Shown: piece after piece, positions 1-64,000 of the stretch | How the letters are laid out: each line of letters starts with the position of its first letter | Numbering within the stretch: position 1 is the first letter of the stretch | Virus record (IMG/VR): IMGVR_UViG_3300010049_000009 | Span: 1 to 64,000 of that record | Source: a virus | Lineage: Duplodnaviria > Heunggongvirae > Uroviricota > Caudoviricetes | DNA length: 64,000 nt | Direction: 5' to 3' (one strand) | Notes under the pieces: generated by a model | Told to the model about the DNA's origin: nothing | What the model saw: only the letters and a program-made list of their open reading frames with translations | Databases searched by the model: none | Translations under genes and position numbers: made by a program

Positions 1-27
1 TAATAATAATAATAATAATAATAATAA
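1..27. repeat. (TAA)9 trinucleotide microsatellite at window start
   Basis: taataataataataataataataataa read directly; an antisense-like (TTA)n run occurs at 28936-28956. Confidence 0.9.
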
Positions 28-30
28 ACA

Positions 31-759
31 ATGAAACAGTATACGGATTTTTATAAAACAATGATTGGAAATACCCAATTTGAAGAAATATTGGCGAACA
101 CAACATTTGGTGGTTCTACTGCAATAGATAATTTGCATAAAATTTGTATGGAGTATGTTCTCGGACAAACACAAAGTCCTAAAGAGGTTGTGTATTGGAA
201 AAAGGGTGGACCTAAAAACATAGAATTTCGCCCCGCTTATTTAAGTGAGGAGTACCGTAAAAAATGGAATGTGTCTAAAAGTTTGAAATATCTTGAAATA
301 TGGATGGATGGTCGTAAAATTGACAACAAGTTATACCGTTTTGGTTGGAATGATGAGTGGAGTGAGGGGTATATCTCTATACTTCAAGCAAGGGAAGCGT
401 ATTACGAATCTCATATTACAAAAAAAATAAAGGAACAACGTCATTTGGCTGAACACAAAACTATATTGAACGATCAAGGTAAAATTGTGTTTGTTAATGA
501 AGAAAACTATCTTCGAGATGAACTATCACAAGTAAAGGGGTTTATTTGGAAACGTGGTAAAACGGTATTTAATATCGAAACCAACTTTATTTACACAAAT
601 TTCGGCGACAAATTTTTTACCAGCGATAGATATGCGTTTATTGAAATTGCGTATGCAGGTAACAAATATAACAACTCGGAAAACGAAGAAAATGGTGTTT
701 TACAAATAGACTGTGTGTCGGGTGGTTCAACGTTGTTTGTTCGGTCGGGGCGTAGATAA
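31..759 (+). CDS. hypothetical protein (242 aa)
   Basis: long ORF with ATG start and TAA stop; no recognisable motif. Confidence 0.5.
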   Translation: MKQYTDFYKTMIGNTQFEEILANTTFGGSTAIDNLHKICMEYVLGQTQSPKEVVYWKKGGPKNIEFRPAYLSEEYRKKWNVSKSLKYLEIWMDGRKIDNKLYRFGWNDEWSEGYISILQAREAYYESHITKKIKEQRHLAEHKTILNDQGKIVFVNEENYLRDELSQVKGFIWKRGKTVFNIETNFIYTNFGDKFFTSDRYAFIEIAYAGNKYNNSENEENGVLQIDCVSGGSTLFVRSGRR

Positions 760-761
760 CA

Positions 762-776
762 ATACTCAAATGAGTA
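762..776. promoter_or_regulatory. palindrome ATACTCA-AA-TGAGTA, copy 1 of 3, followed by TATAAATACCCAATAAA (775-791)
   Basis: perfect 6-bp inverted repeat; the same 15-mer recurs at 3985-3999 and 4854-4868. Confidence 0.4.
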
Positions 777-791
777 TAAATACCCAATAAA

Positions 792-1058
792 ATGGTTGAG
801 AAAGAAATAAAATGGATTGAAGTAAAAGATGGTGAGGGGTTTTTTAATAAACCCCCACACACTTTAGGTGTTTGTAAAAAATGTGGTGAGTCTGCGTGGA
901 TTATAAATGCTTGGGTTGAAGGTGCTGACCCCTGTACAAAATGTGGTGGGGTTATGGAACTTAAAAATGTTTTCGGTGGTAAATGTGATACTGCCATAAA
1001 AATACTTACAAATGGTTGCTTCGGAAGCCCATTTATTATAAACAAAAATAAAATTTAA
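792..1058 (+). CDS. zinc-ribbon protein (CxxC...CxxC)
   Basis: CKKCGES...CTKCGG cysteine pairs. Confidence 0.5.
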   Translation: MVEKEIKWIEVKDGEGFFNKPPHTLGVCKKCGESAWIINAWVEGADPCTKCGGVMELKNVFGGKCDTAIKILTNGCFGSPFIINKNKI

Positions 1059-1381
1059 AATAATATGAAAATAGTAGAATGGATAGACAGTAGTATTACC
1101 TTATTTCCAGGTAATAATTGGATTTTAATAACCCTTGCAGTATGGTTAGTCATTAGAGGAATATTATCCCTGTGGGGATACGCAAAACTCGTTAAAAAAA
1201 TAAGATAAAATGACAACAGAAGAAATTAAAAAATGGTTGCAATCGGAAATTGATTTGATTGAAAAGGATTGGGATCAATTTCCACCACAATATTGTGGGG
1301 CTGTTGAAGCAGCGATTCAAACACGAGAAAAAGATGCTAAAATTGAATTATTGTATAGATTAATAAGTAATTTGGAGTAAA

Positions 1382-1600
1382 ATGACAAAAAAACAAAGAG
1401 AATATAGCGAAGCTCGTGCTATCGGACAATATGGTCTGAATAAAAGAGATTACTTTGCCGCATTAGCAATGCAGGGGATGATAGCAAACCCAACTTATCT
1501 TCACCCCACTATACTTGCAGAAAGAAGTGTTGAATACGCTGATGCTGTGATAAAAAGATTAGTAGAAACCGAACCATTCCCGATATATGATGAAGATTAA
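1382..1600 (+). CDS. hypothetical small protein
   Basis: ORF; tight packing with neighbours. Confidence 0.4.
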   Translation: MTKKQREYSEARAIGQYGLNKRDYFAALAMQGMIANPTYLHPTILAERSVEYADAVIKRLVETEPFPIYDED

Positions 1601-1868
1601 AAAACATTTATACGTAAAATACGGTCTTATAACCTTTAAAGACGTTATGCGCATGTTATTTGGTGTGAAAAAGTATTTCTATTTGGAACCCTTCATATAC
1701 ATTAATGGTTGGGGGAAACCCTGTGAAACTCACGAAATGAGTAGCGTGGTGCGTTGGTTGGATAAGAAAACTGTTTCTGAATACAGCGAAGTACGTGCTA
1801 TGAGGTATTGGAATAATATTTTAACGGAAAAATACAAACTCCAAAATTCAGCAATATATTATTTTTAA
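1587..1868 (+). CDS. hypothetical small protein
   Basis: ORF overlapping the previous stop. Confidence 0.35.
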   Translation: MMKIKKHLYVKYGLITFKDVMRMLFGVKKYFYLEPFIYINGWGKPCETHEMSSVVRWLDKKTVSEYSEVRAMRYWNNILTEKYKLQNSAIYYF

Positions 1869-1992
1869 ATCATAATGTATAATATCCCGAACATTATCCT
1901 AATACAATGTTTAATATTTTGAACATTGTATTGTAGGATCGGATTATGATATTAGAATTATATTTTGGTTTAAACTAAAAAAACAATTAAAA

Positions 1993-2568
1993 ATGAAATC
2001 TGAATATAAGTTATCAAAGGATGCGCGAACGCGTCATGTAAATAGTAAGGAACCTGATTTTTTACCTTATTCGACTTTGTGTGTAAAACCAAGTGAATAT
2101 TGGCATAAAACCGTTCAAATGGAGGGGTTTGCTGAACAAATAGAAAATATGTGGAATAGCGAAAATAGTAGTTATACGGAGTTTATCCTAAAATTACCTA
2201 TGCGTTTTCCGTATCGAATGATGCCCACAATAATAAGGGTACATAAAGTTTTCGGTATTGTTAGGGGGGAAGATATTTTTACTAACCGTAAAGTAAATCA
2301 TTTGGAAGTTGAAATTTTGTTTGACTGCGCTGTTACAAGTGTTGTTCGCTTTTCAATTCACATGTACGATTTAAAGGGAAATTTGAATACACGCGAACTC
2401 CTCGAATTGTATATTACAATGGGGTTTGAACAATTTAACAATATATGGGAAGAAACAAATAAACACTTAAACAACGATTATCAAACCGCTCGTAGAGGTG
2501 GTAATGCTATCACAGACGTAAATTACACTAAAGAGGAATTATTGGTGTTACTCAAAGAGTATTTGTAG
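1993..2568 (+). CDS. hypothetical protein (191 aa)
   Basis: ORF. Confidence 0.5.
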   Translation: MKSEYKLSKDARTRHVNSKEPDFLPYSTLCVKPSEYWHKTVQMEGFAEQIENMWNSENSSYTEFILKLPMRFPYRMMPTIIRVHKVFGIVRGEDIFTNRKVNHLEVEILFDCAVTSVVRFSIHMYDLKGNLNTRELLELYITMGFEQFNNIWEETNKHLNNDYQTARRGGNAITDVNYTKEELLVLLKEYL

Positions 2569-2802
2569 ATTGGATAAAAAAGTTGTTAATTTATTAGACA
2601 GTAAAAATTTTAATTAAAATAAATGCAAATGGATAATATGTTCAAAGTAGTGGCAGTAGAGGATGACGGTAAGGTTAATAACCACTATTATCCCACGTTA
2701 AAAACAGCGATAAATGCTGCTGACGCAATTAGCGAGTTCTTTTCAGATGCTGTCGAGGTATTTGATAAAGAAGGCAAGCGTGTTCATTATTAGTGATGGT
2801 AC

Positions 2803-2836
2803 ATCCACCCGATTAAGTTTGGGTGGGTGTTTTTTC
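2803..2836 (+). terminator. rho-independent terminator (CCACCC...GGGTGG + T6)
   Basis: GC stem followed by a T-run, read directly. Confidence 0.6.
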
Positions 2837-2909
2837 CATTAAATTCCGAATAGCATCGGAATAATATTATAAGATTATATTAGATAACAGTATTAACAAA
2901 AAAATAAGA

Positions 2910-3341
2910 ATGGTTAAGAGAAGCGTAAAAGAAATATTAGATAATTTATTGGCAGAAACTCGATTTGAGTTTGCTGTGCTTCATTATTCTGACGGCTGCG
3001 GTTATGTGCAGTGTGCAAAATTCGGGGCAGTAAATGTGGTGGCAACAAAAGACGGTAACATTGAAGTTGTCGTTGATAAACCATGCTCCAGGATAGGCGA
3101 CAACGATTTATTAATAAATCAGTTGTTCGCTTTTTTTGCGTTGAAATATCCTGAATACAAAGGTCATGTTGGTATGGGTTTTCACTCACAAAAAGGGGTT
3201 ATAACCCTGAAAGTACCTGAAAAAGCAAAAATAAACAACATAGTTAGAATACTCCGAGAGAGTTTTGACGACAAAATAGATGGTTATTGTTGGAAGACCG
3301 AATATTTGGAGTTGGTGGCAAAAAGAATATTAAACAGTTAG
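2910..3341 (+). CDS. hypothetical protein (143 aa)
   Basis: ORF. Confidence 0.5.
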   Translation: MVKRSVKEILDNLLAETRFEFAVLHYSDGCGYVQCAKFGAVNVVATKDGNIEVVVDKPCSRIGDNDLLINQLFAFFALKYPEYKGHVGMGFHSQKGVITLKVPEKAKINNIVRILRESFDDKIDGYCWKTEYLELVAKRILNS

Positions 3342-3343
3342 AT

Positions 3344-3583
3344 ATGCACTATTTTTGTATTAATGATACGTTGTATCGAATGACCGAAAAAAACTTTAAA
3401 CGGTTATGTAAGAAATATCCTATGAAAAAGTATCCGAATGATTATGAAACGGAACAATCATATATTCATAAAATAGGACAAGCCACTAGGTTTGATGAAG
3501 GTTCTACTCATGAGGAATGTTTAGATTGGATTATTGATAATTCAAAATTAGTGAATCAAGTTGTTCATGTTCATAATTATTAA
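3344..3583 (+). CDS. hypothetical protein (start moved to the internal ATG, MHYFCIN...)
   Basis: the track ORF 3287-3583 overlaps the upstream gene; the internal Met follows the upstream stop. Confidence 0.4.
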   Translation: MHYFCINDTLYRMTEKNFKRLCKKYPMKKYPNDYETEQSYIHKIGQATRFDEGSTHEECLDWIIDNSKLVNQVVHVHNY

Positions 3584-3600
3584 TTTAAAACCAAAATAAT

Positions 3601-3819
3601 ATGCCGATAGTTGAACAAGCACCATTAGTAGTGTGTGATATATGTGAAAAAAAGGAAGTGATGACGACTAATTCCTATATGTATCAATTTTGGAAAATAA
3701 GTCTGAAACAAATGTATTGTTCGGGAAAAACCCGACAGTATCATAATGACGAATGGGGTATTCAAAAGGATTATATCCTGTGTACCGATTGTAAAAACAA
3801 ACTAATAAATTTGAAGTAA
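3601..3819 (+). CDS. zinc-ribbon protein
   Basis: CDICEKK...CTDCKNK. Confidence 0.45.
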   Translation: MPIVEQAPLVVCDICEKKEVMTTNSYMYQFWKISLKQMYCSGKTRQYHNDEWGIQKDYILCTDCKNKLINLK

Positions 3820-3984
3820 TGGATACAAAAAATTTGTTTTCATCAACTAGTTTTTTGGTGTGTGGAATTACCAACACAGTGTTTCTACATTTAACACAAC
3901 AATTTTTCTTTGTTGGTGTTGTTGCGTTTTTTCTATTGATGCTTTATCTCCAAGTACATTTTAAGAATAAACCTTGATTGTACT

Positions 3985-3999
3985 ATACTCAAATGAGTA
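3985..3999. promoter_or_regulatory. palindrome ATACTCAAATGAGTA copy 2; its internal ATG (3993) is the likely start codon
   Basis: identical 15-mer; the track start at 3978 is a TTG. Confidence 0.4.
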
Positions 4000-4199
4000 C
4001 ATATATGAAGTTAGAAAACATAGAAACAGAAAAATATAAAGTAAAGAAACTCGGTCGAAACGAAGCATGTATCGGTGGATTACTTGTTAAAGTTGTTGAG
4101 AATAAAATCTCACCAACCAACACTTTTAAAGACGCTGAAATTGGTTCGGTACTTGACCTATGGGGTAAATTGAACGGAGTAAGATTAATTTTAACATAA
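3993..4199 (+). CDS. hypothetical protein (MSTYMK...)
   Basis: ORF; the first ATG is in frame, 15 nt after the TTG used by the track. Confidence 0.4.
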   Translation: MSTYMKLENIETEKYKVKKLGRNEACIGGLLVKVVENKISPTNTFKDAEIGSVLDLWGKLNGVRLILT

Positions 4200-4210
4200 A
4201 AATAAAGAAA

Positions 4211-4432
4211 ATGTTTGTAATTGAAAAAATTGAAAATTTATATACCGATATTCTTGAAAAAGAAATTATTGGTTACGCTGATTCGGAAGCGCAAGCATGT
4301 GTTTCACTTTTACGCCTAAAACGTGAACAAGTAATGGGTGGAAAAACCTATGTGGGTGGAAATGGGGAAGATTATCCTCAATATAATTATTATACAATTC
4401 CCCATATAGATCAGATTCGTATTTATCATTAA
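4211..4432 (+). CDS. hypothetical protein
   Basis: ORF. Confidence 0.4.
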   Translation: MFVIEKIENLYTDILEKEIIGYADSEAQACVSLLRLKREQVMGGKTYVGGNGEDYPQYNYYTIPHIDQIRIYH

Positions 4433-4444
4433 ACAAAAAATAAA

Positions 4445-4819
4445 ATGAAAGTAGAAGTTGAAATAAAAACACAACTCACTGTTGAGTTTGACGAAAACTC
4501 CAAAGAATTTTTGGAATTATACAAAAAATATTGGAGTAAAGATACTGAAAATATTAAAGATAAGGATTATCGGTATTTCGCTGAAAGTATGGCTGAAAAA
4601 CTTATGCTTGGCAATGTAGATAATTTTTATCAATTCATTGAACTTGATGCTGGTGGAAATGAAACCGGTTGTTTAAAAATAAATGGGGAAGCAGTTGGTT
4701 ATAGTGAAGACGAGGAAATACCCAATTCCCCCATTAATTTTATTATCCCACAATTTGATAGGGGGGGTAGTGATGTTTTTCTTCATTGGGATACCGATTC
4801 ATATATCATAGAAGAATAA
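4445..4819 (+). CDS. hypothetical acidic protein
   Basis: ORF. Confidence 0.5.
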   Translation: MKVEVEIKTQLTVEFDENSKEFLELYKKYWSKDTENIKDKDYRYFAESMAEKLMLGNVDNFYQFIELDAGGNETGCLKINGEAVGYSEDEEIPNSPINFIIPQFDRGGSDVFLHWDTDSYIIEE

Positions 4820-4853
4820 TATGATAATAGAATGGTAGAAGGCATTGGTAATA

Positions 4854-4868
4854 ATACTCAAATGAGTA
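4854..4868. promoter_or_regulatory. palindrome ATACTCAAATGAGTA copy 3, between convergent genes
   Basis: identical 15-mer. Confidence 0.35.
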
Positions 4869-4871
4869 CTA

Positions 4872-5165
4872 TTACAATTTGAGTGTTGAACCTAGTGAAC
4901 GTTTTATTGTGGATACTTCTTGATCGTTTAGAGCGATTTCACCCCTAACTTTTTTGGATAGGAGGCTTCGAGCGGTGTCTTCATCCATACCCGACCACAC
5001 GGTTTTAATTAAAGCACGAGCAACTTCTGCTTGATTTATACCAGGTTGTTTAAGTTGGGCAATAAGTTTTGCTCTTTCACCGGTTGCTTCACCTTCGGTT
5101 AGTGCTTGTCTAACCTTACTTTCTATGATTTGTTTTAATTGACTTTCTGTTATTTGAACTTTCAT
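4872..5165 (-). CDS. hypothetical protein (start at MKVQITE...)
   Basis: ATG at 5163-5165 lies 15 nt downstream of the conserved CTATTTATATTAAA motif; the track extends further to 5231. Confidence 0.4.
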   Translation of the reverse strand: MKVQITESQLKQIIESKVRQALTEGEATGERAKLIAQLKQPGINQAEVARALIKTVWSGMDEDTARSLLSKKVRGEIALNDQEVSTIKRSLGSTLKL

Positions 5166-5260
5166 GACGATTAATTGTTTAATATAAATAGAACTATTTG
5201 TGAAATCGAAACTGAAATAGTATCTTTCCATTAAATAAAACTCTTAAAATAATAGGTGTT

Positions 5261-5452
5261 ATGGATGATATTCAAATAGTAGTCAAATTTCAAAGGAACA
5301 AGGGTGTTTACGTTAATTTTGAGAGCGTGAACAAGAAGAAAGTAGATTGGGATAGTATAACTGACGAACAGTATATTAATATGATGGAAGTTGCTATCAC
5401 AACAATTGCTGATTGGCGTGAGAAATATATAGCAATACCGGAAGTAGCATGA
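5261..5452 (+). CDS. hypothetical small protein
   Basis: ORF. Confidence 0.35.
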   Translation: MDDIQIVVKFQRNKGVYVNFESVNKKKVDWDSITDEQYINMMEVAITTIADWREKYIAIPEVA

Positions 5453-5631
5453 CAATGGATGTTGAAACCTTTGAAGGTATGGCGCGTGATAGTTTGGTGG
5501 AGTTTAAAAATCGTTGGTTGAACGCTGTTAAATTTAACGATACTATTTATCCAATAGAATTACCGAGTTTTCCCGATTGGTTAGATATTTTCAAACATTG
5601 GTGCGAAACAGACGAAATATGTCTTACATAG
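5449..5631 (+). CDS. hypothetical small protein
   Basis: ORF ending at TAG 5629-5631, directly before the tRNA. Confidence 0.35.
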   Translation: MTMDVETFEGMARDSLVEFKNRWLNAVKFNDTIYPIELPSFPDWLDIFKHWCETDEICLT

Positions 5632-5706
5632 AGCGGTGTATTTCAATGGTTAGAATGACGGTCTCCAAAACCGTAGATGGGAGTTCGAGTCTCTCCACCG
5701 CTGCCA
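5632..5706 (+). tRNA. trnW: tRNA-Trp (anticodon CCA), with encoded 3' CCA
   Basis: acceptor stem AGCGGTG/CACCGCT, anticodon stem ACGGT/ACCGT, loop CTCCAAA, T-arm GGGAG-TTCGAGT-CTCTC, all folded by eye. Confidence 0.8.
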
Positions 5707-5748
5707 AGTGGGTTTAACACCCCCTGTTATTCATATTTTTTAAGAAAA

Positions 5749-5783
5749 AACCCCACTCAATATGAATGGGGTTTTGTTTTTTC
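5749..5783 (+). terminator. rho-independent terminator after tRNA-Trp
   Basis: CCCCACTCA...TGAATGGGG stem followed by TTTTGTTTTTT. Confidence 0.65.
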
Positions 5784-5836
5784 TCATAATTAACCCAAGG
5801 TGAAAAAAAAATAAATAAGAAGTTTTTTGACAAACT

Positions 5837-6976
5837 TTATTTTTTGGGTTGTAATAGTTGTTTTGTTTTGTTACGTAAATCTTTTTGAATTGACGATTCG
5901 TTTATCGTGCTTCCACCGACCGCTTTTCTTGTGTCATATTCCCACAAATTTTTCATTCTTTCCAAATCTTTTCTTGCTTTTACAACATTCTTGTATTCAA
6001 GAACAAGTGCTTGTTTGTTAATATCACACTCTATTAGATATTCGTTACCGGCGTTGTCAATCATAACAAATTTGTTGCCGGGTGTTTTGTATTGTTCAGC
6101 TATCAACGATTTAGCGTGATTTTCATTAATGAAAGTGAGTTTCTTGAAGATAAGACGTTTGGTTTTATTTTCAGACACTTCCTTTTTATCTTCCTTTTCT
6201 TCGGTAGTAACAGCATCAACCACTTTTTTACCTGCTTCATCTCCTGCCGAAGCAGCAGCAGATGTTGCCATTTGTTTTGCCATAGGTGCAGCGGCTCTTG
6301 CGCCGGCAGCAACTAATGGTGCAACTTCTGTAAGCATTTCAGCACCTTGTCTCACCATTTTATCTTCTTTAACAACTTGTTTGAATTTTGAAACCGCCAA
6401 AGAATATTTTTTACCTGACTCATCTATAAAATTGATACGCGTTTTGTCTTCGTTCAATCCTGTAACTTTTAAGTTCAGATTGTCTTTTACGAAAATATCA
6501 CCAACTTTGACTTTACCTTCGGTTGCAAATTGTGGTTTGGATTTAGGTGGGTGAGCAATCCTATCTTTTATTTGTGTTGCACCCGATATTTCAGCATACT
6601 TTTTATTGTCCGCTGCCATTTTATCGAAAAACTTCTCATTTCCCTTTGCGTCAACGCCAGCCGCTGTAACATCAATATCCGCCTGTTCAGGGGATGCTTT
6701 ACCTTGAACCAATGCTTTTACCCTTTCTTGATATTTTTTATCAATTCGGTCATAGTTCAAATTCAATGCGTTTCTACCTGACGGTGGTTGTTCACCTCTA
6801 TAACCGTCTATCTGTGTAGAACTTTTTGTGGGCGTTGAATCGTCAATGCGTTCTTCGGCATCCTTTTCAACATTTTTACTCTCTTTCTCATTTTCAGAAC
6901 GAATATCAGTAAAAAGTTTTTCTTCCACAGCCTCATTAACCAAGGCTTTCAAATCTGCTAAACTAATTGTAGCCAT
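5837..6976 (-). CDS. Lys/Glu-rich protein with a C-terminal ~50-aa GLNEDKTR domain and an Ala/Gly-rich segment (possible virion internal or scaffold protein)
   Basis: the track start 7039 is a TTG; ATG at 6976 (MATISLADLK); the domain is shared with the 23575-23982 product. Confidence 0.5.
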   Translation of the reverse strand: MATISLADLKALVNEAVEEKLFTDIRSENEKESKNVEKDAEERIDDSTPTKSSTQIDGYRGEQPPSGRNALNLNYDRIDKKYQERVKALVQGKASPEQADIDVTAAGVDAKGNEKFFDKMAADNKKYAEISGATQIKDRIAHPPKSKPQFATEGKVKVGDIFVKDNLNLKVTGLNEDKTRINFIDESGKKYSLAVSKFKQVVKEDKMVRQGAEMLTEVAPLVAAGARAAAPMAKQMATSAAASAGDEAGKKVVDAVTTEEKEDKKEVSENKTKRLIFKKLTFINENHAKSLIAEQYKTPGNKFVMIDNAGNEYLIECDINKQALVLEYKNVVKARKDLERMKNLWEYDTRKAVGGSTINESSIQKDLRNKTKQLLQPKK

Positions 6977-7044
6977 ACTCTTATTTTTTTTTAGTGATAA
7001 TTTATTATAAATAGCAGTGTTTTCAAATAATAACTGCAAACCAA

Positions 7045-7081
7045 TAAAAAAGGACTCACTAATAAGTGAATCCTTTGTTTT
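7045..7081. terminator. bidirectional hairpin terminator (AAAGGACTCAC...GTGAATCCTTT flanked by A-run and T-run)
   Basis: stem-loop with A-run on one side and T-run on the other. Confidence 0.5.
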
Positions 7082-7096
7082 CGCATTGTTCCGGGA

Positions 7097-7384
7097 TTAT
7101 CCTTCGTCTTCTTCCTCTTCTTCGTAATCGAGATATGAGTCGAAAATGATTTCGTCGCTAAGGATTTCAGGCTTACCGCAAGAAATAACCACTACTTCTT
7201 TTTCTGTTGTGCCGCAATGGTTAGTTAAACTAAACGTTACAGGAAATTCACCATATTCAGTAGGATTACCGAATAATTCACCTGTTGCTTCGTCTAATTG
7301 TACGCCAGCTGGTAATACACCACTAACAAGTTTCCACTCACCAGGGGAGCCTCTAAACAATATTTGTTCTCTTTGTTCTTCCAT
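7097..7384 (-). CDS. putative Ig-like domain (He_PIG-type) protein, 95 aa
   Basis: GEWKLVSGVLPAGVQLDEATGELFGNPTEYGEFPVTF matches the 'putative Ig domain' signature; paralogue of the 22263-22952 product. Confidence 0.5.
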   Translation of the reverse strand: MEEQREQILFRGSPGEWKLVSGVLPAGVQLDEATGELFGNPTEYGEFPVTFSLTNHCGTTEKEVVVISCGKPEILSDEIIFDSYLDYEEEEEDEG

Positions 7385-7594
7385 GACTGTAATTTATTAT
7401 AAGATTATTATTATATTATTTTTTACAATAATAAATAGTGGAAAAAAAACAATTAATTATTGGTGGTGGTAAAATTCGGAAAGATTTTTTCTTCATGTTG
7501 TTTGTCATTAAAAAACGTTGTTTGTCAAAATATATCTAAAAAACTATTTTATGTAAATATTTATACTCGGTAATAATAAATAAATTTAAACAAA

Positions 7595-8665
7595 ATGAAA
7601 AGATTTTTTATGTATTTGGTAGCAGTAATGGTATTATTTACTGCGTGTGCGAAGGATGCTTTGCAGGATGAATCAGCTTTGAAAAGTGCGCAAAACATTG
7701 CAAAGGCTGTTGATGTGAAAACAATACTTTCAACTCATGGTGAGTGTATTGCGGATTTTAACGACATTGGTTATGACCAACAATGGTTTAACAAATTCGG
7801 AAAACAATTGAACGGTTCGGGTTTCCACAAAGTGGATAACGGAGTTAATTTTGAAAAGAAGGGTAACGATACGTGGTTACATTTTGATGAAGAAAACGAA
7901 GCGGGTATAGTAACCGTTGCTTATAAGAATGGTAATTATTTTGCGTTCTTCAATTTTGACGCACAGTGTTTAGCGGGTCAATCGGTGTATTTTGACGGTA
8001 AGATTTACAGTGTATTAAAATGGGATTATGATGCGGAAGGAAGTTTTGCGAAAATTGAATGTCCTTATCCTGATACCGATTTCACTGAGTTGTTTGATAA
8101 TATTGTGTTCGTACAAGAAATGGGGTTAGTAAATGGACAAGCGTGTTATACAGAAGATTCGTGGGCAACATTGTGGTTAGCACTTCAAACCGCTGCTGCT
8201 TTAACAACTGAAATATGTGTATCACAAGAAGACGTTGACGCTGCTGCAAAGGATTTAATGGATGCGTTTGACGCTTTAATTTACAAGGTAACTGCTGACG
8301 CTTTCTTCATTAATTTGAATAACCTTACAAATCAGGTTTCCCAATCCATTAAAGAAACGTATGTATATCCATTCTTCCCTGATATGACCGATGATGAAAT
8401 TGAATCGAAATATGGTGGTGGTGCACAAAGAACGTTGGTTGTATTAACCTTATTCAATGATTGTTTATACACACCATTCGGAACAGTAAAATCATGGCTT
8501 GCAGAGGGCACACAAGGCGACAGCGGTACAACGGGTGTGAACACCTTTGCTGATGACAATGTAATTGTAACCGTTAATCATAGCGCACGTTCAGGTGAAC
8601 AAGTATTTTCTTGTACCTACGGTTCTTTTGTTTATAAAGGAAATCCGGTTGTAACTTTGAAGTAA
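7595..8665 (+). CDS. secreted lipoprotein (356 aa), function unknown
   Basis: N-terminal signal with a lipobox LFTAC-AKD. Confidence 0.55.
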   Translation: MKRFFMYLVAVMVLFTACAKDALQDESALKSAQNIAKAVDVKTILSTHGECIADFNDIGYDQQWFNKFGKQLNGSGFHKVDNGVNFEKKGNDTWLHFDEENEAGIVTVAYKNGNYFAFFNFDAQCLAGQSVYFDGKIYSVLKWDYDAEGSFAKIECPYPDTDFTELFDNIVFVQEMGLVNGQACYTEDSWATLWLALQTAAALTTEICVSQEDVDAAAKDLMDAFDALIYKVTADAFFINLNNLTNQVSQSIKETYVYPFFPDMTDDEIESKYGGGAQRTLVVLTLFNDCLYTPFGTVKSWLAEGTQGDSGTTGVNTFADDNVIVTVNHSARSGEQVFSCTYGSFVYKGNPVVTLK

Positions 8666-8685
8666 TTTCTTACATTCATATAAAC

Positions 8686-8721
8686 AAAAAATCCGATATA
8701 TTTCATATCGGATTTTTTTTG
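8686..8721. terminator. bidirectional rho-independent terminator (AAAAAATCCGATAT...ATATCGGATTTTTTTT)
   Basis: perfect 8-bp stem with A-run and T-run flanks. Confidence 0.65.
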
Positions 8722-8737
8722 TTACTCTACATAGTAT

Positions 8738-9118
8738 TTAATATACTATTTCAATGAAATTAAACTTTAATTTAATGATAAAGGCATACTCCTCTCCCGA
8801 TTCTAACATATCGTCATCATCGTGTTCATAAAACCAATTGATTGTTACACCCTTGTTGGTTTCATTAACTTTTTCCAATTTCTTGAAAACATCTAATAAA
8901 CATTTGGAAGTACCTGTATTAAAGTATTCCAATTTTATGTTGACGATTGTTTCCGGTTTTGCTGTTTTAACATAACCGTCTATCCATTCGACCAGGGGTA
9001 TGAAAAAATCAATTGAATTTTCAAGAAGTGACCTTCCTTTAATTTCAAGTAATCCCTGTTCAGCATCAAATACAATAGTCGGGGTTCGTGCCGTTCCTTC
9101 TAATATTAGTGTGTCCAT
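8738..9118 (-). CDS. DUF1987/SiaC-like partner-switching protein (126 aa)
   Basis: LEGTARTPTIVFDAEQGLLEIKGRS...PLVEWIDGYV...IKLEYFNTGTSKCLLDVF...NWFYEHDDDDMLESGEEY recalls the DUF1987 (SiaC) consensus, including a Thr-rich phospho-site region. Confidence 0.4.
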   Translation of the reverse strand: MDTLILEGTARTPTIVFDAEQGLLEIKGRSLLENSIDFFIPLVEWIDGYVKTAKPETIVNIKLEYFNTGTSKCLLDVFKKLEKVNETNKGVTINWFYEHDDDDMLESGEEYAFIIKLKFNFIEIVY

Positions 9119-9168
9119 GTTGTTAAAAATAATTCTGAATTAATTTCTTATAAATAGAATCATTTTAC

Positions 9169-9384
9169 CTACACAAGTCCCAAATTCTTCAAATAGTTAT
9201 ATTCATCGCTTCCCTCTTCAACGGTTTCTATTTGATAGTTTTGAAGGCGTTTGGCAACGTGTTTTAAATATTCTAACTCTTCCTCACCCATTGCACAGTT
9301 GGGGATACAAGTATTAAGGTGCGACAATAACCTTGTGGCAAAGGTTTTATCACCCCAAACTAATCTATCATTCTTTTCTATCAT
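9169..9384 (-). CDS. hypothetical small protein
   Basis: ORF. Confidence 0.35.
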   Translation of the reverse strand: MIEKNDRLVWGDKTFATRLLSHLNTCIPNCAMGEEELEYLKHVAKRLQNYQIETVEEGSDEYNYLKNLGLV

Positions 9385-9396
9385 TTTATTTATGTT

Positions 9397-9852
9397 TTAA
9401 ATTTTCACACCCATTTTTAATAAACAAACTTTTAAATAGTTAAGTTCTTCGTTGATTTCTTCCACTATGTGCGGAATGAACTTATTGCGTAGTCGTTTAA
9501 AAGATAAATTTTGTACAGTGTCGTGTCCAAATTTTGGGGCATCATGCATTGAATACTTATATGTATTTCCCTTTTCAAGAGTACCCCCATTTTCAGGATA
9601 TTTCAACACAAACCCTATAAAACCATTATAGTTCATTTTTGGAGTTCCAAGTAGATTTTCTTTAATTTCGTTGAGAACATCCATCTGCTTCTTAACCTCT
9701 ATCAACATATCAATATCTTCGTATTTCACAGTTGGTATGTTGGCAATTTTCTCACGCAATTCGTTTTTTTCTTGTATGTGTTGATCCTCGTCAAAGTTCG
9801 GTCCGGGATTCATTATTGACCGATATACCCCGCTTTCATCCATATATCCCAT
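9397..9852 (-). CDS. hypothetical protein (151 aa)
   Basis: ORF. Confidence 0.4.
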   Translation of the reverse strand: MGYMDESGVYRSIMNPGPNFDEDQHIQEKNELREKIANIPTVKYEDIDMLIEVKKQMDVLNEIKENLLGTPKMNYNGFIGFVLKYPENGGTLEKGNTYKYSMHDAPKFGHDTVQNLSFKRLRNKFIPHIVEEINEELNYLKVCLLKMGVKI

Positions 9853-9856
9853 ATTC

Positions 9857-10903
9857 TTAAATATTTTTATTATTAATTATCACTTGTCTATATACACCCG
9901 CCATGGTTGCTACATTTACGGTTGATTCTCCCCAATGTATTATTGTATTTTCTTCCACATATTTATTAACCAACCCATTAAAATTTTCTGCTATAATACC
10001 ACTATTTTTTAAATCATCAAAAAACTTGGTTCCATACATATTTTCATATTCAGCGATTGTTCGACCCCTCCAATATGAACCATATAATCCCCCCCATGAA
10101 AACCTTGTTGCCGCTTTTAACCAATCAACCATAACTCCTTTATCACCAATGTTGGGGTTTTCCAAATGACAATCATGACATAAGAGAACAATGTTATCAG
10201 GAGTATTAGTGCCTCCCAATGCTTTGGGAACTATATGACACTCTGTTAATCTTCTTTTTTCACTACAACGCCAACACCGCTCATGCGCATCAGACCAATC
10301 CACATTTAGTTCACCCTCATATATTTGTTGTTCCCAATACCTCACAATTTGTTCACGCCTTGTTGATAAGTCTTTTGTATAATAATGGGTTTCGGGGGAT
10401 ATTTCGTTCTTTGTATAGTTTTGTTCTTCAAACACTTCACCCATTTTATTTTTAGTGGGTTGCAATATTATTTTTAATACATTATTCAAATATCTTTTAC
10501 TTTTGAAAAAATTTTCCGCACGTCTAATTAATCCATTTACAATTTCTTTTGTTTGATATTTGGGTTTTGGTATTATAATAATCATTTTACCGTATTCTTT
10601 ATCATTGAAAAGGTGTGTTTCTTTACCCATTGCTACAAACCCCAAAATTATTCCTTCCGGTGTAGCGTCATCTAAACTTGTTTCTGCTTTCACCACTTCA
10701 ATATCATAGTTATCTATTAGAAATTGATCTTTTCCAAAATATTTATTACCAATTTGAATAATTTCTTTTATATCTGTTTTGGATTTTTTATTTAATGTTT
10801 TTATTTCACATATTAAGGGATATTTTTCACCCTTTTCATGTATATAACCACCAACTTTTAATGCTTTCATTATATTAATTGTTTTAAACTTTCTATATTC
10901 CAA
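9857..10903 (-). CDS. HNH endonuclease with a ~200-aa N-terminal domain of unknown function
   Basis: C-terminal CWRCSEKRRLTECHIVPKALGGTNTPDNIVLLCHDCH is a canonical HNH motif. Confidence 0.65.
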   Translation of the reverse strand: MEYRKFKTINIMKALKVGGYIHEKGEKYPLICEIKTLNKKSKTDIKEIIQIGNKYFGKDQFLIDNYDIEVVKAETSLDDATPEGIILGFVAMGKETHLFNDKEYGKMIIIIPKPKYQTKEIVNGLIRRAENFFKSKRYLNNVLKIILQPTKNKMGEVFEEQNYTKNEISPETHYYTKDLSTRREQIVRYWEQQIYEGELNVDWSDAHERCWRCSEKRRLTECHIVPKALGGTNTPDNIVLLCHDCHLENPNIGDKGVMVDWLKAATRFSWGGLYGSYWRGRTIAEYENMYGTKFFDDLKNSGIIAENFNGLVNKYVEENTIIHWGESTVNVATMAGVYRQVIINNKNI

Positions 10904-11547
10904 GCGTCTTCATACAATTTTTTGATTGCTGCTAACGCTACTTTTTTAAGGTCATCACCAACATAGTCTTTGTTATCAACCCATTCATTGGTGGTTTTAT
11001 CTTTTACTTGATATTTCTGAATAGAGCGTGAACCTATACCCGCAAAATTCGTAAATAATAACGGTGTGTCGTGAAATCGTTGAAACCCTTCCATCTTGTT
11101 TACCCAAACATACCAACTTTCTTGACTAAAATCAAAAACATAAACCAACTTATTTAATGATATTGCGTATTGAACAGCGTAATTTGTTCCACCCCTCACG
11201 CCTTGAAAATCAGGTTTCATTTCAGCAACAGCGTAGATTGCTTGTGCGTGTTTAACCTGATAATAGTTTCGTGCTTTGAGGTCGTCTGCATACGTTCTCT
11301 TAACTGTTTTTAACTTTTTTTTATCAAAACATTGTGCCATGAACTTATAACACTCTTCCATTTGAATATTATCCATAATGGTAGGGTGGATATTAAATTC
11401 TTTCAGTTGTTTAGATACATTGGGGTTTTCTTCCGGTCTGAAATGAAATTGTCTATCAGGAGTAATACCATACTTCAAACCATACACACCAAATGCTGTA
11501 TCTGCGCCGTATGCGCCACCACTATATAATTTGTGATTTGTTAACAT
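10870..11547 (-). CDS. Rossmann-fold protein, possibly SLOG/DprA-like
   Basis: SGGAYGADTAFG ... VRGGTNYAVQYAISLNKLVYVF resembles the DprA/Smf GxARGxDxxAH and SGS..TA..A motifs; weak. Confidence 0.3.
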   Translation of the reverse strand: MLTNHKLYSGGAYGADTAFGVYGLKYGITPDRQFHFRPEENPNVSKQLKEFNIHPTIMDNIQMEECYKFMAQCFDKKKLKTVKRTYADDLKARNYYQVKHAQAIYAVAEMKPDFQGVRGGTNYAVQYAISLNKLVYVFDFSQESWYVWVNKMEGFQRFHDTPLLFTNFAGIGSRSIQKYQVKDKTTNEWVDNKDYVGDDLKKVALAAIKKLYEDAWNIESLKQLI

Positions 11548-11840
11548 GGTATGGGGTTTTTATGATATTTACTTTCATATAACGAAGAAAGATTTTCATC
11601 CAAAGTACCTGTTATACCTGCGGTAAAATCTAATATTTCCCAATCCTTTTCTTCCCACGTTTTTTCTTCAATGCGTTCCAAATATTCTTTAAAACAACTT
11701 ATCCACTCGTGAACCGTAAATTCTGTTGGGTGATTTTCATCCTTTTCTATATCGTCTGCTACACCCAAGATATATTGGTCTAAACCCCTTTGAGCAAATT
11801 TAGCAAACCCCTCTAACGTTAATTGTCTTTCCTGTATCAT
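11541..11840 (-). CDS. hypothetical acidic protein
   Basis: ORF. Confidence 0.4.
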   Translation of the reverse strand: MIQERQLTLEGFAKFAQRGLDQYILGVADDIEKDENHPTEFTVHEWISCFKEYLERIEEKTWEEKDWEILDFTAGITGTLDENLSSLYESKYHKNPIPC

Positions 11841-11880
11841 ATTATTTTAAATGTTTCTATGTCGTAAATTTACATTTAAT

Positions 11881-11897
11881 TCTATTTATATTAAAAT
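11881..11897 (+). promoter_or_regulatory. conserved upstream motif TCTATTTATATTAAAAT (candidate phage promoter), 11 nt before the gp21-like ATG
   Basis: member of a recurring CTATTTATA(T/A)TAAAA family. Confidence 0.4.
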
Positions 11898-11907
11898 TTA
11901 ATGGTGT

Positions 11908-12627
11908 ATGAATAATATTCAACAACAATTACTAAAAGAGGTTAAGCGTGGTCAATCAGGTTACGGATTTCTATTTGAGAATGACGGATTTGTTGATCCT
12001 ACTAACCAAAAACATATGTTAAATGAAGACAGAGATAGAAGTGAATGGTATATACCATTTCCTTATATTATCCACGCCGTCTTTCAAAAAGCGGATACCC
12101 CAAACGCCAACGGTAGAATATACCCAAGACCAATATTAGAAAGAGAACTTATAAAATATCAACTAAAAATCAGTGAAAGAAGGGCTTATGGTGAAAGTGA
12201 CCACCCCGAATCAACCATTATATCCACAAAGGGTATTTCAATGAACATTATTAAATTATGGTGGGAAGGAAAAACTATTGTGGGTGATTTGGAAGTACCA
12301 CTATCACATGGATTTGTGAAGAATGGTATTTGTAGCACTCCGGGAGATATTATTGCGAATAATATTTATTATAATAGGTTGAAACTTGGTGTTTCTTCGA
12401 GAGGTGTGGGTTCCGTGGAAGCAGGAAAAAACAATATTAATGTTGTTGGAGACGATTTTGAACTTTTGTGTTGGGATTGGGTGACTGACCCTTCAACACC
12501 GGGTGCTTGGACAGCAAAAGATATGAGTGATTTGAAACCTTATATTGAAAACACAGAAATCAAAACTTGTGAAAAGAAAATATTCATCATTGAAAAAGTT
12601 GATAAAGTATTACAAATTATAAAATAA
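11908..12627 (+). CDS. T4 gp21-like prohead core protease
   Basis: GRIYPRPILERE, YGESDHPE, LWWEGKTIVGDLEV, LGVSSRGVGSV and AWTAKDMS align with recalled T4 gp21 segments (KRLYPKRILEKA, GELNHPP, MWWKGNDVYGRARV, GVSSRGLGSL, AWVTPKE). Confidence 0.6.
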   Translation: MNNIQQQLLKEVKRGQSGYGFLFENDGFVDPTNQKHMLNEDRDRSEWYIPFPYIIHAVFQKADTPNANGRIYPRPILERELIKYQLKISERRAYGESDHPESTIISTKGISMNIIKLWWEGKTIVGDLEVPLSHGFVKNGICSTPGDIIANNIYYNRLKLGVSSRGVGSVEAGKNNINVVGDDFELLCWDWVTDPSTPGAWTAKDMSDLKPYIENTEIKTCEKKIFIIEKVDKVLQIIK

Positions 12628-12631
12628 AGTT

Positions 12632-13207
12632 ATGTTAGATTTTTTTTCCAATTTTCATTTGTCGTGGCTGTTTTACATGTCATTTACCGTTCTCTTCGGT
12701 TGGGTTGGAGTACTGTTATTTAAAATTAAGGGTATCCCTGTAAGTCTTAGTGAAACAAGATATTTAGTTAATCACCGAAAAGTTGGACACCTTCTATGGT
12801 ATCTTATGTGTACCTTAACCGCAATACCATTAATGATAGTATGGATATACTATTTGAATAAGTATGAAATGGAAGGACAAATACTTGCTTATTTGACCTG
12901 TTTGGCTTTGGTTGGTGTCGGAATTGCGGGTGATTTCAAAGACGCTGGGTGGAAGTTTTTTATTCATTGTTTGTTTGCTTTAATTAGTGCCGGTGCGTGT
13001 GTTGTGTGGATTTGTCTATATTCACCACTTGCTTTTATTATCATACCGATTGCAATATTCTTTACATTGGTAGGATTGTGGACAGGTGGTCGGTCAGCAG
13101 AAAACCGTGTGGGAAAACCAAAGAGAAACGCTATTGTATTTTATCTCGAATTTGTTTGTTTTTTAGCAATTTACCTCTGTATCTACGGTTTGATTATTGG
13201 TATCTGA
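12632..13207 (+). CDS. polytopic membrane protein (191 aa)
   Basis: multiple hydrophobic segments. Confidence 0.5.
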   Translation: MLDFFSNFHLSWLFYMSFTVLFGWVGVLLFKIKGIPVSLSETRYLVNHRKVGHLLWYLMCTLTAIPLMIVWIYYLNKYEMEGQILAYLTCLALVGVGIAGDFKDAGWKFFIHCLFALISAGACVVWICLYSPLAFIIIPIAIFFTLVGLWTGGRSAENRVGKPKRNAIVFYLEFVCFLAIYLCIYGLIIGI

Positions 13208-13423
13208 ATCGGTGATACAATAACTTAACATTTGAAGTCGCTTCTGTTTTGCTGTCTGACATTTTGGACAAAGGTGTTTGAATTTTCTACCTTTTGGGTC
13301 ACTATACCAACCATGTTCCAAAAACCGTTTAAGGAGTTCTTCCCAACTACTACCCCAAACATCACTATTACAACATTTGTCACAATGTGCTTCAAAAATT
13401 ACATTACCTATACTCTTAATCAT
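13163..13423 (-). CDS. zinc-ribbon protein
   Basis: CDKCC...CPKCQ. Confidence 0.4.
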   Translation of the reverse strand: MIKSIGNVIFEAHCDKCCNSDVWGSSWEELLKRFLEHGWYSDPKGRKFKHLCPKCQTAKQKRLQMLSYCITDSDTNNQTVDTEVNC

Positions 13424-13471
13424 ATTATTTACCTATTATTTGATCAGTTACCTATGTTGGGTAACTGTGTT

Positions 13472-13506
13472 AAAAAAAATAACACCCCCAAAGTTATGAG
13501 GGTGTT
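13472..13506 (-). terminator. rho-independent terminator for the minus-strand SPFH operon (AACACCC...GGGTGTT + U8 on the minus strand); a second hairpin at 13445-13467
   Basis: read directly. Confidence 0.55.
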
Positions 13507-13518
13507 AAAAATTATAAT

Positions 13519-13791
13519 TTAATTACTTAAATACCGGTTGAGTTTTGTGTCTTTCATTTTCACTCTTGGGGTGTCGGATACACCGCAGTCAAAAGAGTTG
13601 AACATTAATACAAGTATATACACCGCACCTGCAACTATGTTCACAACCGGTACTAATCCCAAGACAAGAAGTAAGAGTATAAAACCTTTTGGTATTGGTT
13701 TATCTTTCCACAATAAGTGCCTTCTTGAAAACCACGCCGCTATTAAACATATAGTGAATGGTATTAAAATTAATCCCAAATTAAGTCCCAT
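13519..13791 (-). CDS. small membrane protein, partner of the SPFH protein (NfeD/YqiJ-like role inferred)
   Basis: two to three TM segments; immediately downstream of the SPFH gene. Confidence 0.45.
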   Translation of the reverse strand: MGLNLGLILIPFTICLIAAWFSRRHLLWKDKPIPKGFILLLLVLGLVPVVNIVAGAVYILVLMFNSFDCGVSDTPRVKMKDTKLNRYLSN

Positions 13792-13796
13792 AATGC

Positions 13797-14630
13797 TTAC
13801 CTCCCCACTTGTGGTAAATTAATCAAAGGTACACCGGAACCACCACTATACATAGGGAGTTTTCCATCCCACTTTTCGATAGCGTATTGTTGAACGAGTA
13901 ACATATTAAGTGATGCTGCAACAACCCTGTTGTAGTATGCTTCGCCGTCACCCTTAATTTTCAAGGCTTCCGCTTCACCACGCGCTTTAGTTACTTCGAT
14001 TTCCGCTTGTGCTCTTGCACGAGCGACCTCATTTTCCGCCCTCATCGCTTCCTGTACCATTCGGTTTCTTGAATCAATCGCCTCTACCAAACTTGCCGGT
14101 GGTGCAATCGCAGCCGTAAATTCAACAACCTGAAAACCTTGACTACCTAACGATTGTTCGAGCATTTCTCGGACTTGTGCCTCAAACTCACCACGCTTCG
14201 CCATTAATTCATCGGATGTGAAGAGGTTCCCAACAGTTCGATAAGCGTCAAACACACAGGTTAGAATAAATCCTTGTTCGATTTCCTTTATGGGTCTACG
14301 ATATGTTAAAAACACATCAATCGCCTTATCGGGATTCAAACGGTACGCCAAGTTTGGTGTGATACGGAAAATTGCCGCATCCTTCGCATTAACGGTGATT
14401 TCACCATACGAAACTCGTTGTACGTACACCGGATACTGATGTACACTCTGTGTAAAGGGGTTAAACCACACAAAACCACGTACAGTTCCCATTACACCAC
14501 CTTGTTTCTCTTCCGAAACACTCCACTTGTGGAATTTAATACCAACCGAGGTCGAATCGACCGTGGTACAACTTTGGGCGAACATCATAATCGCCACTAA
14601 ACTCAAAATCCAAAAACTTCCTTTCTTCAT
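13797..14630 (-). CDS. SPFH/band-7 (stomatin/HflK/C-like) lipoprotein
   Basis: lipobox MFAQSC; SPFH core with a coiled-coil EAMRAENEVARARAQAEIEVTKARGEAEALKIKGDGEAYYNRV. Confidence 0.7.
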   Translation of the reverse strand: MKKGSFWILSLVAIMMFAQSCTTVDSTSVGIKFHKWSVSEEKQGGVMGTVRGFVWFNPFTQSVHQYPVYVQRVSYGEITVNAKDAAIFRITPNLAYRLNPDKAIDVFLTYRRPIKEIEQGFILTCVFDAYRTVGNLFTSDELMAKRGEFEAQVREMLEQSLGSQGFQVVEFTAAIAPPASLVEAIDSRNRMVQEAMRAENEVARARAQAEIEVTKARGEAEALKIKGDGEAYYNRVVAASLNMLLVQQYAIEKWDGKLPMYSGGSGVPLINLPQVGR

Positions 14631-14694
14631 CTGTTCTAAAAAAATTTAATGTTAAAAACTTATTTTACTTATCAAATATACATAATATATTTCA

Positions 14695-15693
14695 TTACTT
14701 AAAAACGTTACGATTTTCCCTAAAGAATTTCAATAACGTGGTTTCAGACCAACTAACCCTTTCGTCTGAACGAGAGGTTGGGGCAAACTTTTGTTCTATC
14801 GCGTCAATATACATTGTGTGAGAAAAATCATCACCTTGATAATTTTCTTCCCAATATTTCGGCGGAATCTTGTTTTCCATATCCAACTGCTCAATAGAGA
14901 GGTTGTCGAAACTGATAACATTGGTGTAAGATACAATTTTAATAATATTCCGATCCCATTCCACAATATTATTCTTAATATCCTCTGAATAAGATTTATA
15001 GTAATCTAATCCTCTACCAAACTCTTTATAACCAAGCAATAGAAACTTTCGTAATCCGAAGCGGTCTCTTAACTGTGTTATAATTTCCGGTGTGTGTAGA
15101 CCTATAATAAGGTGCGCAACTGTGTGTTCATACTTCAAAAAATACTCTTCGTCTGCTGAACACTTATCAATACCTTCTATTGGAATTGATACACCTAACC
15201 CATAAATCAATTTTTCTTCCATATAACGTTTCAATTCAACCGCATTACTTCCATGTAAGTGGTGAAAATTAACCGTCAAACTAGGGAATATCTTTTTTGT
15301 TTGACAGAATTGAAGAAGTAGTGGGAGGTCGGGATGTGATAATGGATTACCGCCGCCGACTGCCATTTCCTGTCCACCTGGTAACACATCCAAAACTTCT
15401 ATCAACGCATTTATATCAGCGTGTTTTCCGTGAAAATGTGATTTTTCATGACAAAAAGCACAGGGTTTAAAATCACCCATACCATATTTAGATGGTATGC
15501 CCACACATTGGTTTGTGATTTTTATATCCATACTGTTCGGATAGTCAAACACAACAGGTTTGGTTTCGTCAAACTCCATTATTCGTGTACCATCTTCAAA
15601 AAGTTGGACTTTTACATTACCGTTTTGGTAGTTTATTATTTCTTTCATTGTGTTTTTTAAATTAACAATCATTTCCGAATTTTCCAAAAGCAA
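14695..15693 (-). CDS. radical-SAM-like protein with a non-canonical CX14CX2C cluster motif
   Basis: C-VGIPSKYGMGDFKP-C-AF-C (exactly 14 and 2 spacing) followed by a GGGNPL glycine-rich motif. Confidence 0.4.
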   Translation of the reverse strand: MLLENSEMIVNLKNTMKEIINYQNGNVKVQLFEDGTRIMEFDETKPVVFDYPNSMDIKITNQCVGIPSKYGMGDFKPCAFCHEKSHFHGKHADINALIEVLDVLPGGQEMAVGGGNPLSHPDLPLLLQFCQTKKIFPSLTVNFHHLHGSNAVELKRYMEEKLIYGLGVSIPIEGIDKCSADEEYFLKYEHTVAHLIIGLHTPEIITQLRDRFGLRKFLLLGYKEFGRGLDYYKSYSEDIKNNIVEWDRNIIKIVSYTNVISFDNLSIEQLDMENKIPPKYWEENYQGDDFSHTMYIDAIEQKFAPTSRSDERVSWSETTLLKFFRENRNVFK

Positions 15694-16000
15694 CTATTTT
15701 ATCACCGCTCGGGGTGGTGTGATCCATTTCAAAACATTCTAAACACTCATCTTCCAACCACTCCTCATAGGTTTGAATGTTTTCATTTTGATATTCTTCA
15801 AAAGAATCATAATAAGTCCTTTCGTCATTATCTTCAAACTCTTTCTGAAATTGTGTTAGTGTTCCCAACGTTTCTTCATCACGATTGAAAACTAACATAC
15901 CGTCTTTCCACAAATCAAATTCTGATCTCGCCACTATCGTTAGTGTGTGGGTCGAAGAAGAATTGGTTTCAAAAACCCCTAATCTACATACCTGTTTCAT
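15662..16000 (-). CDS. hypothetical protein, paralogue A (N-terminus RLGVFETNSSSTHT)
   Basis: shares the N-terminal motif with the 16382-16933 product. Confidence 0.45.
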   Translation of the reverse strand: MKQVCRLGVFETNSSSTHTLTIVARSEFDLWKDGMLVFNRDEETLGTLTQFQKEFEDNDERTYYDSFEEYQNENIQTYEEWLEDECLECFEMDHTTPSGDKIVAFGKFGNDC

Positions 16001-16021
16001 ATTATTTACATTTAATTTATA

Positions 16022-16381
16022 TTATTTTACTAATTTATCTACCATTTCAATCACATCCCCGTGTAACAACATTTCTGCTTCCGATATTTCCTTAACCACA
16101 ACGGGTTTAGGTTTGGGTTTCTGAAACACATCAAATAGTCTTTTTATCCATCCAACCCCACTATCAACGGGGGTTGATTCAATGTTCACTTCTTGTTCAC
16201 GAATAAATATTCTGTGTCCTACCCGCGCTGCTTCTTCTTGTTGTCGTCTTTGCATTTCTTCAAGACGTTGTTGGAACTTCGACTTTCGTGGTGGTATATC
16301 TGTTACGATAAAACGACCATTACCTTCTTGTAAACGCGCTTGCATTTCTTCAAGGCGTTGTTGAAATTTTGACTTTCTCAT
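16022..16381 (-). CDS. coiled-coil protein with an internal tandem repeat (RKSKFQQRLEEMQ x2)
   Basis: DNA direct repeats at 16250-16293 and 16339-16381. Confidence 0.45.
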   Translation of the reverse strand: MRKSKFQQRLEEMQARLQEGNGRFIVTDIPPRKSKFQQRLEEMQRRQQEEAARVGHRIFIREQEVNIESTPVDSGVGWIKRLFDVFQKPKPKPVVVKEISEAEMLLHGDVIEMVDKLVK

Positions 16382-16933
16382 TTAATTTCTCCCCTGTCTT
16401 ACTAAAATATATTTAGTTTCATCTTTGATAACTTCCAAGAATGGATCAATTATCTTTTCCATAATTTCGTCAAATGAAAAATTCATTGTGTTCGTAAACT
16501 CTTCAATAAAACTAAATGTTACTTCACCCCTATCTTCGTAAATAGAAATAGAGGTATCTTCGAGTACAACGTCATTATATGGTAAGTTCATTTTAATATA
16601 ATGTATTGCTTTATAAACAATATCTTTGTCAAGACACAAATATCTTTGAACTGTACCATCACAATCACGTTTCATTTCATTCATATACAACATTAATAAT
16701 GCCGCCTTTTCGTCAAATGTGTAAGCCACCCATTGTTTTCCATTATAAAGGTCCCCACCACATTGGGTTTCGGTTGGTTCAGTGTATGTGTGATAGAAAA
16801 CACTTGGGTATAAAATGTTTTTCTCAACCAAACCCATTTTCTTCAAAGGAATTTTGGATTTCAGTTGAACTACCATTGTGTGAACTGAACTAGAATTTGT
16901 TTCAAATACACCTCTTCTAATAACTTTCTTCAT
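16382..16933 (-). CDS. hypothetical protein, paralogue B (N-terminus RRGVFETNSSSVHT)
   Basis: paralogue of the 15662-16000 product. Confidence 0.5.
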   Translation of the reverse strand: MKKVIRRGVFETNSSSVHTMVVQLKSKIPLKKMGLVEKNILYPSVFYHTYTEPTETQCGGDLYNGKQWVAYTFDEKAALLMLYMNEMKRDCDGTVQRYLCLDKDIVYKAIHYIKMNLPYNDVVLEDTSISIYEDRGEVTFSFIEEFTNTMNFSFDEIMEKIIDPFLEVIKDETKYILVRQGRN

Positions 16934-17023
16934 TTCAATTATTTTTTACGTTAAAAACTAATTCAAAAATACAATTAGAAATCATAGAAAACAAATGTAT
17001 ATTTGGGGTAACAAAAATTTAAT

Positions 17024-17710
17024 ATGATGGTAAACATAAAAAAATTGTACAAGTATGGTTACTTGGAAATAGAAGGTGATAGTGAAAATATATGGTTCAC
17101 ATCGGACTTACACTTATATCACAAAAACATTATCAAACTTTGTAATAGACCATTTGCTGACGTTGAGGAAATGTCAAATACATTGGTCGAAAATTGGAAT
17201 AGTGTGGTTAAAGAAGATGATTTGGTATTCAATCTTGGGGATTTCTGTTGGTCAGAATGTTCTATCGTTTGGTCAAAACTCATAGATAAACTTAATGGTC
17301 GTCAAATTTTGATAAAAGGAAACCACGATCACCCCAAAACATTACAAAAATTATCCGATAAATATTCTCTTATTGAAGTTTGGAAACCAGGGTCTAATTT
17401 CCCAATTAAGAATTTGAATAAGTTATTTATGATAAGAGAAAGTTTAGAGGTGCGCCACAACGGGGAACGCTTTCTACTTAATCATTACCCACAAGCACAT
17501 TATGTTGGACAATATCATTCCGTTAGACAAATATTTGGGCACACCCATGAAAAATCATGTGCATATTCACCCAATCATTACAACGTTTGTGTTGAGCGAA
17601 ACCTGTATCGCCCTGTATCATTGGAAGAGGTGGGAATGTTGCTGACAATGCAGTGTCGGGATAACGAAACAAATTATTTTTTAGAAGACCTACTATATAA
17701 AGAAACATAA
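17024..17710 (+). CDS. calcineurin-like metallophosphoesterase
   Basis: FTSDLHLYH ... LGDFCW ... KGNHDHP (DxH/GD/GNHD motifs). Confidence 0.6.
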   Translation: MMVNIKKLYKYGYLEIEGDSENIWFTSDLHLYHKNIIKLCNRPFADVEEMSNTLVENWNSVVKEDDLVFNLGDFCWSECSIVWSKLIDKLNGRQILIKGNHDHPKTLQKLSDKYSLIEVWKPGSNFPIKNLNKLFMIRESLEVRHNGERFLLNHYPQAHYVGQYHSVRQIFGHTHEKSCAYSPNHYNVCVERNLYRPVSLEEVGMLLTMQCRDNETNYFLEDLLYKET

Positions 17711-17750
17711 AAACATTTATCTCCTATTTATTTATAAAAAAGGAGATATA

Positions 17751-18239
17751 ATGGAAGCGTTAGATTTTAGATTGACCGATATATTTGCCATTTTATCATC
17801 ATTGGTTGTGGTGGTAACGGCATTAGCAGCACTGTTCAAAAAACTACGAACCAATCTTGTGACCAATATGGCTTCACTGATTGATGTGGATAGTTTGAAT
17901 AGAAATTCTTCTTTGTATAAAACATTGGAGATTAACAACCAAATATTGGATCAAGTGAACAATATTAATATGAAAAACATTGATGCGTTTGATAAAATAA
18001 ACGACCAATTTTCCAATATTAATAAATCGCTGCTGCGGTTGGAAATTTTATCACTTATGGATCACAGGTCGAATGACATGGCAACTATCTATAAGATATA
18101 TGAAGATTACAAAGAAAATGGTGGAAATTCATATATAGATAAGTTGATAAAAGATTGGGAGAAGGGTAACTATCCTTCTGTTGATAAAATAGTCGAAAAA
18201 ATACTCGAAGAAAAAGAGAGAGAAAAGAATATTAAATAA
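17751..18239 (+). CDS. membrane-anchored coiled-coil protein
   Basis: N-terminal TM; preceded by AGGAGAT (a rare SD here) and a hairpin at 17719-17747. Confidence 0.45.
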   Translation: MEALDFRLTDIFAILSSLVVVVTALAALFKKLRTNLVTNMASLIDVDSLNRNSSLYKTLEINNQILDQVNNINMKNIDAFDKINDQFSNINKSLLRLEILSLMDHRSNDMATIYKIYEDYKENGGNSYIDKLIKDWEKGNYPSVDKIVEKILEEKEREKNIK

Positions 18240-18240
18240 T

Positions 18241-18621
18241 ATGGTACATACAATTATAATCGGTGTTTGGATGACATTGTTATTTATAACATTGTCTGTT
18301 GTTTTCGTATATATGTTTAAGAAACCAAAACATAATATAAACGAGGTTTTTGAACAAATATTTAAGAAACAAGTTGATTTGTTAAAAAAAATTGACGAAG
18401 AAAACACAATGCAAGTAGAGGTGTTTGATAAACTTAACCATAATATTGTAGAGAATTATCGCATACTATTGCAAATACAAATAAAAGAATCTATTAAACA
18501 CAACCCCTTTGAAACAGAACATATTCTAAAATTATATAACGATTACATTGGTATTGCCAAATATCCGAACACAGTTTTAGATGATGCGGTTAATGAGTGG
18601 AGAAACCTATACGGTTATTAA
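18241..18621 (+). CDS. small membrane protein
   Basis: N-terminal TM. Confidence 0.45.
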   Translation: MVHTIIIGVWMTLLFITLSVVFVYMFKKPKHNINEVFEQIFKKQVDLLKKIDEENTMQVEVFDKLNHNIVENYRILLQIQIKESIKHNPFETEHILKLYNDYIGIAKYPNTVLDDAVNEWRNLYGY

Positions 18622-19217
18622 CAAATAAATTCCACCATACCACTATCCAAATAGAGATATGCGCCAACAATTTTTATATCACCATTTTTTTCCTTTTCAC
18701 GTAAAAAACGATATTCCCGAATTGTATTTACAGATTGTTGAACATTTGTTCGACACACCAAATCAAAGAAACCAGGATTAGACGATACGGTTTCACCACC
18801 ATAAATAATATCCGCACTTGCTCGTACCGCCGGTAGTATTGGGCGAAGTTTTCCTAACAAACCCCAATCCTTTTCCTCTGTATCAATAACACGTTTGACA
18901 GCAGCACAATTATCATGTCCCAAAACCATTACCAAATTCACGGAAGGAAAACTACAAGCAAATACCAAATCAAATAAAATTTCATTGGTAATAACATTCC
19001 CCGATGTGCGAATTGTAATAACATCACCCGCACCCAATTTAAAAATATCTTCAACCACAATACGAGAATCTATACAAGTTACTATCACCGCTTTCGGTGT
19101 TTGTTCCTTAATACTATGGGGTTTGTCGTTAACATATTCTTTGTTACGACATTTTAAAACTTCAAGTGTCGGGTGAGGCACTTCTTCTTTCTTTTTGAAT
19201 TTAAAAAAATCTTCCAT
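18618..19217 (-). CDS. beta-class carbonic anhydrase
   Basis: CIDSRIV...GDVITIRTSGNVI...VLGHDNCAAV matches the beta-CA CxDSR / HxxC zinc-ligand signatures. Confidence 0.7.
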   Translation of the reverse strand: MEDFFKFKKKEEVPHPTLEVLKCRNKEYVNDKPHSIKEQTPKAVIVTCIDSRIVVEDIFKLGAGDVITIRTSGNVITNEILFDLVFACSFPSVNLVMVLGHDNCAAVKRVIDTEEKDWGLLGKLRPILPAVRASADIIYGGETVSSNPGFFDLVCRTNVQQSVNTIREYRFLREKEKNGDIKIVGAYLYLDSGMVEFIC

Positions 19218-19224
19218 TTTGATA

Positions 19225-20049
19225 TTATTTAAGGTTTTCAGTTTCGAGTTGTAATATTTCTTTCTCCAACGATGCTGTTATTTTCATAAGTGTTTTTAAA
19301 TAAAACGTGTTTATAATCCACTTGTTTAAGTGTCGCCACCTGCGCTTATCCCAATCAGCCAATGGTGTATAAAACCCCAATAGTGTGGAACGATTATAAG
19401 CAGTAGGTGTATTAAGAAATGATTTACGAAAAGATAAAAAACTCCGCAATTCCCTAAACATAGCATGAAACACGGTGGCGCGACAAATTGTTCCACCACA
19501 ATTTTTATCACGATACAATCCCTTGAATTTTATCCAACGTTTTAAGACTTCACCCATATAATTTGCTTTGTATTTAAACTCTGCAACAATACCCCAATTG
19601 AAGAAAAACCATTTTGGTTCAATCCTAAACAAATGGTCTCTTACACCCATTTTGTATATTTCAACATTCGACTGACGGCGAATAGAATTAAACGGTGCCG
19701 GATTTTGACCAATAGCAAGATTACTCCAATCGCCAAAGAACATTTTGTTTTTACGCTCACCCCAATCACCCATAAAATAATAATCTCCGTAAGTGTCATA
19801 TTGATAATCTGCTGAAGGACAATCTGTCATTGGACAACGATACATGTCTTCTATCGAACCATTCCCATTAGGATCAGTTACATGATCTAACGACGTTTCA
19901 ACCCGTGCCTCACCAACATATTCAAGCCGCACACGAGGTCCACAAAACGCACAACGAAAATCTTCTTTCTGACCATCTATTCTATTATCACATACCCCAT
20001 AGGTTGGGGATTCATTCATACTTTCCATTTTCATATTTATTTTAAACAT
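19225..20049 (-). CDS. hypothetical Cys-rich protein (274 aa)
   Basis: ORF. Confidence 0.5.
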   Translation of the reverse strand: MFKINMKMESMNESPTYGVCDNRIDGQKEDFRCAFCGPRVRLEYVGEARVETSLDHVTDPNGNGSIEDMYRCPMTDCPSADYQYDTYGDYYFMGDWGERKNKMFFGDWSNLAIGQNPAPFNSIRRQSNVEIYKMGVRDHLFRIEPKWFFFNWGIVAEFKYKANYMGEVLKRWIKFKGLYRDKNCGGTICRATVFHAMFRELRSFLSFRKSFLNTPTAYNRSTLLGFYTPLADWDKRRWRHLNKWIINTFYLKTLMKITASLEKEILQLETENLK

Positions 20050-20167
20050 TTATATCAAATATAATATCACAAAATTATTCCGATCCTATAAAGATATTAT
20101 TCTGAATGAAATGTTTGTGTAACTAAAAATACACTATTTTCCACTGTTTCCCAATTTATTTTATTTT

Positions 20168-20184
20168 TCTATTTATAAAAAATA
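20168..20184 (+). promoter_or_regulatory. conserved upstream motif TCTATTTATAAAAAATA before the histidine kinase gene
   Basis: recurring motif family. Confidence 0.4.
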
Positions 20185-20193
20185 CAAAAAACC

Positions 20194-20958
20194 ATGAGTA
20201 TTCAAGAAGAAGAAATAAAGAAATTGAAGGAGGAAAATGAGTTGTTGAAAAAGCGTTTGGATAACGCAAACAAACTCAAATCAACCTTTCTTGCTAATAT
20301 GAGCCACGAAATTAGAACACCGTTAAACGCTATTGTGGGGTTTTCTAATTTTTTAACCGAATGTGAAGAATTAACCGAAAGTGAGCGCAACGAATTTATT
20401 AACATTATTCAACAAAATAATGATTACTTATTGAAAATCATTGACGATATTTTAGAACTCTCTAAAATTGAAAGAGATCAAGTCTTTATTAATAATGTTA
20501 AACTGAAACTAAATCAGTTTTTAGGTGGATTGATTAATGAGAATAAGAAAAAAATTAACCCCAATAGGAAAGTCGAATTAATATTAGACGATGTGGATTT
20601 TATTGAAAATTGTCTTATTGAAGTTGATGCCATAAAATTAGAGCAGATACTTAATAATCTTATTGATAATGCTATTAGATTCACATTGAGTGGATATGTG
20701 TTAGTTGGGTATAAACAAATACCGGGTTTCATTGAATTTTATGTTGAAGATAGTGGAGTTGGAATACCCAAAGAAAAATTAGAACACGTTTTTAATAGTT
20801 TTTACCAAATCAATAGTGCTATATGTCCCGATTCGGGAATGGGCGTTGGGTTATTTATTTCAAAAAACTATGTTAAAAGAATGGGTGGTGTTATGGGTGT
20901 AAGTTCAGTCGAAGGTGAAGGTAGTAGATTTCATTTTACCATACCATATCTTGTATAA
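20194..20958 (+). CDS. cytoplasmic sensor histidine kinase (HisKA + HATPase_c), no TM and no sensor domain
   Basis: H-box FLANMSHEIRTPLNAI; N box NNLIDNAIRFT; G1 VEDSGVGIP; F box FNSFYQ; G2 GMGVGLFISK; N-terminal coiled coil. Confidence 0.8.
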   Translation: MSIQEEEIKKLKEENELLKKRLDNANKLKSTFLANMSHEIRTPLNAIVGFSNFLTECEELTESERNEFINIIQQNNDYLLKIIDDILELSKIERDQVFINNVKLKLNQFLGGLINENKKKINPNRKVELILDDVDFIENCLIEVDAIKLEQILNNLIDNAIRFTLSGYVLVGYKQIPGFIEFYVEDSGVGIPKEKLEHVFNSFYQINSAICPDSGMGVGLFISKNYVKRMGGVMGVSSVEGEGSRFHFTIPYLV

Positions 20959-21034
20959 TAATTAAAACACAGATAAAAAATAAATATTTAACTATTTATT
21001 CATAAAGAATAAAAATAAATTATGATATAATGCT

Positions 21035-21526
21035 ATGAGCGATTTATTGATTAAAATGCCGTTGGTTTACGAACCATTAAGACAAAATAGGTTTCTGTTG
21101 AGGTTTCCTTCTGATCTTGGAATACAAGAATGGTGGGTAAAAGACACTGTTAGACCAACTTTGGAACTACCGTCAAAAGAAATTGAATTTATGAATACCT
21201 CAACTTGGATTACAGGAAGATACAAGTGGAAGGCAATGACTGTTAAGTTAAGAGATACTATTGGTCCTTCTACAAGTCAAGCTGTGATGGAGTGGGTACG
21301 TTTACATGCGGAATCTGTGACCGGCCGTATGGGTTACGCCGCTGGTTACAAACGTAATTGTGAATTGGAAATGTTAGACCCAACCGGTGTTGTTGTTCAA
21401 AAATGGATATTGGTGAATTGTATGTTATCAGGTGATATTAATTTCGGAAGTTTAAGTTATACATCGGAAGAAATTGCTGAAATAGATTTTTCTATACAAC
21501 CCGACTATTGTGTATTAGCATACTAA
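21035..21526 (+). CDS. T4 gp19-like tail tube protein (163 aa)
   Basis: same length as T4 gp19; collinear similarity to recalled gp19 segments (RQNRFLLRFPSDLG / RPNLFQVEISYLG; AVMEWVRLH / QKFVDWQ; IQPDYCVLAY / VTLALDYWE). Confidence 0.5.
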   Translation: MSDLLIKMPLVYEPLRQNRFLLRFPSDLGIQEWWVKDTVRPTLELPSKEIEFMNTSTWITGRYKWKAMTVKLRDTIGPSTSQAVMEWVRLHAESVTGRMGYAAGYKRNCELEMLDPTGVVVQKWILVNCMLSGDINFGSLSYTSEEIAEIDFSIQPDYCVLAY

Positions 21527-21559
21527 TACAACACAATATTTACAGAATACAAGCGAATT

Positions 21560-21590
21560 ATGATGGTATTACCATCATATATTCGTTTTG
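21560..21590. terminator. bidirectional terminator (ATGATGGTA-TT-ACCATCAT + T-rich)
   Basis: perfect 9-bp palindrome between convergent genes. Confidence 0.55.
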
Positions 21591-21784
21591 TTATTTGTAT
21601 ATGTATTGAATGTTCAACTCTTTTTCTGAACGCACGTGTTCTCTCCAATTATCAAGACACTCCGCGCTTAATTCTTGTTTATCTGACGTGAACAAGTAAT
21701 TTACGCCACCGTCATCGTCTATGATTTCTAAAAATTGAACGCCGTAGTGCATAACGTCATTTACTTTATCGTAAGCCTGTACTG

Positions 21785-22084
21785 TTAACATTGTTTTAAT
21801 ATGGTATTATTAAGTTTATTACCCATCCATTCACAAAGTCGGATTAGGTGTTCTATTGTTAAATCTGTATCGTCTGTGTATTCTTGTAATTCACATGGGT
21901 CATCACAATACTTACCGAGACAACCTATTAGTTGTTTTCTTGGATACAACTCTTCGTTATTTGTCCAACCCTTTTCAATAAGGTCGAGTTCGTGGGTACA
22001 ACCACCACAAACTTCTTGACATGATTTACAGACAAAGTGTCCTCTTAATTTCCATTCTATATTATTCATATTACAAATATACAA
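21785..22084 (-). CDS. Cys-rich small protein
   Basis: CKSCQEVCGGCTHE...CLGKYCDDPCE. Confidence 0.4.
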   Translation of the reverse strand: MYICNMNNIEWKLRGHFVCKSCQEVCGGCTHELDLIEKGWTNNEELYPRKQLIGCLGKYCDDPCELQEYTDDTDLTIEHLIRLCEWMGNKLNNTILKQC

Positions 22085-22262
22085 TAAATGCTATTTATAT
22101 AAAATTAGAATACGATATGAGTGAAAAGGATATTGAGAAATGGTTTAAGAAACAACTTGAAAGTCGTGATTTTGAAAAGACGATAAAAAAAATAATCTCC
22201 AAGAGTTTTGAAGATTATTTAACTATGATGTATCAGCAACGTCATTTTCTCAAAAACCAACT

Positions 22263-22952
22263 TTAAACACAACTTATAACACGTAAGGTGTGTGTTGAAC
22301 TATTTAACAAAGTACCTTGTGCTGTGTTCATTTCCGTAACGGTTATTCTAAACTGATAAATTTCGCCAACTTGTGCGGTTGCGGGAATAGTAACAGAAAT
22401 AACACTATTATTATTACCATTCAGATTGTAATACGGACCCGCACTTCCGGTTAACCCCCTATCCCAAATTGTTAATAGACTTGGATTATTATAGATTGTT
22501 CCACTCGGATAACTTTCTTGTGCAAATGTTGTAACATTTCCTGTTATATTTGTGTCTTTTATTCCAAAAGCAATTGTTACCACATGTCGTGTACCATTAC
22601 TTCTTCCTCTCCAACTACCACCTAAATAAACTGTGGTTTGTTGTCCAGCACAAACACCTGTGATTTGTGGTGGGTTGGGGTTGTTTGTTCTTGGTGCTGT
22701 CAAATGGTAATTTATATTAGTACCGTTACTTATATCCGGCGTATCCGGTGGTTTTAAGGTAATGATATTAATATCTTTTATTGCTTCGCCGCAGCGATTA
22801 GAAAACTTTATTGTAACGGGAAATACAGCATCTTGTTCGGGAGTGCAGGATATTTCCCCTGTTCGCTCATTTAATTGTGAACCTGGGGGTAACACACCTT
22901 CTGTGATTTCCCAAAATCCTGGTATCCCTTTATGTAAAATTTGTCGTATCAC
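22263..22952 (-). CDS. Ig-like (He_PIG-type) domain protein, 229 aa, possible capsid or tail decoration
   Basis: GFWEITEGVLPPGSQLNERTGEISCTPEQDAVFPVTI; paralogue of the 7097-7384 product. Confidence 0.55.
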   Translation of the reverse strand: MIRQILHKGIPGFWEITEGVLPPGSQLNERTGEISCTPEQDAVFPVTIKFSNRCGEAIKDINIITLKPPDTPDISNGTNINYHLTAPRTNNPNPPQITGVCAGQQTTVYLGGSWRGRSNGTRHVVTIAFGIKDTNITGNVTTFAQESYPSGTIYNNPSLLTIWDRGLTGSAGPYYNLNGNNNSVISVTIPATAQVGEIYQFRITVTEMNTAQGTLLNSSTHTLRVISCV

Positions 22953-23029
22953 AATTCTTGGTTTTTCTTATATGGATAAATATACGAAATTTTGAAATAA
23001 TTCTAAAATTAAGTAAAATAATATTCCCA

Positions 23030-23374
23030 TTAGGATTTTTCTAACATTTCGATTGCAGCACCGATATTGGGTGTGATATTTAATATAGTATCAAGTTGTG
23101 ATATAAAAATCAGGCGTTCCACCGCTTCGTTCAATCCACTGAGGATAAATTTACCACCGGCGTTTTTACACAACCTGTGGGCAACAAGAATTGCACCTAA
23201 GCCGGAAGAGTCACAGTATTTGCACATTTCCAAGTTCAAAATAATGTTCTTCTCACCATTCCCTGATATTAAGACTAATTCGGATTTGAGTGTTGGTGCA
23301 ATATGTGTGTCTAATTTTTGTTGTTGTACACTGATAACGGTGTGTGTAACGTTTTGGTCAATTTTTAAGTTCAT
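23030..23374 (-). CDS. STAS-domain anti-sigma-factor antagonist (SpoIIAA/RsbV-like)
   Basis: DSSGLG phospho-serine motif and overall STAS pattern. Confidence 0.7.
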   Translation of the reverse strand: MNLKIDQNVTHTVISVQQQKLDTHIAPTLKSELVLISGNGEKNIILNLEMCKYCDSSGLGAILVAHRLCKNAGGKFILSGLNEAVERLIFISQLDTILNITPNIGAAIEMLEKS

Positions 23375-23546
23375 TGCAATAAAATTTTTATAATAAATAC
23401 TTATTTCTTTCTATAAATATACATGTTTTTCAAAAATAAACCCCTACAAATTTTATATGTAAGGGTTTAATGGAAAAATATAATGAACTACATTAGGACA
23501 AGAATGTAGGTAAGTCAAATATACTATTTTCGTTTTACATATTAAC

Positions 23547-23565
23547 TCTATTTATATTAAAAATC
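23547..23565 (+). promoter_or_regulatory. conserved upstream motif CTCTATTTATATTAAAAAT
   Basis: recurring motif family. Confidence 0.4.
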
Positions 23566-23574
23566 GTATTTATC

Positions 23575-23982
23575 ATGAAAAAAATTAAAGTTGGAAGCGT
23601 ATTGGTTGAAACAAAACGCAACTTACAATTAACGTATGTTGGTTTGAATGAGGATAAGACACGAGCAAAGTTTGTGGGTGGAAATAATCAACAGTATTCA
23701 ATGTCTAAACAAAATTTATTAAATGGTTTGAAGGAAGGAAGAATAATGGAAACAACTGAACCGATAGAAGAAGATGGTAGTGCAGCGGGTGGTGGGGCCA
23801 TTTCGGGTGCTGGTGGTGGTGCGGGAGCAGGTGCTGCTTTTGGTGGAACGTATGACGCACCCGCTTTTGGTAAAGCACCCAAAAGTGTTATAAAGAAAAA
23901 ACCATATACTATATGCGCCGAAGAAATTAAGAAAAACGTCATTCGCCCTATAGTAGAACAACACCTTAAAAAGTATTTTTAA
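23575..23982 (+). CDS. small protein with an N-terminal GLNEDKTR domain and a Gly/Ala-rich tail
   Basis: VGLNEDKTRAKF...YSMS paralogous to the C-terminal domain of the 5837-6976 product. Confidence 0.5.
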   Translation: MKKIKVGSVLVETKRNLQLTYVGLNEDKTRAKFVGGNNQQYSMSKQNLLNGLKEGRIMETTEPIEEDGSAAGGGAISGAGGGAGAGAAFGGTYDAPAFGKAPKSVIKKKPYTICAEEIKKNVIRPIVEQHLKKYF

Positions 23983-24029
23983 TTTAATCTACTATTTATT
24001 ATTAAAATAAACGAATAATATAATTAATT

Positions 24030-25730
24030 ATGTACAAAAATAATTATGCAACCATAGAAGAGAGTATAGGTAGGATGCAGAAACTTATGGGCAACACCGC
24101 GCCGGTGGTTCGCACGGAACAAGTGCTTGGAAACATTGAAAAGGTGTATAGGGGTCATGATAATAATGCTTATGCTATTGTAAAAGAAAATTCACACTAC
24201 TATTTAAAAGTATCAGGAAAAACATCAGATTTGTCTTTGAACGATTTTGAATATTTGGGTGGAAACAGACAATGTAAAAATCTGTATGAATATAGTTCCT
24301 TTGCCAATGCAGAGAAGTTCCTTAAAGAACATTTAATTACCTTGAACCAACAGGTTAACAACCAAGAATTACTTAAAGAAGAAGCAAAACGTGTTGATAC
24401 CAACCTTGAAAAAACCGCTACTTCAACAGCAATGCGCAGTGAAATAGACCGTATTCGTGAGATTATGGAAAACACCAATAGAATTAATAAAGGTGGTAGT
24501 GCAAGTGTTGTTAAGAAATCTCTAAACGAAAAAGTAAATATCGCTAACGAAGAGAGTGGTATGATTACCGATAGTGTGAACGAAGAACCCGTAAACGAAA
24601 TTATTAGCAATGCTATTAAAAATGTTGCTAGTGGAATTGGTAATATGGGTGCCGGTGTTATTCACGGTCAAACAACAGAAGGAAGCGAAGAACCTGTGAA
24701 TGAATTTGTCAGTAACGCCATAAAAAACGTTGCTAGTGGAATTGGTAATATGGGTGCCGGTGTTATTCACGGTCAAACAACAGAAGGAAGCGAAGACGAC
24801 GAACTTGAACTCGAATTAGACGGTGATGACGAATTTGATTTAGACGACGAATTTGACAGCGAAGAAGAAAATGAATTTGAAGAAGATTTGGAAGACGAAT
24901 TTGACGGTGAAGAAGACGAAGAAATGTCAATGCTAAATGCTTTAATGGATAAGTTGAATAGTATTGAAGAAAAATTAGACGGTGCTGACAGCGAAGAAGG
25001 TGAATTTGAAATAGATTTAGACGACGATAGCGAAGGTGAATTTGATTTAGACGAATGTGGTGTAGTTGGTGAAGGTGACGATATTGAAGAAGCGTTTCTA
25101 TCTGACAAACTCAACGCAAAATATGGTACATTACCAAAACAAGCCGATGAAGCAAAAGCAAATTTTGAAAGAGTTATCACATCTTGGTTGGAAAGAGACC
25201 GACCTGGTATGAGTCCAACAGAATTAGCAAACGCACTTAAAGCAAAAATAGACGAAATAGTTGCCGAAGAAGAATCAGACGATATTGATAACCCACTGTT
25301 TGATGACCCCGATGACAGAATGACGGGTACTATGGGTGAAGCCAATATGAAAAGAATGGTTCAAAAAATTATTAAAGAAACTATTAGTACAATCGCTTCT
25401 GATGTAACAAAAGATAATTTTGGATATACTAACGCCGAACCGGATAGTAAAGGTAGAACGAGTTTTGATAACCCAAAAGCCGAAAAAGAAATTGGTTTAG
25501 GTAATCACCACGAAGATACACTTGATCAAATTAAATCAACAACAGGAAATCATTCTAAACCTTCAACAGGTAGTACACCAGCAGGTAAAGTTGCTAACGT
25601 TATTGACGATATAGAAGTTGAAATCGTTGATTGTTGTGAGTCAAAAAACAAAAAACCTCTCTACATTGTAGAACAAGACGGAACAGTTATTGGTAAAATT
25701 GCACGTGAAACGTTGAAGAAGCGTAAATAA
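24030..25730 (+). CDS. acidic protein (566 aa) with a 35-aa tandem duplication, possible scaffold or internal virion protein
   Basis: EPVNE(II/FV)SNAIKNVASGIGNMGAGVIHGQTTEGSE x2, then a D/E-rich block. Confidence 0.55.
   Translation: MYKNNYATIEESIGRMQKLMGNTAPVVRTEQVLGNIEKVYRGHDNNAYAIVKENSHYYLKVSGKTSDLSLNDFEYLGGNRQCKNLYEYSSFANAEKFLKEHLITLNQQVNNQELLKEEAKRVDTNLEKTATSTAMRSEIDRIREIMENTNRINKGGSASVVKKSLNEKVNIANEESGMITDSVNEEPVNEIISNAIKNVASGIGNMGAGVIHGQTTEGSEEPVNEFVSNAIKNVASGIGNMGAGVIHGQTTEGSEDDELELELDGDDEFDLDDEFDSEEENEFEEDLEDEFDGEEDEEMSMLNALMDKLNSIEEKLDGADSEEGEFEIDLDDDSEGEFDLDECGVVGEGDDIEEAFLSDKLNAKYGTLPKQADEAKANFERVITSWLERDRPGMSPTELANALKAKIDEIVAEEESDDIDNPLFDDPDDRMTGTMGEANMKRMVQKIIKETISTIASDVTKDNFGYTNAEPDSKGRTSFDNPKAEKEIGLGNHHEDTLDQIKSTTGNHSKPSTGSTPAGKVANVIDDIEVEIVDCCESKNKKPLYIVEQDGTVIGKIARETLKKRK
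24582..24791 (+). repeat. 2 x 105-bp in-frame tandem duplication inside the CDS
   Basis: near-identical DNA copies starting at 24582 and 24687. Confidence 0.8.
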
Positions 25731-25752
25731 TATCAATAATACATAAGGCGAT

Positions 25753-26178
25753 ATGGATAGAAATATATATGAAGCATTTCTTGAAATTAAACAAGAAATG
25801 AAAGAAGAAATATTAGAGGTGTTGGTTCCAACGATCCAACAGGTCGCCGATTCGGTTCACAACAGTAATGTTAAAACTTTGGAGGCAATAACTGCTGAAA
25901 ATAAAACATTAAAACAAGAACTTGATGGTTTACGCCGTGTTGTAATAACTAAAAATCACTTAGGAATAATATACACAATATTATTTATGTTATTATTCAC
26001 TGTTGGATTTTTATTTATTTCAAACAGACAATTGGAACAACGTGAATTAACGTTGGAAAAGGAGTTTAGAGAATTAATGGTTAAATTGATAGATTATCGA
26101 ATATTAGTTAATGACAGAGGTATTTATATCCCCGAACACAGTCCCAACTCAACTCCCGACCCAAATCCAAGAAGATAA
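25753..26178 (+). CDS. membrane coiled-coil protein
   Basis: central TM segment. Confidence 0.45.
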   Translation: MDRNIYEAFLEIKQEMKEEILEVLVPTIQQVADSVHNSNVKTLEAITAENKTLKQELDGLRRVVITKNHLGIIYTILFMLLFTVGFLFISNRQLEQRELTLEKEFRELMVKLIDYRILVNDRGIYIPEHSPNSTPDPNPRR

Positions 26179-26389
26179 AATAGGAATGGAAGAAGAGGTT
26201 TTGTGTAAGATTAATCAACTTATTATGGAGAAAACCGGTAAAAGCATTGAGGATTTAGAATATGCGCCATTACCGGAAGAGGATCATAGATACAACACAC
26301 AGCGTTTTGGTAGAGCGGAAGATATTCTAACACCAAGACAAGCAAATGAAAAAATACAAAAATTTCTATCATTAAAATTTTAAAAAGAA

Positions 26390-26421
26390 AAATCCCATTC
26401 AAACTCGAATGGGATTTTTTA
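26390..26421. terminator. bidirectional rho-independent terminator (AAATCCCATTC...GAATGGGATTTTTTATTT)
   Basis: between convergent genes. Confidence 0.65.
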
Positions 26422-26525
26422 TTTGGGGTGGGGTTTTTCTCAGGAAATGAATTTTACGTTGTGCACTACGTACCCCACAAAGCTTCACTTGACACTACTA
26501 CTGTCTCTTCGTAACTCTTCCCAAT

Positions 26526-28442
26526 TTAATTAACTTCTTCCGCTTCCTGTGGTCCACCGGCGGTTGCTTTACTGAAATCAAAATCACCAAATGGGTTGTC
26601 CGCACCCATATTAGCAAACGGATTGCTTGGGTTTCCACCACCAGGGTTATTTGCCGCATACAATCTTGTTGAAATCGGTATCCACACCTCATCCATTTTC
26701 TTTGCTAACTCATCCACCTTTTCGTGGTTTTCGGTTTTAATAACTTCCTTCAATTCGTCAATCACCGTTTGGATTTTTATTTTTTCCTCATCGGTAATTT
26801 TATCACCCATTTCGTCAATTTGTTTTTCGGTTGAGAAAATTATGGAGTCCGCCTTATTCATAGCTAAAACCTTTTCCATTTTTTTCTTATCCGCTTCGGC
26901 GTTATCTTCTGCTTCACGTTTCATTCTTTCAACCTCTTCTGACGATAATCCTGATGAAGATTGAATGGTGATATGTTGTTCTTTGTTTGTCCCTTTATCA
27001 GTTGCTTTAACAGACATAATACCGTTGGCATCAATACTAAATGTTACCTCTATTTGTGGTGTACCGCGCCTTGCCGGTGGAATACCATCTAAATCAAATT
27101 GACCTAATAGTTTATTATCATTGAAAGAGGGGCGTTCACCTTGGGCTACGCGAATGGTTACTGCCGGTTGGTTATCAACTGCTGTGCTGAAAATTTGTGA
27201 TTTTGAAACAGGGATTGTTGTGTTCGCATCAATAAGTTTTGTGAACACACTACCCATAGTTTCGATACCTAATGAAAGTGGTGTGACATCTAAAAGTAGA
27301 ACGTCTTGTGTTTCACCACTTAACACAGACCCTTGAACTGCTGCTCCAAGGGCAACAACTTGGTCGGGATGTACACTTTTGTTTGGTTTTCTCCCAAAAA
27401 ACTTCTCAACAGCCTCTTGTACAGCGGGAATACGAGTACTACCACCAACAAGAATTACTTCGTCAATATCACTTGTGGTTATACCTGCGCTTTTCAATGC
27501 TGATTTACAAGGTTCGATTGTGCGTTTAACGATAGTTTCTATCATTTGTTCAAATTTCGCACGTGTAATCGTTTGCACGAGGTGTTTTGGTACACCGTCA
27601 ACCGGCATAATGTATGGAAGATTTATTTCTGTTTGAACTGAACTTGACAACTCAATTTTCGCCTTCTCAGCGGCTTCTTTCAGGCGTTGTAATGCCATTG
27701 GGTCTTTTTTCAAATCAATGGCGTATTCCTTATTAAATTCGTCAGCAAGATAATTTATAATGACATGGTCAATATCATCACCCCCCAACCTTGTATCGCC
27801 GTCAGTGGATTTGACTTCAAACACACCACCACCGAGTTCAAGTATTGATATATCGAATGTACCCCCACCGAAGTCAAATACAGCAATTTTCATATCGTCT
27901 TTCTTATCTAAACCAAAAGCCAATGCTGCTGCCGTAGGTTCATTAATTATACGAGCGACTTCTAATCCGGCTATTTCACCCGCTTCTTTGGTTGCTTGAC
28001 GCTGTGAATCGGAAAAATAAGCCGGTACAGTGATAACTGCTTTAACCACCTCTGTTCCAAGAAAATCTTCCGCTGTTTTCCGCATTTTTTGCAGGATTAT
28101 TGCTGAAATTTCTTGTGGGGAATATTCTTTATTTTCAATTTTAACACGAATAGTGTCATTAGTACCACTTACAAGTTCGTATGCAACTTTATCCTTTTCG
28201 TTGTTGATTGAACTATATTTTTCACCCATAAAACGCTTTATGGAATAAACCGTTTTTGTTGGATTAGTTACCGATTGGCGTTTCGCGGAATCTCCCACAA
28301 CACGCTCACCGTCTTTTATAAAACCAACAATTGAGGGGGTGGTGTCCTTCCCCTCACCGTTTGGAATAACCATTGGCTTACCACCTTCTACTACTGAAAC
28401 ACAAGAGTTACTTGTGCCTAAATCTATACCTATTATTTTCAT
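26526..28442 (-). CDS. dnaK: Hsp70 chaperone DnaK
   Basis: [19 protein letters not shown]..., DLGGGTFD, full-length 638 aa with an acidic C-terminus. Confidence 0.9.
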
Positions 28443-28459
28443 ATTAAATATTTATTTTT

Positions 28460-28927
28460 TCAATTTATATCAATTTTTCTAATTGTGGGTTGTTCGGTAG
28501 AACTCCACATTTTATCTATAACAATCTCCAAAATACCATCCACAATATGTGAAGTAGTAGTATCTAAATCACAATCTTTTGGAATGGTAAATGTTTCTTT
28601 ACCGGGTTTTGTGTTGAAATGAAAACCATTATCACGTGGTTTATACTCCACAGTTAGAGTATAATCTTGTAATGTGATTTCAATATCATTTTTTGATAAT
28701 CCTGGAACCAACAATTCAATCGAATGAGTGTGTGCATCACTCTCGATATGACAGTTTGATCTACCTATACCGTATGATACAGTATAACTTGGTGGCGCAA
28801 TTATGTCTTGCGCACGTGGGAGAATACCCCACCATGGGCTTGTATCCTCACTTGGTAAAAAATCACCCACATGAAATCTATATGGATAATTACCTGTACC
28901 TGTTCTTATGTTACAACAACTTTTCAT
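28460..28927 (-). CDS. small heat-shock protein (Hsp20/alpha-crystallin-like)
   Basis: alpha-crystallin-like core IELLVPGLSKNDIEITLQDYTLTVEYKPRD...FTIPKDCDLD...DGILEIVIDK. Confidence 0.5.
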   Translation of the reverse strand: MKSCCNIRTGTGNYPYRFHVGDFLPSEDTSPWWGILPRAQDIIAPPSYTVSYGIGRSNCHIESDAHTHSIELLVPGLSKNDIEITLQDYTLTVEYKPRDNGFHFNTKPGKETFTIPKDCDLDTTTSHIVDGILEIVIDKMWSSTEQPTIRKIDIN

Positions 28928-28993
28928 ATTATATAATTATTATTATTATTTATTTTTACATTTACCACTATTCAAAGAGTGTGCCAAAGGATT

Positions 28994-29044
28994 TTTGTCA
29001 CAAAAAAAGATGTTTTTTGTGACAAAATATGACAGATTGTCATA
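28994..29044. promoter_or_regulatory. two adjacent palindromes, TTTGTCACAAAAAA-N5-TTTTTTGTGACAAA (14-bp arms) and TATGACA-GAT-TGTCATA, upstream of the sHsp-DnaK operon and overlapping the infA stop
   Basis: perfect inverted repeats sharing a TGTCA half-site. Confidence 0.45.
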
Positions 29045-29291
29045 CTTGTCCTTCATCTACTGACACCTTTGCAGTATTGAACCGGCGTGAAATACGACCT
29101 CTTGTCAGATCGTATGGCGACATTTCTATTTCGACTTTATCACCAACTAAAATTTTAACGTAGTTTTTGCGTATTTTACCTGATATTACACACAGCACCA
29201 TGTGTTCGTTTTCCAACTCAACGCGAAAGGTGGCGTTACCCAACGCTTCTGTAACTATACCTGTTTGGATTATAAGATTCTTTTTACCCAT
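29040..29291 (-). CDS. infA: translation initiation factor IF-1 homologue
   Basis: [57 protein letters not shown] is roughly 60% identical to the recalled E. coli IF-1 ([57 protein letters not shown]). Confidence 0.85.
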
Positions 29292-29652
29292 TTTCTTTTT
29301 TTATAAATTGTTTTAAATATTTCATTTCGATATGTTTCTTAATAATATCCCCATGACATGACTTCGGCGCACAAAAACAACCAAGACATATGTTTTCACC
29401 ACGTATATACATATCATATATTTCGTCTATTTTCTCTCTAAATGTGGGGTTATTTTCATAGTTTTCAAGAAAATATTCTTGGTATTTTGCAATTGCGGTT
29501 TCTCTATCTGATACCGTGTATTGCGCTAACGTTCCTGTTTTGGTACTATATGGATTACCCAATATGTTATTTTCTCTGTTTCTACCTATGTAGAAATACA
29601 CACCATCGTTTGGGGTGTGTTTATTAATGTTTATTACTTCTATACTTCCCAC
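29284..29652 (-). CDS. hypothetical protein ([14 protein letters not shown] motif)
   Basis: ORF. Confidence 0.45.
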
Positions 29653-29881
29653 TATCTTATTACCATTACTGATTTTTCACCGATACCATTTTCTTCTTTG
29701 TGGTCTATATAATGACACACAACTTCTTCTGTAATAGATTCAATGTGGTCAAAACCCGTACCACTACAATTAACAATAAGAACTTCCATTGTTTTAGGAA
29801 GACCTTCCAACGCATTTTCTATATCAAGTACTGTTAACATATCAATTATTTTGTTTCAAATATACAAAAAATAACAAAAAT

Positions 29882-30889
29882 TTACAAGTATGTTGCTGTT
29901 TGAAGTAGTTTAATTACACCATCAATACCTCTTTCTCTATACAGGTCGGAAACGTCTTTACATTTCTCCGGCAGCGTTAATTTAGACCAATCTACTATGC
30001 GTATCCGCCCACACAATCTACCTACGTTCAACGTTTCATAAATCTTTATCCAATCCTCATACGCTTTTTCTTCATAGTCGGGTATTAACAAAACACTGTT
30101 TGCTCTTTCCAACAATACGTTGAATAATCGGAAGTCGGAGTTTAATTTCTTTCCTAATATTGGAATAGCATTTGAAGGTAATGGAATAGCGTCTAAAACA
30201 CCTTCGACTAATCTAACTTCACCGTCAAATTGTGTTTTATTGTATCCCCATATTATTTCACGTTTATCGTGATCTGATGGTAGAACAAATTTTGTTTGAT
30301 ATTTGTTTTCCTTATACAGACGACCAACAAAATAATCTATGCTACCGAATGACCAATTAGTAAAGATTATTCGATTACGAATACTTTTTGTGTATTTACA
30401 ACCGGTTGTGCATTTGTTACAAACATTTGTTGTGCAATGTATGTTATTTTTTTCGATTTCATAATCAACCAAACCACGATCAATCAAATAATTGTATGCG
30501 TCTTTATGTTCGGGTCGAAGTTTGTTTAATGGAACACAGCACTTGGGTAGTTTAAAGATGGGTTTTTCAAAACACTCTTCGTCAAAATGTAATAGGTACA
30601 AACGACTTTCCCTGATATTCTTAATCTCATCGAAATATTCTTTGTATATTCGTTCATTGCCGAATTGTTTGATTAAATAGGATAATCTACCTGATTGTTC
30701 GGGGCAACACCAAGAGTTGTATATACCTTTGGGAAAATTTACTTCCAAATTACCTTTACCCACACCCCCACAGTAGGGACAATCGTACTGCGACTGTCCA
30801 TTTTCACTAACACCACGTTTAGTGCTACCTAAAAAGGATTCAAATATTCTTTCTAATTTGTTGTACATCAATCCATTTTTTGTGAACAC
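29882..30889 (-). CDS. T4 gp61-like DNA primase (zinc ribbon + TOPRIM)
   Basis: YDCPYCGG zinc ribbon; VRLVEGVLDAIP (TOPRIM EGxxD); LLIPDYEE; IVDWSKLTLPEKCKDVSDLYRERG collinear with recalled T4 gp61 (VYVLEGPIDSLF; FWDKSPWKSKDVNDMIRKEG). Confidence 0.6.
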   Translation of the reverse strand: MFTKNGLMYNKLERIFESFLGSTKRGVSENGQSQYDCPYCGGVGKGNLEVNFPKGIYNSWCCPEQSGRLSYLIKQFGNERIYKEYFDEIKNIRESRLYLLHFDEECFEKPIFKLPKCCVPLNKLRPEHKDAYNYLIDRGLVDYEIEKNNIHCTTNVCNKCTTGCKYTKSIRNRIIFTNWSFGSIDYFVGRLYKENKYQTKFVLPSDHDKREIIWGYNKTQFDGEVRLVEGVLDAIPLPSNAIPILGKKLNSDFRLFNVLLERANSVLLIPDYEEKAYEDWIKIYETLNVGRLCGRIRIVDWSKLTLPEKCKDVSDLYRERGIDGVIKLLQTATYL

Positions 30890-31167
30890 CTTTTACAATG
30901 CCCATATTCTTTTGCACAATCAATACACAAATCATCGGTGTAGGTGCTTTCAAAATATAATTTTTTACCACAACAATCACAAGGTTTTGTTGTCATCGAA
31001 GCACCACCTATTTTAGAGGATACATATTTACAATACTTACATAGACAATGTTCTCTACGTTCTTTTTTTTCTGTATCGTTGGTGTAATCTTCGATTGTTT
31101 TTTTATAACCGTCTATAACACGTTTATTTCGTGCTTTACTATCCAACGCTCTTGTTTTACTAACCAT
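30868..31167 (-). CDS. Cys-rich zinc-finger protein
   Basis: multiple CxxC pairs. Confidence 0.4.
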   Translation of the reverse strand: MVSKTRALDSKARNKRVIDGYKKTIEDYTNDTEKKERREHCLCKYCKYVSSKIGGASMTTKPCDCCGKKLYFESTYTDDLCIDCAKEYGHCKRCSQKMD

Positions 31168-31171
31168 ATAA

Positions 31172-31936
31172 TTACACTATATTTTGAATATTCCACTTCC
31201 TCGCTGACTTACAAAACTTTTTATATTCAGGATATTCGTTATAAGAATGTTTCCAATACCATTCTCTGAACATATGTGGTGGGTGGTTGTTTGATAAGTC
31301 ATAATAAATATCACACATACTAACGGTTACTTTACCTATTTTACAATCACCACCAATTCGGTTTTTAACCCATTTAACATCATCATGAAAAAGGTCGTGT
31401 TTATCACAAAAACACCTTACCATATTATCGCACCACTCCTCATATTGTTCAACGGTGTTTCTAATTCTAGTATTCAACCACGTTTTTCTGTCCTCTACTT
31501 CGTCATCGTAATCTTCGAGAGAGGAAATCATTTCCCTTTTTTCCTCATTGTAGAAATCCACATCAAACCTCAATTCATCTTCGGTATATATTAGGTCTTC
31601 CTCATATCTAGTGTCATTTGTTCTCAGGATAACATATTTATTCTTAACAGCACCGTTGATTTCATACAGTGAAGTTGTGAAATTTGTTTCAGAATATATG
31701 TTCTCATATTCATAGATATAAGGGGCGTTGTTGTTTATTGGTGAGGATTTATCAACCAATTTCGCCTTATATAAATACATAGGGCAACCAACACCATCAC
31801 ACATTGCATATCTGTTTAATAATGTTAATGTACCGTCATCGTTACCATAAATTTTACTTACACCCACCCTAGTTGTGGTAATTGCTATCAATTTTATTCC
31901 ATTCATATTATTATATTTTTTTAATAAACCAATCAT
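31172..31936 (-). CDS. hypothetical protein (254 aa)
   Basis: ORF. Confidence 0.5.
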   Translation of the reverse strand: MIGLLKKYNNMNGIKLIAITTTRVGVSKIYGNDDGTLTLLNRYAMCDGVGCPMYLYKAKLVDKSSPINNNAPYIYEYENIYSETNFTTSLYEINGAVKNKYVILRTNDTRYEEDLIYTEDELRFDVDFYNEEKREMISSLEDYDDEVEDRKTWLNTRIRNTVEQYEEWCDNMVRCFCDKHDLFHDDVKWVKNRIGGDCKIGKVTVSMCDIYYDLSNNHPPHMFREWYWKHSYNEYPEYKKFCKSARKWNIQNIV

Positions 31937-31947
31937 ATCATTTTTTA

Positions 31948-32778
31948 CTAATTTAACCTTTCTTCTCTAAATTCACAAATATCCAACAAACAAAAGTCTA
32001 TGTTATTTACCCTCGTTGTTTGTGTTGCATGAAAATGCCCATAATACCATTTTGATAATATTTTCTGATTATCTTTAATTTTATAGAAATTATTATCCAT
32101 TGTTTTACGCTCTGTATCCACATCATATTTCAATTGCATATCCACCATTATCCAACTTTGGATACCGCTCTTTGTATATGGATAAACAAATGACGGTGCA
32201 GTATGTGATGCAATAATATCAATGTTATTCGGGAATTTTTTATTGATTTCATCTATCTTTGATTCATTATATATGGGCATTTCACCTTCCCAATAATATT
32301 TTCTACCGGGTTTTTCACGTTCCCACCTCCAACGTTCAGTTCTATCAACACTCAATCCACCACCAATACATAATATATTTTTAGAAATGGTAAAGATTGG
32401 GGGTGCAAAATATAAAGAGTTGTCATCTTGTGGAAGTTCTCTTGTGTAAAATATTTCAATAACAGTGTAATCAGATACTAAATGAATGTTGGAATATGAT
32501 TTGGAATATACGCCGTCAAAATATTTTGGGTCATCGTGATTTCCTCGAACTACAACAAGGTGATTCTTTTTCTTTTTTAGTTTGCTGTTGAGTTTCTTCA
32601 ACTCCACTTTATTGTGTTCTTCGGAATGAAAACCAATACCAAAATCACCAAGTTGAATGATTACATAGTTTTCCAATTGGTATTGTACACTTGCTTTGTG
32701 TGCAAGGGTACTCCATTGTCCGTGAACATCGCCAACAAAGGTTAATCCATTGGCATCATTAAATTTTATTGTATTCAT
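31948..32778 (-). CDS. PPP-family-like Ser/Thr phosphatase / calcineurin-like metallophosphoesterase
   Basis: FVGDVHGQ ... LGDFGIG ... RGNHDD (GDxHG / GDxxxxG / GNH[DE]). Confidence 0.55.
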   Translation of the reverse strand: MNTIKFNDANGLTFVGDVHGQWSTLAHKASVQYQLENYVIIQLGDFGIGFHSEEHNKVELKKLNSKLKKKKNHLVVVRGNHDDPKYFDGVYSKSYSNIHLVSDYTVIEIFYTRELPQDDNSLYFAPPIFTISKNILCIGGGLSVDRTERWRWEREKPGRKYYWEGEMPIYNESKIDEINKKFPNNIDIIASHTAPSFVYPYTKSGIQSWIMVDMQLKYDVDTERKTMDNNFYKIKDNQKILSKWYYGHFHATQTTRVNNIDFCLLDICEFREERLN

Positions 32779-32779
32779 T

Positions 32780-33106
32780 TTATCCGTTACTTAATGTTCT
32801 AACTCTTTTATTACCACCCATTTCAACAACTTTAATACCACTTGGATCAACAAATGGTTGTTGTTCAACCATCGGTTCAACAACAGGTGGAACAACTTCT
32901 TTTTCTAAAACTACATCATTTTTCGGAACTTCCAAAACGGAGGGTGTTACCTCTTTTGGTTTTACAAACGCCGGTTCTTCACCATACACATAGGATACGT
33001 GCACCTTTTCTATTAGTTCGTTAATATATTCATTAACGTCTAAATCATTCGCAGCACAATATTCTTCAATAGATTTAATCAATCTTTTCTTAAAAACAAA
33101 TTTCAT
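32780..33106 (-). CDS. hypothetical protein
   Basis: ORF. Confidence 0.4.
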   Translation of the reverse strand: MKFVFKKRLIKSIEEYCAANDLDVNEYINELIEKVHVSYVYGEEPAFVKPKEVTPSVLEVPKNDVVLEKEVVPPVVEPMVEQQPFVDPSGIKVVEMGGNKRVRTLSNG

Positions 33107-33168
33107 ATAAGTTCAATTTTATTAAAAATACTATTTATAATAAAATAAAACTAATTATATTAAAAGTC

Positions 33169-33639
33169 ATGGCGTTAATTAATGGTCAAAGTTGTCTTGA
33201 AAACATAGGTCTGGGTCACAGACCGGTTTTGTTGATGAAGAACGAATATCAAAAAGAAGAAGCATACGATGTCAATCACCCCAACGCTCTTGCTACCGGT
33301 GATGGGCGTGGTCGTGGTACGGCACATGGTGGTCATACACACTCAATACCTGATTGTACAAAAGCAGAATATATTGGTGAACATTTTCAATCACCTATTG
33401 AAGCACAAATAGATAGTAATATTGATTCAGGTCCGAACCAAACAGGTGCGGGAGATTGTGTTGACGTGAATGGTCGTCTTGGTTTAGCACACAGTGGGCG
33501 TAATGCTCTAATTGGAATAAATATTTATGATCATATAAATACTTATGGTGCGCACTCTGTAAATACTGAATTGAACGTTAATGACGGTCAGTTCGTTGTT
33601 GGATATAACGAAAGAACACCGATTCTTTGTGCAACATAA
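33169..33639 (+). CDS. hypothetical His/Gly-rich protein
   Basis: ORF; preceded by the conserved motif ACTATTTATAATAAAATAAAA (33130-33150). Confidence 0.45.
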   Translation: MALINGQSCLENIGLGHRPVLLMKNEYQKEEAYDVNHPNALATGDGRGRGTAHGGHTHSIPDCTKAEYIGEHFQSPIEAQIDSNIDSGPNQTGAGDCVDVNGRLGLAHSGRNALIGINIYDHINTYGAHSVNTELNVNDGQFVVGYNERTPILCAT

Positions 33640-34123
33640 CATATTATGATTTGGTTTCTTATAATACCGATTATTGTAATTTTCATTTTATTTTGTTTTC
33701 CACAAAAAAGCAGAAGTGGAAGAGGTGCTGGTTGGTATAGCGATAGAAAAACTTCCGGTGGTCTCGCTTTTAACACTGAAACAGGTGAATTAGAAGCAGG
33801 TGCCGGCAAATTGATTTTACCGTTTTAATATTAAAAATGAAAAATAATGAAGTACGCAGGAGGAATAATCTTATTGGCAGCAGCCTTTTGTTGTGTGTAC
33901 ATCTTTTGTGTATGTCTAATCTTCTTTGTAAGGACAATACAAAGTATGTTCGCACGAACAAGGTCTGTACACGACCGTATATTGAAGAACAAACGAATTA
34001 AACGTTTATTTAGAAGTAAACAAACATGAATGTAGGTGGATTAATGTGTGTTATTTTTGCGTATTATATTGCAATATGTGTGTGGGCAGTATTTGCGTTT
34101 AGAGGTGCGGATGACGAAACCAA

Positions 34124-34444
34124 TCACCATAATCTCTGATTCCAACGTTTCTTAATCCAATTTCCCGATTTATTCGGCCAAGCAATTTGATTGTTTGCAC
34201 TTGCTTCGGCAAAACTAATTATTAATAGAAGTAGTACCCAAGCAATATTAATTACCGGTATCCAACCAAATAAAATACCCAAAATAAGATGTTTGGTTTT
34301 GAAACCATATTTTTGTGGTATTTCATTACCATTATCATCAAAGATTTTATCCTCTTTGGAAACCCATATATTTATTACACGTGCCCTGATAGCATAACCA
34401 CACAACACCGCTAATATCCCTGCTATTCCATATATTATTGTCAT
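34124..34444 (-). CDS. small membrane protein
   Basis: two TM segments. Confidence 0.45.
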   Translation of the reverse strand: MTIIYGIAGILAVLCGYAIRARVINIWVSKEDKIFDDNGNEIPQKYGFKTKHLILGILFGWIPVINIAWVLLLLIISFAEASANNQIAWPNKSGNWIKKRWNQRLW

Positions 34445-34456
34445 ATCATTTGTATA

Positions 34457-34933
34457 TTATTCTTCCTCAAAATCACTTTCATCACCAACACGATGGTTAA
34501 TTAAAACAGAATCTAATGGTATAGAAAGCGTACACTCATATCTAATAGGGTCATCATTTACAAGATTAAACCCTGTAATATAATATGGTTGTCCGTCAAT
34601 CATTATTTCCATTTGTCCTTTAAAATCAATGGTAGTACCCTCTTTGTGAAGGCGACACCACTCCATAAGTGCTTCGGATACGCTGGGTTCGGTGTCTTTT
34701 TCGGTAAATGTCATTTCAATATTACTCCAATGTAATTCTTTATGATTATTCGCAATCTTATCCACAAGTTGTTCTTCCAAAGATATTTCACTTTCAAGTC
34801 GTTTTTTACATTCTTGAAGAACTTCTTGGATAATATTATCTTCCGGCGTTACATATTCATATTTAGTAAACATTGGACTATCTACTTCCCCAATATTGAG
34901 AGGGGGTGTCATTTCATTACTTTCATTATTCAT
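34457..34933 (-). CDS. tail-tube-family paralogue (gp19/gp48/gp54-like)
   Basis: ALMEWCRLHKEG mirrors AVMEWVRLHAES of the 21035 product; the track ORF runs on into the tRNAs (spurious N-terminus), so the ATG at 34933 (MNNESNEM) is used. Confidence 0.35.
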   Translation of the reverse strand: MNNESNEMTPPLNIGEVDSPMFTKYEYVTPEDNIIQEVLQECKKRLESEISLEEQLVDKIANNHKELHWSNIEMTFTEKDTEPSVSEALMEWCRLHKEGTTIDFKGQMEIMIDGQPYYITGFNLVNDDPIRYECTLSIPLDSVLINHRVGDESDFEEE

Positions 34934-34986
34934 ATCATTTTTTCTATAAATATACAGTATTTTAAAATAACATTGAATTATATGTG

Positions 34987-35067
34987 AGCGGATAGTGGGA
35001 CTCGAACCCACACGCCTTTCGGCACTAGTTCCTAAGACTAGCGCGTATACCATTCCGCCATATCCGC
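34987..35067 (-). tRNA. tRNA-Leu (anticodon TAG), type II with long variable arm
   Basis: acceptor GCGGATA/TATCCGC; anticodon stem CTAGT/ACTAG, loop CTTAGGA; folded by eye. Confidence 0.7.
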
Positions 35068-35133
35068 ATATTATCACAAATATTTGCACTGTTATCATAG
35101 GTATTGATAATAGTGCAATTTTATTTGATAATG

Positions 35134-35206
35134 TATGAGTGGAGGGATTCGAACCCCCGATTTCGTGGTCCCAAACCACGCGCCATACCAACTTGACCAC
35201 ACCCAT
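35134..35206 (-). tRNA. tRNA-Pro (anticodon TGG), with an A1-U72 pair
   Basis: anticodon stem CGTGG/CCACG, loop TTTGGGA; T-arm GGGGG-TTCGAAT-CCCTC. Confidence 0.65.
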
Positions 35207-35213
35207 GTTGTTG

Positions 35214-35285
35214 ATGTTCCACCAGGACTTGAACCTGGACAAACAGATTCAAAATCTGTTGTGCTAACCATTACACAATGGAACA
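35214..35285 (-). tRNA. tRNA-Gln (anticodon TTG)
   Basis: acceptor TGTTCCA/TGGAACA (U1-A72 typical of Gln); anticodon stem ACAGA/TCTGT, loop TTTTGAA. Confidence 0.7.
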
Positions 35286-35291
35286 ATGTAG

Positions 35292-35364
35292 CTGGGATAG
35301 TAGGTCACGATCCTACGACCTGCGGATTAACAGTCCGATGCTCTACCAACTGAGCTATATCCCA
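35292..35364 (-). tRNA. tRNA-Asn (anticodon GTT)
   Basis: acceptor TGGGATA/TATCCCA; D-arm GCTC-AGTTGGTA-GAGC; anticodon loop CTGTTAA. Confidence 0.7.
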
Positions 35365-35370
35365 ATTTTG

Positions 35371-35443
35371 CGGTCGATGTGGGATTCGAACCCCTCCTCT
35401 ACCGTGACAGGGTAACGTGCTAACCATTACACTACACCGACCA
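35371..35443 (-). tRNA. tRNA-Asp (anticodon GTC); the T-stem pairs poorly
   Basis: anticodon stem TTACC/GGTAG, loop CTGTCAC (classic Asp loop); acceptor GGTCGGT/ATCGACC; only a 3-bp T-stem found by eye. Confidence 0.55.
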
Positions 35444-35448
35444 TTTTG

Positions 35449-35524
35449 GGTGAGAGAGGAGAATCGAACCCCCGACCTTCTGATCCACAATCAGACGCTC
35501 TAACCTACCTGAGCTACCCTCACC
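35449..35524 (-). tRNA. tRNA-His (anticodon GTG) with encoded G-1 opposite C73 (bacterial type)
   Basis: 5' G-GTGAGGG; anticodon stem TCTGA/TCAGA, loop TTGTGGA. Confidence 0.7.
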
Positions 35525-35532
35525 ATATATTG

Positions 35533-35605
35533 TAGTCGGTACGGGACTCGAACCCGTTTCTCCACCTTGAAAGGGTGGTGTCCTGACCAATTAGACGAAC
35601 CGACC
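35533..35605 (-). tRNA. tRNA-Glu (anticodon TTC)
   Basis: near-identical to the recalled E. coli tRNA-Glu core (TTCGTCTA..GGACACCACCCTTTCAAGGTGG); T-arm ACGGG-TTCGAGT-CCCGT. Confidence 0.7.
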
Positions 35606-35614
35606 ATATTTTTG

Positions 35615-35699
35615 TGGAAAGGGTAGGATTCGAACCTACGAAAGTCCGAAGACAGCGGAGTTACAGTCCGCCCCAATTGACCAACTATGGGACCTTTCC
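35615..35699 (-). tRNA. tRNA-Tyr (anticodon GTA), type II (bacterial style)
   Basis: acceptor GGAAAGG/CCTTTCC; anticodon stem GCGGA/TCCGC, loop CTGTAAC; long variable arm. Confidence 0.7.
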
Positions 35700-35745
35700 A
35701 AACATTTTATCCAAAATAATATTCACATATTATTCCGATCTTATG

Positions 35746-35818
<73 letters not shown>

Positions 35819-36101
35819 ATTATTTTTTCGTTTATACGTTGCTATTTTGTGGTATTTTTACCCACTTTTAGCAACCTATTTTATGTCAAAGAACTTCAAA
35901 AAAAAACTCCCATTCATTCGGATAGAATTTATGGGAGTGTGAAAATATATGAGTTTTACAGAAATTACATAGAAATTCCTCCCAATGGTTTATTATCCTC
36001 TGGTTGATCATTATGATACGTTTCGGGTAGTCCCGCACTGTATGTAATATACTTTTTCATTTCTTTAAAAATAAATTCTATTATAAATAGACAGTTTTTT
36101 T

Positions 36102-38081
36102 TTAATTAACCAAAATTTTTTCACTATTTTCTAAATATTCATCAATTCGTACTATTAAACGTTCAAATTCTTCATTTATTACAGGAGAACCTGTTAAAGT
36201 TGGTTTATTTTGTACTACAATATTTTCTGTGATAATTTTTTCTTTGTTATGTTTTTTATTTTCCATTGGTGCTGCTTCTGCTGCCCCAGCCTCTGCGCCA
36301 CCCACATCGGGTGCACCACCTTCGGCAGGTGCTTCGCCACCACCTTCTTCTGCGCCGCCGCCCATATCATCCATACCCATATCGCCACCTGGTGCACCTC
36401 CACCGCCGCCACCGGCAGCCGCTTCTGCTTGTCCTATTTCAGTAGCACCATAATTATATTCTGCATTTGCTTCACCATATAATGTATCAACTCTATCAAA
36501 AAGACCTGTTTTCTTAATAATTTGTTGTGTTAATACTAATTCGGTTGCCAATGCTTTTTCAAGTCGAAGGTCTTCCAATATCTGATTAATTTCGCTTTCA
36601 GGGAATTTCATAATTTCCCTTAACGCTTTTCTCCACGAATATACTGCTAATCCACCACCCGGATCTGAAAGAGCATCTTTACAAACAAGAATCTTCTTCT
36701 GCATTTCTTCAATACGTTGAATTTCTGCTTGTGTTGAAGGATTGTTCATTGTTATTGTAAAGTTATTCAGTTCGTCTGTAAAACCTAACAAATAAAGATG
36801 TATGATAGCAATTTTATTTAGTTCAAGAATAACACATTGTTGAATACGTGTAATTATTTTGGCAAATCTTACGTCAGTCATTGATAGTGTTCTACCTTCG
36901 GCTGGTGATGCTTCAAAATTTAAAAATACCTTTGGAATACCCAAGGCGGTGAGCATTTGCAAATGAAGATATTCTAAAATATCTTTAAATTTTTCAAATG
37001 CTGAACTACCACTTAACGCCTCGATTTTACTTGCGTCATTGTTACCTCTAACCGGGATAAAATAATCGTCTAAGGGTGACATTACGTTTTTAGATAAGTC
37101 AATATGACCTGTTTGTGGGTCAATTCGGGAAGTTCTTTTAAATCTGTTTGCTATTTCTTGTACGTATGGTTCAATGTCAGCATCGTCAATTAATCCAACG
37201 TCTATTTTGTATATTAATCTATCGTATGCTCTCTCCATCATATGTATTAACATATGATCTTCCGCCATCATTAATCTTCGCCATTGTTGTCTTGCACCAT
37301 TAATATATGAACAACCATAGGGGGCGGCAATCATATCATTCATTAGTCTGAAATGTCCCACTTGCCAACTATGAAATGTTTGTGGTGCACCTGCGCCAAT
37401 ATATTGAAAATGTGGTTGAAGTTGTGATACGTCATTGTTGGATACACTACCAGCGTTTTGTGGCATAACACCGTAGGGGTGTAAACTTTGAAATCTTCTC
37501 ATTTCGACCACAGGTACGGAGTGCCACGCCAATATACCGTTTTTAGATTGAATGTTTAACAGTTTATATTCGTTACCATATTTTACCATAGTACGGACTA
37601 GGGGTAATAGTTCCAAATGTATTTGAAGTCTATTAACGAAAAGGTCTTCTAAAATAAACTTAATTCTATCTGATTTTGAGGTGATATTAATTAGTGAACC
37701 GTCAGGTCCTAAAGTACATGTTTCTGATGCTACCAAATTTAAAGCCTGATATATTTCAGGTCTTTGGCACATATTTTCAATATCACGATACATTAAGTCA
37801 ACATAACCCATTGACTGTAAATCACGCATATTAGTACGTGCTTGGGTATGTATCCACGTTGAACTTAACCATTTGTCTTGTTTACCTTGAAGTAGTGCCG
37901 CATCATATTCCGCTTTATTCTTTGTTTTAAGAATAATATCGTTATTGTAATCATAGGTGCTCGGGTGAGATGACTGAACAGTGGTGTTGTACTGCCCTTT
38001 ATCCCACCCTGTTAAAGTTTTTATCAGTGCGCTATATATACTTATAGGTTTTTCTTGTTTCTTATCCATTATCGAATACAT
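36102..38081 (-). CDS. candidate portal (T4 gp20-like) or other large head protein, with a Gly/acidic C-terminal tail
   Basis: 659 aa, no NTP-binding motif, located beside putative head/scaffold genes; the family could not be verified by eye. Confidence 0.3.
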   Translation of the reverse strand: MYSIMDKKQEKPISIYSALIKTLTGWDKGQYNTTVQSSHPSTYDYNNDIILKTKNKAEYDAALLQGKQDKWLSSTWIHTQARTNMRDLQSMGYVDLMYRDIENMCQRPEIYQALNLVASETCTLGPDGSLINITSKSDRIKFILEDLFVNRLQIHLELLPLVRTMVKYGNEYKLLNIQSKNGILAWHSVPVVEMRRFQSLHPYGVMPQNAGSVSNNDVSQLQPHFQYIGAGAPQTFHSWQVGHFRLMNDMIAAPYGCSYINGARQQWRRLMMAEDHMLIHMMERAYDRLIYKIDVGLIDDADIEPYVQEIANRFKRTSRIDPQTGHIDLSKNVMSPLDDYFIPVRGNNDASKIEALSGSSAFEKFKDILEYLHLQMLTALGIPKVFLNFEASPAEGRTLSMTDVRFAKIITRIQQCVILELNKIAIIHLYLLGFTDELNNFTITMNNPSTQAEIQRIEEMQKKILVCKDALSDPGGGLAVYSWRKALREIMKFPESEINQILEDLRLEKALATELVLTQQIIKKTGLFDRVDTLYGEANAEYNYGATEIGQAEAAAGGGGGGAPGGDMGMDDMGGGAEEGGGEAPAEGGAPDVGGAEAGAAEAAPMENKKHNKEKIITENIVVQNKPTLTGSPVINEEFERLIVRIDEYLENSEKILVN

Positions 38082-38090
38082 TTAATATTT

Positions 38091-38104
38091 AATATAAATA
38101 GATG
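38091..38104 (-). promoter_or_regulatory. conserved motif (sense strand CATCTATTTATATT) 10-23 nt upstream of the 36102-38081 start
   Basis: recurring motif family. Confidence 0.4.
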
Positions 38105-38178
38105 TGGTAGTATTTCAAGATTTAACTATTGAAATTTTATATTGCAAGGTTATATTATCAATGTATTTAAAATTTATT

Positions 38179-38194
38179 CTATTTATATAAAAAA
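38179..38194 (+). promoter_or_regulatory. conserved motif CTATTTATATAAAAAA, 14 nt upstream of the 38208 ATG
   Basis: recurring motif family. Confidence 0.4.
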
Positions 38195-38207
38195 CTGATT
38201 ATTTAAT

Positions 38208-39038
38208 ATGAAACAGATAAGATCATTTAATAAAATGCATGCTTTTTTTACCTCAAAAATCACTGATTTGTATGAAACAGTGGAAGGTAAGAAAATAATC
38301 GGCAATTATATAAAACTGTTGAAGGAAAACGCTATATTGCGAAGACAATTTGATTTATATACACAACTTGAAGAGGGTGTAACCAAATATATTAAGGAAA
38401 GTGGTAAAGAGGAATATGTCAATGAGATTTTAAAATCTTTTGACGGTATGACAAAAAAACAACTTACCGAGGCTAACAACAAACTCTTTTGGTTCTTGAT
38501 TGAGAATGAGGTTATCACCGAAACTGAAAATCCATGGGGAAAACGAAAAGGTGGTGTAATTTTAAAAGAAGGCAAAGAAACATTTGATTGGATATTTACC
38601 AAAACCCCTGTGGTTTTCAGGAGTGCCGACTATTTGTTGTATGAAGGAAAAAAGGATTTATCCCTGTTTATTGAAAATAAGAAAAGACTTGGGGATAACC
38701 TAATTTTGAAAGAAAAAACAGTTAACGAAGAAGTTACTCCCGAACAACGAATAAAAAATTTCAACCAAAAATATCGTGGTAAATTGACTAACGAAGAAAT
38801 GAATCTCGTTAGAGAATTGGTTAAAACAACCAAACCACAAGGTGTAATAGTTGAATATCAAAAGTCTGTAACCAATTCTATTAACGACTTAATCAAAGAA
38901 ACAGAAGATTTTGAATTGAAAAACAAATTTCTTCAACTGAAAGAACAAGTTTTATTTGAAGATTATTCTAATCTTGATAAAGCAATGAAACTGTTTGAGA
39001 TTAGACAGGTAATAGATGAAATTAAAACAAATAAATAA
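38208..39038 (+). CDS. hypothetical Lys/Glu-rich protein (276 aa), possibly scaffold-like
   Basis: ORF; coiled-coil-prone composition. Confidence 0.45.
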   Translation: MKQIRSFNKMHAFFTSKITDLYETVEGKKIIGNYIKLLKENAILRRQFDLYTQLEEGVTKYIKESGKEEYVNEILKSFDGMTKKQLTEANNKLFWFLIENEVITETENPWGKRKGGVILKEGKETFDWIFTKTPVVFRSADYLLYEGKKDLSLFIENKKRLGDNLILKEKTVNEEVTPEQRIKNFNQKYRGKLTNEEMNLVRELVKTTKPQGVIVEYQKSVTNSINDLIKETEDFELKNKFLQLKEQVLFEDYSNLDKAMKLFEIRQVIDEIKTNK

Positions 39039-39470
39039 TTAATAATATGTTACAAAGATTTAATAGAAAGCACATACATCACATGCCAAAATTGGTTTAT
39101 CCTGCTCGAACAGTGTCTAATAAAACACCAAAAGTAGAAGTTGAAGAAGTTGTTGTACCACAACCAACAGGAAGACCAACTCAAACTGTTACAAGAACCG
39201 TTCAACCGGTTGTTGTACCTGTTGCCCCCGTAGTTACACCTGTACAAGAGGATGAAGAAATAACTATGGAAGTAGAATAACGGAATAAAAAACAGAAATG
39301 ATGACAATACAAGAACAAAAGAATAAAATTGGTTCGCTGTTGGGTGAACCTGTTGTTAATAGGGTACAACCAATCAAAAAAAATGACGGTCTATTTGAAA
39401 AAAAGGCGACAACTTGTTCTAAAATTTTGATTACAGAAGATAATAAATTATTATTAACCGACTAATAATC

Positions 39471-40409
39471 ATGGCAAAATATAATAGAAAAATATATTCA
39501 TACAAAGGATATAAAATAAAGGAAAACTTGGAAACAGGTGGTTTCGATATTTTTAAACCTTCGTGGGACCCGAACTATCCGGTTTTTGAAGAATTACCGG
39601 ATTTGGAACACGCAAAGGTGTGGATCGAATCTGATAAAAAATCAGACGATGAGGAAAGAATTATGAAGGAAAACGCTGTCAGGAATTATGCACAAAGATT
39701 CAAAATAATATGCGAATATAATTTTAATACCCGACTTGAAGAGGAAGGTGAAGGAGACCCCAACGCCGACCCTAACGCCGCACCACCCGCCGATCCCAAT
39801 GCAGCACCACCAGCTGACGCTGGTGTGGAAGGTGATCCAAATGCAGCACCACCGGCAGACCCCAACGCTGCACCACCAACAGACGCTGGTGTGGAAGGTG
39901 ATCCAAATGCTATGCCAATGGAAGGGGAAGGTGATTTTGAGGATGTTGAAATGGATGAAGGTGGACTACAACCTGACGACAACGTAATAGACGTGTCTGA
40001 AATTACCGGTAATCAAGAACAGACCAATAGTGAAATGGAAGAGTTGAAAAGTAAATTTGAACAATTGGTTCAACTCAATGATAGAGTTACACAAACATTG
40101 GAAAAATTGGCACAGTCGGCAGAAAGTAGTCAGAGTGCCATTCAATCTGTAAAAGATGATTTAGCACAACGTGTTCCAACTGAAATTGAAAAGTTACAAG
40201 CAAGACCAACACAAAGCGGTCCCTTTGAACACACAGTAGAAGATTATTGGAAAAACAGACCGGGTGGTGATAAATATGATATTTACCCCGATACCGAAGA
40301 AGATGGTGAACCTGAATATGTGTTGCGCAAATCTGACATTGAAAATATCAACCCACAATCGGTTTATAACTCATTCAACCAAAAATTAAGAGATATTATC
40401 AATTTTTAA
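39471..40409 (+). CDS. protein with tandem GDPNAAPPADPNAAPP(A/T)DAGVE repeats plus a coiled-coil C-terminus
   Basis: 63-bp DNA repeats around 39757-39900. Confidence 0.5.
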   Translation: MAKYNRKIYSYKGYKIKENLETGGFDIFKPSWDPNYPVFEELPDLEHAKVWIESDKKSDDEERIMKENAVRNYAQRFKIICEYNFNTRLEEEGEGDPNADPNAAPPADPNAAPPADAGVEGDPNAAPPADPNAAPPTDAGVEGDPNAMPMEGEGDFEDVEMDEGGLQPDDNVIDVSEITGNQEQTNSEMEELKSKFEQLVQLNDRVTQTLEKLAQSAESSQSAIQSVKDDLAQRVPTEIEKLQARPTQSGPFEHTVEDYWKNRPGGDKYDIYPDTEEDGEPEYVLRKSDIENINPQSVYNSFNQKLRDIINF

Positions 40410-40481
40410 TTGTTAAAATTCCTTAACATTTGTTAAATACAAAAATTTTATGTTATTTTATTGAAATAACATAATTTAAGT

Positions 40482-41057
40482 ATGATATCCCGCAAAGGTA
40501 AAACGGTCTCATTGGATATAAACAATAATTGGAAAATCAGTTATGGTACATTTGACGTTAAACATCCAATAACATTATATATTAAATTACAAACGTATGT
40601 AATACCATTAGAGGATAAAATAGATACGAACACTATTTTAAATTCTATTGGTGGTTATCAGATTCCATACAGCAGTATATTTTGTTCTCGATTTATTCAT
40701 AAAACCACATTTGCCACAGCAAAGGTGAAAAAGAATAAACCGAGTTGTTTAGTGATAACACTAACCGTAAAACAAGAATACAAGGGTATGACACCGTTTG
40801 ATTCCATACAAAAACATGTGGTTAATCTTGTAATTGATTTTATGGCAAAAATAACAACCCAATGGAATTTCAAATATAATTTATCAGTTGGTCGTCATCA
40901 GGTGGAAATATCACCTACCGACATTGAACTTGGTAGAGAATATAAGAAATTACTACATTTGGGTTGGGAACCGGAAGAGGTCGCTCAAAAAAACCACAAA
41001 ACCGTGGAGTTTATAATGAATTGTATTACAAAATCAAATCAGACTTTGTTGGGGTAA
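40482..41057 (+). CDS. hypothetical protein (191 aa)
   Basis: ORF. Confidence 0.5.
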   Translation: MISRKGKTVSLDINNNWKISYGTFDVKHPITLYIKLQTYVIPLEDKIDTNTILNSIGGYQIPYSSIFCSRFIHKTTFATAKVKKNKPSCLVITLTVKQEYKGMTPFDSIQKHVVNLVIDFMAKITTQWNFKYNLSVGRHQVEISPTDIELGREYKKLLHLGWEPEEVAQKNHKTVEFIMNCITKSNQTLLG

Positions 41058-41434
41058 AAATTACCGGGACCTGTTTTTCGGGGAAATTTAAGTTCACGTG
41101 CAGGTTTCATACTACCACTCGTTCCTGTAAATTTAAGTGGTTTTTGTTTTGGTTCACAACCAACTGAACTTACACACGCTTCCAATCCGTCTTCCAAAGC
41201 AAAAATACGTGCTTCTAATGCGTCTTTTTCTTCTTCCAACATATCTACCCTTTGAACCAATTTGGTAATAGCATTGATTATTACCGTTTCTTGATTTGGT
41301 TGTTCGTCATCCATTTCGTTAGGTAGTCCCTCTTCATTGGGGTTTTCCTGTAATTCTTCTTGATTTCCTTCTAATAATGTTTTCATTTGTTCTTCGTTTT
41401 TTTTAAGTATTTCTATTTCTCTTTTTGATGGCAT
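41039..41434 (-). CDS. coiled-coil protein (131 aa)
   Basis: ORF downstream of the sigma-like gene. Confidence 0.4.
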   Translation of the reverse strand: MPSKREIEILKKNEEQMKTLLEGNQEELQENPNEEGLPNEMDDEQPNQETVIINAITKLVQRVDMLEEEKDALEARIFALEDGLEACVSSVGCEPKQKPLKFTGTSGSMKPARELKFPRKTGPGNFYPNKV

Positions 41435-41454
41435 TGCTTTATTTTTTATTAAAG

Positions 41455-42267
41455 TTATTCGTAATTTGCTAACAAATTTTGTTTTGATTTCTTATAAATC
41501 TCTTTATATTTTTTCAATGAAGATTTTATTGTTTTTGAATTTAACAATGTCATTTCCGATATTCGACACAATATAAGTGATTTATTAAATTTATTTGTTG
41601 TCTTTTCGTGGTCGAAAAGTTCATCATAGTTGGTTAGTATTACAATTACAGCATTACCAACCAAACAATCGTTTTCATTCAAATCCGATTGTTCCATATT
41701 ATCAATTGACCACTGTATATCGCTTATTGTTGTTTTTATAATTGCGGCGATTAATTCATTGTGTTCAGCAGTATCTGTATCAACACTTGAATTTGCTAAA
41801 TGTGGAACTTCGTCTAAATTATACATTCTTTGTACAACATCACCACTGTCGCCACCCTTATTTTCTAATTTGAAATTGGATTTGAAATACCCTCGAAACA
41901 CACTTTCAAAATAATGTTTGACAACGGTTTGAATGTATGAATAACATTTTGTCCCCCTACTACTATCAAACCTGTGTAGTATTCCAACAATAAACGACAT
42001 TGTTTCAACAATAAGTTCGTCATCGGTCATATCAATCGGGAAACCCCGACTACGATAATATCTTCGTAATATAGTCTGCACCATTAGTTGGAGGGGTTTA
42101 TACATTTTCTCTCTAAAAAGTTTATCCCTCTCGAACTGATTTTCCAATGAATTGTATAAGATTATTGAATCTTCAAATTCACGGAAATAATCTCCGGTGG
42201 CACGTGTTACTTCGTGTTTTCGGGGGCGACCTCTCCCTCTCTTTGGTGTTTCTTTATTATCTATCAT
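41455..42267 (-). CDS. sigma-70-family-like (T4 gp55-like) transcription factor with an N-terminal AT-hook
   Basis: [22 protein letters not shown] resembles sigma region 2.2-2.3 ([20 protein letters not shown]) and the recalled gp55 segment [31 protein letters not shown] AT-hook. Confidence 0.45.
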   Translation of the reverse strand: [270 protein letters not shown]

Positions 42268-43037
42268 TTCTTATATTCTAATTCCCTTTGATGTTTGAAG
42301 AAATATTCTTGTTGGGCAGCCTCATAGTAGAATCTGTATTCTTCTCGTGGGATACCCTCAATATTTTTCATTGGTATAGTATAGAGTGATTTAGGTAAAA
42401 CTATAATATCTTTTTTGTTGTAACACATTCTAAGGGCAAATTCGTACCAAAGGAAATGAGGTATATTATTTTTAAGTCCGCCAACCTCATTAAATCCTTC
42501 TCGTTCTATTATGCCACCAGTAATGTTCATTTCATAAAGATTTTTTAAACCTTCTTCGGAAACCACACCAAGCCCTTCTTCTGTAAACCCATATGCAAAC
42601 CACTGTTCATTCAAATAATGATGAAACTGTGAATTGGTATCTATTACTTTTACTAATGGTAAATAGATAGAATAATCATATCCTTTCGACATATATCGTT
42701 CAACTGTTTCAAACCACGTTTTACCTGTCAAACCCTCATTTGGTTCCATTACCATGAAATATTTAGTATCTATTGTAGTAACAGCATAATTAATTAAATC
42801 TGCTGTTGAGGGATTATCATCTATTTTATACACCGCCTTGGTAACTTCAATTTTACCCTCTTCCATAACCTCTTTCATACTCAAACTATAATTCTCTGCT
42901 TCATCAACACTCTTTGACATTGCAAGAACAATACTTGAAGGTAAAAGTGTTTGCTCTTTAATAGTTCTTGTTGCTTTCAATAAATCAGTTCTATCATAGT
43001 TTTCCAAAAGAGGAATAATAACTGTTAAATTCTTCAT
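42264..43037 (-). CDS. possible GT-A fold glycosyltransferase
   Basis: the N-terminal LTVIIPLLENYDRTDLLKATRTIKEQ resembles a GT2 start; weak. Confidence 0.3.
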   Translation of the reverse strand: MKNLTVIIPLLENYDRTDLLKATRTIKEQTLLPSSIVLAMSKSVDEAENYSLSMKEVMEEGKIEVTKAVYKIDDNPSTADLINYAVTTIDTKYFMVMEPNEGLTGKTWFETVERYMSKGYDYSIYLPLVKVIDTNSQFHHYLNEQWFAYGFTEEGLGVVSEEGLKNLYEMNITGGIIEREGFNEVGGLKNNIPHFLWYEFALRMCYNKKDIIVLPKSLYTIPMKNIEGIPREEYRFYYEAAQQEYFFKHQRELEYKK

Positions 43038-43052
43038 ACTATTATTTTTATT

Positions 43053-43697
43053 TTATTCATTTAATTTTCTAATCGCATCCATATCACCGTCTTCTTCAAC
43101 ACCAACACTTAATACGATTTGATTATCTTTAAAACCCACTCCAATACCATTAATATTAAATGCAAATAATTTTGCAACATATTCAACAAATAGTTCGTCT
43201 TTACTGAATTTAACAAAACCATCTGTATTATTGTTTTCAAGGAATGTGTCTATTGTTTCAGCATAATTCACAAAGAAATAAACCAACTCCGTATCTTCAT
43301 ATTGTTTATTAACTTCGTTATAAACAGTAAGTTGATTTGTTTCGGGATTGAAATTGAGTTTGATATAATCCAATTCATCTGTTAACATTTCTATTAAGTT
43401 CTGATTTGGTTCTTCTTCCGCCTTTTCTTTGATTAATTTTAGTGTCAGTGTATTAACTTCTTCTGTAATGTTTTTTATAAAAACCTCTTTTTTACGACTA
43501 ACCATTGTCCCTTCTTCAACCTCGGACCAAAAACTCATATTTGATCTCAATAATTTGGAAATTATTTCGGATTGGTGTTTTTCAAACTTATATTTTTTTA
43601 GTACCGCAGGGACTTTTTTAATATAGTTAATAAATTCACTAACTGATTGGTTTTTTTCTTCAAACCACTTTTGTTCAAAAATATTTTCGTCTATCAT
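43053..43697 (-). CDS. hypothetical protein (214 aa)
   Basis: ORF. Confidence 0.5.
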   Translation of the reverse strand: MIDENIFEQKWFEEKNQSVSEFINYIKKVPAVLKKYKFEKHQSEIISKLLRSNMSFWSEVEEGTMVSRKKEVFIKNITEEVNTLTLKLIKEKAEEEPNQNLIEMLTDELDYIKLNFNPETNQLTVYNEVNKQYEDTELVYFFVNYAETIDTFLENNNTDGFVKFSKDELFVEYVAKLFAFNINGIGVGFKDNQIVLSVGVEEDGDMDAIRKLNE

Positions 43698-43792
43698 ATT
43701 ACTTTATGTTTATTATCTAAAATAAAATAATATTGTGCTTTTTCAATATTTAAAGAAAAAAGTGTAATACTTTTTTTGTTGTTATTTTGCAA

Positions 43793-46700
43793 TTAATTTA
43801 TGTTTGGAACATTTCGGACTCTTGCAACCCTATTAATTGCTGTTTTATCACCAGGTTCTTCATCACATTGGTCGCCTGTACCGGCAGATATTTGCATAAC
43901 ACCAATACCACACATTATCGGTTTTCCGAAATCTATATCAATAATAGTGTTAGTTGGAATTAGGTTTTCCAAATACGGCATAATGTTATTTATGAAAAAA
44001 TATTCTTCTGAACCGTCAATGGAATCATATCTGAATGTTATATTTTTACAATTTACAATTCTATAAAAATCTATTGCGCTTGCCAACCTATCATCAATAT
44101 GTCGGGTGTTTGCTGTTCTATCCTCTCGAAGAATGGGTTTACATTCCCTGAATCTAACATCATCTATGTATGTTCTGTAAATAGAATATTCTTTATTTAT
44201 CATTAATTTATCTTCCCAATGTTTTGTTGAAACATTGTCTATAACAACCATATCAACCGCCGTTTCATATACATTTTTTGTGGGTACAAACCCCGTATCT
44301 ATTTTTCTTCCATACCCCTCATTTCTATAAACCGGCCAACAACCTTTATTGTCTATATTACCTACTAATCTAAAACCAACATTTTCCAATTGGTAATATT
44401 GGGGGTTGTTCCATATACATTCAGGGGAGTTGCTTAAAGTGTAATTAAACAAACCGTTTAAATTTCTAACATCACCCTTCTTGTTACCTTCATTAAGTTG
44501 TGGTGTAATAGAATCACCGTTTACATCATTAATTCTATATCCAATATGTTGTAAATAACTGTTTCCGTAATCATATCCCAATGTACCGCCTGTATGGGGA
44601 TTGTTACCTTCATTTGTTGTGGTTATTTGAAAATATGCTTGAACATTGATTGTAACCGACACGCCCGATGTTTCTCCTGTTATTGTGTATAACCCCTCTG
44701 TGTCGGCGTGGGTTAAGTTTGCCCACCCTTCTTTATTCATTGCGTTGTGTGCATCTACCAATACCCAATAATTGGAAAAATTAGATTTATTCGCCGTTGG
44801 TTTCCACTCGTCATCATTTCTTACAAATACAAGTGTACCTTCTTCATTACCTAATCTTATGATTAAGTTTTTTAAATCTTCTATTGTTTCAACCAATCTT
44901 AATTCTGCTTGGGTGTCTTGATACCAACCACCAAATTGTTGATAATACAAACGCTCTGTGTTACCATGAAAGAATGGTACAGCGTCATACCGCCTAACAT
45001 ATCCTATTCCATTACATTGAAAACAAACCGCTCTATCAGTAACAATATATCCTTTACCATCACATTTTTTACAAATAACACTCATATCACCTTTGAAATA
45101 TTTTGTCATTGGTAATATGTGTTGTTCTTCTTGATCCCCCTGTTCTTTATCACTTATGTTATAATCTTCACCATTTTCAGTGTATGGGGTTTTTATGTTT
45201 AATGATATAATATTTTTAACAGGATAGAAATATACTTGGGCAGCTCCACGTGGAACGTAAGTGTTATTATTCACCCCACTAACCCCAACAAATTCTTGAC
45301 CACTTTGGTAATTAACACCATTATATTCTACATAATCAGCGTTTGTTGCATTGCGGGCATACACATCGTATATGTAACCAGGTCTTATACTACCTGTTGG
45401 TGCAAGCACTTCATCGGGTATCATATTATCACTTTCCGGTCCACTTGTACCATAACGACTTCCTGTTGCAACATATACGACCTCATTTAATCCCCACTTT
45501 TTTCGATCTACACCAAACAGGTTCATTAACATTTCAACACCGTGTTTTGTTCCCTTCCAAGAAGCAATGTGTGATGAATTGAGTAATAATCTTCGATAAA
45601 ATTCATTCTCAATATCAGTCGCATTATATTTCTGCTGCCATCCACCATATAATTGGTCGGTTTGTATGTCTATGTTATCAAAATTAACAACCGATATGGG
45701 TTTCCACCCGGCAATATCAACCTCATTTTTCAGAAGAGCATCGGGGTAATTATCTAATTGATTATATGTTAAATTATTGATAACTTCAATACCATGAATA
45801 TATTTTTTCAGTTCGTCATAACTTCTACCATATAATCTTAATATCTTATTAAGATATGTTCCACCTACAATATGTGCTTGTGCCAACGCTTCGTCTTCAA
45901 TTCTATTCAAAGACCAATCAAGATTTTTAATACTATCGTGTGTAAGCATACGATAAATGTTATCACATTTCATAGTATCCATATATTCGGCAGACTCTAA
46001 TAATGTGTTTATCATTCTTTGATAACTCACGGATTTCAAATCAATGTTCCACCCATCCTCTGTATCTAATGTAAAACTTTCATTGGCGTACATTCCGGTA
46101 TATGTTCCGTCATTATCTTTGGAAGGTGTGTAAAAAGTTGAAGTGTATTTTGGAACAGTGTTTCGATTTAATATTACTGTCTGAAAATCCGATAGATTAT
46201 TAAAAAATTCAGTAACATATTTTTCTTTTGGTTTAATGTGAAACCCTAATATACCCTCAGCGTTATTTTGTATCCCTGTTATATCAGCAACATAATTGAT
46301 TAGTTCGCAAGGATTGTGTTCGTCATCGTAGTTGAATGATATTGTTATTGTGAAAAAATCAGCATTAGTTCTCAAACGACAAGTGTTTGGAACAACAGGT
46401 GTGTTTAGTGTGGATAAAACTCTAATTGTAATTGTATCCAATAATCGCATTGGTGGGTGATAATCTTTTTTGAATATTTCTTCCAATTCCTCTGAATCAA
46501 AATCCTCATCCGTTGTTACAATTAGACTGTTATTATCAAGTGTGAATATTCCATTCGATGGTTCATATTCTTCGTGAAGAAAACCATCATCAAAAACATT
46601 TGTCCGACCAACATATCCAACAAATCCTGTTCTTTTTATATAAACGTATCTGTAATCCGTATCTACTCGCTGTATATCCCTCTTACATTCAGTTAAACGA

Positions 46701-47605
46701 ATACCACCACTTTGTTCAACACAATTAACAATTGTTTGTGGTTGTGATATTGTTTCAATAACCTCATATTTGTTGTGGTTTTGTTGAAATACCCTAATAT
46801 CGTCTATATGTGGGTCTTCCTTTGATGTAAAAATATTGATATTAAATGGGTTATTTACTTCATAATAATATTCAGTAATATTATTTACAACATAACTCTT
46901 TTTTTCTAAAAATAATGAAGCAGGAAAGGTATTAACAATCCCAATAAAATTTGCTTTTATTAGTTCAACAAGATTACCATATAACGCAAAACTCGTGAGG
47001 TTTTTAGTATCTAATTTTAATTTCCAATCTTGTTCAACAATATTCGGTATTTCTTCTATATCACCTATACTACCGTCAGCATTGAAAGCAACCAATTCTT
47101 GGTGTGTCCAATACAAGTCATTCAACTCGATTAAATTAGTTGTTGAAATCCCATAACCTTTACCCGCATTAATTATTTTTAATCCATTGTTTGTGACAAC
47201 ACCATTATTAACACCTATGACTTCCACCAAACCATTGACCGCACCTAATACAATAATACTAAATCTATCACCTTCTTTATAACCCACACCACCTTCGTTA
47301 ATTCTATAACCTGTTATACCACCCGTTGGATTAACACTTGTTATTGTTATGAAACAACCATATCCTGATTTGGGGGGTATCCAATTTCCGTTTGAGTGAA
47401 CTAAGGCGTTATTGTTTTGACCATCGTTGAATTGTACTTTAAAATTTCCAAGGTTAACACCATCAATGTAATTTGAAAAGAGTGGTGAATTTTGTATTGT
47501 ACTCCACGAAGTGTCATAAATAGCACCAAACCCCTCACCTGATAATGGTTGATGATATTGGCGGTTTGTGTATAACGTTTTTTGTATTACTTTATTAGAT
47601 GCCAT
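43793..47605 (-). CDS. large virion structural protein (1270 aa, fibre/baseplate-like) with a DnaJ-type CxxCxGxG x2 zinc finger
   Basis: CKKCDGKGY...CFQCNGIGY; repeated GxGY beta-modules shared with neighbouring large proteins. Confidence 0.6.
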   Translation of the reverse strand: MASNKVIQKTLYTNRQYHQPLSGEGFGAIYDTSWSTIQNSPLFSNYIDGVNLGNFKVQFNDGQNNNALVHSNGNWIPPKSGYGCFITITSVNPTGGITGYRINEGGVGYKEGDRFSIIVLGAVNGLVEVIGVNNGVVTNNGLKIINAGKGYGISTTNLIELNDLYWTHQELVAFNADGSIGDIEEIPNIVEQDWKLKLDTKNLTSFALYGNLVELIKANFIGIVNTFPASLFLEKKSYVVNNITEYYYEVNNPFNINIFTSKEDPHIDDIRVFQQNHNKYEVIETISQPQTIVNCVEQSGGIRLTECKRDIQRVDTDYRYVYIKRTGFVGYVGRTNVFDDGFLHEEYEPSNGIFTLDNNSLIVTTDEDFDSEELEEIFKKDYHPPMRLLDTITIRVLSTLNTPVVPNTCRLRTNADFFTITISFNYDDEHNPCELINYVADITGIQNNAEGILGFHIKPKEKYVTEFFNNLSDFQTVILNRNTVPKYTSTFYTPSKDNDGTYTGMYANESFTLDTEDGWNIDLKSVSYQRMINTLLESAEYMDTMKCDNIYRMLTHDSIKNLDWSLNRIEDEALAQAHIVGGTYLNKILRLYGRSYDELKKYIHGIEVINNLTYNQLDNYPDALLKNEVDIAGWKPISVVNFDNIDIQTDQLYGGWQQKYNATDIENEFYRRLLLNSSHIASWKGTKHGVEMLMNLFGVDRKKWGLNEVVYVATGSRYGTSGPESDNMIPDEVLAPTGSIRPGYIYDVYARNATNADYVEYNGVNYQSGQEFVGVSGVNNNTYVPRGAAQVYFYPVKNIISLNIKTPYTENGEDYNISDKEQGDQEEQHILPMTKYFKGDMSVICKKCDGKGYIVTDRAVCFQCNGIGYVRRYDAVPFFHGNTERLYYQQFGGWYQDTQAELRLVETIEDLKNLIIRLGNEEGTLVFVRNDDEWKPTANKSNFSNYWVLVDAHNAMNKEGWANLTHADTEGLYTITGETSGVSVTINVQAYFQITTTNEGNNPHTGGTLGYDYGNSYLQHIGYRINDVNGDSITPQLNEGNKKGDVRNLNGLFNYTLSNSPECIWNNPQYYQLENVGFRLVGNIDNKGCWPVYRNEGYGRKIDTGFVPTKNVYETAVDMVVIDNVSTKHWEDKLMINKEYSIYRTYIDDVRFRECKPILREDRTANTRHIDDRLASAIDFYRIVNCKNITFRYDSIDGSEEYFFINNIMPYLENLIPTNTIIDIDFGKPIMCGIGVMQISAGTGDQCDEEPGDKTAINRVARVRNVPNIN

Positions 47606-47610
47606 AATTT

Positions 47611-48531
47611 TTAATGAACCATTGTATTATTCCACGTTTCAGATTTATCTATTATATCCTCCCTATTTTTACGAAGCGTGTATGTTGGTTTGTTCGTATA
47701 AGCGTCTTTAACTTGTACTATTTCGGTTTGAGATAAAATAGTGTGGTCAGGATTATATGTTGTCATTAATCCCTTATCAAGATTTAATGCTTGATCCCCA
47801 CCTAACATTGTTGCCAACATAGATAAGTCGGTATCCACCATTTCAATTTCTATTAATTGAGAGTTGAATTTAGTATTAACTAGTGCAATTTGTTCACCGG
47901 TTGAACCGATGTATGGTAAAACACTTGCTTTTACCTGTGAAGCGGAACTTGGTGATAAAGTACAGAAAATAAGATTTCCATTATCCGTTAATCTATATGA
48001 TAACGATTTCATTGTTGTTGTGGATAAGTTATCCATTACTGCTTCACAACGATTGTTAGAGGTTATTGTTTTAAAATAATCTTGTTGTTGCCCACTGTTG
48101 TTATAATATTCTACACGCCAACCGCTCAACGCCATATTAACCCTCTGTGCAGCAGATAAACCACCCATTTCTGAACCCTTGAGTACAATTCCTCTTACAT
48201 CGGGTAATGCTGATAAAACAGCGGGTGCATCCTCAATAATACAATAATACCGTTTCGGGGTAAGTAAAACCGTATACACACCCTTTTTATTAAAAATCTT
48301 CATTGGTAGATTAAGAGTGTATACACCACTCAACTCATTATTGACCGGTTCATCACCTATTTCGTATGTACTTTTATTAAACCACTCACTCGGAGTACCA
48401 ACCTTTTTAAAGTCATCCCCGAAAGTCGCGTCAGTTCCGTTTCTACCAGGTCTATAATGATAAAATATATCAATATCCGTGTAAATATCAATATTTGCTA
48501 ATCTATTCGTACCTGTAATTCCTACTGCCAT
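47611..48531 (-). CDS. structural protein (306 aa)
   Basis: ORF in the structural operon. Confidence 0.55.
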   Translation of the reverse strand: MAVGITGTNRLANIDIYTDIDIFYHYRPGRNGTDATFGDDFKKVGTPSEWFNKSTYEIGDEPVNNELSGVYTLNLPMKIFNKKGVYTVLLTPKRYYCIIEDAPAVLSALPDVRGIVLKGSEMGGLSAAQRVNMALSGWRVEYYNNSGQQQDYFKTITSNNRCEAVMDNLSTTTMKSLSYRLTDNGNLIFCTLSPSSASQVKASVLPYIGSTGEQIALVNTKFNSQLIEIEMVDTDLSMLATMLGGDQALNLDKGLMTTYNPDHTILSQTEIVQVKDAYTNKPTYTLRKNREDIIDKSETWNNTMVH

Positions 48532-48578
48532 TTTAATTTAATTCTTTATTATAAATAATTGTTTTTCTATTTTTAGTA

Positions 48579-50606
48579 TCAACGCCCCTCTTCTTCTTCT
48601 TTGTATGCGCGCATTAATTCATCATTTACTTCAACACCCAATAACGCACCTTCGTCAATAAACGGTTCTTCATCAACCGGTTTGGTGTTGTCAAACACAC
48701 GCCAAAACGCACCATTATTATATGTTAACATTTGACTGAATGTTTTTATTTCACCCATTGCCATGTGCCTATCCTGTGAATAAACTATTCCCCTTTCAAC
48801 ACTAATATTGTTTTCAATTCTCGGTTTTTCGGTTACACCAAATAAATATTCTTCTTTAATCAAAGGGGTGTTTACCCACATTTCGTTATTAGAGTGTGGT
48901 GGGGGTGTTCCTGTTGGTGTAACAAAAACATTACTATCTCTCGCAACACTATCTTCATATCTGAATGAAAATGGTGTGTGTTCAGCAACCGTTGTTATTA
49001 CATAATCACCCCACTCCAAATCAACACCACTTATTACTTCCGAAGTAATTGTGTCAGTATATAAAATCCCTGTACCTACTTGTGGTTGTGTACCCACAAA
49101 TATAGTGTTTATTCTATATGTGTATATTATTTCCCTTTTAACTATTTCACCACTGATTGTGAGTTCATCAACCATATCTGATAAATTCAAACCAAGAGTA
49201 GGTGTTGGAATACTTACAATGTTATTATTTGCATTATAATATCTTGGTCCAACTCGATCTATAATGCGACTTGCATAATATTGTAATCCTTCAATTTGTG
49301 ATATGTTGCGATTGGTACTTAATTTATATTTTCCCTCAACATCAAAAAAGTTAATATCCCCAATATTGCTCACCAACCCTTTCAGTGTGTATAATAAACT
49401 ACCCGTGTTATTGGATACCGCTCTTCTTGGTGATATACATCTGTTGTCTACGGTTAATTTCCAATGAACAAATTCATTATTAACAATTCTAAATCTCTCA
49501 AAATAACCTGTTGTTGTATTTTTAACAGTATCGTCAAAATAAATAATATTCTCAATATGGTTAAAATCACCTGCGTAATAACCTTCGTTATTAACTACTT
49601 TTAAGATATATAATTGGTCATCATATATAACCACATCATTCAAATAATATCTTTGACCCGGAACCCATTCTTTTGCTGTGGAAGTGAACACACCCATATC
49701 ATCAATATCACCGTTTAATAAAATTGGTAATTTTATTATTGGTGGTTCAGGATCATATTCATAAATTGGATAATCTTTCGCTTCTTTTCTAACTTTATTA
49801 ACACAAGGTGAATTTAATTCGTAAAATGTCATTGCCCTTGCAAACACATAATCATGACACTGACTTTTAATATCACTGTGAATATCATATTCCGTAATTC
49901 TTAACACCGAATTTAAAAAGGTGGCGGGTGCTTCGTTTAAGATAAATTCATAAATTAAATCAATGATTTGTCCTAATTTATCTTCTGTTACAATGTAATT
50001 TTTAATAAAATTATTAACATATCTACCAAACGCACCGCTTGTACTAAATATGTTTAATATGGTTGAATTGTTAAATATACGTATGGGAAACCCCGTTCTT
50101 ATTTGTGTAATAAAATAATCTAAAAAACAGTCGGGCATTGGGGTATATGTTAATGCTTCAAAAACATATACTGTATTATTATTTATATCCTTTTCTTCTC
50201 TGAAATCGTCAGTAAGTAAAAAATGAAGGTATGGGTATATCCTATCACCCTCTTTGTAATACCAATTTTCACCAATATCAATGAACTGCGATAAATTATC
50301 TTGCCCAACACTACTACTATTATCAACGCAAAGACTACAAATATATTGACTTAATGTTTGAAATTCATGTAAATCTTTGAACAACCTTTTACAATCACCG
50401 AATGATAAGTATGTAAATTTGTAATATGGGTTATCAGGTAATTCAAATATCATTTTAATATTAGCAGCAATAGTATAATCACCTCTTTTATCAGTATTAT
50501 TTAGACGCGGTCGAGGCGGAATAGGTACATCCCAAACCCACAATTTGGGGTTCAGACTATAGTTCTTAAACTCATTTAAACTAATATTTTTAATTATCTT
50601 ATTCAT
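48579..50606 (-). CDS. large structural protein (675 aa)
   Basis: ORF; stop/start overlap with the next gene. Confidence 0.6.
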   Translation of the reverse strand: MNKIIKNISLNEFKNYSLNPKLWVWDVPIPPRPRLNNTDKRGDYTIAANIKMIFELPDNPYYKFTYLSFGDCKRLFKDLHEFQTLSQYICSLCVDNSSSVGQDNLSQFIDIGENWYYKEGDRIYPYLHFLLTDDFREEKDINNNTVYVFEALTYTPMPDCFLDYFITQIRTGFPIRIFNNSTILNIFSTSGAFGRYVNNFIKNYIVTEDKLGQIIDLIYEFILNEAPATFLNSVLRITEYDIHSDIKSQCHDYVFARAMTFYELNSPCVNKVRKEAKDYPIYEYDPEPPIIKLPILLNGDIDDMGVFTSTAKEWVPGQRYYLNDVVIYDDQLYILKVVNNEGYYAGDFNHIENIIYFDDTVKNTTTGYFERFRIVNNEFVHWKLTVDNRCISPRRAVSNNTGSLLYTLKGLVSNIGDINFFDVEGKYKLSTNRNISQIEGLQYYASRIIDRVGPRYYNANNNIVSIPTPTLGLNLSDMVDELTISGEIVKREIIYTYRINTIFVGTQPQVGTGILYTDTITSEVISGVDLEWGDYVITTVAEHTPFSFRYEDSVARDSNVFVTPTGTPPPHSNNEMWVNTPLIKEEYLFGVTEKPRIENNISVERGIVYSQDRHMAMGEIKTFSQMLTYNNGAFWRVFDNTKPVDEEPFIDEGALLGVEVNDELMRAYKEEEEGR

Positions 50607-52960
50607 TACGCTATGTTTGCTTCATAAAATTTTATTATAAGTTTTGAGGAGTCCCACTCAATATTTGGTGGATATGATCCGGGACTTGCGGGATCAATCG
50701 TTGTTTCACCATTAGTTATATTTATTCTTGGTATAGTGAATATAGTAGGATACCAAAAATATCTAACTTCAAAGGGTTCGTTTCTTTCTAATTGTGCTTC
50801 GGTTAGTTCATCATAAACTTTAAAAGTATTATTCCACCTAACTTTTGCACCACGAACAGTTATATCAGTGTACATGTGTTGCCTACTTCTTATTCCACCA
50901 ACATTTTGTTCAAAAAACACATTATTCAGACTAACATTGTTGTTTGGTCTATTGAAAAACAGTGTTCGTTTTCCGTCTAATGCGTTATTAAACTCCATTT
51001 TCATATATAGGTCTTGTGGTGTTAATTGTTTGTATTCTTCACCGAACAAATACAAGTAATAACCCTCACTTGACGAACTCTGTATGTATTCAACCATTGT
51101 AGTTACACCACCTTTAACATAATTATTAGTGATTTTTTCTAATAGTGGGTTAAATACATTAAATTCTGTTGCCATATTATCAGCTAACATTGCAATACCA
51201 TTTATATCGTTTCCGCTGACGTTAGAGATATTTAATATGTAATTGGTATATAACATATCAATATTAACAAAAACACTGTTAAAACACTCTAATTTGTATT
51301 GTGTAGGATTGAAATTATTATAGAAAGTTTGGCGACAAAATGTTCGTGCTAAACGTTTCTTTTTATATAAAACATCATTGTCTGTATAACCCAACTCCAT
51401 TAATTTAGTTATCTTATGTTCATCAGTGGGATTAAGGGGTTTATTAACATTAAAATAGAATTGATAATTAATTTTGTTAATGGGAACATATCTAAATACA
51501 CTATTAACACCCATTCCCGTTACCACTCTAAAAACCGGTTCAAATCTAATACGTTCATTATCTAATATAGGGTTTATAGCTCTTTCTGTTTCAATTTCCA
51601 CAAATTTTTGGTTAAATTCAGTGCGCATTAAATCGGAGGTATAATCCTGACTTAAATTTATGTTAATTGAATAATTTGCTATTGTTTTATAAAAAGTTAA
51701 ATATTCTTTATTATATATTAAGAACATATCACTGATATTAATAAACTCATCTCTTAACATAACGGCGGTTGCCATAGCACCCGTTCCATTACAGGGTGTG
51801 GATAAATTAACATTGGGTTTTGTTGTGTAACCACCACCATTTGTCAAAACAATGTCTGTTACCACACCATCTTGTGTAACAAAATACCCTTCCGCACCAG
51901 GTTGGGAAAAACCCAAAAAATGAATACCATTACTATAATTTTCACCAGCACAGTTTAATTCTATTCTTTGTATTGTGGGATTATCATGTTTTAAAATGAA
52001 TTTATATTCAATTTGATTTTCAAAACAAGGTGGGTCTTCAAGTTCAATGGACAAATCACAATATCTATGTGTATCTCTTTCTGTTTTTATTATTTCGTTA
52101 TGATAAGCAAATAAATCATTGTTTGCAATAATAGGAAAATTTGATTGTGGTATATAAAAAGAGGGTGAATAATTAACATTCATACACAATTTATATTCGG
52201 GAGTAGTTCCTATATTATTATTTAGTTTAGAAAGTGGAATACCATCTTCTGATTTTTCAATCCAATCACCCTTTCCATAATCATAACCATAATCTGTTGT
52301 AATTATAAAGTTTTGGTTTTCGGTATCCCAAGTACTTTTAATTATATTAACTTCTCTTTTTAATTCTATATAGGGTATTCTAAAATATGTGTCGTCAATA
52401 ACACAGGTATATGAAATGGAAACACCGGACAAAGTACCACAACTAATTGTAATTGGGTTTGAAGTAAATTCTTGCCACGTATTTGAGTGTTCTTCTTTTA
52501 CCCTGTTTCCACTTATTTCTACTTTAAATGTACGGAAAGATTCCCGCCACGCTGTTTCGTCATCAATTATTTTACTATTATCAAGTGTATTTTCAATAGT
52601 ATCAAGATAACCCTCTAACATTCTATTATTATCCATACGATACCACATTGTTGGGTCAGTTTCGTATGCCCAAAAATATCTTGGTGATTGAGGTGGAATT
52701 GTGGTTGTATTACCCAACACTAAACCAATCATAACCTTTGGTCTTAATGATATTGGAATATTATTTGCAAGATTAATTGTAGTAAAGTTAACACTAATAT
52801 TTTCACCATTTACAAAATTATGTGGGTTATTCAAATAAAACTCTAAATACCCATTACCCACATCAGCAGAATTAAGCATATAAGGGGGTCTGCTGCTAAA
52901 CAAGGTGTATTCTTGAATCCTTGTTTGTAAATTCTTATTGGTAATACTATATTTTTGCAT
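50606..52960 (-). CDS. large structural protein (784 aa) with the GxGY module
   Basis: GAEGYFVTQDGVVTDIVLTNGGGYTTKPNV. Confidence 0.6.
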   Translation of the reverse strand: MQKYSITNKNLQTRIQEYTLFSSRPPYMLNSADVGNGYLEFYLNNPHNFVNGENISVNFTTINLANNIPISLRPKVMIGLVLGNTTTIPPQSPRYFWAYETDPTMWYRMDNNRMLEGYLDTIENTLDNSKIIDDETAWRESFRTFKVEISGNRVKEEHSNTWQEFTSNPITISCGTLSGVSISYTCVIDDTYFRIPYIELKREVNIIKSTWDTENQNFIITTDYGYDYGKGDWIEKSEDGIPLSKLNNNIGTTPEYKLCMNVNYSPSFYIPQSNFPIIANNDLFAYHNEIIKTERDTHRYCDLSIELEDPPCFENQIEYKFILKHDNPTIQRIELNCAGENYSNGIHFLGFSQPGAEGYFVTQDGVVTDIVLTNGGGYTTKPNVNLSTPCNGTGAMATAVMLRDEFINISDMFLIYNKEYLTFYKTIANYSININLSQDYTSDLMRTEFNQKFVEIETERAINPILDNERIRFEPVFRVVTGMGVNSVFRYVPINKINYQFYFNVNKPLNPTDEHKITKLMELGYTDNDVLYKKKRLARTFCRQTFYNNFNPTQYKLECFNSVFVNIDMLYTNYILNISNVSGNDINGIAMLADNMATEFNVFNPLLEKITNNYVKGGVTTMVEYIQSSSSEGYYLYLFGEEYKQLTPQDLYMKMEFNNALDGKRTLFFNRPNNNVSLNNVFFEQNVGGIRSRQHMYTDITVRGAKVRWNNTFKVYDELTEAQLERNEPFEVRYFWYPTIFTIPRINITNGETTIDPASPGSYPPNIEWDSSKLIIKFYEANIA

Positions 52961-52966
52961 TTCTAA

Positions 52967-55858
52967 TTAACATATTTCGTTTATATCTTCATACAATTCA
53001 GTCATATTTGCTTCCCTAGAAATTGAAGTATCAGCAGGAAACCTATTGAACAACATATCAGGACAACCAATAGATTGTCTTCTTAAAAAGAAATTTATTT
53101 GTTTATGAACATAAATATTACCATTCGTAAACGGATATTCTTCAAGCGAATTAACCGCAGCATCATCTCCTGACATTATATTTCGCCACACAAACCGACC
53201 CTGACCAATATGTCTTGCCCACAACGGAGTATCATAATCATATACATATACTTCAAGGCTATTAATATTTGTTACCGGACTAATGTTAATATAATCATAT
53301 AATTCTTGATCAAATGGTATTAATATTTTACGTTCATCTTCTCTTGTGGTGGTTATTACAAATGCTTTTTCACGCTCTATTGAATCATGTAACCAAATAA
53401 CTTTAAGTATTGTGTGTTGAAGTAAATTGTGTTTTGTTCGCGTGAAAAACGGAATAAATTCTAAATTTTTACCACTTTCTGTATCAACACAACGTTCAGT
53501 GGCAACCCTATTGGGGTTTGAGAGTATGTATTCTGTAATATTAACAGGTGGATTAAATGTGGTAGTAAAATAAACCCTATAAAAAGATTTATAGTGTAAT
53601 TCACTCTCATACCATTTCAACGATATTGGATAATGAGATTGATGATAATACCCTTCGGGTCTGGGTCCCGCTTGAATGACACCACGATATATCATTCTAT
53701 TATTACTATCCTTAACACTTGTACAGTCGTCTGGAAGTGTTGTGTTTCCAAAAAATGCTGTGGTATTGGGTGATGGTTGGAAAGTGTTTTCCCCGGTGTC
53801 CGGTTTATATTGATTACTAACAGCAGGTGCATTTACTGTATCTAAACTTGATATACCATCACTATTAAACAATGCTATACCATGTGTGATAATAGCGGTG
53901 TCATGAAATAAATCACTTTCCCTATTTACAGTATTAAATCTATATTGAGATTTAGATAATACGGTTTCAGTAAAGTTTGATTTATCAAATTCACAAATAT
54001 CACCATAATAATATAATTTGTCGGGGTCTTCAATATTGGTTTTTACATCAATTGGTTTAACACTCTCAATGCTATTTGGGGAATATGGCCAAATAAATGG
54101 AAGTCTTTCATCCGCCGACAAACTATTTCTATAATTTACATTATATGAAATCGTTATTTTATGTTCATGGTTGGGGTTAGAAGTGTGACTAAGATTATGA
54201 AAACAATAAATATTTGGATATCTATTCCTATAATTTAACCCTAAACGAATATCATCTCTAATAATATTTTTATTTGAATATGCCAATTCATATCCCACAG
54301 AATTTTGACTCCAATAACGCTGAAAATCTGTTTTATAAGACTCATCAATAAGACGTGCTTGAAAAACCTCATTTTTAGGTCGGTTAGCATCATTACATCT
54401 ACGTGTTAAATAACTTCCCCAATCTACTTCGTGTTCATTATTTTTATATATTGTTAAATATATTTTTGTTAATGGTCGCCCTAAATTATCTTTCAGTAGG
54501 TTTATATCCACACTGTCGGTGAATGTTATTTGTACCATTTTATCACTAAATATATTATTTGAATATGCTAAATTATATTTTGTGTTGTTAAACAATATTT
54601 TATTAGTTTGTAACTTTTCTTCTATGTTTCCGGATGTTATTTTTTCACTTTCAAATTTCCAATTAGGTATTTTTTTAAATTTTTTAATATAATAATCACA
54701 AGGAATACCATTAACAACCTTTTTTACCCGACACTCAAAACTTATCACTGATGTAGATTTTTCAAATGGTAACAAATTACTTGCATTTGACAATATATAA
54801 AATTTTCTATCATCTTTAATTCTTTGAATTGTGTAATCTGCTTCTTGTTGATTTCCATAATAAAGACGAATTTTATTGAATACTTTGAATTTGTTTGAGT
54901 ATGCTGTTTCAAGTATTAAAGTTGGTTTATTAAATGGGGATTTTTCCGCATCAATTATTTCAATATTTATTATTGGGATTCCGTGTGAAGAATTGTTAAC
55001 AGAGGGGATTGTGCTTGTGTTTGGTGTGTGTGTTAACCAATGGTCATAAATATTTTCACATGGGTATGATAAAAAATATGACCAATTTTCTTCATTTATT
55101 AATCTATTTGCACTATTATATTTGAATAGTGTGTTGAACAATAACATTTCTCTATTAGGAAATAAATCGGTTTTTTCACAATTTCCACCTTTAACAAACG
55201 CAATTTTTGATGTGTTTTTCAAAGAATGGGTTGTTTCCCCACTTTTTACTTCCCATATCATTATTCTAGAAGGATTAATACATTGTATCCACCCATCACT
55301 TTCAACCATATTTTCTCTGATTGCCTGATCATATCCATTAATATTATCCCGCATATATGCGTATTCTACTCTTGTAACATTCTGACCCATCACAGTTTCA
55401 ACAGTATCATCCATATATCTACCACGCCTTATACTATTTGTTCTAAAATAAACGTTATCAAATATATCATAACCCATATAATAATCAACATTATTGTTTC
55501 CAATAGCACCCACAGGGTTGTATATAAATTTTGTCATTTCACTTTTTGGTAAACCGAAACCATCCTCTACTACTCTATTAGTAATTAAAATATCGTTGGT
55601 AGTACCACGTTGTATAATAGTACTTGTTGGGTTACATAAAACATTTGTACAAATAGGATTAATAGTTATTGTCAGTCTATATTTAGTGCAGTTTTCCCGC
55701 TCTTTTATATACTGCTCATTCAAATCAAGCATTGTTTGAATATCGGTTTCTTCTATAAGAGAGTTATCTCCCTTTAGTTCGATATTCAAAAAATTATCTT
55801 CTACAACCGACTCTTTTGATTGTGCTGAACCTAATAATATTTGATAATTGTTTTCCAA
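52967..55858 (-). CDS. large structural protein (963 aa); TTG start
   Basis: first start-type codon after the upstream stop is TTG; the CTATAAATACC motif lies 21-31 nt upstream. Confidence 0.6.
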   Translation of the reverse strand: MENNYQILLGSAQSKESVVEDNFLNIELKGDNSLIEETDIQTMLDLNEQYIKERENCTKYRLTITINPICTNVLCNPTSTIIQRGTTNDILITNRVVEDGFGLPKSEMTKFIYNPVGAIGNNNVDYYMGYDIFDNVYFRTNSIRRGRYMDDTVETVMGQNVTRVEYAYMRDNINGYDQAIRENMVESDGWIQCINPSRIMIWEVKSGETTHSLKNTSKIAFVKGGNCEKTDLFPNREMLLFNTLFKYNSANRLINEENWSYFLSYPCENIYDHWLTHTPNTSTIPSVNNSSHGIPIINIEIIDAEKSPFNKPTLILETAYSNKFKVFNKIRLYYGNQQEADYTIQRIKDDRKFYILSNASNLLPFEKSTSVISFECRVKKVVNGIPCDYYIKKFKKIPNWKFESEKITSGNIEEKLQTNKILFNNTKYNLAYSNNIFSDKMVQITFTDSVDINLLKDNLGRPLTKIYLTIYKNNEHEVDWGSYLTRRCNDANRPKNEVFQARLIDESYKTDFQRYWSQNSVGYELAYSNKNIIRDDIRLGLNYRNRYPNIYCFHNLSHTSNPNHEHKITISYNVNYRNSLSADERLPFIWPYSPNSIESVKPIDVKTNIEDPDKLYYYGDICEFDKSNFTETVLSKSQYRFNTVNRESDLFHDTAIITHGIALFNSDGISSLDTVNAPAVSNQYKPDTGENTFQPSPNTTAFFGNTTLPDDCTSVKDSNNRMIYRGVIQAGPRPEGYYHQSHYPISLKWYESELHYKSFYRVYFTTTFNPPVNITEYILSNPNRVATERCVDTESGKNLEFIPFFTRTKHNLLQHTILKVIWLHDSIEREKAFVITTTREDERKILIPFDQELYDYINISPVTNINSLEVYVYDYDTPLWARHIGQGRFVWRNIMSGDDAAVNSLEEYPFTNGNIYVHKQINFFLRRQSIGCPDMLFNRFPADTSISREANMTELYEDINEIC

Positions 55859-55901
55859 GTTTGTTCAAATTTTTACAACTATAAATACCAAATAAATCAA
55901 A

Positions 55902-58412
55902 TTAAGGAACAGTATTTTCTCTCACATCATTAAAACTCGCTGCTACACTGATATTTCCTCTTTCACAACGTCTTATGAAAACGGTGGGGGTGTTGTTTAC
56001 TCCTAAATGATTATCTATTACTATTTCACACCTAAATCCTGTGCCATCACTAGATAATTCAATTTCGTCATTGGGAGTGAATCCACCAATGGTGTTGCCA
56101 TTGATACTTGTTATACTCTCTATTCTACCTCTACCAACCCAATCACATGTATCTTCTTCACTACCCTCATATATGGTTATAACCGTTGTACCATCATATC
56201 CAAGACCACCGTTAGTTACCGTTATTTCATATTCGTATGTGAAAACATCATCATCAACTTCTGTTATAATAGCAACTGCGGTTGCGGTAGCCCCAATTCC
56301 TGTACCTACTATACGTACTTGTGGATTTTCTATTTGTAAATCCCCTTCGTATGTTATACTCTCTATTCTACCAATAACTTCTAAATTAAACCCAACTTGA
56401 TCCCCATTTGAATTTGTTATTGTTCCTGTGGTATTCAATTCGTAGTTGTTGCCACCCACATATAGTTTAATATTTGTTACTCTTCCGGGACCAGGTATAT
56501 AAAATATTTCCTCTTCTTGTAATATGTTTTGTTCTTGATACACAGTATCCACATATCCTAACCTCAATAATCCGTTGGTAATCGTTGTTTCAGGTAGAAT
56601 GTTACCCGATATTGTCCAAGTCGCTACGTCTGTAATATCTTGGTTTGTGTAATTTATTTCAGCAAATTCGGTTGTATCGTCAATTCTTAATCGCGCAAAA
56701 AATTGAATGGTTTCTCCATAACAACTTGGACCACCAAGACATTGTGGTTTATTTTTTTCGTAACAATGTGGTATTAAATCACAACGAACATTGTTTGCTG
56801 TGTCATATCCTGCTCTATCTGTGGTTATGGTAATATATTTTCTGTAAATATCAAGTTCAATTGGTAGAAGTGGTGGTTCAAACGGATCGGGGTCTCTATA
56901 ACTCACATTAAGTGTTATATAATCCGCACGTTCATTGTTTCCAACACGTAAAATACTTGTTCCAATATTAAAATTCGTGTTTGGATCGGTAGTGGTTGAA
57001 GCAATAGTTACTACCAAATCTTGTCTAATTCCACCACCAAATACCCAAGTATTTATTCTTATATCTTTACCGGCGGTATAACCTCTTTCAAGTGGTGTTT
57101 CGGGATCAGACCAATCTGTCATTATTTGTGGGACAAACCACACAACCGCAGAACCCGCTACCGCACCATCACTAATCATTTTTCCCACAACACTTCCACT
57201 TAAATCTCTTACTGTTTTATGTGGTCTAAACACACCAATATCAGCAAGTGTCACACCATTTACAGGTAGTTGGGGTGTTGGTATCATTAATCCAAAATGT
57301 GATTCCCATATTATTTCTTGGGTTGGGTTATCACCACCAAAAATGTACGCATTGAAAGATTTTGAGTTTGGTTTTAAATATAAACTTGGTGCTAATATAG
57401 CATCTCTTTTTTCTATTTCAGGTTCGGGTTCACCGGTTTCTTCTTCTTCTTCTTCTTCTTCTTCGGTTTCCCCCTCTTCGTCAGGTTCAGGTTCGTCAGG
57501 TCCTGGGTCCGTAATAGTGATAGTAGGGGGTGTTCTATATCCATTCCCACTATCAACAATTATAATTTCTATAATTCTACCTTCTTCGTCAATCACGGCA
57601 CTAACAATGGCAGTTCTATTGGTTTCTAATGGTTCGTCATTTTCATCTACGGCGTCCGGTTCACTAATTGTTATTAACATATTTTCCGAATACCCACTAC
57701 CACCATCAATTATTACTATTGATTTAAGACTTTTTTCATTTGATTCATAGTAACTCATTCTTTCTAATGAAGGTATAACATCAACACGTAGTGGGGTTGC
57801 TATACAGAGGGGTAAATCTTCCAATCTTTTACCTGCGCCCAACTGTCCTTCTTCACCATTACCATCCCCCACTATTTTTACATAATTTTCACCCATTATA
57901 TAATCATCTTCGTATGGTACTGCCCCACCAATATTTGGATATGGTGGAAGTTTGGGGTTATTGGGGTTTGTGGGTGGTGGAATTACTTCATATTTTTCAT
58001 TGGTATATTGTAATTTAACCGTATTTGCTTGTTTTAATATAGAACCACCACATACACCCCTTAATACAGCACCATTACCACTACCGCCAGTTACGGTTAT
58101 TGTTATGGGGTTGGTATTAGTTCCGCTACCAGGGTTTGTTACTATAACATCTACTATTCGACCATCTTCAATTTTTAAAGTTGCTGTTGCACCGACTACC
58201 CCACCACTAATATTTACGCTTGGCGGAATCAGTTCATTATATCCACTACCCGGATTAACTATTTCAACCCTTTCTAAAAACCTATTAGTACACACACCAC
58301 CAAAACATAATGTTGTGTCTGTATCATAAAATTGAACCGCTGTACCACACTTGTTCTCCGCCTTTACGAAAGCAATGCTATATTTACTAGTTTCTCTTAA
58401 TGCCGCATCCAT
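55902..58412 (-). CDS. large structural protein (836 aa) with repeated V-x-V-x-N-P-G-S-G-Y modules and a poly-Glu tract
   Basis: EIVNPGSGY, VIIDGGSGY, IIVDSGNGY; (TTC)n at 57439-57461. Confidence 0.65.
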   Translation of the reverse strand: MDAALRETSKYSIAFVKAENKCGTAVQFYDTDTTLCFGGVCTNRFLERVEIVNPGSGYNELIPPSVNISGGVVGATATLKIEDGRIVDVIVTNPGSGTNTNPITITVTGGSGNGAVLRGVCGGSILKQANTVKLQYTNEKYEVIPPPTNPNNPKLPPYPNIGGAVPYEDDYIMGENYVKIVGDGNGEEGQLGAGKRLEDLPLCIATPLRVDVIPSLERMSYYESNEKSLKSIVIIDGGSGYSENMLITISEPDAVDENDEPLETNRTAIVSAVIDEEGRIIEIIIVDSGNGYRTPPTITITDPGPDEPEPDEEGETEEEEEEEEETGEPEPEIEKRDAILAPSLYLKPNSKSFNAYIFGGDNPTQEIIWESHFGLMIPTPQLPVNGVTLADIGVFRPHKTVRDLSGSVVGKMISDGAVAGSAVVWFVPQIMTDWSDPETPLERGYTAGKDIRINTWVFGGGIRQDLVVTIASTTTDPNTNFNIGTSILRVGNNERADYITLNVSYRDPDPFEPPLLPIELDIYRKYITITTDRAGYDTANNVRCDLIPHCYEKNKPQCLGGPSCYGETIQFFARLRIDDTTEFAEINYTNQDITDVATWTISGNILPETTITNGLLRLGYVDTVYQEQNILQEEEIFYIPGPGRVTNIKLYVGGNNYELNTTGTITNSNGDQVGFNLEVIGRIESITYEGDLQIENPQVRIVGTGIGATATAVAIITEVDDDVFTYEYEITVTNGGLGYDGTTVITIYEGSEEDTCDWVGRGRIESITSINGNTIGGFTPNDEIELSSDGTGFRCEIVIDNHLGVNNTPTVFIRRCERGNISVAASFNDVRENTVP

Positions 58413-58476
58413 CTATTCTTCATTTATTTTATATAATATAAATAATAGAGATATTTTTCGTATATTTAAGTGTTAG

Positions 58477-58492
58477 ACTATTTATAAGAAAA
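58477..58492 (+). promoter_or_regulatory. conserved motif GACTATTTATAAGAAAA, 7 nt before the ATG of the giant ORF; a TATAAATA also at 58437-58444
   Basis: recurring motif family. Confidence 0.4.
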
Positions 58493-58498
58493 TTCATA

Positions 58499-61400
58499 AT
58501 GATAGATTTTGATTGGAATAAAGATTTCACTAATATTATAGAAACCACCGTAAAAGACCTTCTTAAAAAAGCGGAAAAAGAAACCAATGCCGACCCAACA
58601 CCGGAACAAGCAAAGGCGGGTAATTACAAGAAGGGAAGGGTAACTATTCAAGGGTTGGAAATTGCAATAGAAAATCCGAAGGGTAGTTATCGTAAGGGTG
58701 TAGACGCAAATGGTAAGGAATGGAAAAACAAAATGAATAACACATACGGTTATTTTGTTCAAACCAAAGCAATAGACGGTGACGCTGTTGATGTTTTTAT
58801 TGGTAGTTCCATAATGTCGGATAAAGTTTTTTGTATTGACCAATATAATGGAAATGAATTTGACGAAACCAAAGTAATGTTGGGATTCACAACAGCAGAA
58901 TACGCAAAAAAAGCATATCTATCAAATTACGAACCCGGTTGGAAAGGTTGTAAATATATAACGGAATTGGATATTGATACATTCAAAATGTGGTTAAATA
59001 ACCGCAAAGAAAAAAAACAAAGAAAACCTGTTCATTTTTATAAATCACTGATAAAAGAAGAAAACTTACTCAAAGAAAGTCTTGGTGTACGTGATGGGTT
59101 AACACCCATTGCGAAGGAAATTACTAACCGAATATTGGAAAATTGGAAAATGGGTATAACTGTTATATCAGGTATGAAAATTGAAGATGTTATGAGGACT
59201 CCCTATGAAGAACTTGAAATATTTTTACCTTATAAGGGTGAAATAGAAATAAGGGATGTTGGATTTATTGGAAAAATGTCTGTTGGTTTTAAACTTGTGG
59301 GTAAGGGTGATCGTTTAACTAATTCGTTTGTGGATGATGACCCCGATTTGGGTATTATAAAATCAACGATTGAAAATAATAAAATGATTATGCCACCCAC
59401 TAGAACTAAACCAAGTACTAAACCAAAAGCACCCCCTAAAATCACACGAAATATGTTTATATCTTCGTTTCAAGATAAAAATGAATTAATGACATTGGTT
59501 CTACATGAATTAAAACATGTGTGGGATTATTATATTTACATTAAAAAGAACACCAATTTTAATTTAGAAAAAACCAAAGTTTATCAAGTACAAGATAAAA
59601 TTGCAACATATATAATAGATAAGGTTAGGCAAATTGAAAAAGAATATCCCCATAAAAAAATATCCGATGAAGAATTAATTGAATGGTATGAGGATGAAGA
59701 AAACGTCTTTACCATACCTATTGATAAAGAAGAAGAAGATATTTTGGATAATAAAATAAGAAACGATTTGTTTGTTGTGGGTTCTAAACCACTAAAATTT
59801 GTTCCAAAAGATGATACTGTTCAAAAACTATTTTATTACACAGGAGAAACAAAAGAACTTGAAGCATTTACACAAGAGTCGTGGGAACAAATGTTATCCA
59901 ATGGAGGAAAATATAGAGAAACAAGTCTATGGGAAAAATATATGTGGTTGGTTGAAAAGGATAAAGAATTAAACCCTCTAAAAGGAGAAGAGTATATAAA
60001 CAAAATAAATTTTTATCATAGGTTTTACCCATCAAGTTGGTCAAGAGATAAAGTAGAAAAGGATATCAGGTGGCGTTTAAAAAAAGGTATCCGGGATTAT
60101 GTTTATAATATCGGTAGATTACGTGCAAGGTATGATAACCCCCCCGAAACACCGGAGACACCGGAACCCCCTATTACCGAAAATAAACAAATTATTAGTT
60201 CGGTAATAAGTCCGTATCACGGTGTAATAGGTAGTGCCGCACCCGGTAGCGAAGAATATGAAATAGGAGTGGAAATATCAGAGGGATTGAATATTAATAA
60301 CATTGTTAAGGATATTCTGTTTGAAGGTAAAGAGAGTAAAAATTTATCCAAAGCTCGAAACTATTTAAAAAACATACATAGTTTAACACAAGAAAAAGCA
60401 CAACTTGTTTTAGATAACATAAGACACCTCATTCACAATTCACGAATTGAGAATTGTAAATATATGACAGGTCTTGCAAGAATGGCAATTACTAATCAAT
60501 TGAGTGATCAAATTACACAAAGTAATATGAACAAAACATTGAAACTTTTAGAGGGTCACACTGATTACAATGAAGATTTGAATGGTTTGTCGGCAACAGA
60601 ATTAATTAATCGTTTTCAAACCGCCGTTCAAGAAGATTTGGAAAAAGATAAAGAAACCCAAAAACAATATAGTAACACTAACACCGATGGTAATTACAAT
60701 GGATATAAAATAGTTCCCATAAACGATTTTGATGACGCAAAACAATATAGTTTTGGCGTTAATTGGTGTATAACAGAAAGTGAAAGTTCTTTTGAAACAT
60801 ATACTAAAAATGGGTTAGCACGTTTTTATTTTCTTTTGAAAAATAGATATGAATTTATGAGTTATGAACTTCATGATAAAGAAGGAAGTGACCCATTAGA
60901 CGAATACGGATTAAGTAAGATTGCTATTAGTGTTAATGAAGATGGTTCATTAAATAGTTCCACATTAAGACGAAATCACAATTTTGGTGCTAATGATAAT
61001 ATGTTAACTACCGGACAGATAAGTAAACTAATCAACGCAAACTTCTACGAAGTGTTCAAACCCTATTCAAAAGAAGAATTAATTGAAAGAAAAGAAAAAT
61101 TGAAATTTTTTAGACCCGATAATCTGAATGAGTTAATTAGAAGGGATAAAATGGAGTTGGATGATTTGGAACAAGTAGGGGAAAGAATAGTTAGTAGAAT
61201 TATTTACAAAAATCGTTGTAATTATATAACACCTGACGAAGCGGGAGAAATTGTTGATAATAACGGAAAACGTTATTCTGTTGTATTTTCTAAATATGAA
61301 AGTGGTTTTACAGGATGGATGCCCTTTAACAAAGTAAATAAATGTTTAATATTGGTGATTGATAAAACCTACAACATAGGTAGGGTAGATGGTACAATGA

Positions 61401-64000
61401 TATTTAATAATTGGACACCTTGTGAGTATAAGAATATACCAAAAATGGATAATAATGGTTATACCGTATTTCCTGAAAATATAATGAAACCCAACGAAGA
61501 ATTTATATTTAAACACATAAAACCATATCATATCAAAACACCTAATACTCTTCAACCAAATGGTATTTATAGTACTAACCCACGATATACGTGTTATTTT
61601 GTAAATTACAAACATAATTCAAATTATGAATATTCACAAAAAGAAATGGAATTAGTTTTTGATTCAGGTGATAATAAATTTCTAACCACAGAACTTGATA
61701 GATCAATGGATATAGAAACCGGTCTCGAATATCTCAGTGAATGGTATAATAATCCTGATGGTTTTGGAATTGCTGAAAACACTATTAAGAATATGACGCA
61801 CGATTATTTGAATGAAATAATCGCATTATCCCCTGTTAAACAACAAGCAAAAGACGACGCTGATAGGGGAAAAACACTGCGCACCATTTCTTTTGAAGAA
61901 GACGATGATAACGTTGATCCCGAAGATAGAATAGAAGAAATTGACGAACATAAACTTGATTTACTTATTGATATTATTAACAATAAAATTAGTAATGATG
62001 CCGAAGCATTTTTGGTATTCAAATATGTTCTTGTGGGTGGTGTTAATATAAACTTCCTCGAACCCGCATATATAGCAAAAGTTAATGATGCTATGAATAT
62101 GATAAAAAATAAATTGGTAACACAAAAAAGTAAAGTTAATGCTTATAATTTCTTATTCAATCAAGTAGATCAAACCAATATGACGGGGGCGCAAAAACAG
62201 GAATTACGTGATATAATGTCAAGTTTATCTAATGTCCCTGATACACGTGCTGAATTGACGAAAAACGTTATGGAAAGTTTTGCACCAATTCTATTTAAAG
62301 ATGGTGAAAAACAAAAATTAGATTTTGAAGAACATTTAAAATCATTGTCTGATGATATTGGAATAAAAGATATTGTAGAAGAATTATTTGAAGATAATCA
62401 AAGATTAAAGGGAAAGGTGTTCCAAATACCCGATAAATTGTATTTGGAATTAAAAAACAAATATAATCAAGTTAAAGATAATCCTGAATATACCACTTAT
62501 AAAAACTATAAGCGACTTCAAAACATTGTTGAAAGAGGGGGTGAAATAACGTACAAGTGGATGTATACCCTTGTTGATTGGCGGGATAATTACACAGGTG
62601 TTTTAGGTGGTGAAAAACAAGATAAGGATGCGTGGTTAATATCCGCCGAGAAACTAATGAAATGGGTGGATGAAGAATTAGAACAAGCAACTAAATCTGT
62701 AAAACAAGCGGAAAAAACCGCTTCAAAGGTTGGTGCTATTGCTCACACACAAACGAAATTCAGAACAGTAGAATCAATGGTTCGAGATATAATAAGTGAA
62801 GATTACCAACATTTATTTGAAATGGCGGCGACAGATATTCACCAAACTTACTATCCGAACTTACCCGAAGATATATTTACACAAATTGCTTCTGCTGACG
62901 AAATTACAACAAATTTAACAAATAATAAGTTGGGTAAGTATGCCAAGTGGCTGTTGTGGTTATACACTGATAAAAAGAAAGTGAAAAACCAACTCAAATT
63001 AGAGGATTTATATAAAGCCAAAGAATATATCCCAATGTTTGATAGGTTGTCAAAATCTAAAAAATTGAAAAATAACGACCTCAACTCATATTTATCATTA
63101 AGTGATATGTATATTGCTATTAAACCATTTTTAGACGGCGAAGAATCTGTATCAAAGGGTGAGGAAATAAGACAAGTCAAACATGAGGGTGCTGAAAAAT
63201 TATATGAGGATGATAAATTCACGGTAATTCACCCAAAAACAAAGGAAGCAGCAATTTACTATGGAAAAAACACCCAATGGTGTACCTCTGCCACAGAAAA
63301 TAATATGTTTGACCACTACAACAGTGATGGACCACTTTATATAATAATAGATAAAAGAGAAAACACAAAATATCAATTTCATTTTGAAGTAAATCAATTT
63401 ATGGATGCAAACGATGTTCCAATAGAAAGACCCATTATGGAAACTATTTGGGCGACAGGTGGATTATATCAATTTTTTGAAGGGTTGGTTGGTGTTCACA
63501 AAATGTTAAAATTGGAATATGAAAATGTGGATGAACTTGATGACGGAACGTTCCTTGTTGACCGAGATGAAAGAAAATTCCTTTTAGACGCTAATGGTGA
63601 AGCACTTTTTTATGAAGAATATGACGAAATAGAAGCGTTGGGTAATGGTAGATATTTGGTATTTAAAACAGATAATGGTTATGGGGTTGTTGACCAAGAG
63701 GAAACAGAACTTATACCGTGTGGATACGATTATTTAGCCCAAGCAGGTGAAAATTTTATAGTGGAAAGTGATTCGAGATACGGTGTTATTGATATTAATA
63801 ATAATGAACTTATCCCCCTTATATATATGCAAATGGAATGTATAAACGATGAGGGTACAAGGTTTAGAATAAAGGGGCGCACGGACAAATGGGGAATTAT
63901 AGATTTAGAAACAGACACTAAAATACCGCCGGAATATGATGCTATTCAACTCGATGCGGGTGGTATGAGTCGCGCACAAAAAAACGGTAAAGTTGGTGTA
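58499..64000 (+). CDS. giant multidomain ('polyvalent'-type) protein, more than 1,833 aa and truncated by the window end: N-terminal inorganic-pyrophosphatase-like domain, HExxH motif, duplicated Cys/His domain, C-terminal WG repeats
   Basis: hand translation from the ATG at 58499 (preceded by an in-frame TAA at 58439) to 64000 found no in-frame stop; IENPKGSYRKGVD...YGYF...DGDAVDVF resembles the PPase EIPxGSxxKYExD...NYGYI...DGDPxDV motifs; LHELKH; DNGYGVVD / DSRYGVID / TDKWGIID WG repeats. Confidence 0.7.
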   Translation, partial: MIDFDWNKDFTNIIETTVKDLLKKAEKETNADPTPEQAKAGNYKKGRVTIQGLEIAIENPKGSYRKGVDANGKEWKNKMNNTYGYFVQTKAIDGDAVDVFIGSSIMSDKVFCIDQYNGNEFDETKVMLGFTTAEYAKKAYLSNYEPGWKGCKYITELDIDTFKMWLNNRKEKKQRKPVHFYKSLIKEENLLKESLGVRDGLTPIAKEITNRILENWKMGITVISGMKIEDVMRTPYEELEIFLPYKGEIEIRDVGFIGKMSVGFKLVGKGDRLTNSFVDDDPDLGIIKSTIENNKMIMPPTRTKPSTKPKAPPKITRNMFISSFQDKNELMTLVLHELKHVWDYYIYIKKNTNFNLEKTKVYQVQDKIATYIIDKVRQIEKEYPHKKISDEELIEWYEDEENVFTIPIDKEEEDILDNKIRNDLFVVGSKPLKFVPKDDTVQKLFYYTGETKELEAFTQESWEQMLSNGGKYRETSLWEKYMWLVEKDKELNPLKGEEYINKINFYHRFYPSSWSRDKVEKDIRWRLKKGIRDYVYNIGRLRARYDNPPETPETPEPPITENKQIISSVISPYHGVIGSAAPGSEEYEIGVEISEGLNINNIVKDILFEGKESKNLSKARNYLKNIHSLTQEKAQLVLDNIRHLIHNSRIENCKYMTGLARMAITNQLSDQITQSNMNKTLKLLEGHTDYNEDLNGLSATELINRFQTAVQEDLEKDKETQKQYSNTNTDGNYNGYKIVPINDFDDAKQYSFGVNWCITESESSFETYTKNGLARFYFLLKNRYEFMSYELHDKEGSDPLDEYGLSKIAISVNEDGSLNSSTLRRNHNFGANDNMLTTGQISKLINANFYEVFKPYSKEELIERKEKLKFFRPDNLNELIRRDKMELDDLEQVGERIVSRIIYKNRCNYITPDEAGEIVDNNGKRYSVVFSKYESGFTGWMPFNKVNKCLILVIDKTYNIGRVDGTMIFNNWTPCEYKNIPKMDNNGYTVFPENIMKPNEEFIFKHIKPYHIKTPNTLQPNGIYSTNPRYTCYFVNYKHNSNYEYSQKEMELVFDSGDNKFLTTELDRSMDIETGLEYLSEWYNNPDGFGIAENTIKNMTHDYLNEIIALSPVKQQAKDDADRGKTLRTISFEEDDDNVDPEDRIEEIDEHKLDLLIDIINNKISNDAEAFLVFKYVLVGGVNINFLEPAYIAKVNDAMNMIKNKLVTQKSKVNAYNFLFNQVDQTNMTGAQKQELRDIMSSLSNVPDTRAELTKNVMESFAPILFKDGEKQKLDFEEHLKSLSDDIGIKDIVEELFEDNQRLKGKVFQIPDKLYLELKNKYNQVKDNPEYTTYKNYKRLQNIVERGGEITYKWMYTLVDWRDNYTGVLGGEKQDKDAWLISAEKLMKWVDEELEQATKSVKQAEKTASKVGAIAHTQTKFRTVESMVRDIISEDYQHLFEMAATDIHQTYYPNLPEDIFTQIASADEITTNLTNNKLGKYAKWLLWLYTDKKKVKNQLKLEDLYKAKEYIPMFDRLSKSKKLKNNDLNSYLSLSDMYIAIKPFLDGEESVSKGEEIRQVKHEGAEKLYEDDKFTVIHPKTKEAAIYYGKNTQWCTSATENNMFDHYNSDGPLYIIIDKRENTKYQFHFEVNQFMDANDVPIERPIMETIWATGGLYQFFEGLVGVHKMLKLEYENVDELDDGTFLVDRDERKFLLDANGEALFYEEYDEIEALGNGRYLVFKTDNGYGVVDQEETELIPCGYDYLAQAGENFIVESDSRYGVIDINNNELIPLIYMQMECINDEGTRFRIKGRTDKWGIIDLETDTKIPPEYDAIQLDAGGMSRAQKNGKVGV

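Follow-up and report, generated by a model that had tools for sequence, protein, structure and literature searches.

The 112-bp spacer between infA and the small heat-shock protein (sHsp) gene described here is probably a phage-borne copy of a Bacteroidota heat-shock control module, composed of a sigma-54-type promoter and regulator sites (Table 1). The window, i.e. the whole 64-kb stretch of DNA that was analysed, comes from a giant phage of Bacteroidota. Because the sHsp and dnaK genes sit behind the heat-shock control region of the host phylum, we regard the two palindromes in the spacer as real regulatory DNA that is bound by protein rather than as products of chance, and a stress circuit of the host itself probably turns on the phage chaperones. 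The elements, their conservation, their phasing and their strong association with chaperone genes were observed directly in Bacteroidota genomes and viral contigs.

Table 1. Positions of the sHsp-dnaK operon, its control elements and its neighbours in the window.
Feature	Position	Strand	Evidence and remarks
Bidirectional intrinsic terminator	26388-26419	both	Terminator scan: 14 pairs, 4 G-C, T-runs on either side; also recovered in the inverted-repeat search
dnaK (Hsp70), 638 aa	26526-28442	minus	Pfam HSP70, E 3e-245, model positions 1-598 of 599
sHsp (alpha-crystallin domain), 155 aa	28460-28927	minus	Pfam HSP20, E 2e-11
Predicted AU-rich unstructured 5' leader	28928-28960	minus	Minimum free energy 0 kcal/mol
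Putative -24/-12 (sigma-54-type) promoter TGGCAC-ACTCT-TTGAA	28971-28986	minus	Spacing; conservation at the same place in relatives
Long inverted repeat	28993-29027	both	Perfect 15-bp arms (28993-29007 and 29013-29027), 5-nt loop, centred near -50
Second palindrome TATGACAGATTGTCATA	29028-29044	both	Overlaps the infA TGA stop codon (29040-29042)
infA (IF-1), 83 aa	29040-29291	minus	Pfam eIF-1a, E 3e-23; upstream neighbour, outside the module
DUF4326 gene	29284-29652	minus	Pfam

Profile searches bear out an earlier sequence-only reading, which had described a full-length Hsp70 (DnaK) gene and an alpha-crystallin-type sHsp gene as an operon on the minus strand. The HSP70 model is matched over its full length, and the sHsp combines the HSP20 domain with a C-terminal I-x-I motif (...RKIDIN; IDI, read from the translation), which is IEI in relatives. 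The sHsp gene is the upstream partner and dnaK starts 17 nt past it. The best cellular homologues of the phage DnaK are the DnaK proteins of Flavobacteriales and Bacteroidia with 66-70% identity, and those of relatives in the phage clade share 75-80% identity with it. For the sHsp only a handful of relatives was found (32-46% identity). A single-sequence search of IMG/VR and a tblastn search of the cultured-phage collection returned no sHsp relative; in the metagenome scan a two-sequence profile found nothing and a four-sequence profile gave matches. Linkage to dnaK was seen in six of the seven loci of the sHsp relatives, the other one (L036) stopping inside its sHsp gene, and the order DUF4326-infA-sHsp-dnaK was found again in L033 and L117. 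DNA similarity to cultured or deposited phages is limited to the conserved dnaK core. The bidirectional terminator that had been placed at 26390-26421 was recovered in a slightly different position; it closes the operon as well as a convergent plus-strand gene ending at 26383. In agreement with the reported lack of dnaJ and grpE, a phmmer search of the window, with one DnaJ from a phage and two GrpE proteins from Bacteroidota as queries, gave no homologue at E<=1. In the 1270-aa protein to which a DnaJ-type zinc finger had been assigned, two CxxCxGxG motifs are present (at aa 845 and 861), and no Pfam model matches at E<=0.001, the DnaJ zinc-finger model included.

Both palindromes upstream of the sHsp gene had already been noted. 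The long inverted repeat is perfect as described, but its arms measure 15 bp and not 14. Among the perfect inverted repeats of the window it is the longest one, and its arms exceed the maximum of 13 bp across 30 of 30 first-order Markov simulations. On the minus strand it contains the half-sites TGTCAC (29024-29019) and GTGACA (29001-28996), 33 and 9 nt from the TGG of the promoter, respectively, which are joined by A6/T7 tracts. The A/T arms of this repeat are unexplained by a half-site model alone, and a search of viral contigs with the exact long-palindrome pattern gave no match. The second palindrome was located where it had been reported, overlapping the infA stop codon, and has the TGTCA half-site in common with the long repeat. 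Its 13-bp core TGACA-ATC-TGTCA (29030-29042) is centred near -76, at a distance of 43 nt from the TGG, and the 64 kb contain no second copy of TGACA-N3-TGTCA.

Downstream of the long palindrome lies a putative -24/-12 promoter, which the sequence-only reading does not mention. An invariant GG-N10-G spacing together with a TGGCAC box is the signature of sigma-54 promoters. In the window the TGGCAC and TTG boxes stand 5 nt apart, with GG at -25/-24 and G at -13, and the spacing between the boxes is identical in all 12 loci selected by homology. However, position -12 is A in the window and A or T in each of the 12 loci instead of the canonical C (TTGC); therefore, recognition by sigma-54 is plausible but unproven. 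Among the few sites compared in host loci, that of L205 is canonical (TTGC) but has no palindrome. The pattern TGGCAY-N5-TTG is not significant by itself (2 copies observed in the window versus 0.87 expected), and the second copy at 39904-39917, inside an ORF and with no palindrome upstream, was set aside. The putative transcription start is near 28960, about 12 nt beyond the -12 element. An RNA thermometer (ROSE, fourU) in the leader was rejected, as no Rfam match was obtained at E<=1 and the leader folds at 0 kcal/mol.

The missing -12 C would also fit a reading in which TGGCAC-N5-TTGW is recognized by a factor of the sigma-70 family or by a transcription factor of its own, the whole region being the composite operator of a sigma-A promoter. 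The TTGAC of host examples looks like a -35 hexamer, and the support for sigma-54 at these Bacteroidota promoters is computational only. We nevertheless consider this unlikely, since in 111 host and 110 viral sites neither the sigma-A -7 box (TAnnTTTG) nor any other conserved column recurs at a constant distance downstream. For lack of this box the sigma-A promoter was rejected and the -24/-12 element is taken as the promoter itself. The conserved spacing and TGGCAC box likewise speak for sigma-54. Moreover, an independent survey, in its passages on chaperone genes, calls these Bacteroidota genes sigma-54-dependent (PMC12316311). A sigma-70 consensus scan gave no more sites than in shuffled sequence, the consensus being irrelevant for Bacteroidota promoters. 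No signature of an enhancer-binding protein or of RpoN was found in the window or beside the modules: GAFTGA and RpoN-box motifs were not found in the window, the host loci and the related loci compared, and the viral loci gave two weak matches only, in unrelated low-complexity sequence.

Conservation was assessed in ten phage loci that were chosen by protein homology and not by motif (the window, L036, L033, L004, L117, L116, L119, L035, L039 and L043). In all ten, TGG(C/T)(A/G)Y-N5-(T/C)TG(A/T) precedes the start codon of sHsp or DnaK by 25-60 nt, and TGTCA-type half-sites or palindromes are present upstream of it. The promoter is also conserved in both bacterial dnaK loci compared: in Nonlabens tegetincola TGACA-TCC-TGTCA stands 12 nt before TGGCAC-AAACA-TTGA, and in a Bacteroidetes MAG TGACA-N6-TGTCA stands 12 nt before TGGCAC-AAGGC-TTGA. 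In the closest relative, L036, the sHsp shares only 46% identity with that of the window, yet the long repeat and the two promoter boxes have hardly changed; the repeat differs by one mirrored A:T to T:A swap (two mirror-image changes) with an unchanged loop. L039 and L043 keep the TGTCAC-N17-GTGACA spacing around a spacer that is not self-complementary. The absence of the palindromes from related phages had been named as an argument against a regulatory function, and here the outcome is divided: the long repeat is retained in L036 and in no other relative, whereas the 13-bp palindrome or its half-sites are retained in all of them.

The search of other phage and host genomes that had been suggested for the palindromes found the element upstream of chaperone genes in Bacteroidota and in viral contigs. 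Both scan patterns, which combine palindrome and promoter, were built from observed sequences; downstream genes, taxa and phasing were not imposed. The genome scan gave at least 120 matches, with Bacteroidota taxa named in 77 of the 80 listed titles, and the genes downstream among the matches listed comprise 61 DnaK, 20 GroES, 14 HtpG and 2 ClpB genes, besides GrpE and sHsp (hsp20) genes. At least 120 matches, mostly upstream of HSP20 or HSP70 genes, were also obtained in viral contigs from IMG/VR, some of which may be host fragments. Among the viral matches listed, 102 ORFs follow in phase, including 59 HSP20, 16 HSP70, 2 Cpn60 and 2 Cpn10. The distance between palindrome and promoter goes in steps, with values of about 12, 23 or 33-34 nt, and this is helical phasing. 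Among the matches listed, gaps of 11-13, 21-24 and 31-36 nt occur 70, 32 and 15 times in genomes (3 off-phase) and 79, 11 and 22 times in viral contigs (8 off-phase). The half-sites of the window, with gaps of 51, 43, 33 and 9 nt, fall on the same 10.5-bp grid (12 + ~10.5n nt). The window thus has both marks of the Bacteroidota heat-shock module, a phased TGACA-N3-TGTCA (gap 43 nt) and a chaperone gene downstream. The centre of the palindrome is at about -45 in the majority of host genes. Tandem copies two turns apart were seen in L286 and L306.

Alternatively, both hairpins could act as RNA structures behind infA, at the 3' end of its transcript, as a terminator, insulator or stabiliser that shields the sHsp-dnaK promoter from read-through. 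Side by side they fold at -20.7 kcal/mol (z = -6.2). Both stems are kept in L036, where the swap in the long stem is compensatory and the first stem tolerates a G-U pair on the coding strand only. Such a role nevertheless appears quite improbable, and the AT-rich infA terminator that had been offered as an explanation does not hold. Neither hairpin has a U-tract after it and the terminator scan calls neither, whereas the clear terminators of the phage have G+C-rich stems with T-runs. As an intrinsic terminator the spacer hairpins were accordingly rejected (A/T-rich stem with a GUCAC core, 3' flank AAUCCUUUGG). The element also lies in divergent intergenic regions without transcript ends (L121, L043), as does the 13-bp palindrome (Nonlabens dnaK, L043). 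Besides, L039 and L043 lose the stem but keep half-sites and N17 spacing, and helical phasing of palindrome and promoter is a DNA-level property.

The suggestion of a binding site for a phage or host regulator is retained, as the palindromes are predicted to be protein-binding regulatory sites. A host regulator is far likelier than a phage-specific one, because TGACA-N3-TGTCA precedes chaperone genes in helical phase in Bacteroidota genomes, and is found before such genes in many viral contigs as well. That the palindromes are operators of a phage-encoded regulator, e.g. a repressor timing chaperone expression in infection, is highly improbable: the long perfect repeat is confined to this phage and L036, and giant phages encode many uncharacterised DNA-binding proteins (the window covers 64 kb of about 368 kb), but half-sites, spacing and phasing are shared with bacterial chromosomal chaperone genes across the phylum, and a palindrome present once in 64 kb is no general phage operator.

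According to the host-module model, host RNA polymerase with sigma-54 (RpoN) would bind TGGCAC-N5-TTGA at 28986-28971 and transcribe sHsp and dnaK behind a short leader without structure, and the transcript would end at the terminator behind dnaK. The TGTCA/TGACA half-sites of both palindromes would be the sites for a candidate host heat-shock regulator. As whole helical turns separate these sites from the -24 box, the bound protein would face the polymerase. The phage chaperones would then be made when the host senses proteotoxic stress, e.g. a flood of large phage proteins. This regulator would more probably be an activator (an enhancer-binding protein or a co-activator) than a repressor; repression or the action of a co-factor has some probability as well, because the palindrome of most host genes, centred at about -45, is nearer than classical enhancer sites. 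The rpoN gene is present in almost all surveyed Bacteroidetes genomes, and many Bacteroidetes sigma-54 activators reportedly lack DNA-binding domains (PMC3372290). Tentatively, and with slightly more doubt than belief, we extend the model to an uncharacterised phylum-wide Bacteroidota circuit, in which a sigma-54-type promoter with A/T at -12 and a phased TGACA-N3-TGTCA has repeatedly been captured or copied by phages for sHsp, DnaK, GroES/EL and occasionally sigma-factor genes, so that chaperone supply tracks folding stress. A bolder extension concerns the unusually long and perfect palindrome with its A-tract flanks: it may be a bent variant or one of high affinity and, at the copy number of the phage, may also titrate the host regulator and thereby disturb the heat-shock response of the host.

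Little is understood of how Bacteroidota regulate heat shock; their heat-shock promoters lack CIRCE, and the support for sigma-54 control is computational only. The phased 13-bp palindrome and the -24/-12 box offer a DNA bait and a regulon signature for finding the regulator and for testing sigma-54 dependence. Moreover, chaperone genes on Bacteroidota phages are not simply constitutive cargo, as a host stress-type control region precedes them on well over a hundred viral contigs. This suggests that chaperone output is coupled to the folding load of the infection. The module could also mark Bacteroidota hosts for uncultured phages.

The enhancers that NtrC, NifA, LuxO and other sigma-54 activators use are short dyad sites upstream of -24/-12, from which an activator oligomer contacts the holoenzyme; they often stand in tandem with a spacing of about two turns, and their action depends on the helix face. 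The module resembles them in dyad symmetry, tandem copies and phasing, and the LuxO site TTGCA-N3-TGCAA has the same 5-3-5 layout. In contrast, classical sigma-54 enhancers are located at -80 to -150, whereas the commonest position of the module is about -45. Heat-shock repressor operators, i.e. CIRCE (HrcA), HAIR (HspR) and the RheA operator of Streptomyces hsp18 (TGTCATC-N5-GATGACA), are likewise palindromic and upstream of dnaK, groE or sHsp genes; the RheA half-site holds TGTCA and controls an sHsp gene. However, their sequence and spacing differ from the module, whose half-sites are oriented TGACA-N3-TGTCA and precede a -24/-12 promoter by distances that vary but are phased, instead of lying over a sigma-70 promoter. 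The palindromes had been described as neither CIRCE nor HAIR, and mismatch-tolerant searches concur. The CIRCE operator TTAGCACTC-N9-GAGTGCTAA has its sole window match with up to five mismatches at 4863-4889, far from the operon. HAIR (CTTGAGT-N7-ACTCAAG) has no match near the operon at up to three mismatches, nor has the RheA operator in the spacer, with which only the TGTCA pentamer is in common.

RprY of Porphyromonas gingivalis is a response regulator of a family that usually binds direct repeats. It binds groES, clpB and dnaK promoter fragments in EMSA, and the authors note the absence of CIRCE from the heat-shock promoters (PMC3646045). For this Bacteroidota regulator no binding motif was defined, and it did not bind htpG (PMC3646045), a gene that carries the module in many genomes here. 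A survey published in PLoS One in 2025 described predicted sigma-54 promoters as enriched at Bacteroidota GroEL, IbpA, GroES, GrpE, DnaJ and DnaK genes, most of all in Flavobacteriia (PMC12316311). Judged by these passages, the promoter of the window is similar in its -24/-12 type directly before DnaK/sHsp-class genes and in the phylum, which is that of the best cellular DnaK homologues; it differs in its place on a phage genome and in the -12 box TTGA instead of TTGC. The phased TGACA-N3-TGTCA does not appear in the chaperone and promoter-consensus passages of the survey, whose evidence is computational only. Predicted sigma-54 promoters at Bacteroidota chaperone genes were known already, and the phased TGTCA palindrome and the phage copies are what our comparison would add; a literature search found no description of a phased TGACA-N3-TGTCA at Bacteroidota heat-shock genes or of phage copies.

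Sabree et al. 2009 reportedly described sigma-54-dependent grpE and groES, and E. coli ibpB, which like the gene of the window encodes an sHsp, has a sigma-54 promoter. Chaperones encoded by phages include T4 gp31, GroEL of phage EL and hsp20 of cyanophages. Compared to these phage-borne genes, the module differs in that the stress-type promoter and operator of the host phylum are kept, and in its presence on more than 100 viral contigs.

The window derives from a giant phage; contigs reaching 368 kb encode proteins identical to its own, and the window has a G+C content of 33%, ten genes for tRNAs and one for a T4-like portal. Pfam confirmed the full-length DnaK and the adjacent, co-oriented sHsp proposed by the sequence-only reading, and the terminator placed at the operon end was recovered as a hairpin flanked on either side by T-runs. 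DnaJ and GrpE homologues were searched for in the 64-kb window and none was found, as that reading had stated. Most genes here abut or overlap, and the infA-sHsp spacer measures 112 bp. It holds the palindromic sites described upstream of the sHsp gene, the second over the infA stop codon, and a -24/-12-type box that had been overlooked, whose layout GG-N10-G is that of a sigma-54 promoter. No other perfect inverted repeat of the window is as long as the long repeat, which exceeds all of 30 Markov simulations. The core TGACA-N3-TGTCA of palindrome 1 occurs once in 64 kb.

Features of the window and of compared loci (L-numbers: loci from other contigs)
Feature	Position	Strand	Remark
tRNA-Trp, lone	5632-5706	plus
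Palindrome 1 copy, one mismatch, GGACAATCTGTCA	19815-19831		within ORF 19225-20049
566-aa very acidic protein	24030-25730	plus	long D/E-rich runs
Hairpin	26388-26419		terminator scan; ends sHsp-dnaK operon and convergent plus-strand gene
DnaK	26526-28442	minus	Pfam
Alpha-crystallin sHsp	28460-28927	minus	Pfam
Box TGGCAC-ACTCT-TTGA	28986-28971	minus	before sHsp start
Long repeat, arms 15 bp, loop 5 nt	28993-29007, 29013-29027		infA-sHsp spacer
Palindrome 1, TATGACAGATTGTCATA	29028-29044		infA-sHsp spacer
infA/IF-1	29040-29291	minus	Pfam
DUF4326	29284-29652	minus	Pfam
tRNA array, nine genes	34986-35818	minus	Leu, Pro, Gln, Asn, Asp, His, Glu, Tyr, Thr
T4-like portal gene	36102-38081		adjoins tRNA array
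TGGCATAGCATTTG	39904-39917	minus	within 312-aa plus-strand ORF
1270-aa protein	43793-47605	minus	CxxCxGxG at aa 845 and 861
Giant ORF	58499-64000	plus	at least 1834 aa
L043 ClpB/ClpC-like AAA+ protein, 671 aa	779-2794	minus
L043 sHsp	2980-3351	plus
L033 DUF723/CapR gene	2913-3935		directly upstream of DnaK
L116 DUF723/CapR gene	687-1694		directly upstream of DnaK
L032 DUF723/CapR gene	145-1152		directly upstream of DnaK
L268 sigma-70-family gene	684-1478		behind module
L297 sigma-70-family gene	1-453		behind module

Homology of sHsp, a tiny family, and of DnaK led to nine further independent loci. Their gene orders were infA-sHsp (L036), infA-sHsp-DUF723-DnaK (L033), infA-sHsp-DnaK (L117), sHsp-DUF723-ORF up to the contig end (L116), Nudix-sHsp...DnaK (L004, L119), DnaK without sHsp and with DnaJ nearby (L035), and divergent ClpB-like and sHsp genes (L039, L043). 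All nine carried TGG(C/T)(A/G)Y-N5-(T/C)TG(A/T) 25-60 nt upstream of the start codon as well as upstream TGTCA/TGACA half-sites, mostly as TGACA-N3-TGTCA. L036 keeps the long repeat although its sHsp shares only 46% identity with that of the window. Over 35 bp the two repeats differ twice, by mirror-image exchanges in which A:T becomes T:A at the innermost position of the arms, and they share the CATCT loop and a spacing of 9 nt to TGGCAC. L039 and L043 have non-complementary arms, yet their half-sites TGTCAC-N17-GTGACA match those of the window in sequence and spacing, which indicates that the half-sites and their arrangement are what selection maintains. The additional arm complementarity in the window and L036 would then be a lineage-specific elaboration that our analysis does not fully explain.

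In L043 both genes diverge from one spacer with TGACA-ATA-TGTCAC-N17-GTGACA and a -24/-12 box, and a KTSC-domain gene comes next. L035 is an 86-kb, giant-phage-like Logan contig (SRR10512953) whose DnaK was also found on another contig, about 360 kb long; the module, i.e. phased palindrome plus box, lies directly upstream of DnaK. Genes for S-adenosylmethionine synthetase and NAPRTase are on the upstream side, and the DnaJ gene lies four genes downstream. The DUF723/CapR-domain gene, possibly a mobile endonuclease, stands between sHsp and DnaK in L033 and directly after sHsp in L116; in these loci and L032 the sole visible upstream promoter is that of sHsp.

A search for the palindromes in other phages and hosts, proposed by the sequence-only reading, found the module in both. 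Upstream of dnaK in Nonlabens tegetincola we found TGACA-TCC-TGTCA, 12 nt and TGGCAC-AAACA-TTGA, and the dnaK gene of a Bacteroidetes MAG is preceded by almost the same arrangement. With no fixed spacing imposed, we searched one genome per species for TGACA-N3-TGTCA followed, after 8-38 nt (any of 31 values), by TGGCAC-N5-TTGW. This gave at least 120 matches, compared with a few dozen expected by chance in the entire collection under equal base frequencies, by a rough estimate. Among the matches listed, all but three of 80 titles named Bacteroidota taxa, and the first downstream gene encoded DnaK (61), GroES (20), HtpG (14) or ClpB (2), with GrpE and sHsp also present. The gaps of the 120 matches listed were 11-13 nt in 70, 21-24 nt in 32 and 31-36 nt in 15, with three exceptions. 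These steps of one helical turn imply that a putative protein on the palindrome would have to face the complex on the box. Measured to the TGG, the half-sites of palindrome 1 in the window (centre about -76) are 51 and 43 nt away, and those of the long repeat (centre about -50) 33 and 9 nt; all four lie on the helical grid of host and viral modules.

The IMG/VR scan likewise returned at least 120 matches, some possibly on host fragments; those listed fell into gap classes of 79, 11 and 22, with 8 off-phase, the phasing of the bacterial genomes. Of the 102 in-phase downstream ORFs of the matches listed, Pfam assigned 59 to HSP20, 16 to HSP70, 9 to the UVR (UvrB/UvrC) motif, and 2 each to Cpn60, Cpn10 and the sigma-70 family. 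The many short, diverse sHsp genes behind the module suggest that a host-type heat-shock control region before phage chaperone genes is common and not a peculiarity of this phage. Moreover, the sigma-factor genes of L268 and L297 indicate that some phage regulators may also be tied to it. ORFs of about 150 aa in L330, L340 and L351 (MKNRKNFF...) may belong to the UVR-motif set.

Neither a Bacteroidota sigma-A -7 box (TAnnTTTG) nor another conserved column was found 3' of TTGW in 111 host and 110 viral sites, where the median distance to the start codon was 51 and 41 nt, respectively. This argues that the box is itself the promoter and not an upstream site of another one. At -12, 12 of 12 homology-selected loci have A or T where C is canonical, a caveat to the likely sigma-54 dependence. 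A 2025 survey independently describes predicted sigma-54 promoters as enriched at Bacteroidota GroEL, IbpA, GroES, GrpE, DnaJ and DnaK genes, most strongly in Flavobacteriia (PMC12316311), and rpoN is nearly universal in Bacteroidota (PMC3372290). The 14-mer TGGCATAGCATTTG, identical to the promoter box of L004, has no palindrome upstream in the window and is probably a chance match.

The earlier idea of a regulator binding site gained support and can be sharpened to a host-type element, the palindromes being predicted DNA sites for a host regulator. Across the modules the palindrome is centred at -45, -56, -66, -76 and further, on one helical face throughout. Such variable distance on a constant face is what activators in contact with the polymerase typically show; a repressor that occludes the promoter would achieve it less readily. 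The candidate protein would thus be an activator with somewhat better than even probability, a repressor being the less probable reading. A signature search of the window and of the surroundings of the modules found no activator signature. DNA-binding domains are reportedly missing from many Bacteroidetes activators (PMC3372290), and RprY of P. gingivalis binds the groES, clpB and dnaK promoters, not that of htpG, its motif being undefined (PMC3646045). Some contigs (L286, L306) carry palindromes in tandem at an offset of two turns, which suggests oligomeric binding. As RNA the two hairpins reach -20.7 kcal/mol (z = -6.2); the alternative of an AT-rich infA terminator is not supported, since the hairpins lack a U-tract and were not called by the terminator scan, and since such a role leaves phasing and presence in divergent regions unexplained. 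In Nonlabens the upstream gene is divergent, and therefore the palindrome there cannot be the 3'-end structure of an upstream transcript. An Rfam search gave no match at E<=1, and the predicted leader is unstructured. CIRCE and HAIR, already discounted, and the RheA operator do not match in sequence.

The module is not categorically new. Among known systems it comes closest to the sigma-54 heat-shock regulon predicted computationally for Bacteroidota, from which the window locus differs in being phage-borne, in the A at -12, and in the phased 13-bp palindrome, joined here by a perfect 35-bp repeat made up of the same half-sites. We found no description of this palindrome or repeat in the searchable literature. 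The module offers a testable cis-element for an unsolved regulatory system, by which phages of a major phylum would tie chaperone genes to the heat-shock regulation of their hosts.

The GGACAATCTGTCA copy shares 11 contiguous bases with palindrome 1 and has no promoter box close by. Regarding the DnaJ-type zinc finger suggested for the 1270-aa protein, the two CxxCxGxG motifs are present, 16 residues apart, and Pfam matched neither this protein nor five large neighbouring ORFs (47611-58412). Within the acidic protein, also without a Pfam match, about 36 aa (EPVNE(I/F)(I/V)SNAIKNVASGIGNMGAGVIHGQTTEGSE) are duplicated in tandem almost exactly. The stretch that had shown no listed ORF of at least 90 aa is one giant ORF, which starts near 58499 and continues past the window end.

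Follow-up and report, generated by a model that had tools for sequence, protein, structure and literature searches.

Genes for translation initiation factors have been described in several groups of huge phages. IF1 and IF3 are carried by huge phages, for which a redirection of host translation has been proposed (Al-Shayeb 2020, PMC7162821), and IF1 is also found in soil huge phages (PMC11748809). In the Jug phages of the gut, whose genomes measure 360–402 kb, "translation initiation factor 1A" belongs to the 39 single-copy genes that are conserved, and the most frequent Pfam domains include eIF-1a (PMC12880540). Moraphages, which are huge phages of aquatic Bacteroidota, carry DnaK, DnaJ, and Hsp20, and their DnaK shows an affinity to Flavobacteriales (PMC12619734). 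Using tblastn, we detected IF-1 in Lak megaphages, the Bacteroides phages DAC/SJC03, the LR7565xx huge phages, and Phosso, a cultured 469-kb Sinorhizobium phage in which an IF-1 is annotated. A pattern scan of IMG/VR confirmed an IF-1 relative on 384 viral contigs, and among the best 80 of these, 21 were longer than 200 kb. The preliminary description of the DNA studied here had regarded IF-1 as unusual phage cargo; this holds for ordinary phages but not for huge phages, given the huge-phage, soil, and Jug reports cited above and the IMG/VR contigs. An experimental study of any phage IF-1 was not found in the searchable literature. Phage initiation factors have so far been catalogued rather than characterised.

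We analyzed a stretch of 64,000 nucleotides (positions 1 to 64,000 of the IMG/VR record IMGVR_UViG_3300010049_000009; hereafter, the window) that contains an IF-1 gene beside heat-shock protein genes (Table 1). We consider it likely that this gene encodes a functional bacterial-type IF-1 of an uncultivated huge phage of ~368 kb and that the protein would sustain or raise 30S initiation on phage mRNAs.

Table 1. Positions of the features discussed in the text (numbering of the window).
Feature	Position	Strand	Basis
IF-1 (infA-type) CDS, 83 aa	29040–29291	minus	ORF list; TIGR00008, PF01176, PHROG 30201, and PDB matches
S1-like OB-fold core, residues 1–71	29079–29291	minus	AlphaFold2 model and Foldseek
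Clade-specific C-terminal tail, residues 72–83	29043–29078	minus	predicted disordered; tail comparison
DUF4326 gene	29284–29652	minus	PF14216, 52.7 bits; its stop and the IF-1 start share 8 nt
Two adjacent stem-loops (29027–29045 and 28994–29026)	28994–29045	minus	RNA fold; the first overlaps the IF-1 stop
Promoter-like motif TGGCAC-N5-TTGA	28972–28986	minus	conserved; ~45 nt upstream of the hsp20 start
Small heat-shock protein (Hsp20/alpha-crystallin) gene	28460–28927	minus	PF00011, 44.4 bits
DnaK (Hsp70) gene	26526–28442	minus	NF001413, 947.5 bits; TIGR02350, 915.8 bits
Intrinsic-terminator-like hairpin with T run	26388–26419	minus	consensus scan: 14-bp stem, 4 GC pairs, T tract
T4-type portal	36102–38081		PF07230, 188.9 bits
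T4-type prohead protease	11908–12627		PF03420

The IF-1 ORF has an ATG start and a TGA stop (29040–29042). Its product scored 100.9 bits against the NCBIfam equivalog model TIGR00008 (infA; cutoff 61.15, E = 2.7e-29), with residues 3–70 aligned to positions 1–68 of the 69 in the model, 81.7 bits against PF01176 (eIF-1a, Pfam; cutoff 30.2), and 86.4 bits against PHROG 30201. In the PDB sequence search, every one of the top 12 matches was a bacterial IF-1; the best were 6c00 (E = 1.4e-23) and E. coli 1ah9 (E = 1.9e-20). The TIGR00008 score and the uniform PDB matches confirm that the product is a bona fide bacterial-type IF-1, collinear with the cellular protein as first described, and the similarity seen by eye was thus upheld by Pfam, NCBIfam, and PDB searches. 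The identity to E. coli IF-1 was 55–56% across 70–71 aligned columns; the earlier estimate of ~60% was fair but slightly generous. PHROG 30201 is the IF-1 family, yet it carries the label "unknown function".

Assignments to related families were rejected. An aIF1A/eIF1A identity failed on score (TIGR00523, 18.7 bits against a cutoff of 102.9; NF003086, 21.8 against 202) and on shape, as the predicted model has no helical subdomain. RsgA/YjeQ was rejected on a marginal match to PF16745 (27.9 bits against 27, residues 11–57 alone), a score of 18.8 against the NF008932 cutoff of 483, and the lack of a GTPase domain in the 83-aa protein. For a cold-shock protein of the CspA family, no CSD family was found among the Pfam and NCBIfam matches at E ≤ 0.01.

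The window is phage DNA, and its IF-1 gene is phage-borne rather than a contaminant. T4-type portal and prohead protease genes (Table 1) lie within the window together with virion-protein PHROG matches and 10 tRNAs, of which nine make up a single array; the tRNAs were the sole matches in the Rfam scan. The identical IF-1 protein with the same neighbours was present in at least five samples, on contigs with 99.7–100% nucleotide identity to the window; the source samples are ERZ27257300, ERZ27264051, SRR10512953-55, and SRR5215206. One contig bearing the exact protein (ERZ27264051 k141_2927976) is 367,985 bp long, which places an IF-1 homologue on a bona fide phage genome of more than 200 kb. 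The portal, the prohead protease, the tRNAs, and the recurrence in at least five samples agree with the initial view that this IF-1 is phage-encoded. When the region from 26 to 34 kb was compared by megablast with 50,697 phage records, no match was returned; therefore, that phage collection contains no close sequenced relative.

The preliminary description had itself named a host contaminant or an assembly chimera as the outcome that would undo its reading. If the IF-1 gene were host DNA, it would be a contaminant, a chimera, or a very recent passenger without a phage role. IF-1 is universal among bacteria, and some IF-1 "phage" records do resemble host fragments, with rpmJ adjoining the gene in L022 and L025; unannotated "Listeria phage" contigs of 1.4–4 kb also carry IF-1. 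In addition, the GC content of the IF-1 gene (0.393) slightly exceeds the window mean (0.337), as does that of dnaK. However, at least five samples gave the same context in independent assemblies, the IF-1 start overlaps the adjacent phage gene, and diverged phage relatives hold syntenic orthologues. The closest cellular IF-1 is at most ~68% identical. In cells, rpmJ lay within 1.5 kb of infA at 74 of 80 loci (GTDB), as against 2 of 80 viral loci (IMG/VR), and neither rpmJ nor a ribosomal protein gene adjoins the IF-1 gene studied here. The cellular secY-map-infA-rpmJ setting was absent from the window and its relatives, which show phage genes, sHsp, and DnaK in its place, and the scanned ORFs of the 64-kb window included no other initiation factor and no ribosomal protein gene. 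Contamination, chimerism, or recent capture is very unlikely because of the repeated assemblies, the overlap with the DUF4326 gene, the lack of rpmJ, and the cellular identity of ~58–68%. The host-DNA explanation is therefore close to refuted, and we regard it as extremely improbable.

The AlphaFold2 model of the phage IF-1 had a mean pLDDT of 83.9, with 10-residue block means of 91–94 for residues 11–70. Strands were predicted at residues 7–18, 21–26, 31–36, 52–57, and 64–71, and a short helix at 38–42; that is, a five-stranded OB barrel in which a short helix separates strands 3 and 4, as in canonical IF-1. In Foldseek, the model matched S. pneumoniae 4ql5_A at a TM(target) of 0.97 (rmsd 0.7 Å) and the 30S-bound E. 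coli IF1 9fco_I at 0.96 (56% identity). The TM(target) was 0.93–0.97 for IF-1 chains from crystal and cryo-EM structures and 0.77–0.90 for most NMR models, and the phage protein was 52–61% identical to solved bacterial IF-1 over structure-aligned columns.

IF-1 contacts the 30S subunit at the 530 loop, A1492/A1493, and S12 through K39, M42, R41, R46, H35, Y60, R64, and R66, and R70 is functionally critical in E. coli IF-1 (PMC10913371). We took the corresponding residues from the phage sequence, compared them with this list, and read their conservation from alignment A1. K39, R41, Y60, R64, R66, and R70 are identical in the phage protein. Position 42 is K, likewise in E. coli; position 46 is K replacing R, which is conservative; and position 35, on the S12-facing surface, is V replacing H. 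Alignment A1 shows no variation at I36, S37, G38, R41, G65, R66, I67, and R70, and K39 is conserved at 90% or more. By residue comparison, the basic 30S-contact surface is thus conserved, H35V aside. The simplest reading would be that the phage IF-1 binds host 30S subunits at their A site in the same manner as cellular IF-1.

The conservation of the OB fold alone leaves the role undecided because E. coli IF-1 is also an RNA chaperone; it acts in transcription antitermination as well, and it complements a csp double knock-out (PMC3017892). The phage protein could accordingly act as a free, cold-shock-like RNA chaperone or antiterminator, and the block would then be a "chaperone cassette" with sHsp and DnaK. 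Besides the precedent in E. coli, this reading draws on the repeated linkage of the gene to protein-chaperone genes and not to translation genes, and on a Clp-family ATPase near IF-1 in phage Phosso. However, the residues that have been kept are specifically those touching h44, the 530 loop, and S12, and the protein matches the infA equivalog, with no CspA-type family among its Pfam and NCBIfam matches. Both activities coexist in E. coli IF1, so that RNA chaperoning would be an addition more than an alternative. We consider a role as an RNA chaperone instead of an initiation factor unlikely.

The closest homologues of the window IF-1 were metagenomic proteins of 80–85 aa, with 66–73% identity over the full alignment A1 and 68–76% by local BLASTP. 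The nearest cellular IF-1s belonged to Saprospiraceae, Chitinophagales, and other Bacteroidota, at ~58–68% identity. A phylogeny had been proposed at the outset as a check for derivation from the host lineage, and we built a neighbour-joining phylogeny with 100 bootstraps on 71 columns. Eight tail-bearing IF-1s formed a cell-free group, the exact bipartition of which was recovered in 58 of 100 bootstraps; in no fewer than 93 of 100, each tail-bearing member shared a cell-free clade with the window IF-1. The deep branches had no resolution in the 71-column tree. Relative to the orthologue in L006 (P0006 phage), dN was 0.27 and dS was saturated, so dN/dS could not be computed; the divergence is consistent with purifying selection. 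Given the ~58–68% identity to cellular IF-1, the cell-free group, the divergence from L006, and a block that is syntenic at 68–76% IF-1 identity, IF-1 was probably captured long ago from a cellular source and has since passed down vertically in the phage lineage.

The window DnaK had its nearest named cellular homologues in Flavobacteriales/Bacteroidia, at 65–69% identity. A Shine–Dalgarno (SD) motif (GGAG/GAGG/AGGA) preceded 1 of 51 window genes, compared with 2.2 expected, and leader positions -20 to -1 of the phage genes were mostly A. Bacteroidota initiate translation largely without SD pairing, and the SD-less leaders measured in the window agree with this SD-independent mode of initiation. 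Because the affinities of DnaK and IF-1 and the SD-less leaders all fit, the host is probably a member of Bacteroidota that initiates translation independently of SD pairing. Among the IF-1-carrying phages considered here, Lak, DAC/SJC03, Jug, and probably the window phage have Bacteroidota hosts.

We compared the surroundings of the IF-1 gene across the lineage. The gene order in the window is DUF4326, IF-1, Hsp20, DnaK. The P0006 phage, with contigs of up to 269 kb, has DUF4326, a 100-aa ORF, IF-1, Hsp20, a DUF723 gene, and DnaK; the P0005 contig has DUF4326, IF-1, Hsp20, DnaK, and a DUF723 gene; and the P0012 contigs have DUF4326, a 112-aa ORF, an ORF with a RyR domain, IF-1, and sHsp, after which the contig ends. 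Thus, the order DUF4326 ... IF-1, sHsp was found in all four diverged members with readable context, and DnaK followed sHsp in all three contigs of the lineage that are long enough to show it. The relatives L006, L179, and L181 have a DUF4326 gene on the upstream side of IF-1, and on its downstream side sHsp is found in L006/L011, L179, and L181. The block has thus been vertically inherited while small genes entered and left. DnaK beside the IF-1/sHsp pair was seen in the lineage of the window only; another 360-kb phage (L176) has Hsp20, DnaK, and DnaJ, with IF-1 absent within 8 kb.

The preliminary description had placed IF-1 directly upstream of an sHsp-DnaK operon, and the Hsp20 and DnaK family matches on the same strand (Table 1) bear out this arrangement. 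Its further suggestion that the genes form a module, which may reshape host translation or proteostasis, stands in part. The order is kept in four members, and the IF-1/sHsp pair recurs in a second group of phages, described below; however, DnaK is lineage-specific, and IF-1 is coupled to DUF4326 and set apart from hsp20 by a spacer that holds a stem-loop and a promoter-like motif.

Eleven minus-strand genes with short gaps run from 33106 down to 26526. Within this run, IF-1 is translationally coupled to DUF4326 through the 8-nt stop/start overlap. The spacer between IF-1 and hsp20 is 112 nt long (28928–29039 region) and terminates in an A/T-rich leader before hsp20. The second of its two stem-loops has a perfect 14-bp A/U-rich stem. 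The fold of 28920–29050 on the minus strand gave an MFE of -24.9 kcal/mol (z = -3.17), which none of 200 shuffles equalled, and the consensus scan made no intrinsic-terminator call at 28994–29045. The arm of the 14-bp hairpin (TTTGTCACAAAAA) had 17 matches at two mismatches or fewer against 12.6 expected; it was not enriched, and inverted repeats like this hairpin were absent from the rest of the window.

A motif of the form TGGCRY-N5-YTGW occupies the same position of the spacer in all four lineages. Copies of it were also seen upstream of hsp20 in phage L176, which is unrelated, and of dnaK in L177/L178, which represents a bacterial, Bacteroidota-type genome with gliding-motility genes; matches of the TGGCAC-N5-TTGA type numbered only 2 in the 64-kb window. 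Its spacing is that of the sigma-54 -24/-12 type, but the GC at -12 is replaced by GA or GT; for this reason, we called it a putative host-like chaperone-gene promoter and left the sigma factor unspecified. A sigma-70 consensus scan was uninformative (20 sites against 19.4 expected). In the window, hsp20-dnaK would thus probably have its own promoter, and the terminator-like hairpin downstream of dnaK closes the hsp20-dnaK unit. Because the spacer holds a strong stem-loop and a promoter-like motif, co-transcription of IF-1 with sHsp-DnaK is no more than possible.

The pairing of IF-1 with sHsp extends to a second group of huge phages. We detected sHsp near viral IF-1 by an iterated local HMM over the ORFs of the viral loci and checked the matches against Pfam. 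An sHsp gene lay on the same strand 18–35 nt downstream of IF-1 in L009/L010, L014/L015, L019, L030/L032, and L035; 145 nt after IF-1 in the P0006-lineage copy L011; and 0.6–1.7 kb downstream in L023, L028, L033, and L034. HSP20 was the top Pfam family for all 10 tested representatives, eight of which exceeded the gathering cutoff of 20.8, with two just under it (19.3 and 16.4). The wider block of the second group consists of a UvrD helicase, an AAA ATPase (PF00004), IF-1, and sHsp, with Amidase_3 on the opposite strand. Because this block matches the domain list published for Jug phages, the second group (L009/P0047, L014, L019, L023, L030, and L033–L035) probably represents Jug-like gut phages. 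By contrast with these phages, sHsp was found near infA at none of the 80 cellular loci (GTDB), and sHsp beside IF-1 was absent in Lak-A1, DAC19, MT835508, LR756511, and Phosso. With the window Hsp20 as query, tblastn at a threshold of 1e-5 had returned the closest relative alone and implied that the pairing was lineage-specific; this was overturned by the iterated HMM and Pfam. That IF-1 is followed by sHsp in two or more divergent groups of huge phages appears to be a new point, and the gaps of 18–35 nt suggest that IF-1 and sHsp may form a true operon in the Jug-like group.

The IF-1s of the second group are 58–72% identical to that of the window and fell with it in one cell-free clade in 34–63% of bootstraps. 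Because this joint clade was recovered at that frequency only, the pairing may be ancestral or convergent, both being possible. A single virus-only clade of all sHsp-linked IF-1s was present in the midpoint-rooted neighbour-joining tree; given the same weak bootstraps, we do not claim it.

A bolder reading is that IF-1 and sHsp are a functional pair retained across deep divergence by huge phages of Bacteroidota, in which IF-1 would assemble 30S initiation complexes specialised for the SD-less phage leaders and link these to the chaperones of the phage. The pair could have arisen by one ancient capture or by convergence, and IF-1 may act by way of its basic/acidic tail, loosely resembling the eIF1A C-terminal tail, which contacts eIF5B/IF2. 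We hold this reading to be improbable at present. If it is true, the phage IF-1 would do more than merely top up the host factor, and the weight of the finding would rise if IF-1 and sHsp turned out to work as a unit. The conserved sHsp partner predicts co-expression or cooperation with IF-1.

The most likely role of the phage IF-1 would be to supply 30S initiation, or to bias it, on the SD-less phage mRNAs. With its standard OB barrel and retained basic face, on the side of h44, the 530 loop, and S12, the protein would fit the A site and load onto host 30S subunits. During infection, it may join these subunits together with host IF2 and IF3, and the formation of 30S initiation complexes on phage mRNAs with A-rich, SD-less leaders would be sustained or raised. 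The extra IF-1 could support the capacity for initiation through a long, protein-heavy infection, and the adjacent sHsp and DnaK may take the resulting folding load. Because many carriers infect Bacteroidota, the study of phage IF-1 could reveal how viruses tune SD-independent initiation.

The short C-terminal extension noted in the preliminary description is real because the protein runs 11–12 residues beyond the usual C-terminus of the 72-aa cellular IF-1s, which end at about residue 72. In all eight subgroup members, the tail extends ~8–14 residues past a common RR/KR, with a basic first half and an acidic second half; its sequence is poorly conserved. Residues 75–83 had a pLDDT below 50 and were predicted to be disordered. 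The basic-then-acidic disordered tail would be a clade-specific add-on to the IF-1 core, and a tail-bearing, virus-only IF-1 subgroup appears to be a modest new point of this study. H35V on the S12-facing surface and the tail could change interactions.

These features bear on another possibility, in which the protein is a modified competitor that displaces host IF-1, skews the choice of start sites or mRNAs towards phage messages, or serves as an A-site decoy or shield against defence toxins. Here, the clade-specific tail would supply a new contact. The subgroup does differ from Bacteroidota IF-1 at fixed positions (L33-C34; K-I-R-K-N at 39–43 versus K-M-R-M-N/H; V49-G-D versus P-G-D) in addition to the basic/acidic tail, and the phage mRNAs are without SD motifs. 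However, these are modest differences, several of which are shared by cellular IF-1s; KxRKN, for instance, is found in those of E. coli and S. pneumoniae. As for the tail, it is poorly conserved in sequence and predicted to be disordered, and selectivity or a partner protein is without direct evidence. We therefore find a competitor role quite unlikely and favour an IF-1 that supports initiation in the canonical manner.

Taken as a discovery, this locus is an increment to the known phenomenon of phage IF-1, to which it contributes one more lineage, a variant tail, and a gene pair that is conserved. It also offers a clean test case, with a short soluble protein, an intact predicted 30S-binding face, and a deletable tail.

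Compared with known systems, the phage protein shares a homologous OB core and PF01176 with aIF1A/eIF1A (Foldseek TM(query) 0.71–0.75); unlike them, it has neither the helical subdomain nor the N-terminal tail, and the identity was 20–35% for most matches. Charged unstructured tails flank the OB domain of eIF1A, and the likeness of the phage tail to these is in charge only. Relative to moraphages, the window DnaK shares the Flavobacteriales affinity, whereas IF-1 is unmentioned for them and their genomes reach 307 kb (PMC12619734) as against the 368-kb contig here. Like bacterial IF-1 (1AH9, 4QL5, and 1HR0 on the 30S subunit), the phage protein is a single S1-like OB domain of ~70 residues with a collinear core and has K39, R41, R64, R66, and R70; unlike it, the phage copy lies outside the secY-map-infA-rpmJ neighbourhood and has a 12-residue basic/acidic tail, V35, K46, L33-C34, and V49. 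The IF1s reported in huge phages are the same cargo, in genomes of ~170 kb to more than 500 kb and many with Bacteroidota hosts. The copies in Lak, DAC/SJC03, and Phosso are 50–55% identical to the window protein, which differs from the reported IF1s in belonging to a separate tail-bearing subgroup. The Jug-like contigs share the IF-1/sHsp pair with the window but have AAA and Amidase_3 where the window has DUF4326 and DnaK.

We identified a promoter-like motif, TGGCAY-N5-TTGA, located 30-60 nt 5' of hsp20 in five phage lineages. Its spacing was that of a sigma-54-like -24/-12 element, with GA or GT replacing GC at -12. The motif was also present 5' of dnaK in a bacterial genome of Bacteroidota type and directly 3' of IF-1 in one Jug-like contig (L033). 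The motif looks like a host-type chaperone-gene promoter that was copied or kept by the phages.

DUF4326 genes recurred 0-2.5 kb 5' of IF-1, not only in the lineage of the window but also in IMG/VR contigs that are not otherwise related (35-37% identity). Many phages carry DUF4326 genes, and this recurrence may therefore be coincidental. Just upstream of the DUF4326 and IF-1 genes, the window encodes a 335-aa protein that contains the CxxC motifs DCPYCGG... and CNKCTTGC and shares 73% identity with its counterpart in the phage relative L006. This protein had no match in Pfam or PHROG and, by eye, looks like a candidate zinc-finger/Toprim primase. In the relatives, DUF723-domain genes, possibly homing-endonuclease-like mobile genes, were inserted at varying sites around hsp20 and dnaK; one of them separates hsp20 from dnaK in L006, and the hsp20-dnaK interval of the window contained no DUF723 gene.

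The phage also carries other translation-related genes in the window, namely a lone tRNA-Trp and a nine-tRNA array separated from the portal gene by approximately 280 nt. Across the 51 gene starts of the window, Shine-Dalgarno motifs were essentially absent (1 of 51 genes vs. 2.2 expected from shuffling), and leader positions -20 to -1 were mostly A, as expected for initiation in the Bacteroidota style. Unusual cellular-type cargo of the window included genes for a histidine kinase, a STAS-domain protein, a beta-carbonic anhydrase and an SPFH/Band 7 protein, along with a weak radical-SAM-like candidate. A 105-bp unit was tandemly repeated in frame (2.1 copies, 90% identical) within an ORF of 566 aa that had no family assignment, resulting in a repeated 35-residue segment.

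Positions of the features in the window and in the compared phage and bacterial sequences
Feature	Sequence	Position	Strand	Remark
TGGCAY-N5-TTGA	window	28972-28986	-	
TGGCAY-N5-TTGA	L006; L179; L181 (phage relatives)	8314-8328; 2522-2536; 3267-3281		
TGGCAY-N5-TTGA	L176 (360-kb phage)	2475-2489		
TGGCAY-N5-TTGA	L177 (bacterial)	7954-7968		dnaK
TGGCAY-N5-TTGA	L033 (Jug-like)	5224-5238		
DUF4326	L017; L076/L081 (IMG/VR contigs)	2472-2714; 2525-2779		near IF-1
DUF4326	L179; L181	1826-2209; 1928-2299		near IF-1
335-aa CxxC protein	window	29882-30889	-	
DUF723	L006; L179; L181	8939-9961; 5179-6285; 739-1665		
DUF723	L176	12289-13266; 15768-16724		two genes
tRNA array	window	34986-35818	-	Leu-TAG, Pro, Gln, Asn, Asp, His, Glu, Tyr, Thr
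tRNA-Trp	window	5632-5706	+	
Histidine kinase	window	20194-20958	+	HisKA/HATPase_c
STAS-domain protein	window	about 23030-23375	-	
Beta-carbonic anhydrase	window	18618-19217	-	Pro_CA
SPFH/Band 7 protein	window	13797-14630	-	
Radical-SAM-like protein	window	14695-15693	-	weak assignment
105-bp tandem repeat	window	24581-24796	+	within ORF 24030-25730
UvrD/AAA/IF-1/sHsp/Amidase_3	L009 (second group)	2798-7492		
UvrD/AAA/IF-1/sHsp/Amidase_3	L014, L019, L023, L028, L030, L033, L035 (second group)	around 3000-7500		

In the cultured, 469-kb Sinorhizobium phage Phosso (region 2874-4219), a gene annotated as 'Clp family ATPase domain' is located two genes upstream of the one annotated as IF-1, which is a further case of IF-1 close to a proteostasis-type ATPase. 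The second, probably Jug-like huge-phage group shares a block of UvrD helicase, AAA ATPase (PF00004), IF-1 and sHsp genes, with Amidase_3 on the opposite strand. The sHsp of this group was divergent (16-31 bits), and such a gene could easily be missed by routine annotation. The composition of the block agrees with the Pfam domains reported to be frequent in Jug gut phages (PMC12880540).

Follow-up and report, generated by a model that had tools for sequence, protein, structure and literature searches.

The window, the whole stretch of 64,000 nucleotides of phage DNA that was analysed, ends within a very large gene on the plus strand. The earliest possible start is the ATG at 58499, as an in-frame TAA lies at 58439-58441 and no ATG, GTG or TTG occurs between the two. 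From there the frame stays open, as the sequence-only reading had claimed, for 1,834 codons up to the window end, and an open frame of this length would arise by chance with a probability of about 1e-59 at the base composition of the window. The same gene is complete, as an ORF of 1,991 aa, on the JGI metagenome contig Ga0123355_10004480 (L001), which differs from window positions 45902-64000 at 2 of 18,099 nt. This contig supplies the flanking sequence that had been recommended for reaching the true C-terminus: the gene runs on for 474 nt past the window end (157 codons and a stop), and 157 aa lie outside the window. Across long aligned stretches, two homologs, P0001 (2,049 aa) and P0002, share 54-56% identity with the protein. 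The ORF at 58499 is a genuine gene of 1,991 residues in a large phage. It had been described as unannotated and is indeed missing from the ORF list; the cause, however, is that the ORF lister leaves out frames that run off the window. Searched against GenBank phages, the gene had no megablast match and the whole protein had tblastn matches to its InPase part only, and no relative turned up when IMG/VR viral contigs were scanned by pattern.

The gene is divergent from its upstream neighbour, as had been stated, and an AT-rich spacer separates the two (Table 1). One or more promoters are presumably located in this spacer; a promoter and terminator scan that included the sigma-70 consensus gave no enrichment over shuffled sequences. 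The upstream genes had been called a tail-fibre/baseplate operon, and what stands of this assignment is a set of weak matches to tail-fibre and baseplate-wedge PHROGs within the N-terminal ~130 residues of the 836-aa neighbour. The gene adjoins large, probably structural, genes, and a T4-type portal gene (PF07230, E 1.8e-55) lies 20 kb away within the window. It is the sole plus-strand gene inside a minus-strand block, here and in the P0001 phage, in which both the synteny and this isolated position on the opposite strand are kept, and this arrangement suggests separate regulation. An orientation opposite to that of the large neighbours is counted against assigning the gene to the phage polyvalent proteins. 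The relatives are located on phage-like contigs of 180-269 kb.

Table 1. Coordinates of the gene, its modules and its upstream neighbourhood in the window.
Feature	Position	Strand	Basis or remark
836-aa neighbour gene	55902-58412	-	divergent from the 1,991-codon gene
AT-rich spacer, 86 nt	58413..58498	.	between the two divergent genes
Gene of putative polyvalent protein	58499..64000	+	first 1,834 of 1,991 codons; open frame, full length from L001
InPase domain, aa 36-166	58604..58996	+	PF18823, E 5.9e-50; conservation against 53 homologs
HExxH module, aa 186-565	59054..60193	+	rare family of ~300 aa, probably zincin-like metallopeptidase
HELKH motif, aa 336-340	59504..59518	+	H-E-x-x-H invariant in 28/28 family members
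WC1, aa 600-898	60296..61192	+	helical N-terminal part and alpha/beta core
WC1 invariant C757	60767-60769	+	alignment of WC1 family
Three conserved modules, aa ~899-1090, 1091-1292 and 1293-1434	61193..62800	+	HSP map and conservation
WC2, aa 1439-1663	62813..63487	+	phrog_17056, phrog_28193; AF2 model; BFVD fold matches
WC2 invariant C1595	63281-63283	+	91/91 sequences
WG beta-repeat array (start), aa ~1690-1991	63566..64000	+	PF14903; cut off at window end

Independent HSPs and profiles delimit at least seven separable modules in the 1,991 aa, in the order InPase, HExxH module, WC1, three middle modules, WC2 and WG repeats. The suspicion of a PPase-like N-terminus was well founded. The PF18823 match reaches 169.1 bits against a Pfam gathering cut-off of 26.8 and covers profile positions 2-134 of 135, and all columns that are at least 90% conserved in 53 non-redundant homologs are kept by the protein (E58, K61, R65, D69, YGY, D93/D95/D98, D114, D122/E123 and K125). 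The classical family-I profile PF00719, which had been proposed as the check, has no match in the protein at E <= 1, and the domain belongs to PF18823 instead. Judged by sequence, the domain is a family-I inorganic pyrophosphatase of the polyvalent-protein type, and its predicted catalytic-type residues are intact; the literature searched yielded no biochemical data on this type of InPase. More than 2,000 homologs of the domain are present in databases, and many of these are proteins of 1,000-3,100 aa with further Pfam domains of the PF187xx-PF188xx range (e.g., PF18760, PF18798 and PF18819; many are of the polyvalent LPD/MuF type), accessions that we take to denote the families described for polyvalent proteins by Iyer et al. 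The PHROG families that match InPase are labelled as DarB-like antirestriction protein, virion structural protein and minor head protein. The sequence-only reading knew of no PPase module in proteins of this kind; such a module was, however, defined in 2017 as specific to phage polyvalent proteins, and was predicted to be virion-packaged (Iyer et al., PMC5512222).

The HExxH motif that had been read in LHELKH proved to be a conserved element of a distinct family. E193, H336, E337, H340 and Y446 are invariant in this family and E453 is nearly so. In the predicted structure, HELKH falls within the helix at model positions 142-165 and E453, a candidate downstream Glu ligand, within the helix at 266-282, and the secondary-structure elements of the model follow a zincin-like order. 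Furthermore, the weak Pfam matches of family members are solely to metallopeptidase families. The family is probably one of zincin-like metallopeptidases. A word-index homolog search with aa 190-570 found nothing; the family was recovered by an exhaustive HMMER search, which returned 26 cluster representatives in 1.84 billion proteins. Since the closest homologs P0001 and P0002 are without it, the HExxH module is an optional cassette.

The two modules with a Trp-Cys pair (W756/C757 and W1594/C1595) are, by profile comparison, distant paralogs, as had been proposed: hhalign aligns WC1 and WC2 with a probability of 94.4% (E 8.9e-8) and their HMMs match reciprocally. A self-BLAST of the protein did not detect this internal duplication, and profile methods were required. 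Each module spans 220-300 aa and not the ~60 aa first estimated. In WC1 the conserved motifs of the alignment are D.YG.S and R.NH, with C757 and the His of R.NH (near aa 827) invariant; the His of ELHD, which had been singled out earlier, is not conserved. The corresponding choice for WC2, the His of FHFE, was correct, as H1628 is present in 87 of 91 sequences (96%). In the same 91 sequences W1594, C1595, T1596, Y1607 and G1611 are conserved in every case, and D1503, Q1626, D1636 and D1639 are highly conserved, the last two positions being mostly D or N. The structure prediction that had been suggested for the module was obtained for WC2 as an AF2 model with a pLDDT of 89.6. The idea of a papain- or transglutaminase-like enzyme keeps its conserved Cys and His (and Asp/Asn) and is not supported by fold: no match to a papain-like, NlpC/P60 or transglutaminase fold was found in the fold search. 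WC1 has no match in GenBank phages, Pfam or the PDB, the profiles of both modules retrieved nothing from PDB sequences, and the two PHROGs that match WC2 carry no functional label.

Further copies of the WC fold, which has no solved relative, occur in jumbo phages and in giant viruses, where they are fused to LRR, ankyrin, TPR or WG repeats. Among 95 homologs WC2 is coupled to repeat domains of exchangeable type. The contigs of these homologs are phage-like, and a chromosomal origin of the stand-alone WC proteins was rejected on this ground. The arrays attached to these stand-alone relatives are LRR, ankyrin, TPR or DUF4116, and their genes are located among methylase, DUF932 and thioredoxin genes, not among structural genes. 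One relative of WC2, EST35_0205 of jumbo phage PA5oct, adjoins the large terminase gene and was identified as a virion protein by ESI-MS/MS. Residues 1435-1865 match the proteins P0121 and P0122 end to end. The last ~430 aa thus correspond to complete stand-alone phage proteins and were therefore probably added by gene fusion.

Between the two WC modules lie three conserved modules that have been shuffled independently in the related giant proteins P0003, P0006, P0008 and P0010. They have no match in Pfam, PHROG, NCBIfam or PADLOC, and a segment-by-segment Pfam search at E <= 10 yielded no credible match for aa 190-1690. The C-terminal repeats had been recognised as WG-type, and PF14903 (WG_beta_rep) agrees, with E 1.6e-9 within the window and, over the full C-terminus, six matching stretches at E 3.6e-27 (94.5 bits; cut-off 25.6); the complete array has about 8-9 repeats. 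Literature searches on WG repeats in phages and on PcfJ yielded nothing useful. A role of WG repeats as cell-surface binders is an alternative that was counted against the polyvalent assignment.

A C-terminal repeat array occupies a common position of receptor-binding domains. An external virion component, namely a tail fibre, baseplate or receptor-binding protein whose WG repeats bind the host surface while its enzymatic modules act on the envelope at adsorption, would accord with this position, with the adjoining large genes (the first of which has the weak tail-fibre and baseplate-wedge matches) and with the label 'tail protein' given to some InPase proteins of GenBank phages (Leptospira LE1 and Cellulophaga phages). 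These labels are unverified annotations, however, and Pfam searches detected no signature of a fibre, beta-helix, collagen or depolymerase. Moreover, the same WC module is joined elsewhere to LRR, ankyrin and TPR arrays, which are typical intracellular protein-binding modules, the substrates of InPase are cytoplasmic, and the literature ties InPase to head or portal proteins and to injected proteins. We consider an external component very unlikely.

The class that fits best, and that had been proposed earlier, is that of the mosaic 'polyvalent' effectors. Several unrelated domains are present in one polypeptide, one of these is an InPase, and the phage encodes a portal; of the other domains that Pfam treats as specific to polyvalent proteins (MuF, MPTase-PolyVal, ART, methylase/helicase and LPD1-40), none was detected in the protein. 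The gene probably encodes a phage polyvalent protein composed of independently shuffled modules. We infer virion packaging and injection: the protein is most likely synthesized late in infection, packed into the head and passed into the host cell together with the DNA. In the mechanism that we propose, once the protein is delivered, the zincin-like HExxH module could cut the polyprotein into working pieces, or cut a host protein. The InPase could clear pyrophosphate or hydrolyse a nucleotide-derived signal, and early phage reactions would thereby be favoured. The WC domains, with an invariant Cys beside conserved His and Asp residues, may act as thiol-dependent enzymes or as binding modules, and the repeat array attached to a WC domain (WG in this case; LRR, ankyrin, TPR or DUF4116 in the stand-alone relatives) might select the target.

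The lone plus-strand orientation within a minus-strand block, shared with the P0001 phage, is also what would be expected of a protein for host takeover or anti-defence that is not packaged but expressed inside the cell from its own promoter after infection, possibly with processing by the HExxH module. The placement of stand-alone WC and repeat genes next to methylase, DUF932 and thioredoxin genes points the same way. Against this reading stand the packaging predicted for polyvalent proteins with InPase, the fusion of some of these to portals, the mass-spectrometric detection of the PA5oct WC protein in virions, and the PHROG labels, which refer to the virion or head. We therefore regard intracellular expression without packaging as unlikely and retain the packaged polyvalent protein as the preferred reading.

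For the polyvalent class a PPase module is established knowledge, and the gene is therefore a fresh example and not a fresh principle. It carries two uncharacterised families (HExxH and WC) without a counterpart in Pfam or the PDB; both are conserved and probably enzymatic. The first is rare. The second occurs in jumbo phages as well as in giant viruses, invariably together with putative target-binding repeats, and mass spectrometry has detected one of its members in virions. Each family is a candidate for biochemistry and structural work on the means by which large phages take control of their hosts when the DNA enters. A more speculative proposal, which we put forward tentatively, is that WC constitutes a new and widespread viral effector domain, a thiol-dependent enzyme with an invariant Cys, conserved His and Asp and no solved structural relative, which jumbo phages and giant viruses would aim at different host proteins by swapping arrays (WG, LRR, ankyrin, TPR or DUF4116) and of which an injected polyvalent protein would, in the present case, contain two copies, with the rare HExxH family forming a new clade of polyprotein-processing zincins.

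Comparison with known systems places the parts of the protein at different distances from their relatives. The HExxH module may be compared with gluzincin-type zincins (Peptidase_M91/NleD, SprT-like and PhageMetallopep), as its model places the invariant HExxH on a long helix after a beta-sheet and a conserved Glu on a later helix, and the Pfam families of these three groups are weakly matched by family members. WC2 shows a fold-level likeness to phage PcfJ-like proteins (PF14284; Foldseek E 5e-4 to 1e-3, probability 0.92-0.97, in BFVD); a link to this family was not confirmed by sequence, as no match was found in the protein, in 26 WC2 members or in the jumbo-phage relatives. InPase-like sequence also forms the C-terminus of the portal chain 9b41_L of phage Pa193, a Pbunavirus (gp19, PDB 9b41), where residues 635-757 align with aa 46-170 of our protein (E 6e-27) and residues 529-765 are without cryo-EM density. 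In this portal and in Burkholderia phage BcepF1 the InPase is fused to the portal, unlike the present case. The InPase polyvalent proteins (Iyer, Burroughs, Anand, de Souza and Aravind 2017, J Bacteriol 199:e00245-17) are alike in being giant multi-module polypeptides of portal/terminase-type phages, in combining an InPase with kept residues and an HExxH in one polypeptide and in the free shuffling of modules, including 'LPD-like' ones, among relatives. The present protein differs in that its HExxH module is a member of another, rare family and not of MPTase-PolyVal, and a term search over part of the 2017 text found neither WC modules nor a WG tail. Finally, EST35_0205 and the other stand-alone WC and repeat proteins of jumbo phages and Marseilleviruses agree with the present protein in WC fold and in motifs (Foldseek E 7.5e-16; tblastn 30% identity). 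In these proteins a repeat array comes after a WC domain at the N-terminus, and the last ~430 aa reproduce this arrangement. They are separate proteins of 250-480 aa, whereas the present gene has such a unit fused to the end of its polyvalent protein, which also carries WC1, a divergent second copy.

The gene that begins at the ATG at 58499 is real and had been read correctly. Translation of the window gives 1,834 stop-free codons on the plus strand (58499-64000), the single open frame that the sequence-only reading had proposed, and the chance of such a run is about 1e-59 at a stop frequency of 0.071 per codon for the base composition of the window. Upstream there is an in-frame TAA (58439-58441), and with no ATG, GTG or TTG in frame between it and 58499, this ATG is the first usable start. 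The true C-terminus was obtained from flanking sequence on a JGI metagenome contig (L001; 3300009826|Ga0123355_10004480), reached through an exact match to the 836-aa protein encoded next to the gene. The contig differs from window positions 45902-64000 by 2 mismatches in 18,099 nt and carries the complete gene, which ends after 1,991 codons, so that only the last 157 residues are absent from the window. The gene had been taken as unannotated; it is missing from the window's ORF list, solely because the lister skips ORFs running past the window edge, but JGI had already called it, with the tags InPase and WG_beta_rep.

HSPs to database homologs cut the protein into independently shuffled modules, an architecture that unites intact InPase and HExxH signatures with two paralogous 'WC' modules (WC1 and WC2) conserving Cys, His and Asp. 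Pfam searches of segments found no recognisable signature in any of the three modules between WC1 and WC2. The C-terminal WG repeats had been recognised rightly and match their profile at E 3.6e-27 in six stretches. A related InPase polyvalent protein of 2,274 aa (P0003, on a 17 kb ENA contig) has three WC2 copies and carries the modules of aa 1091-1292 and 1293-1422 in a different order, which shows that modules are shuffled and amplified rapidly.

Features of the window and modules of the 1,991-aa protein
Feature	Position	Strand	Basis
Fe-S oxidoreductase-like gene	window 14695-15693	minus	phrog_16999, E 2.5e-43
DnaK/Hsp70 chaperone, phage-encoded, 638 aa	window 26526-28442	minus	phrog_22485, E 6.5e-246
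Metallophosphoesterase	window 31948-32778	minus	phrog_1649, E 5.9e-18
T4-type portal	window 36102-38081	minus	PF07230, E 1.8e-55
Six consecutive large ORFs (1270, 306, 675, 784, 963, 836 aa)	window 43793-58412	minus	
InPase	aa 36-166		PF18823 match
HExxH module	aa ~186-565		HMMER family
WC1	aa 600-898		profile comparison
Three further conserved modules	aa 899-1434		conservation across homologs
WC2	aa 1439-1663		profile comparison
WG beta-repeats	aa ~1690-1991		PF14903

The N-terminal domain matches Pfam InPase at E 5.9e-50 (169 bits; cut-off 26.8), whereas classical PF00719 gave no match in the Pfam search; the proposed family-I pyrophosphatase likeness holds, in the form of InPase rather than of the classical family. 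Aligned with 53 non-redundant homologs, the target retains every position that is at least 90% conserved (IENPKGS.R.GVD, YGYF, DGD..DVF, DQ, FDE.K), and the domain therefore looks active from its residues. It also matches residues 635-757, the C-terminal part of the Pa193 portal chain (PDB 9b41), consistent with the InPase-portal fusions noted by Iyer et al. 2017 (PMC5512222). Residues 529-765 of that chain are without density, so there is as yet no structure for an InPase of this type. Chain L of the entry is portal gp19, whose deposited sequence ends with an InPase-type domain absent from the structure's paper; without density or mention, 12 copies per virion of a putative pyrophosphatase have gone undescribed in Pa193.

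Profile-profile comparison of WC1 with WC2 (94.4% probability, E 8.9e-8, 138 columns) and reciprocal recovery by their HMMs (i-E 2e-5 and 3e-6), which found no third copy in the protein, show the two to be true but distant paralogs (17% identity). The paralogy claimed earlier thus stands; the size of about 60 aa does not, each module spanning 220-300 aa. Among 91 unique WC2 sequences, W1594, C1595, T1596, Y1607 and G1611 are 100% conserved, H1628 (the His of 'FHFE') is conserved in 87, and D1503, Q1626, D1636 and D1639 are highly conserved. The WC1 His proposed as its counterpart, in 'ELHD', falls in a variable stretch; the invariant one sits in R.NH. In the WC2 model, which is confident (pLDDT 89.6), a helical bundle leads into a small alpha/beta core, and the Cys begins a short helix that comes after a Gly-rich loop. 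Neither module found a match in sequence searches of Pfam and the PDB, and the family's PHROGs (phrog_17056, phrog_28193) are both labelled unknown function.

The 95 WC2 homologs are mostly proteins of 350-450 aa with an N-terminal WC domain and, after it, a repeat array that is interchangeable (WG, LRR, ankyrin, TPR or DUF4116). Their contigs are phage-like, with dense small ORFs (14.6-142 kb in the examples read), and encode Dam and N6/N4 methylases, DUF932, thioredoxin/glutaredoxin and amidase. Two stand-alone proteins, P0121 and P0122, align over their complete length, end-to-end, with residues 1435-1865 of the target (40-42% identity), so that, judged by this alignment, the C-terminal unit has the look of an entire gene joined to the polyprotein by fusion. 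One stand-alone protein comes from the target's own metagenome: P0122, a WC+WG gene (L002; JGI 3300009826, Ga0123355_10000591, 1-11197), has nearby a WG-repeat protein of 966 aa and an ORF that exceeds 2,895 aa and runs off the locus; this may be a second giant-protein locus, belonging to a related large phage. The gene of a WC+LRR protein, P0180 (cluster of 113 sequences; 10001-11341 in L003 coordinates; L003/L004/L005), lies between a Dam-type methylase gene and a DUF932 gene. The large phage concerned encodes DnaJ, thioredoxins and glutaredoxin as well, and the neighbourhood may be an anti-restriction one. In Foldseek searches of viral models WC2 also matched Marseillevirus ankyrin-repeat proteins and, at lower confidence, 'PcfJ-like' phage proteins (E 5e-4 to 1e-3); no PcfJ signal was found at sequence level.

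Among GenBank phages the WC module occurs in jumbo phages only: the PA5oct group, Salicola SCTP-2 (six places) and Caulobacter CcrBL9. PA5oct, for which 93 virion-associated proteins are reported (PMC7318152), carries it in EST35_0205, annotated 'structural protein, ESI-MS/MS' and encoded immediately downstream of the large terminase EST35_0204 (L006; MK797984.1, 1350-5934). EST35_0204 is annotated 'hypothetical' yet matches Terminase_6N/6C, and another MS-verified structural protein lies downstream of EST35_0205.

The portal in the window is only ~33% identical to its nearest GenBank relatives, those of the 160-190-kb myoviruses Microcystis phage Mel-JY01 and Flavobacterium phage immuto, and the window therefore derives from a large myovirus-like lineage that is poorly sampled. 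Its DnaK shares 62-66% identity with those encoded by 'uncultured phage' genomes of 630-735 kb (LR756501-3, LR745206); the Fe-S oxidoreductase-like gene and the metallophosphoesterase are auxiliary enzymes of the same phage. The six large ORFs have essentially no Pfam/PHROG match, the one exception being a weak match of the 836-aa protein, over its N-terminal ~130 aa, to virion-structural, tail-fibre and baseplate-wedge PHROGs; a tail-fibre/baseplate operon, as suggested before, is plausible, but the match behind it is weak and confined to that segment. Beside such neighbours the protein might itself be an external receptor-binding component, a reading that we regard as quite unlikely. In the phage of P0001, an InPase-bearing giant homolog (contigs of 180-269 kb), the InPase gene is likewise alone on the plus strand, surrounded by minus-strand genes, and adjoins a similar series of ~700-960-aa proteins.

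The sequence-only reading knew of no PPase-like module in such proteins. This was mistaken, since the account of polyvalent proteins by Iyer et al., who defined them, lists InPase among domains found only in those of phage type, predicts that it is packaged and injected, and proposes that it removes PPi or else hydrolyses a molecule derived from a nucleotide; the assignment to this class was right. We consider it likely that the target is a polyvalent protein of this known class, probably virion-delivered, and within that reading slightly favour packaging of the target itself. The same modules could serve a non-packaged intracellular effector, which we hold unlikely beside the predicted injection of InPase. 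As a polyvalent protein, the target would be made late, packaged in the head and ejected; its HExxH module might act in processing or cleave a host protein, InPase might hydrolyse PPi or a nucleotide signal, and the WC domains might act in a thiol-dependent way or in binding, with the repeat array directing them.

What remains of value is a pair of domain families, WC and HExxH, which are conserved, probably enzymatic and so far uncharacterised. Only 26 members of the latter, mostly stand-alone proteins of 320-350 aa, came out of an exhaustive HMMER search through 1.84 billion cluster representatives, and the HExxH noticed in the sequence-only reading is invariant in 28 of 28 sequences (consensus HE(L/I/V/F)(N/K)H.(Y/W)(D/E)). 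All family members share E193, H336, E337, H340 and Y446, and nearly all share E453; sub-threshold Pfam matches of some members reach metallopeptidase families only (Peptidase_M91, SprT-like, PhageMetallopep). The target's closest homologs, P0001 and P0002, wholly lack the module. According to Iyer et al. (PMC5512222), HExxH zincins are the commonest hub domain of polyvalent proteins and are proposed to act in processing of the polyprotein, either ahead of delivery or once it has taken place; the AF2 model of the target module (pLDDT 72.8), in which a helix at the N-terminus, a beta-sheet, a long HExxH helix and a later helix bearing E453 follow one another, has the same order of elements as the zincins described there.
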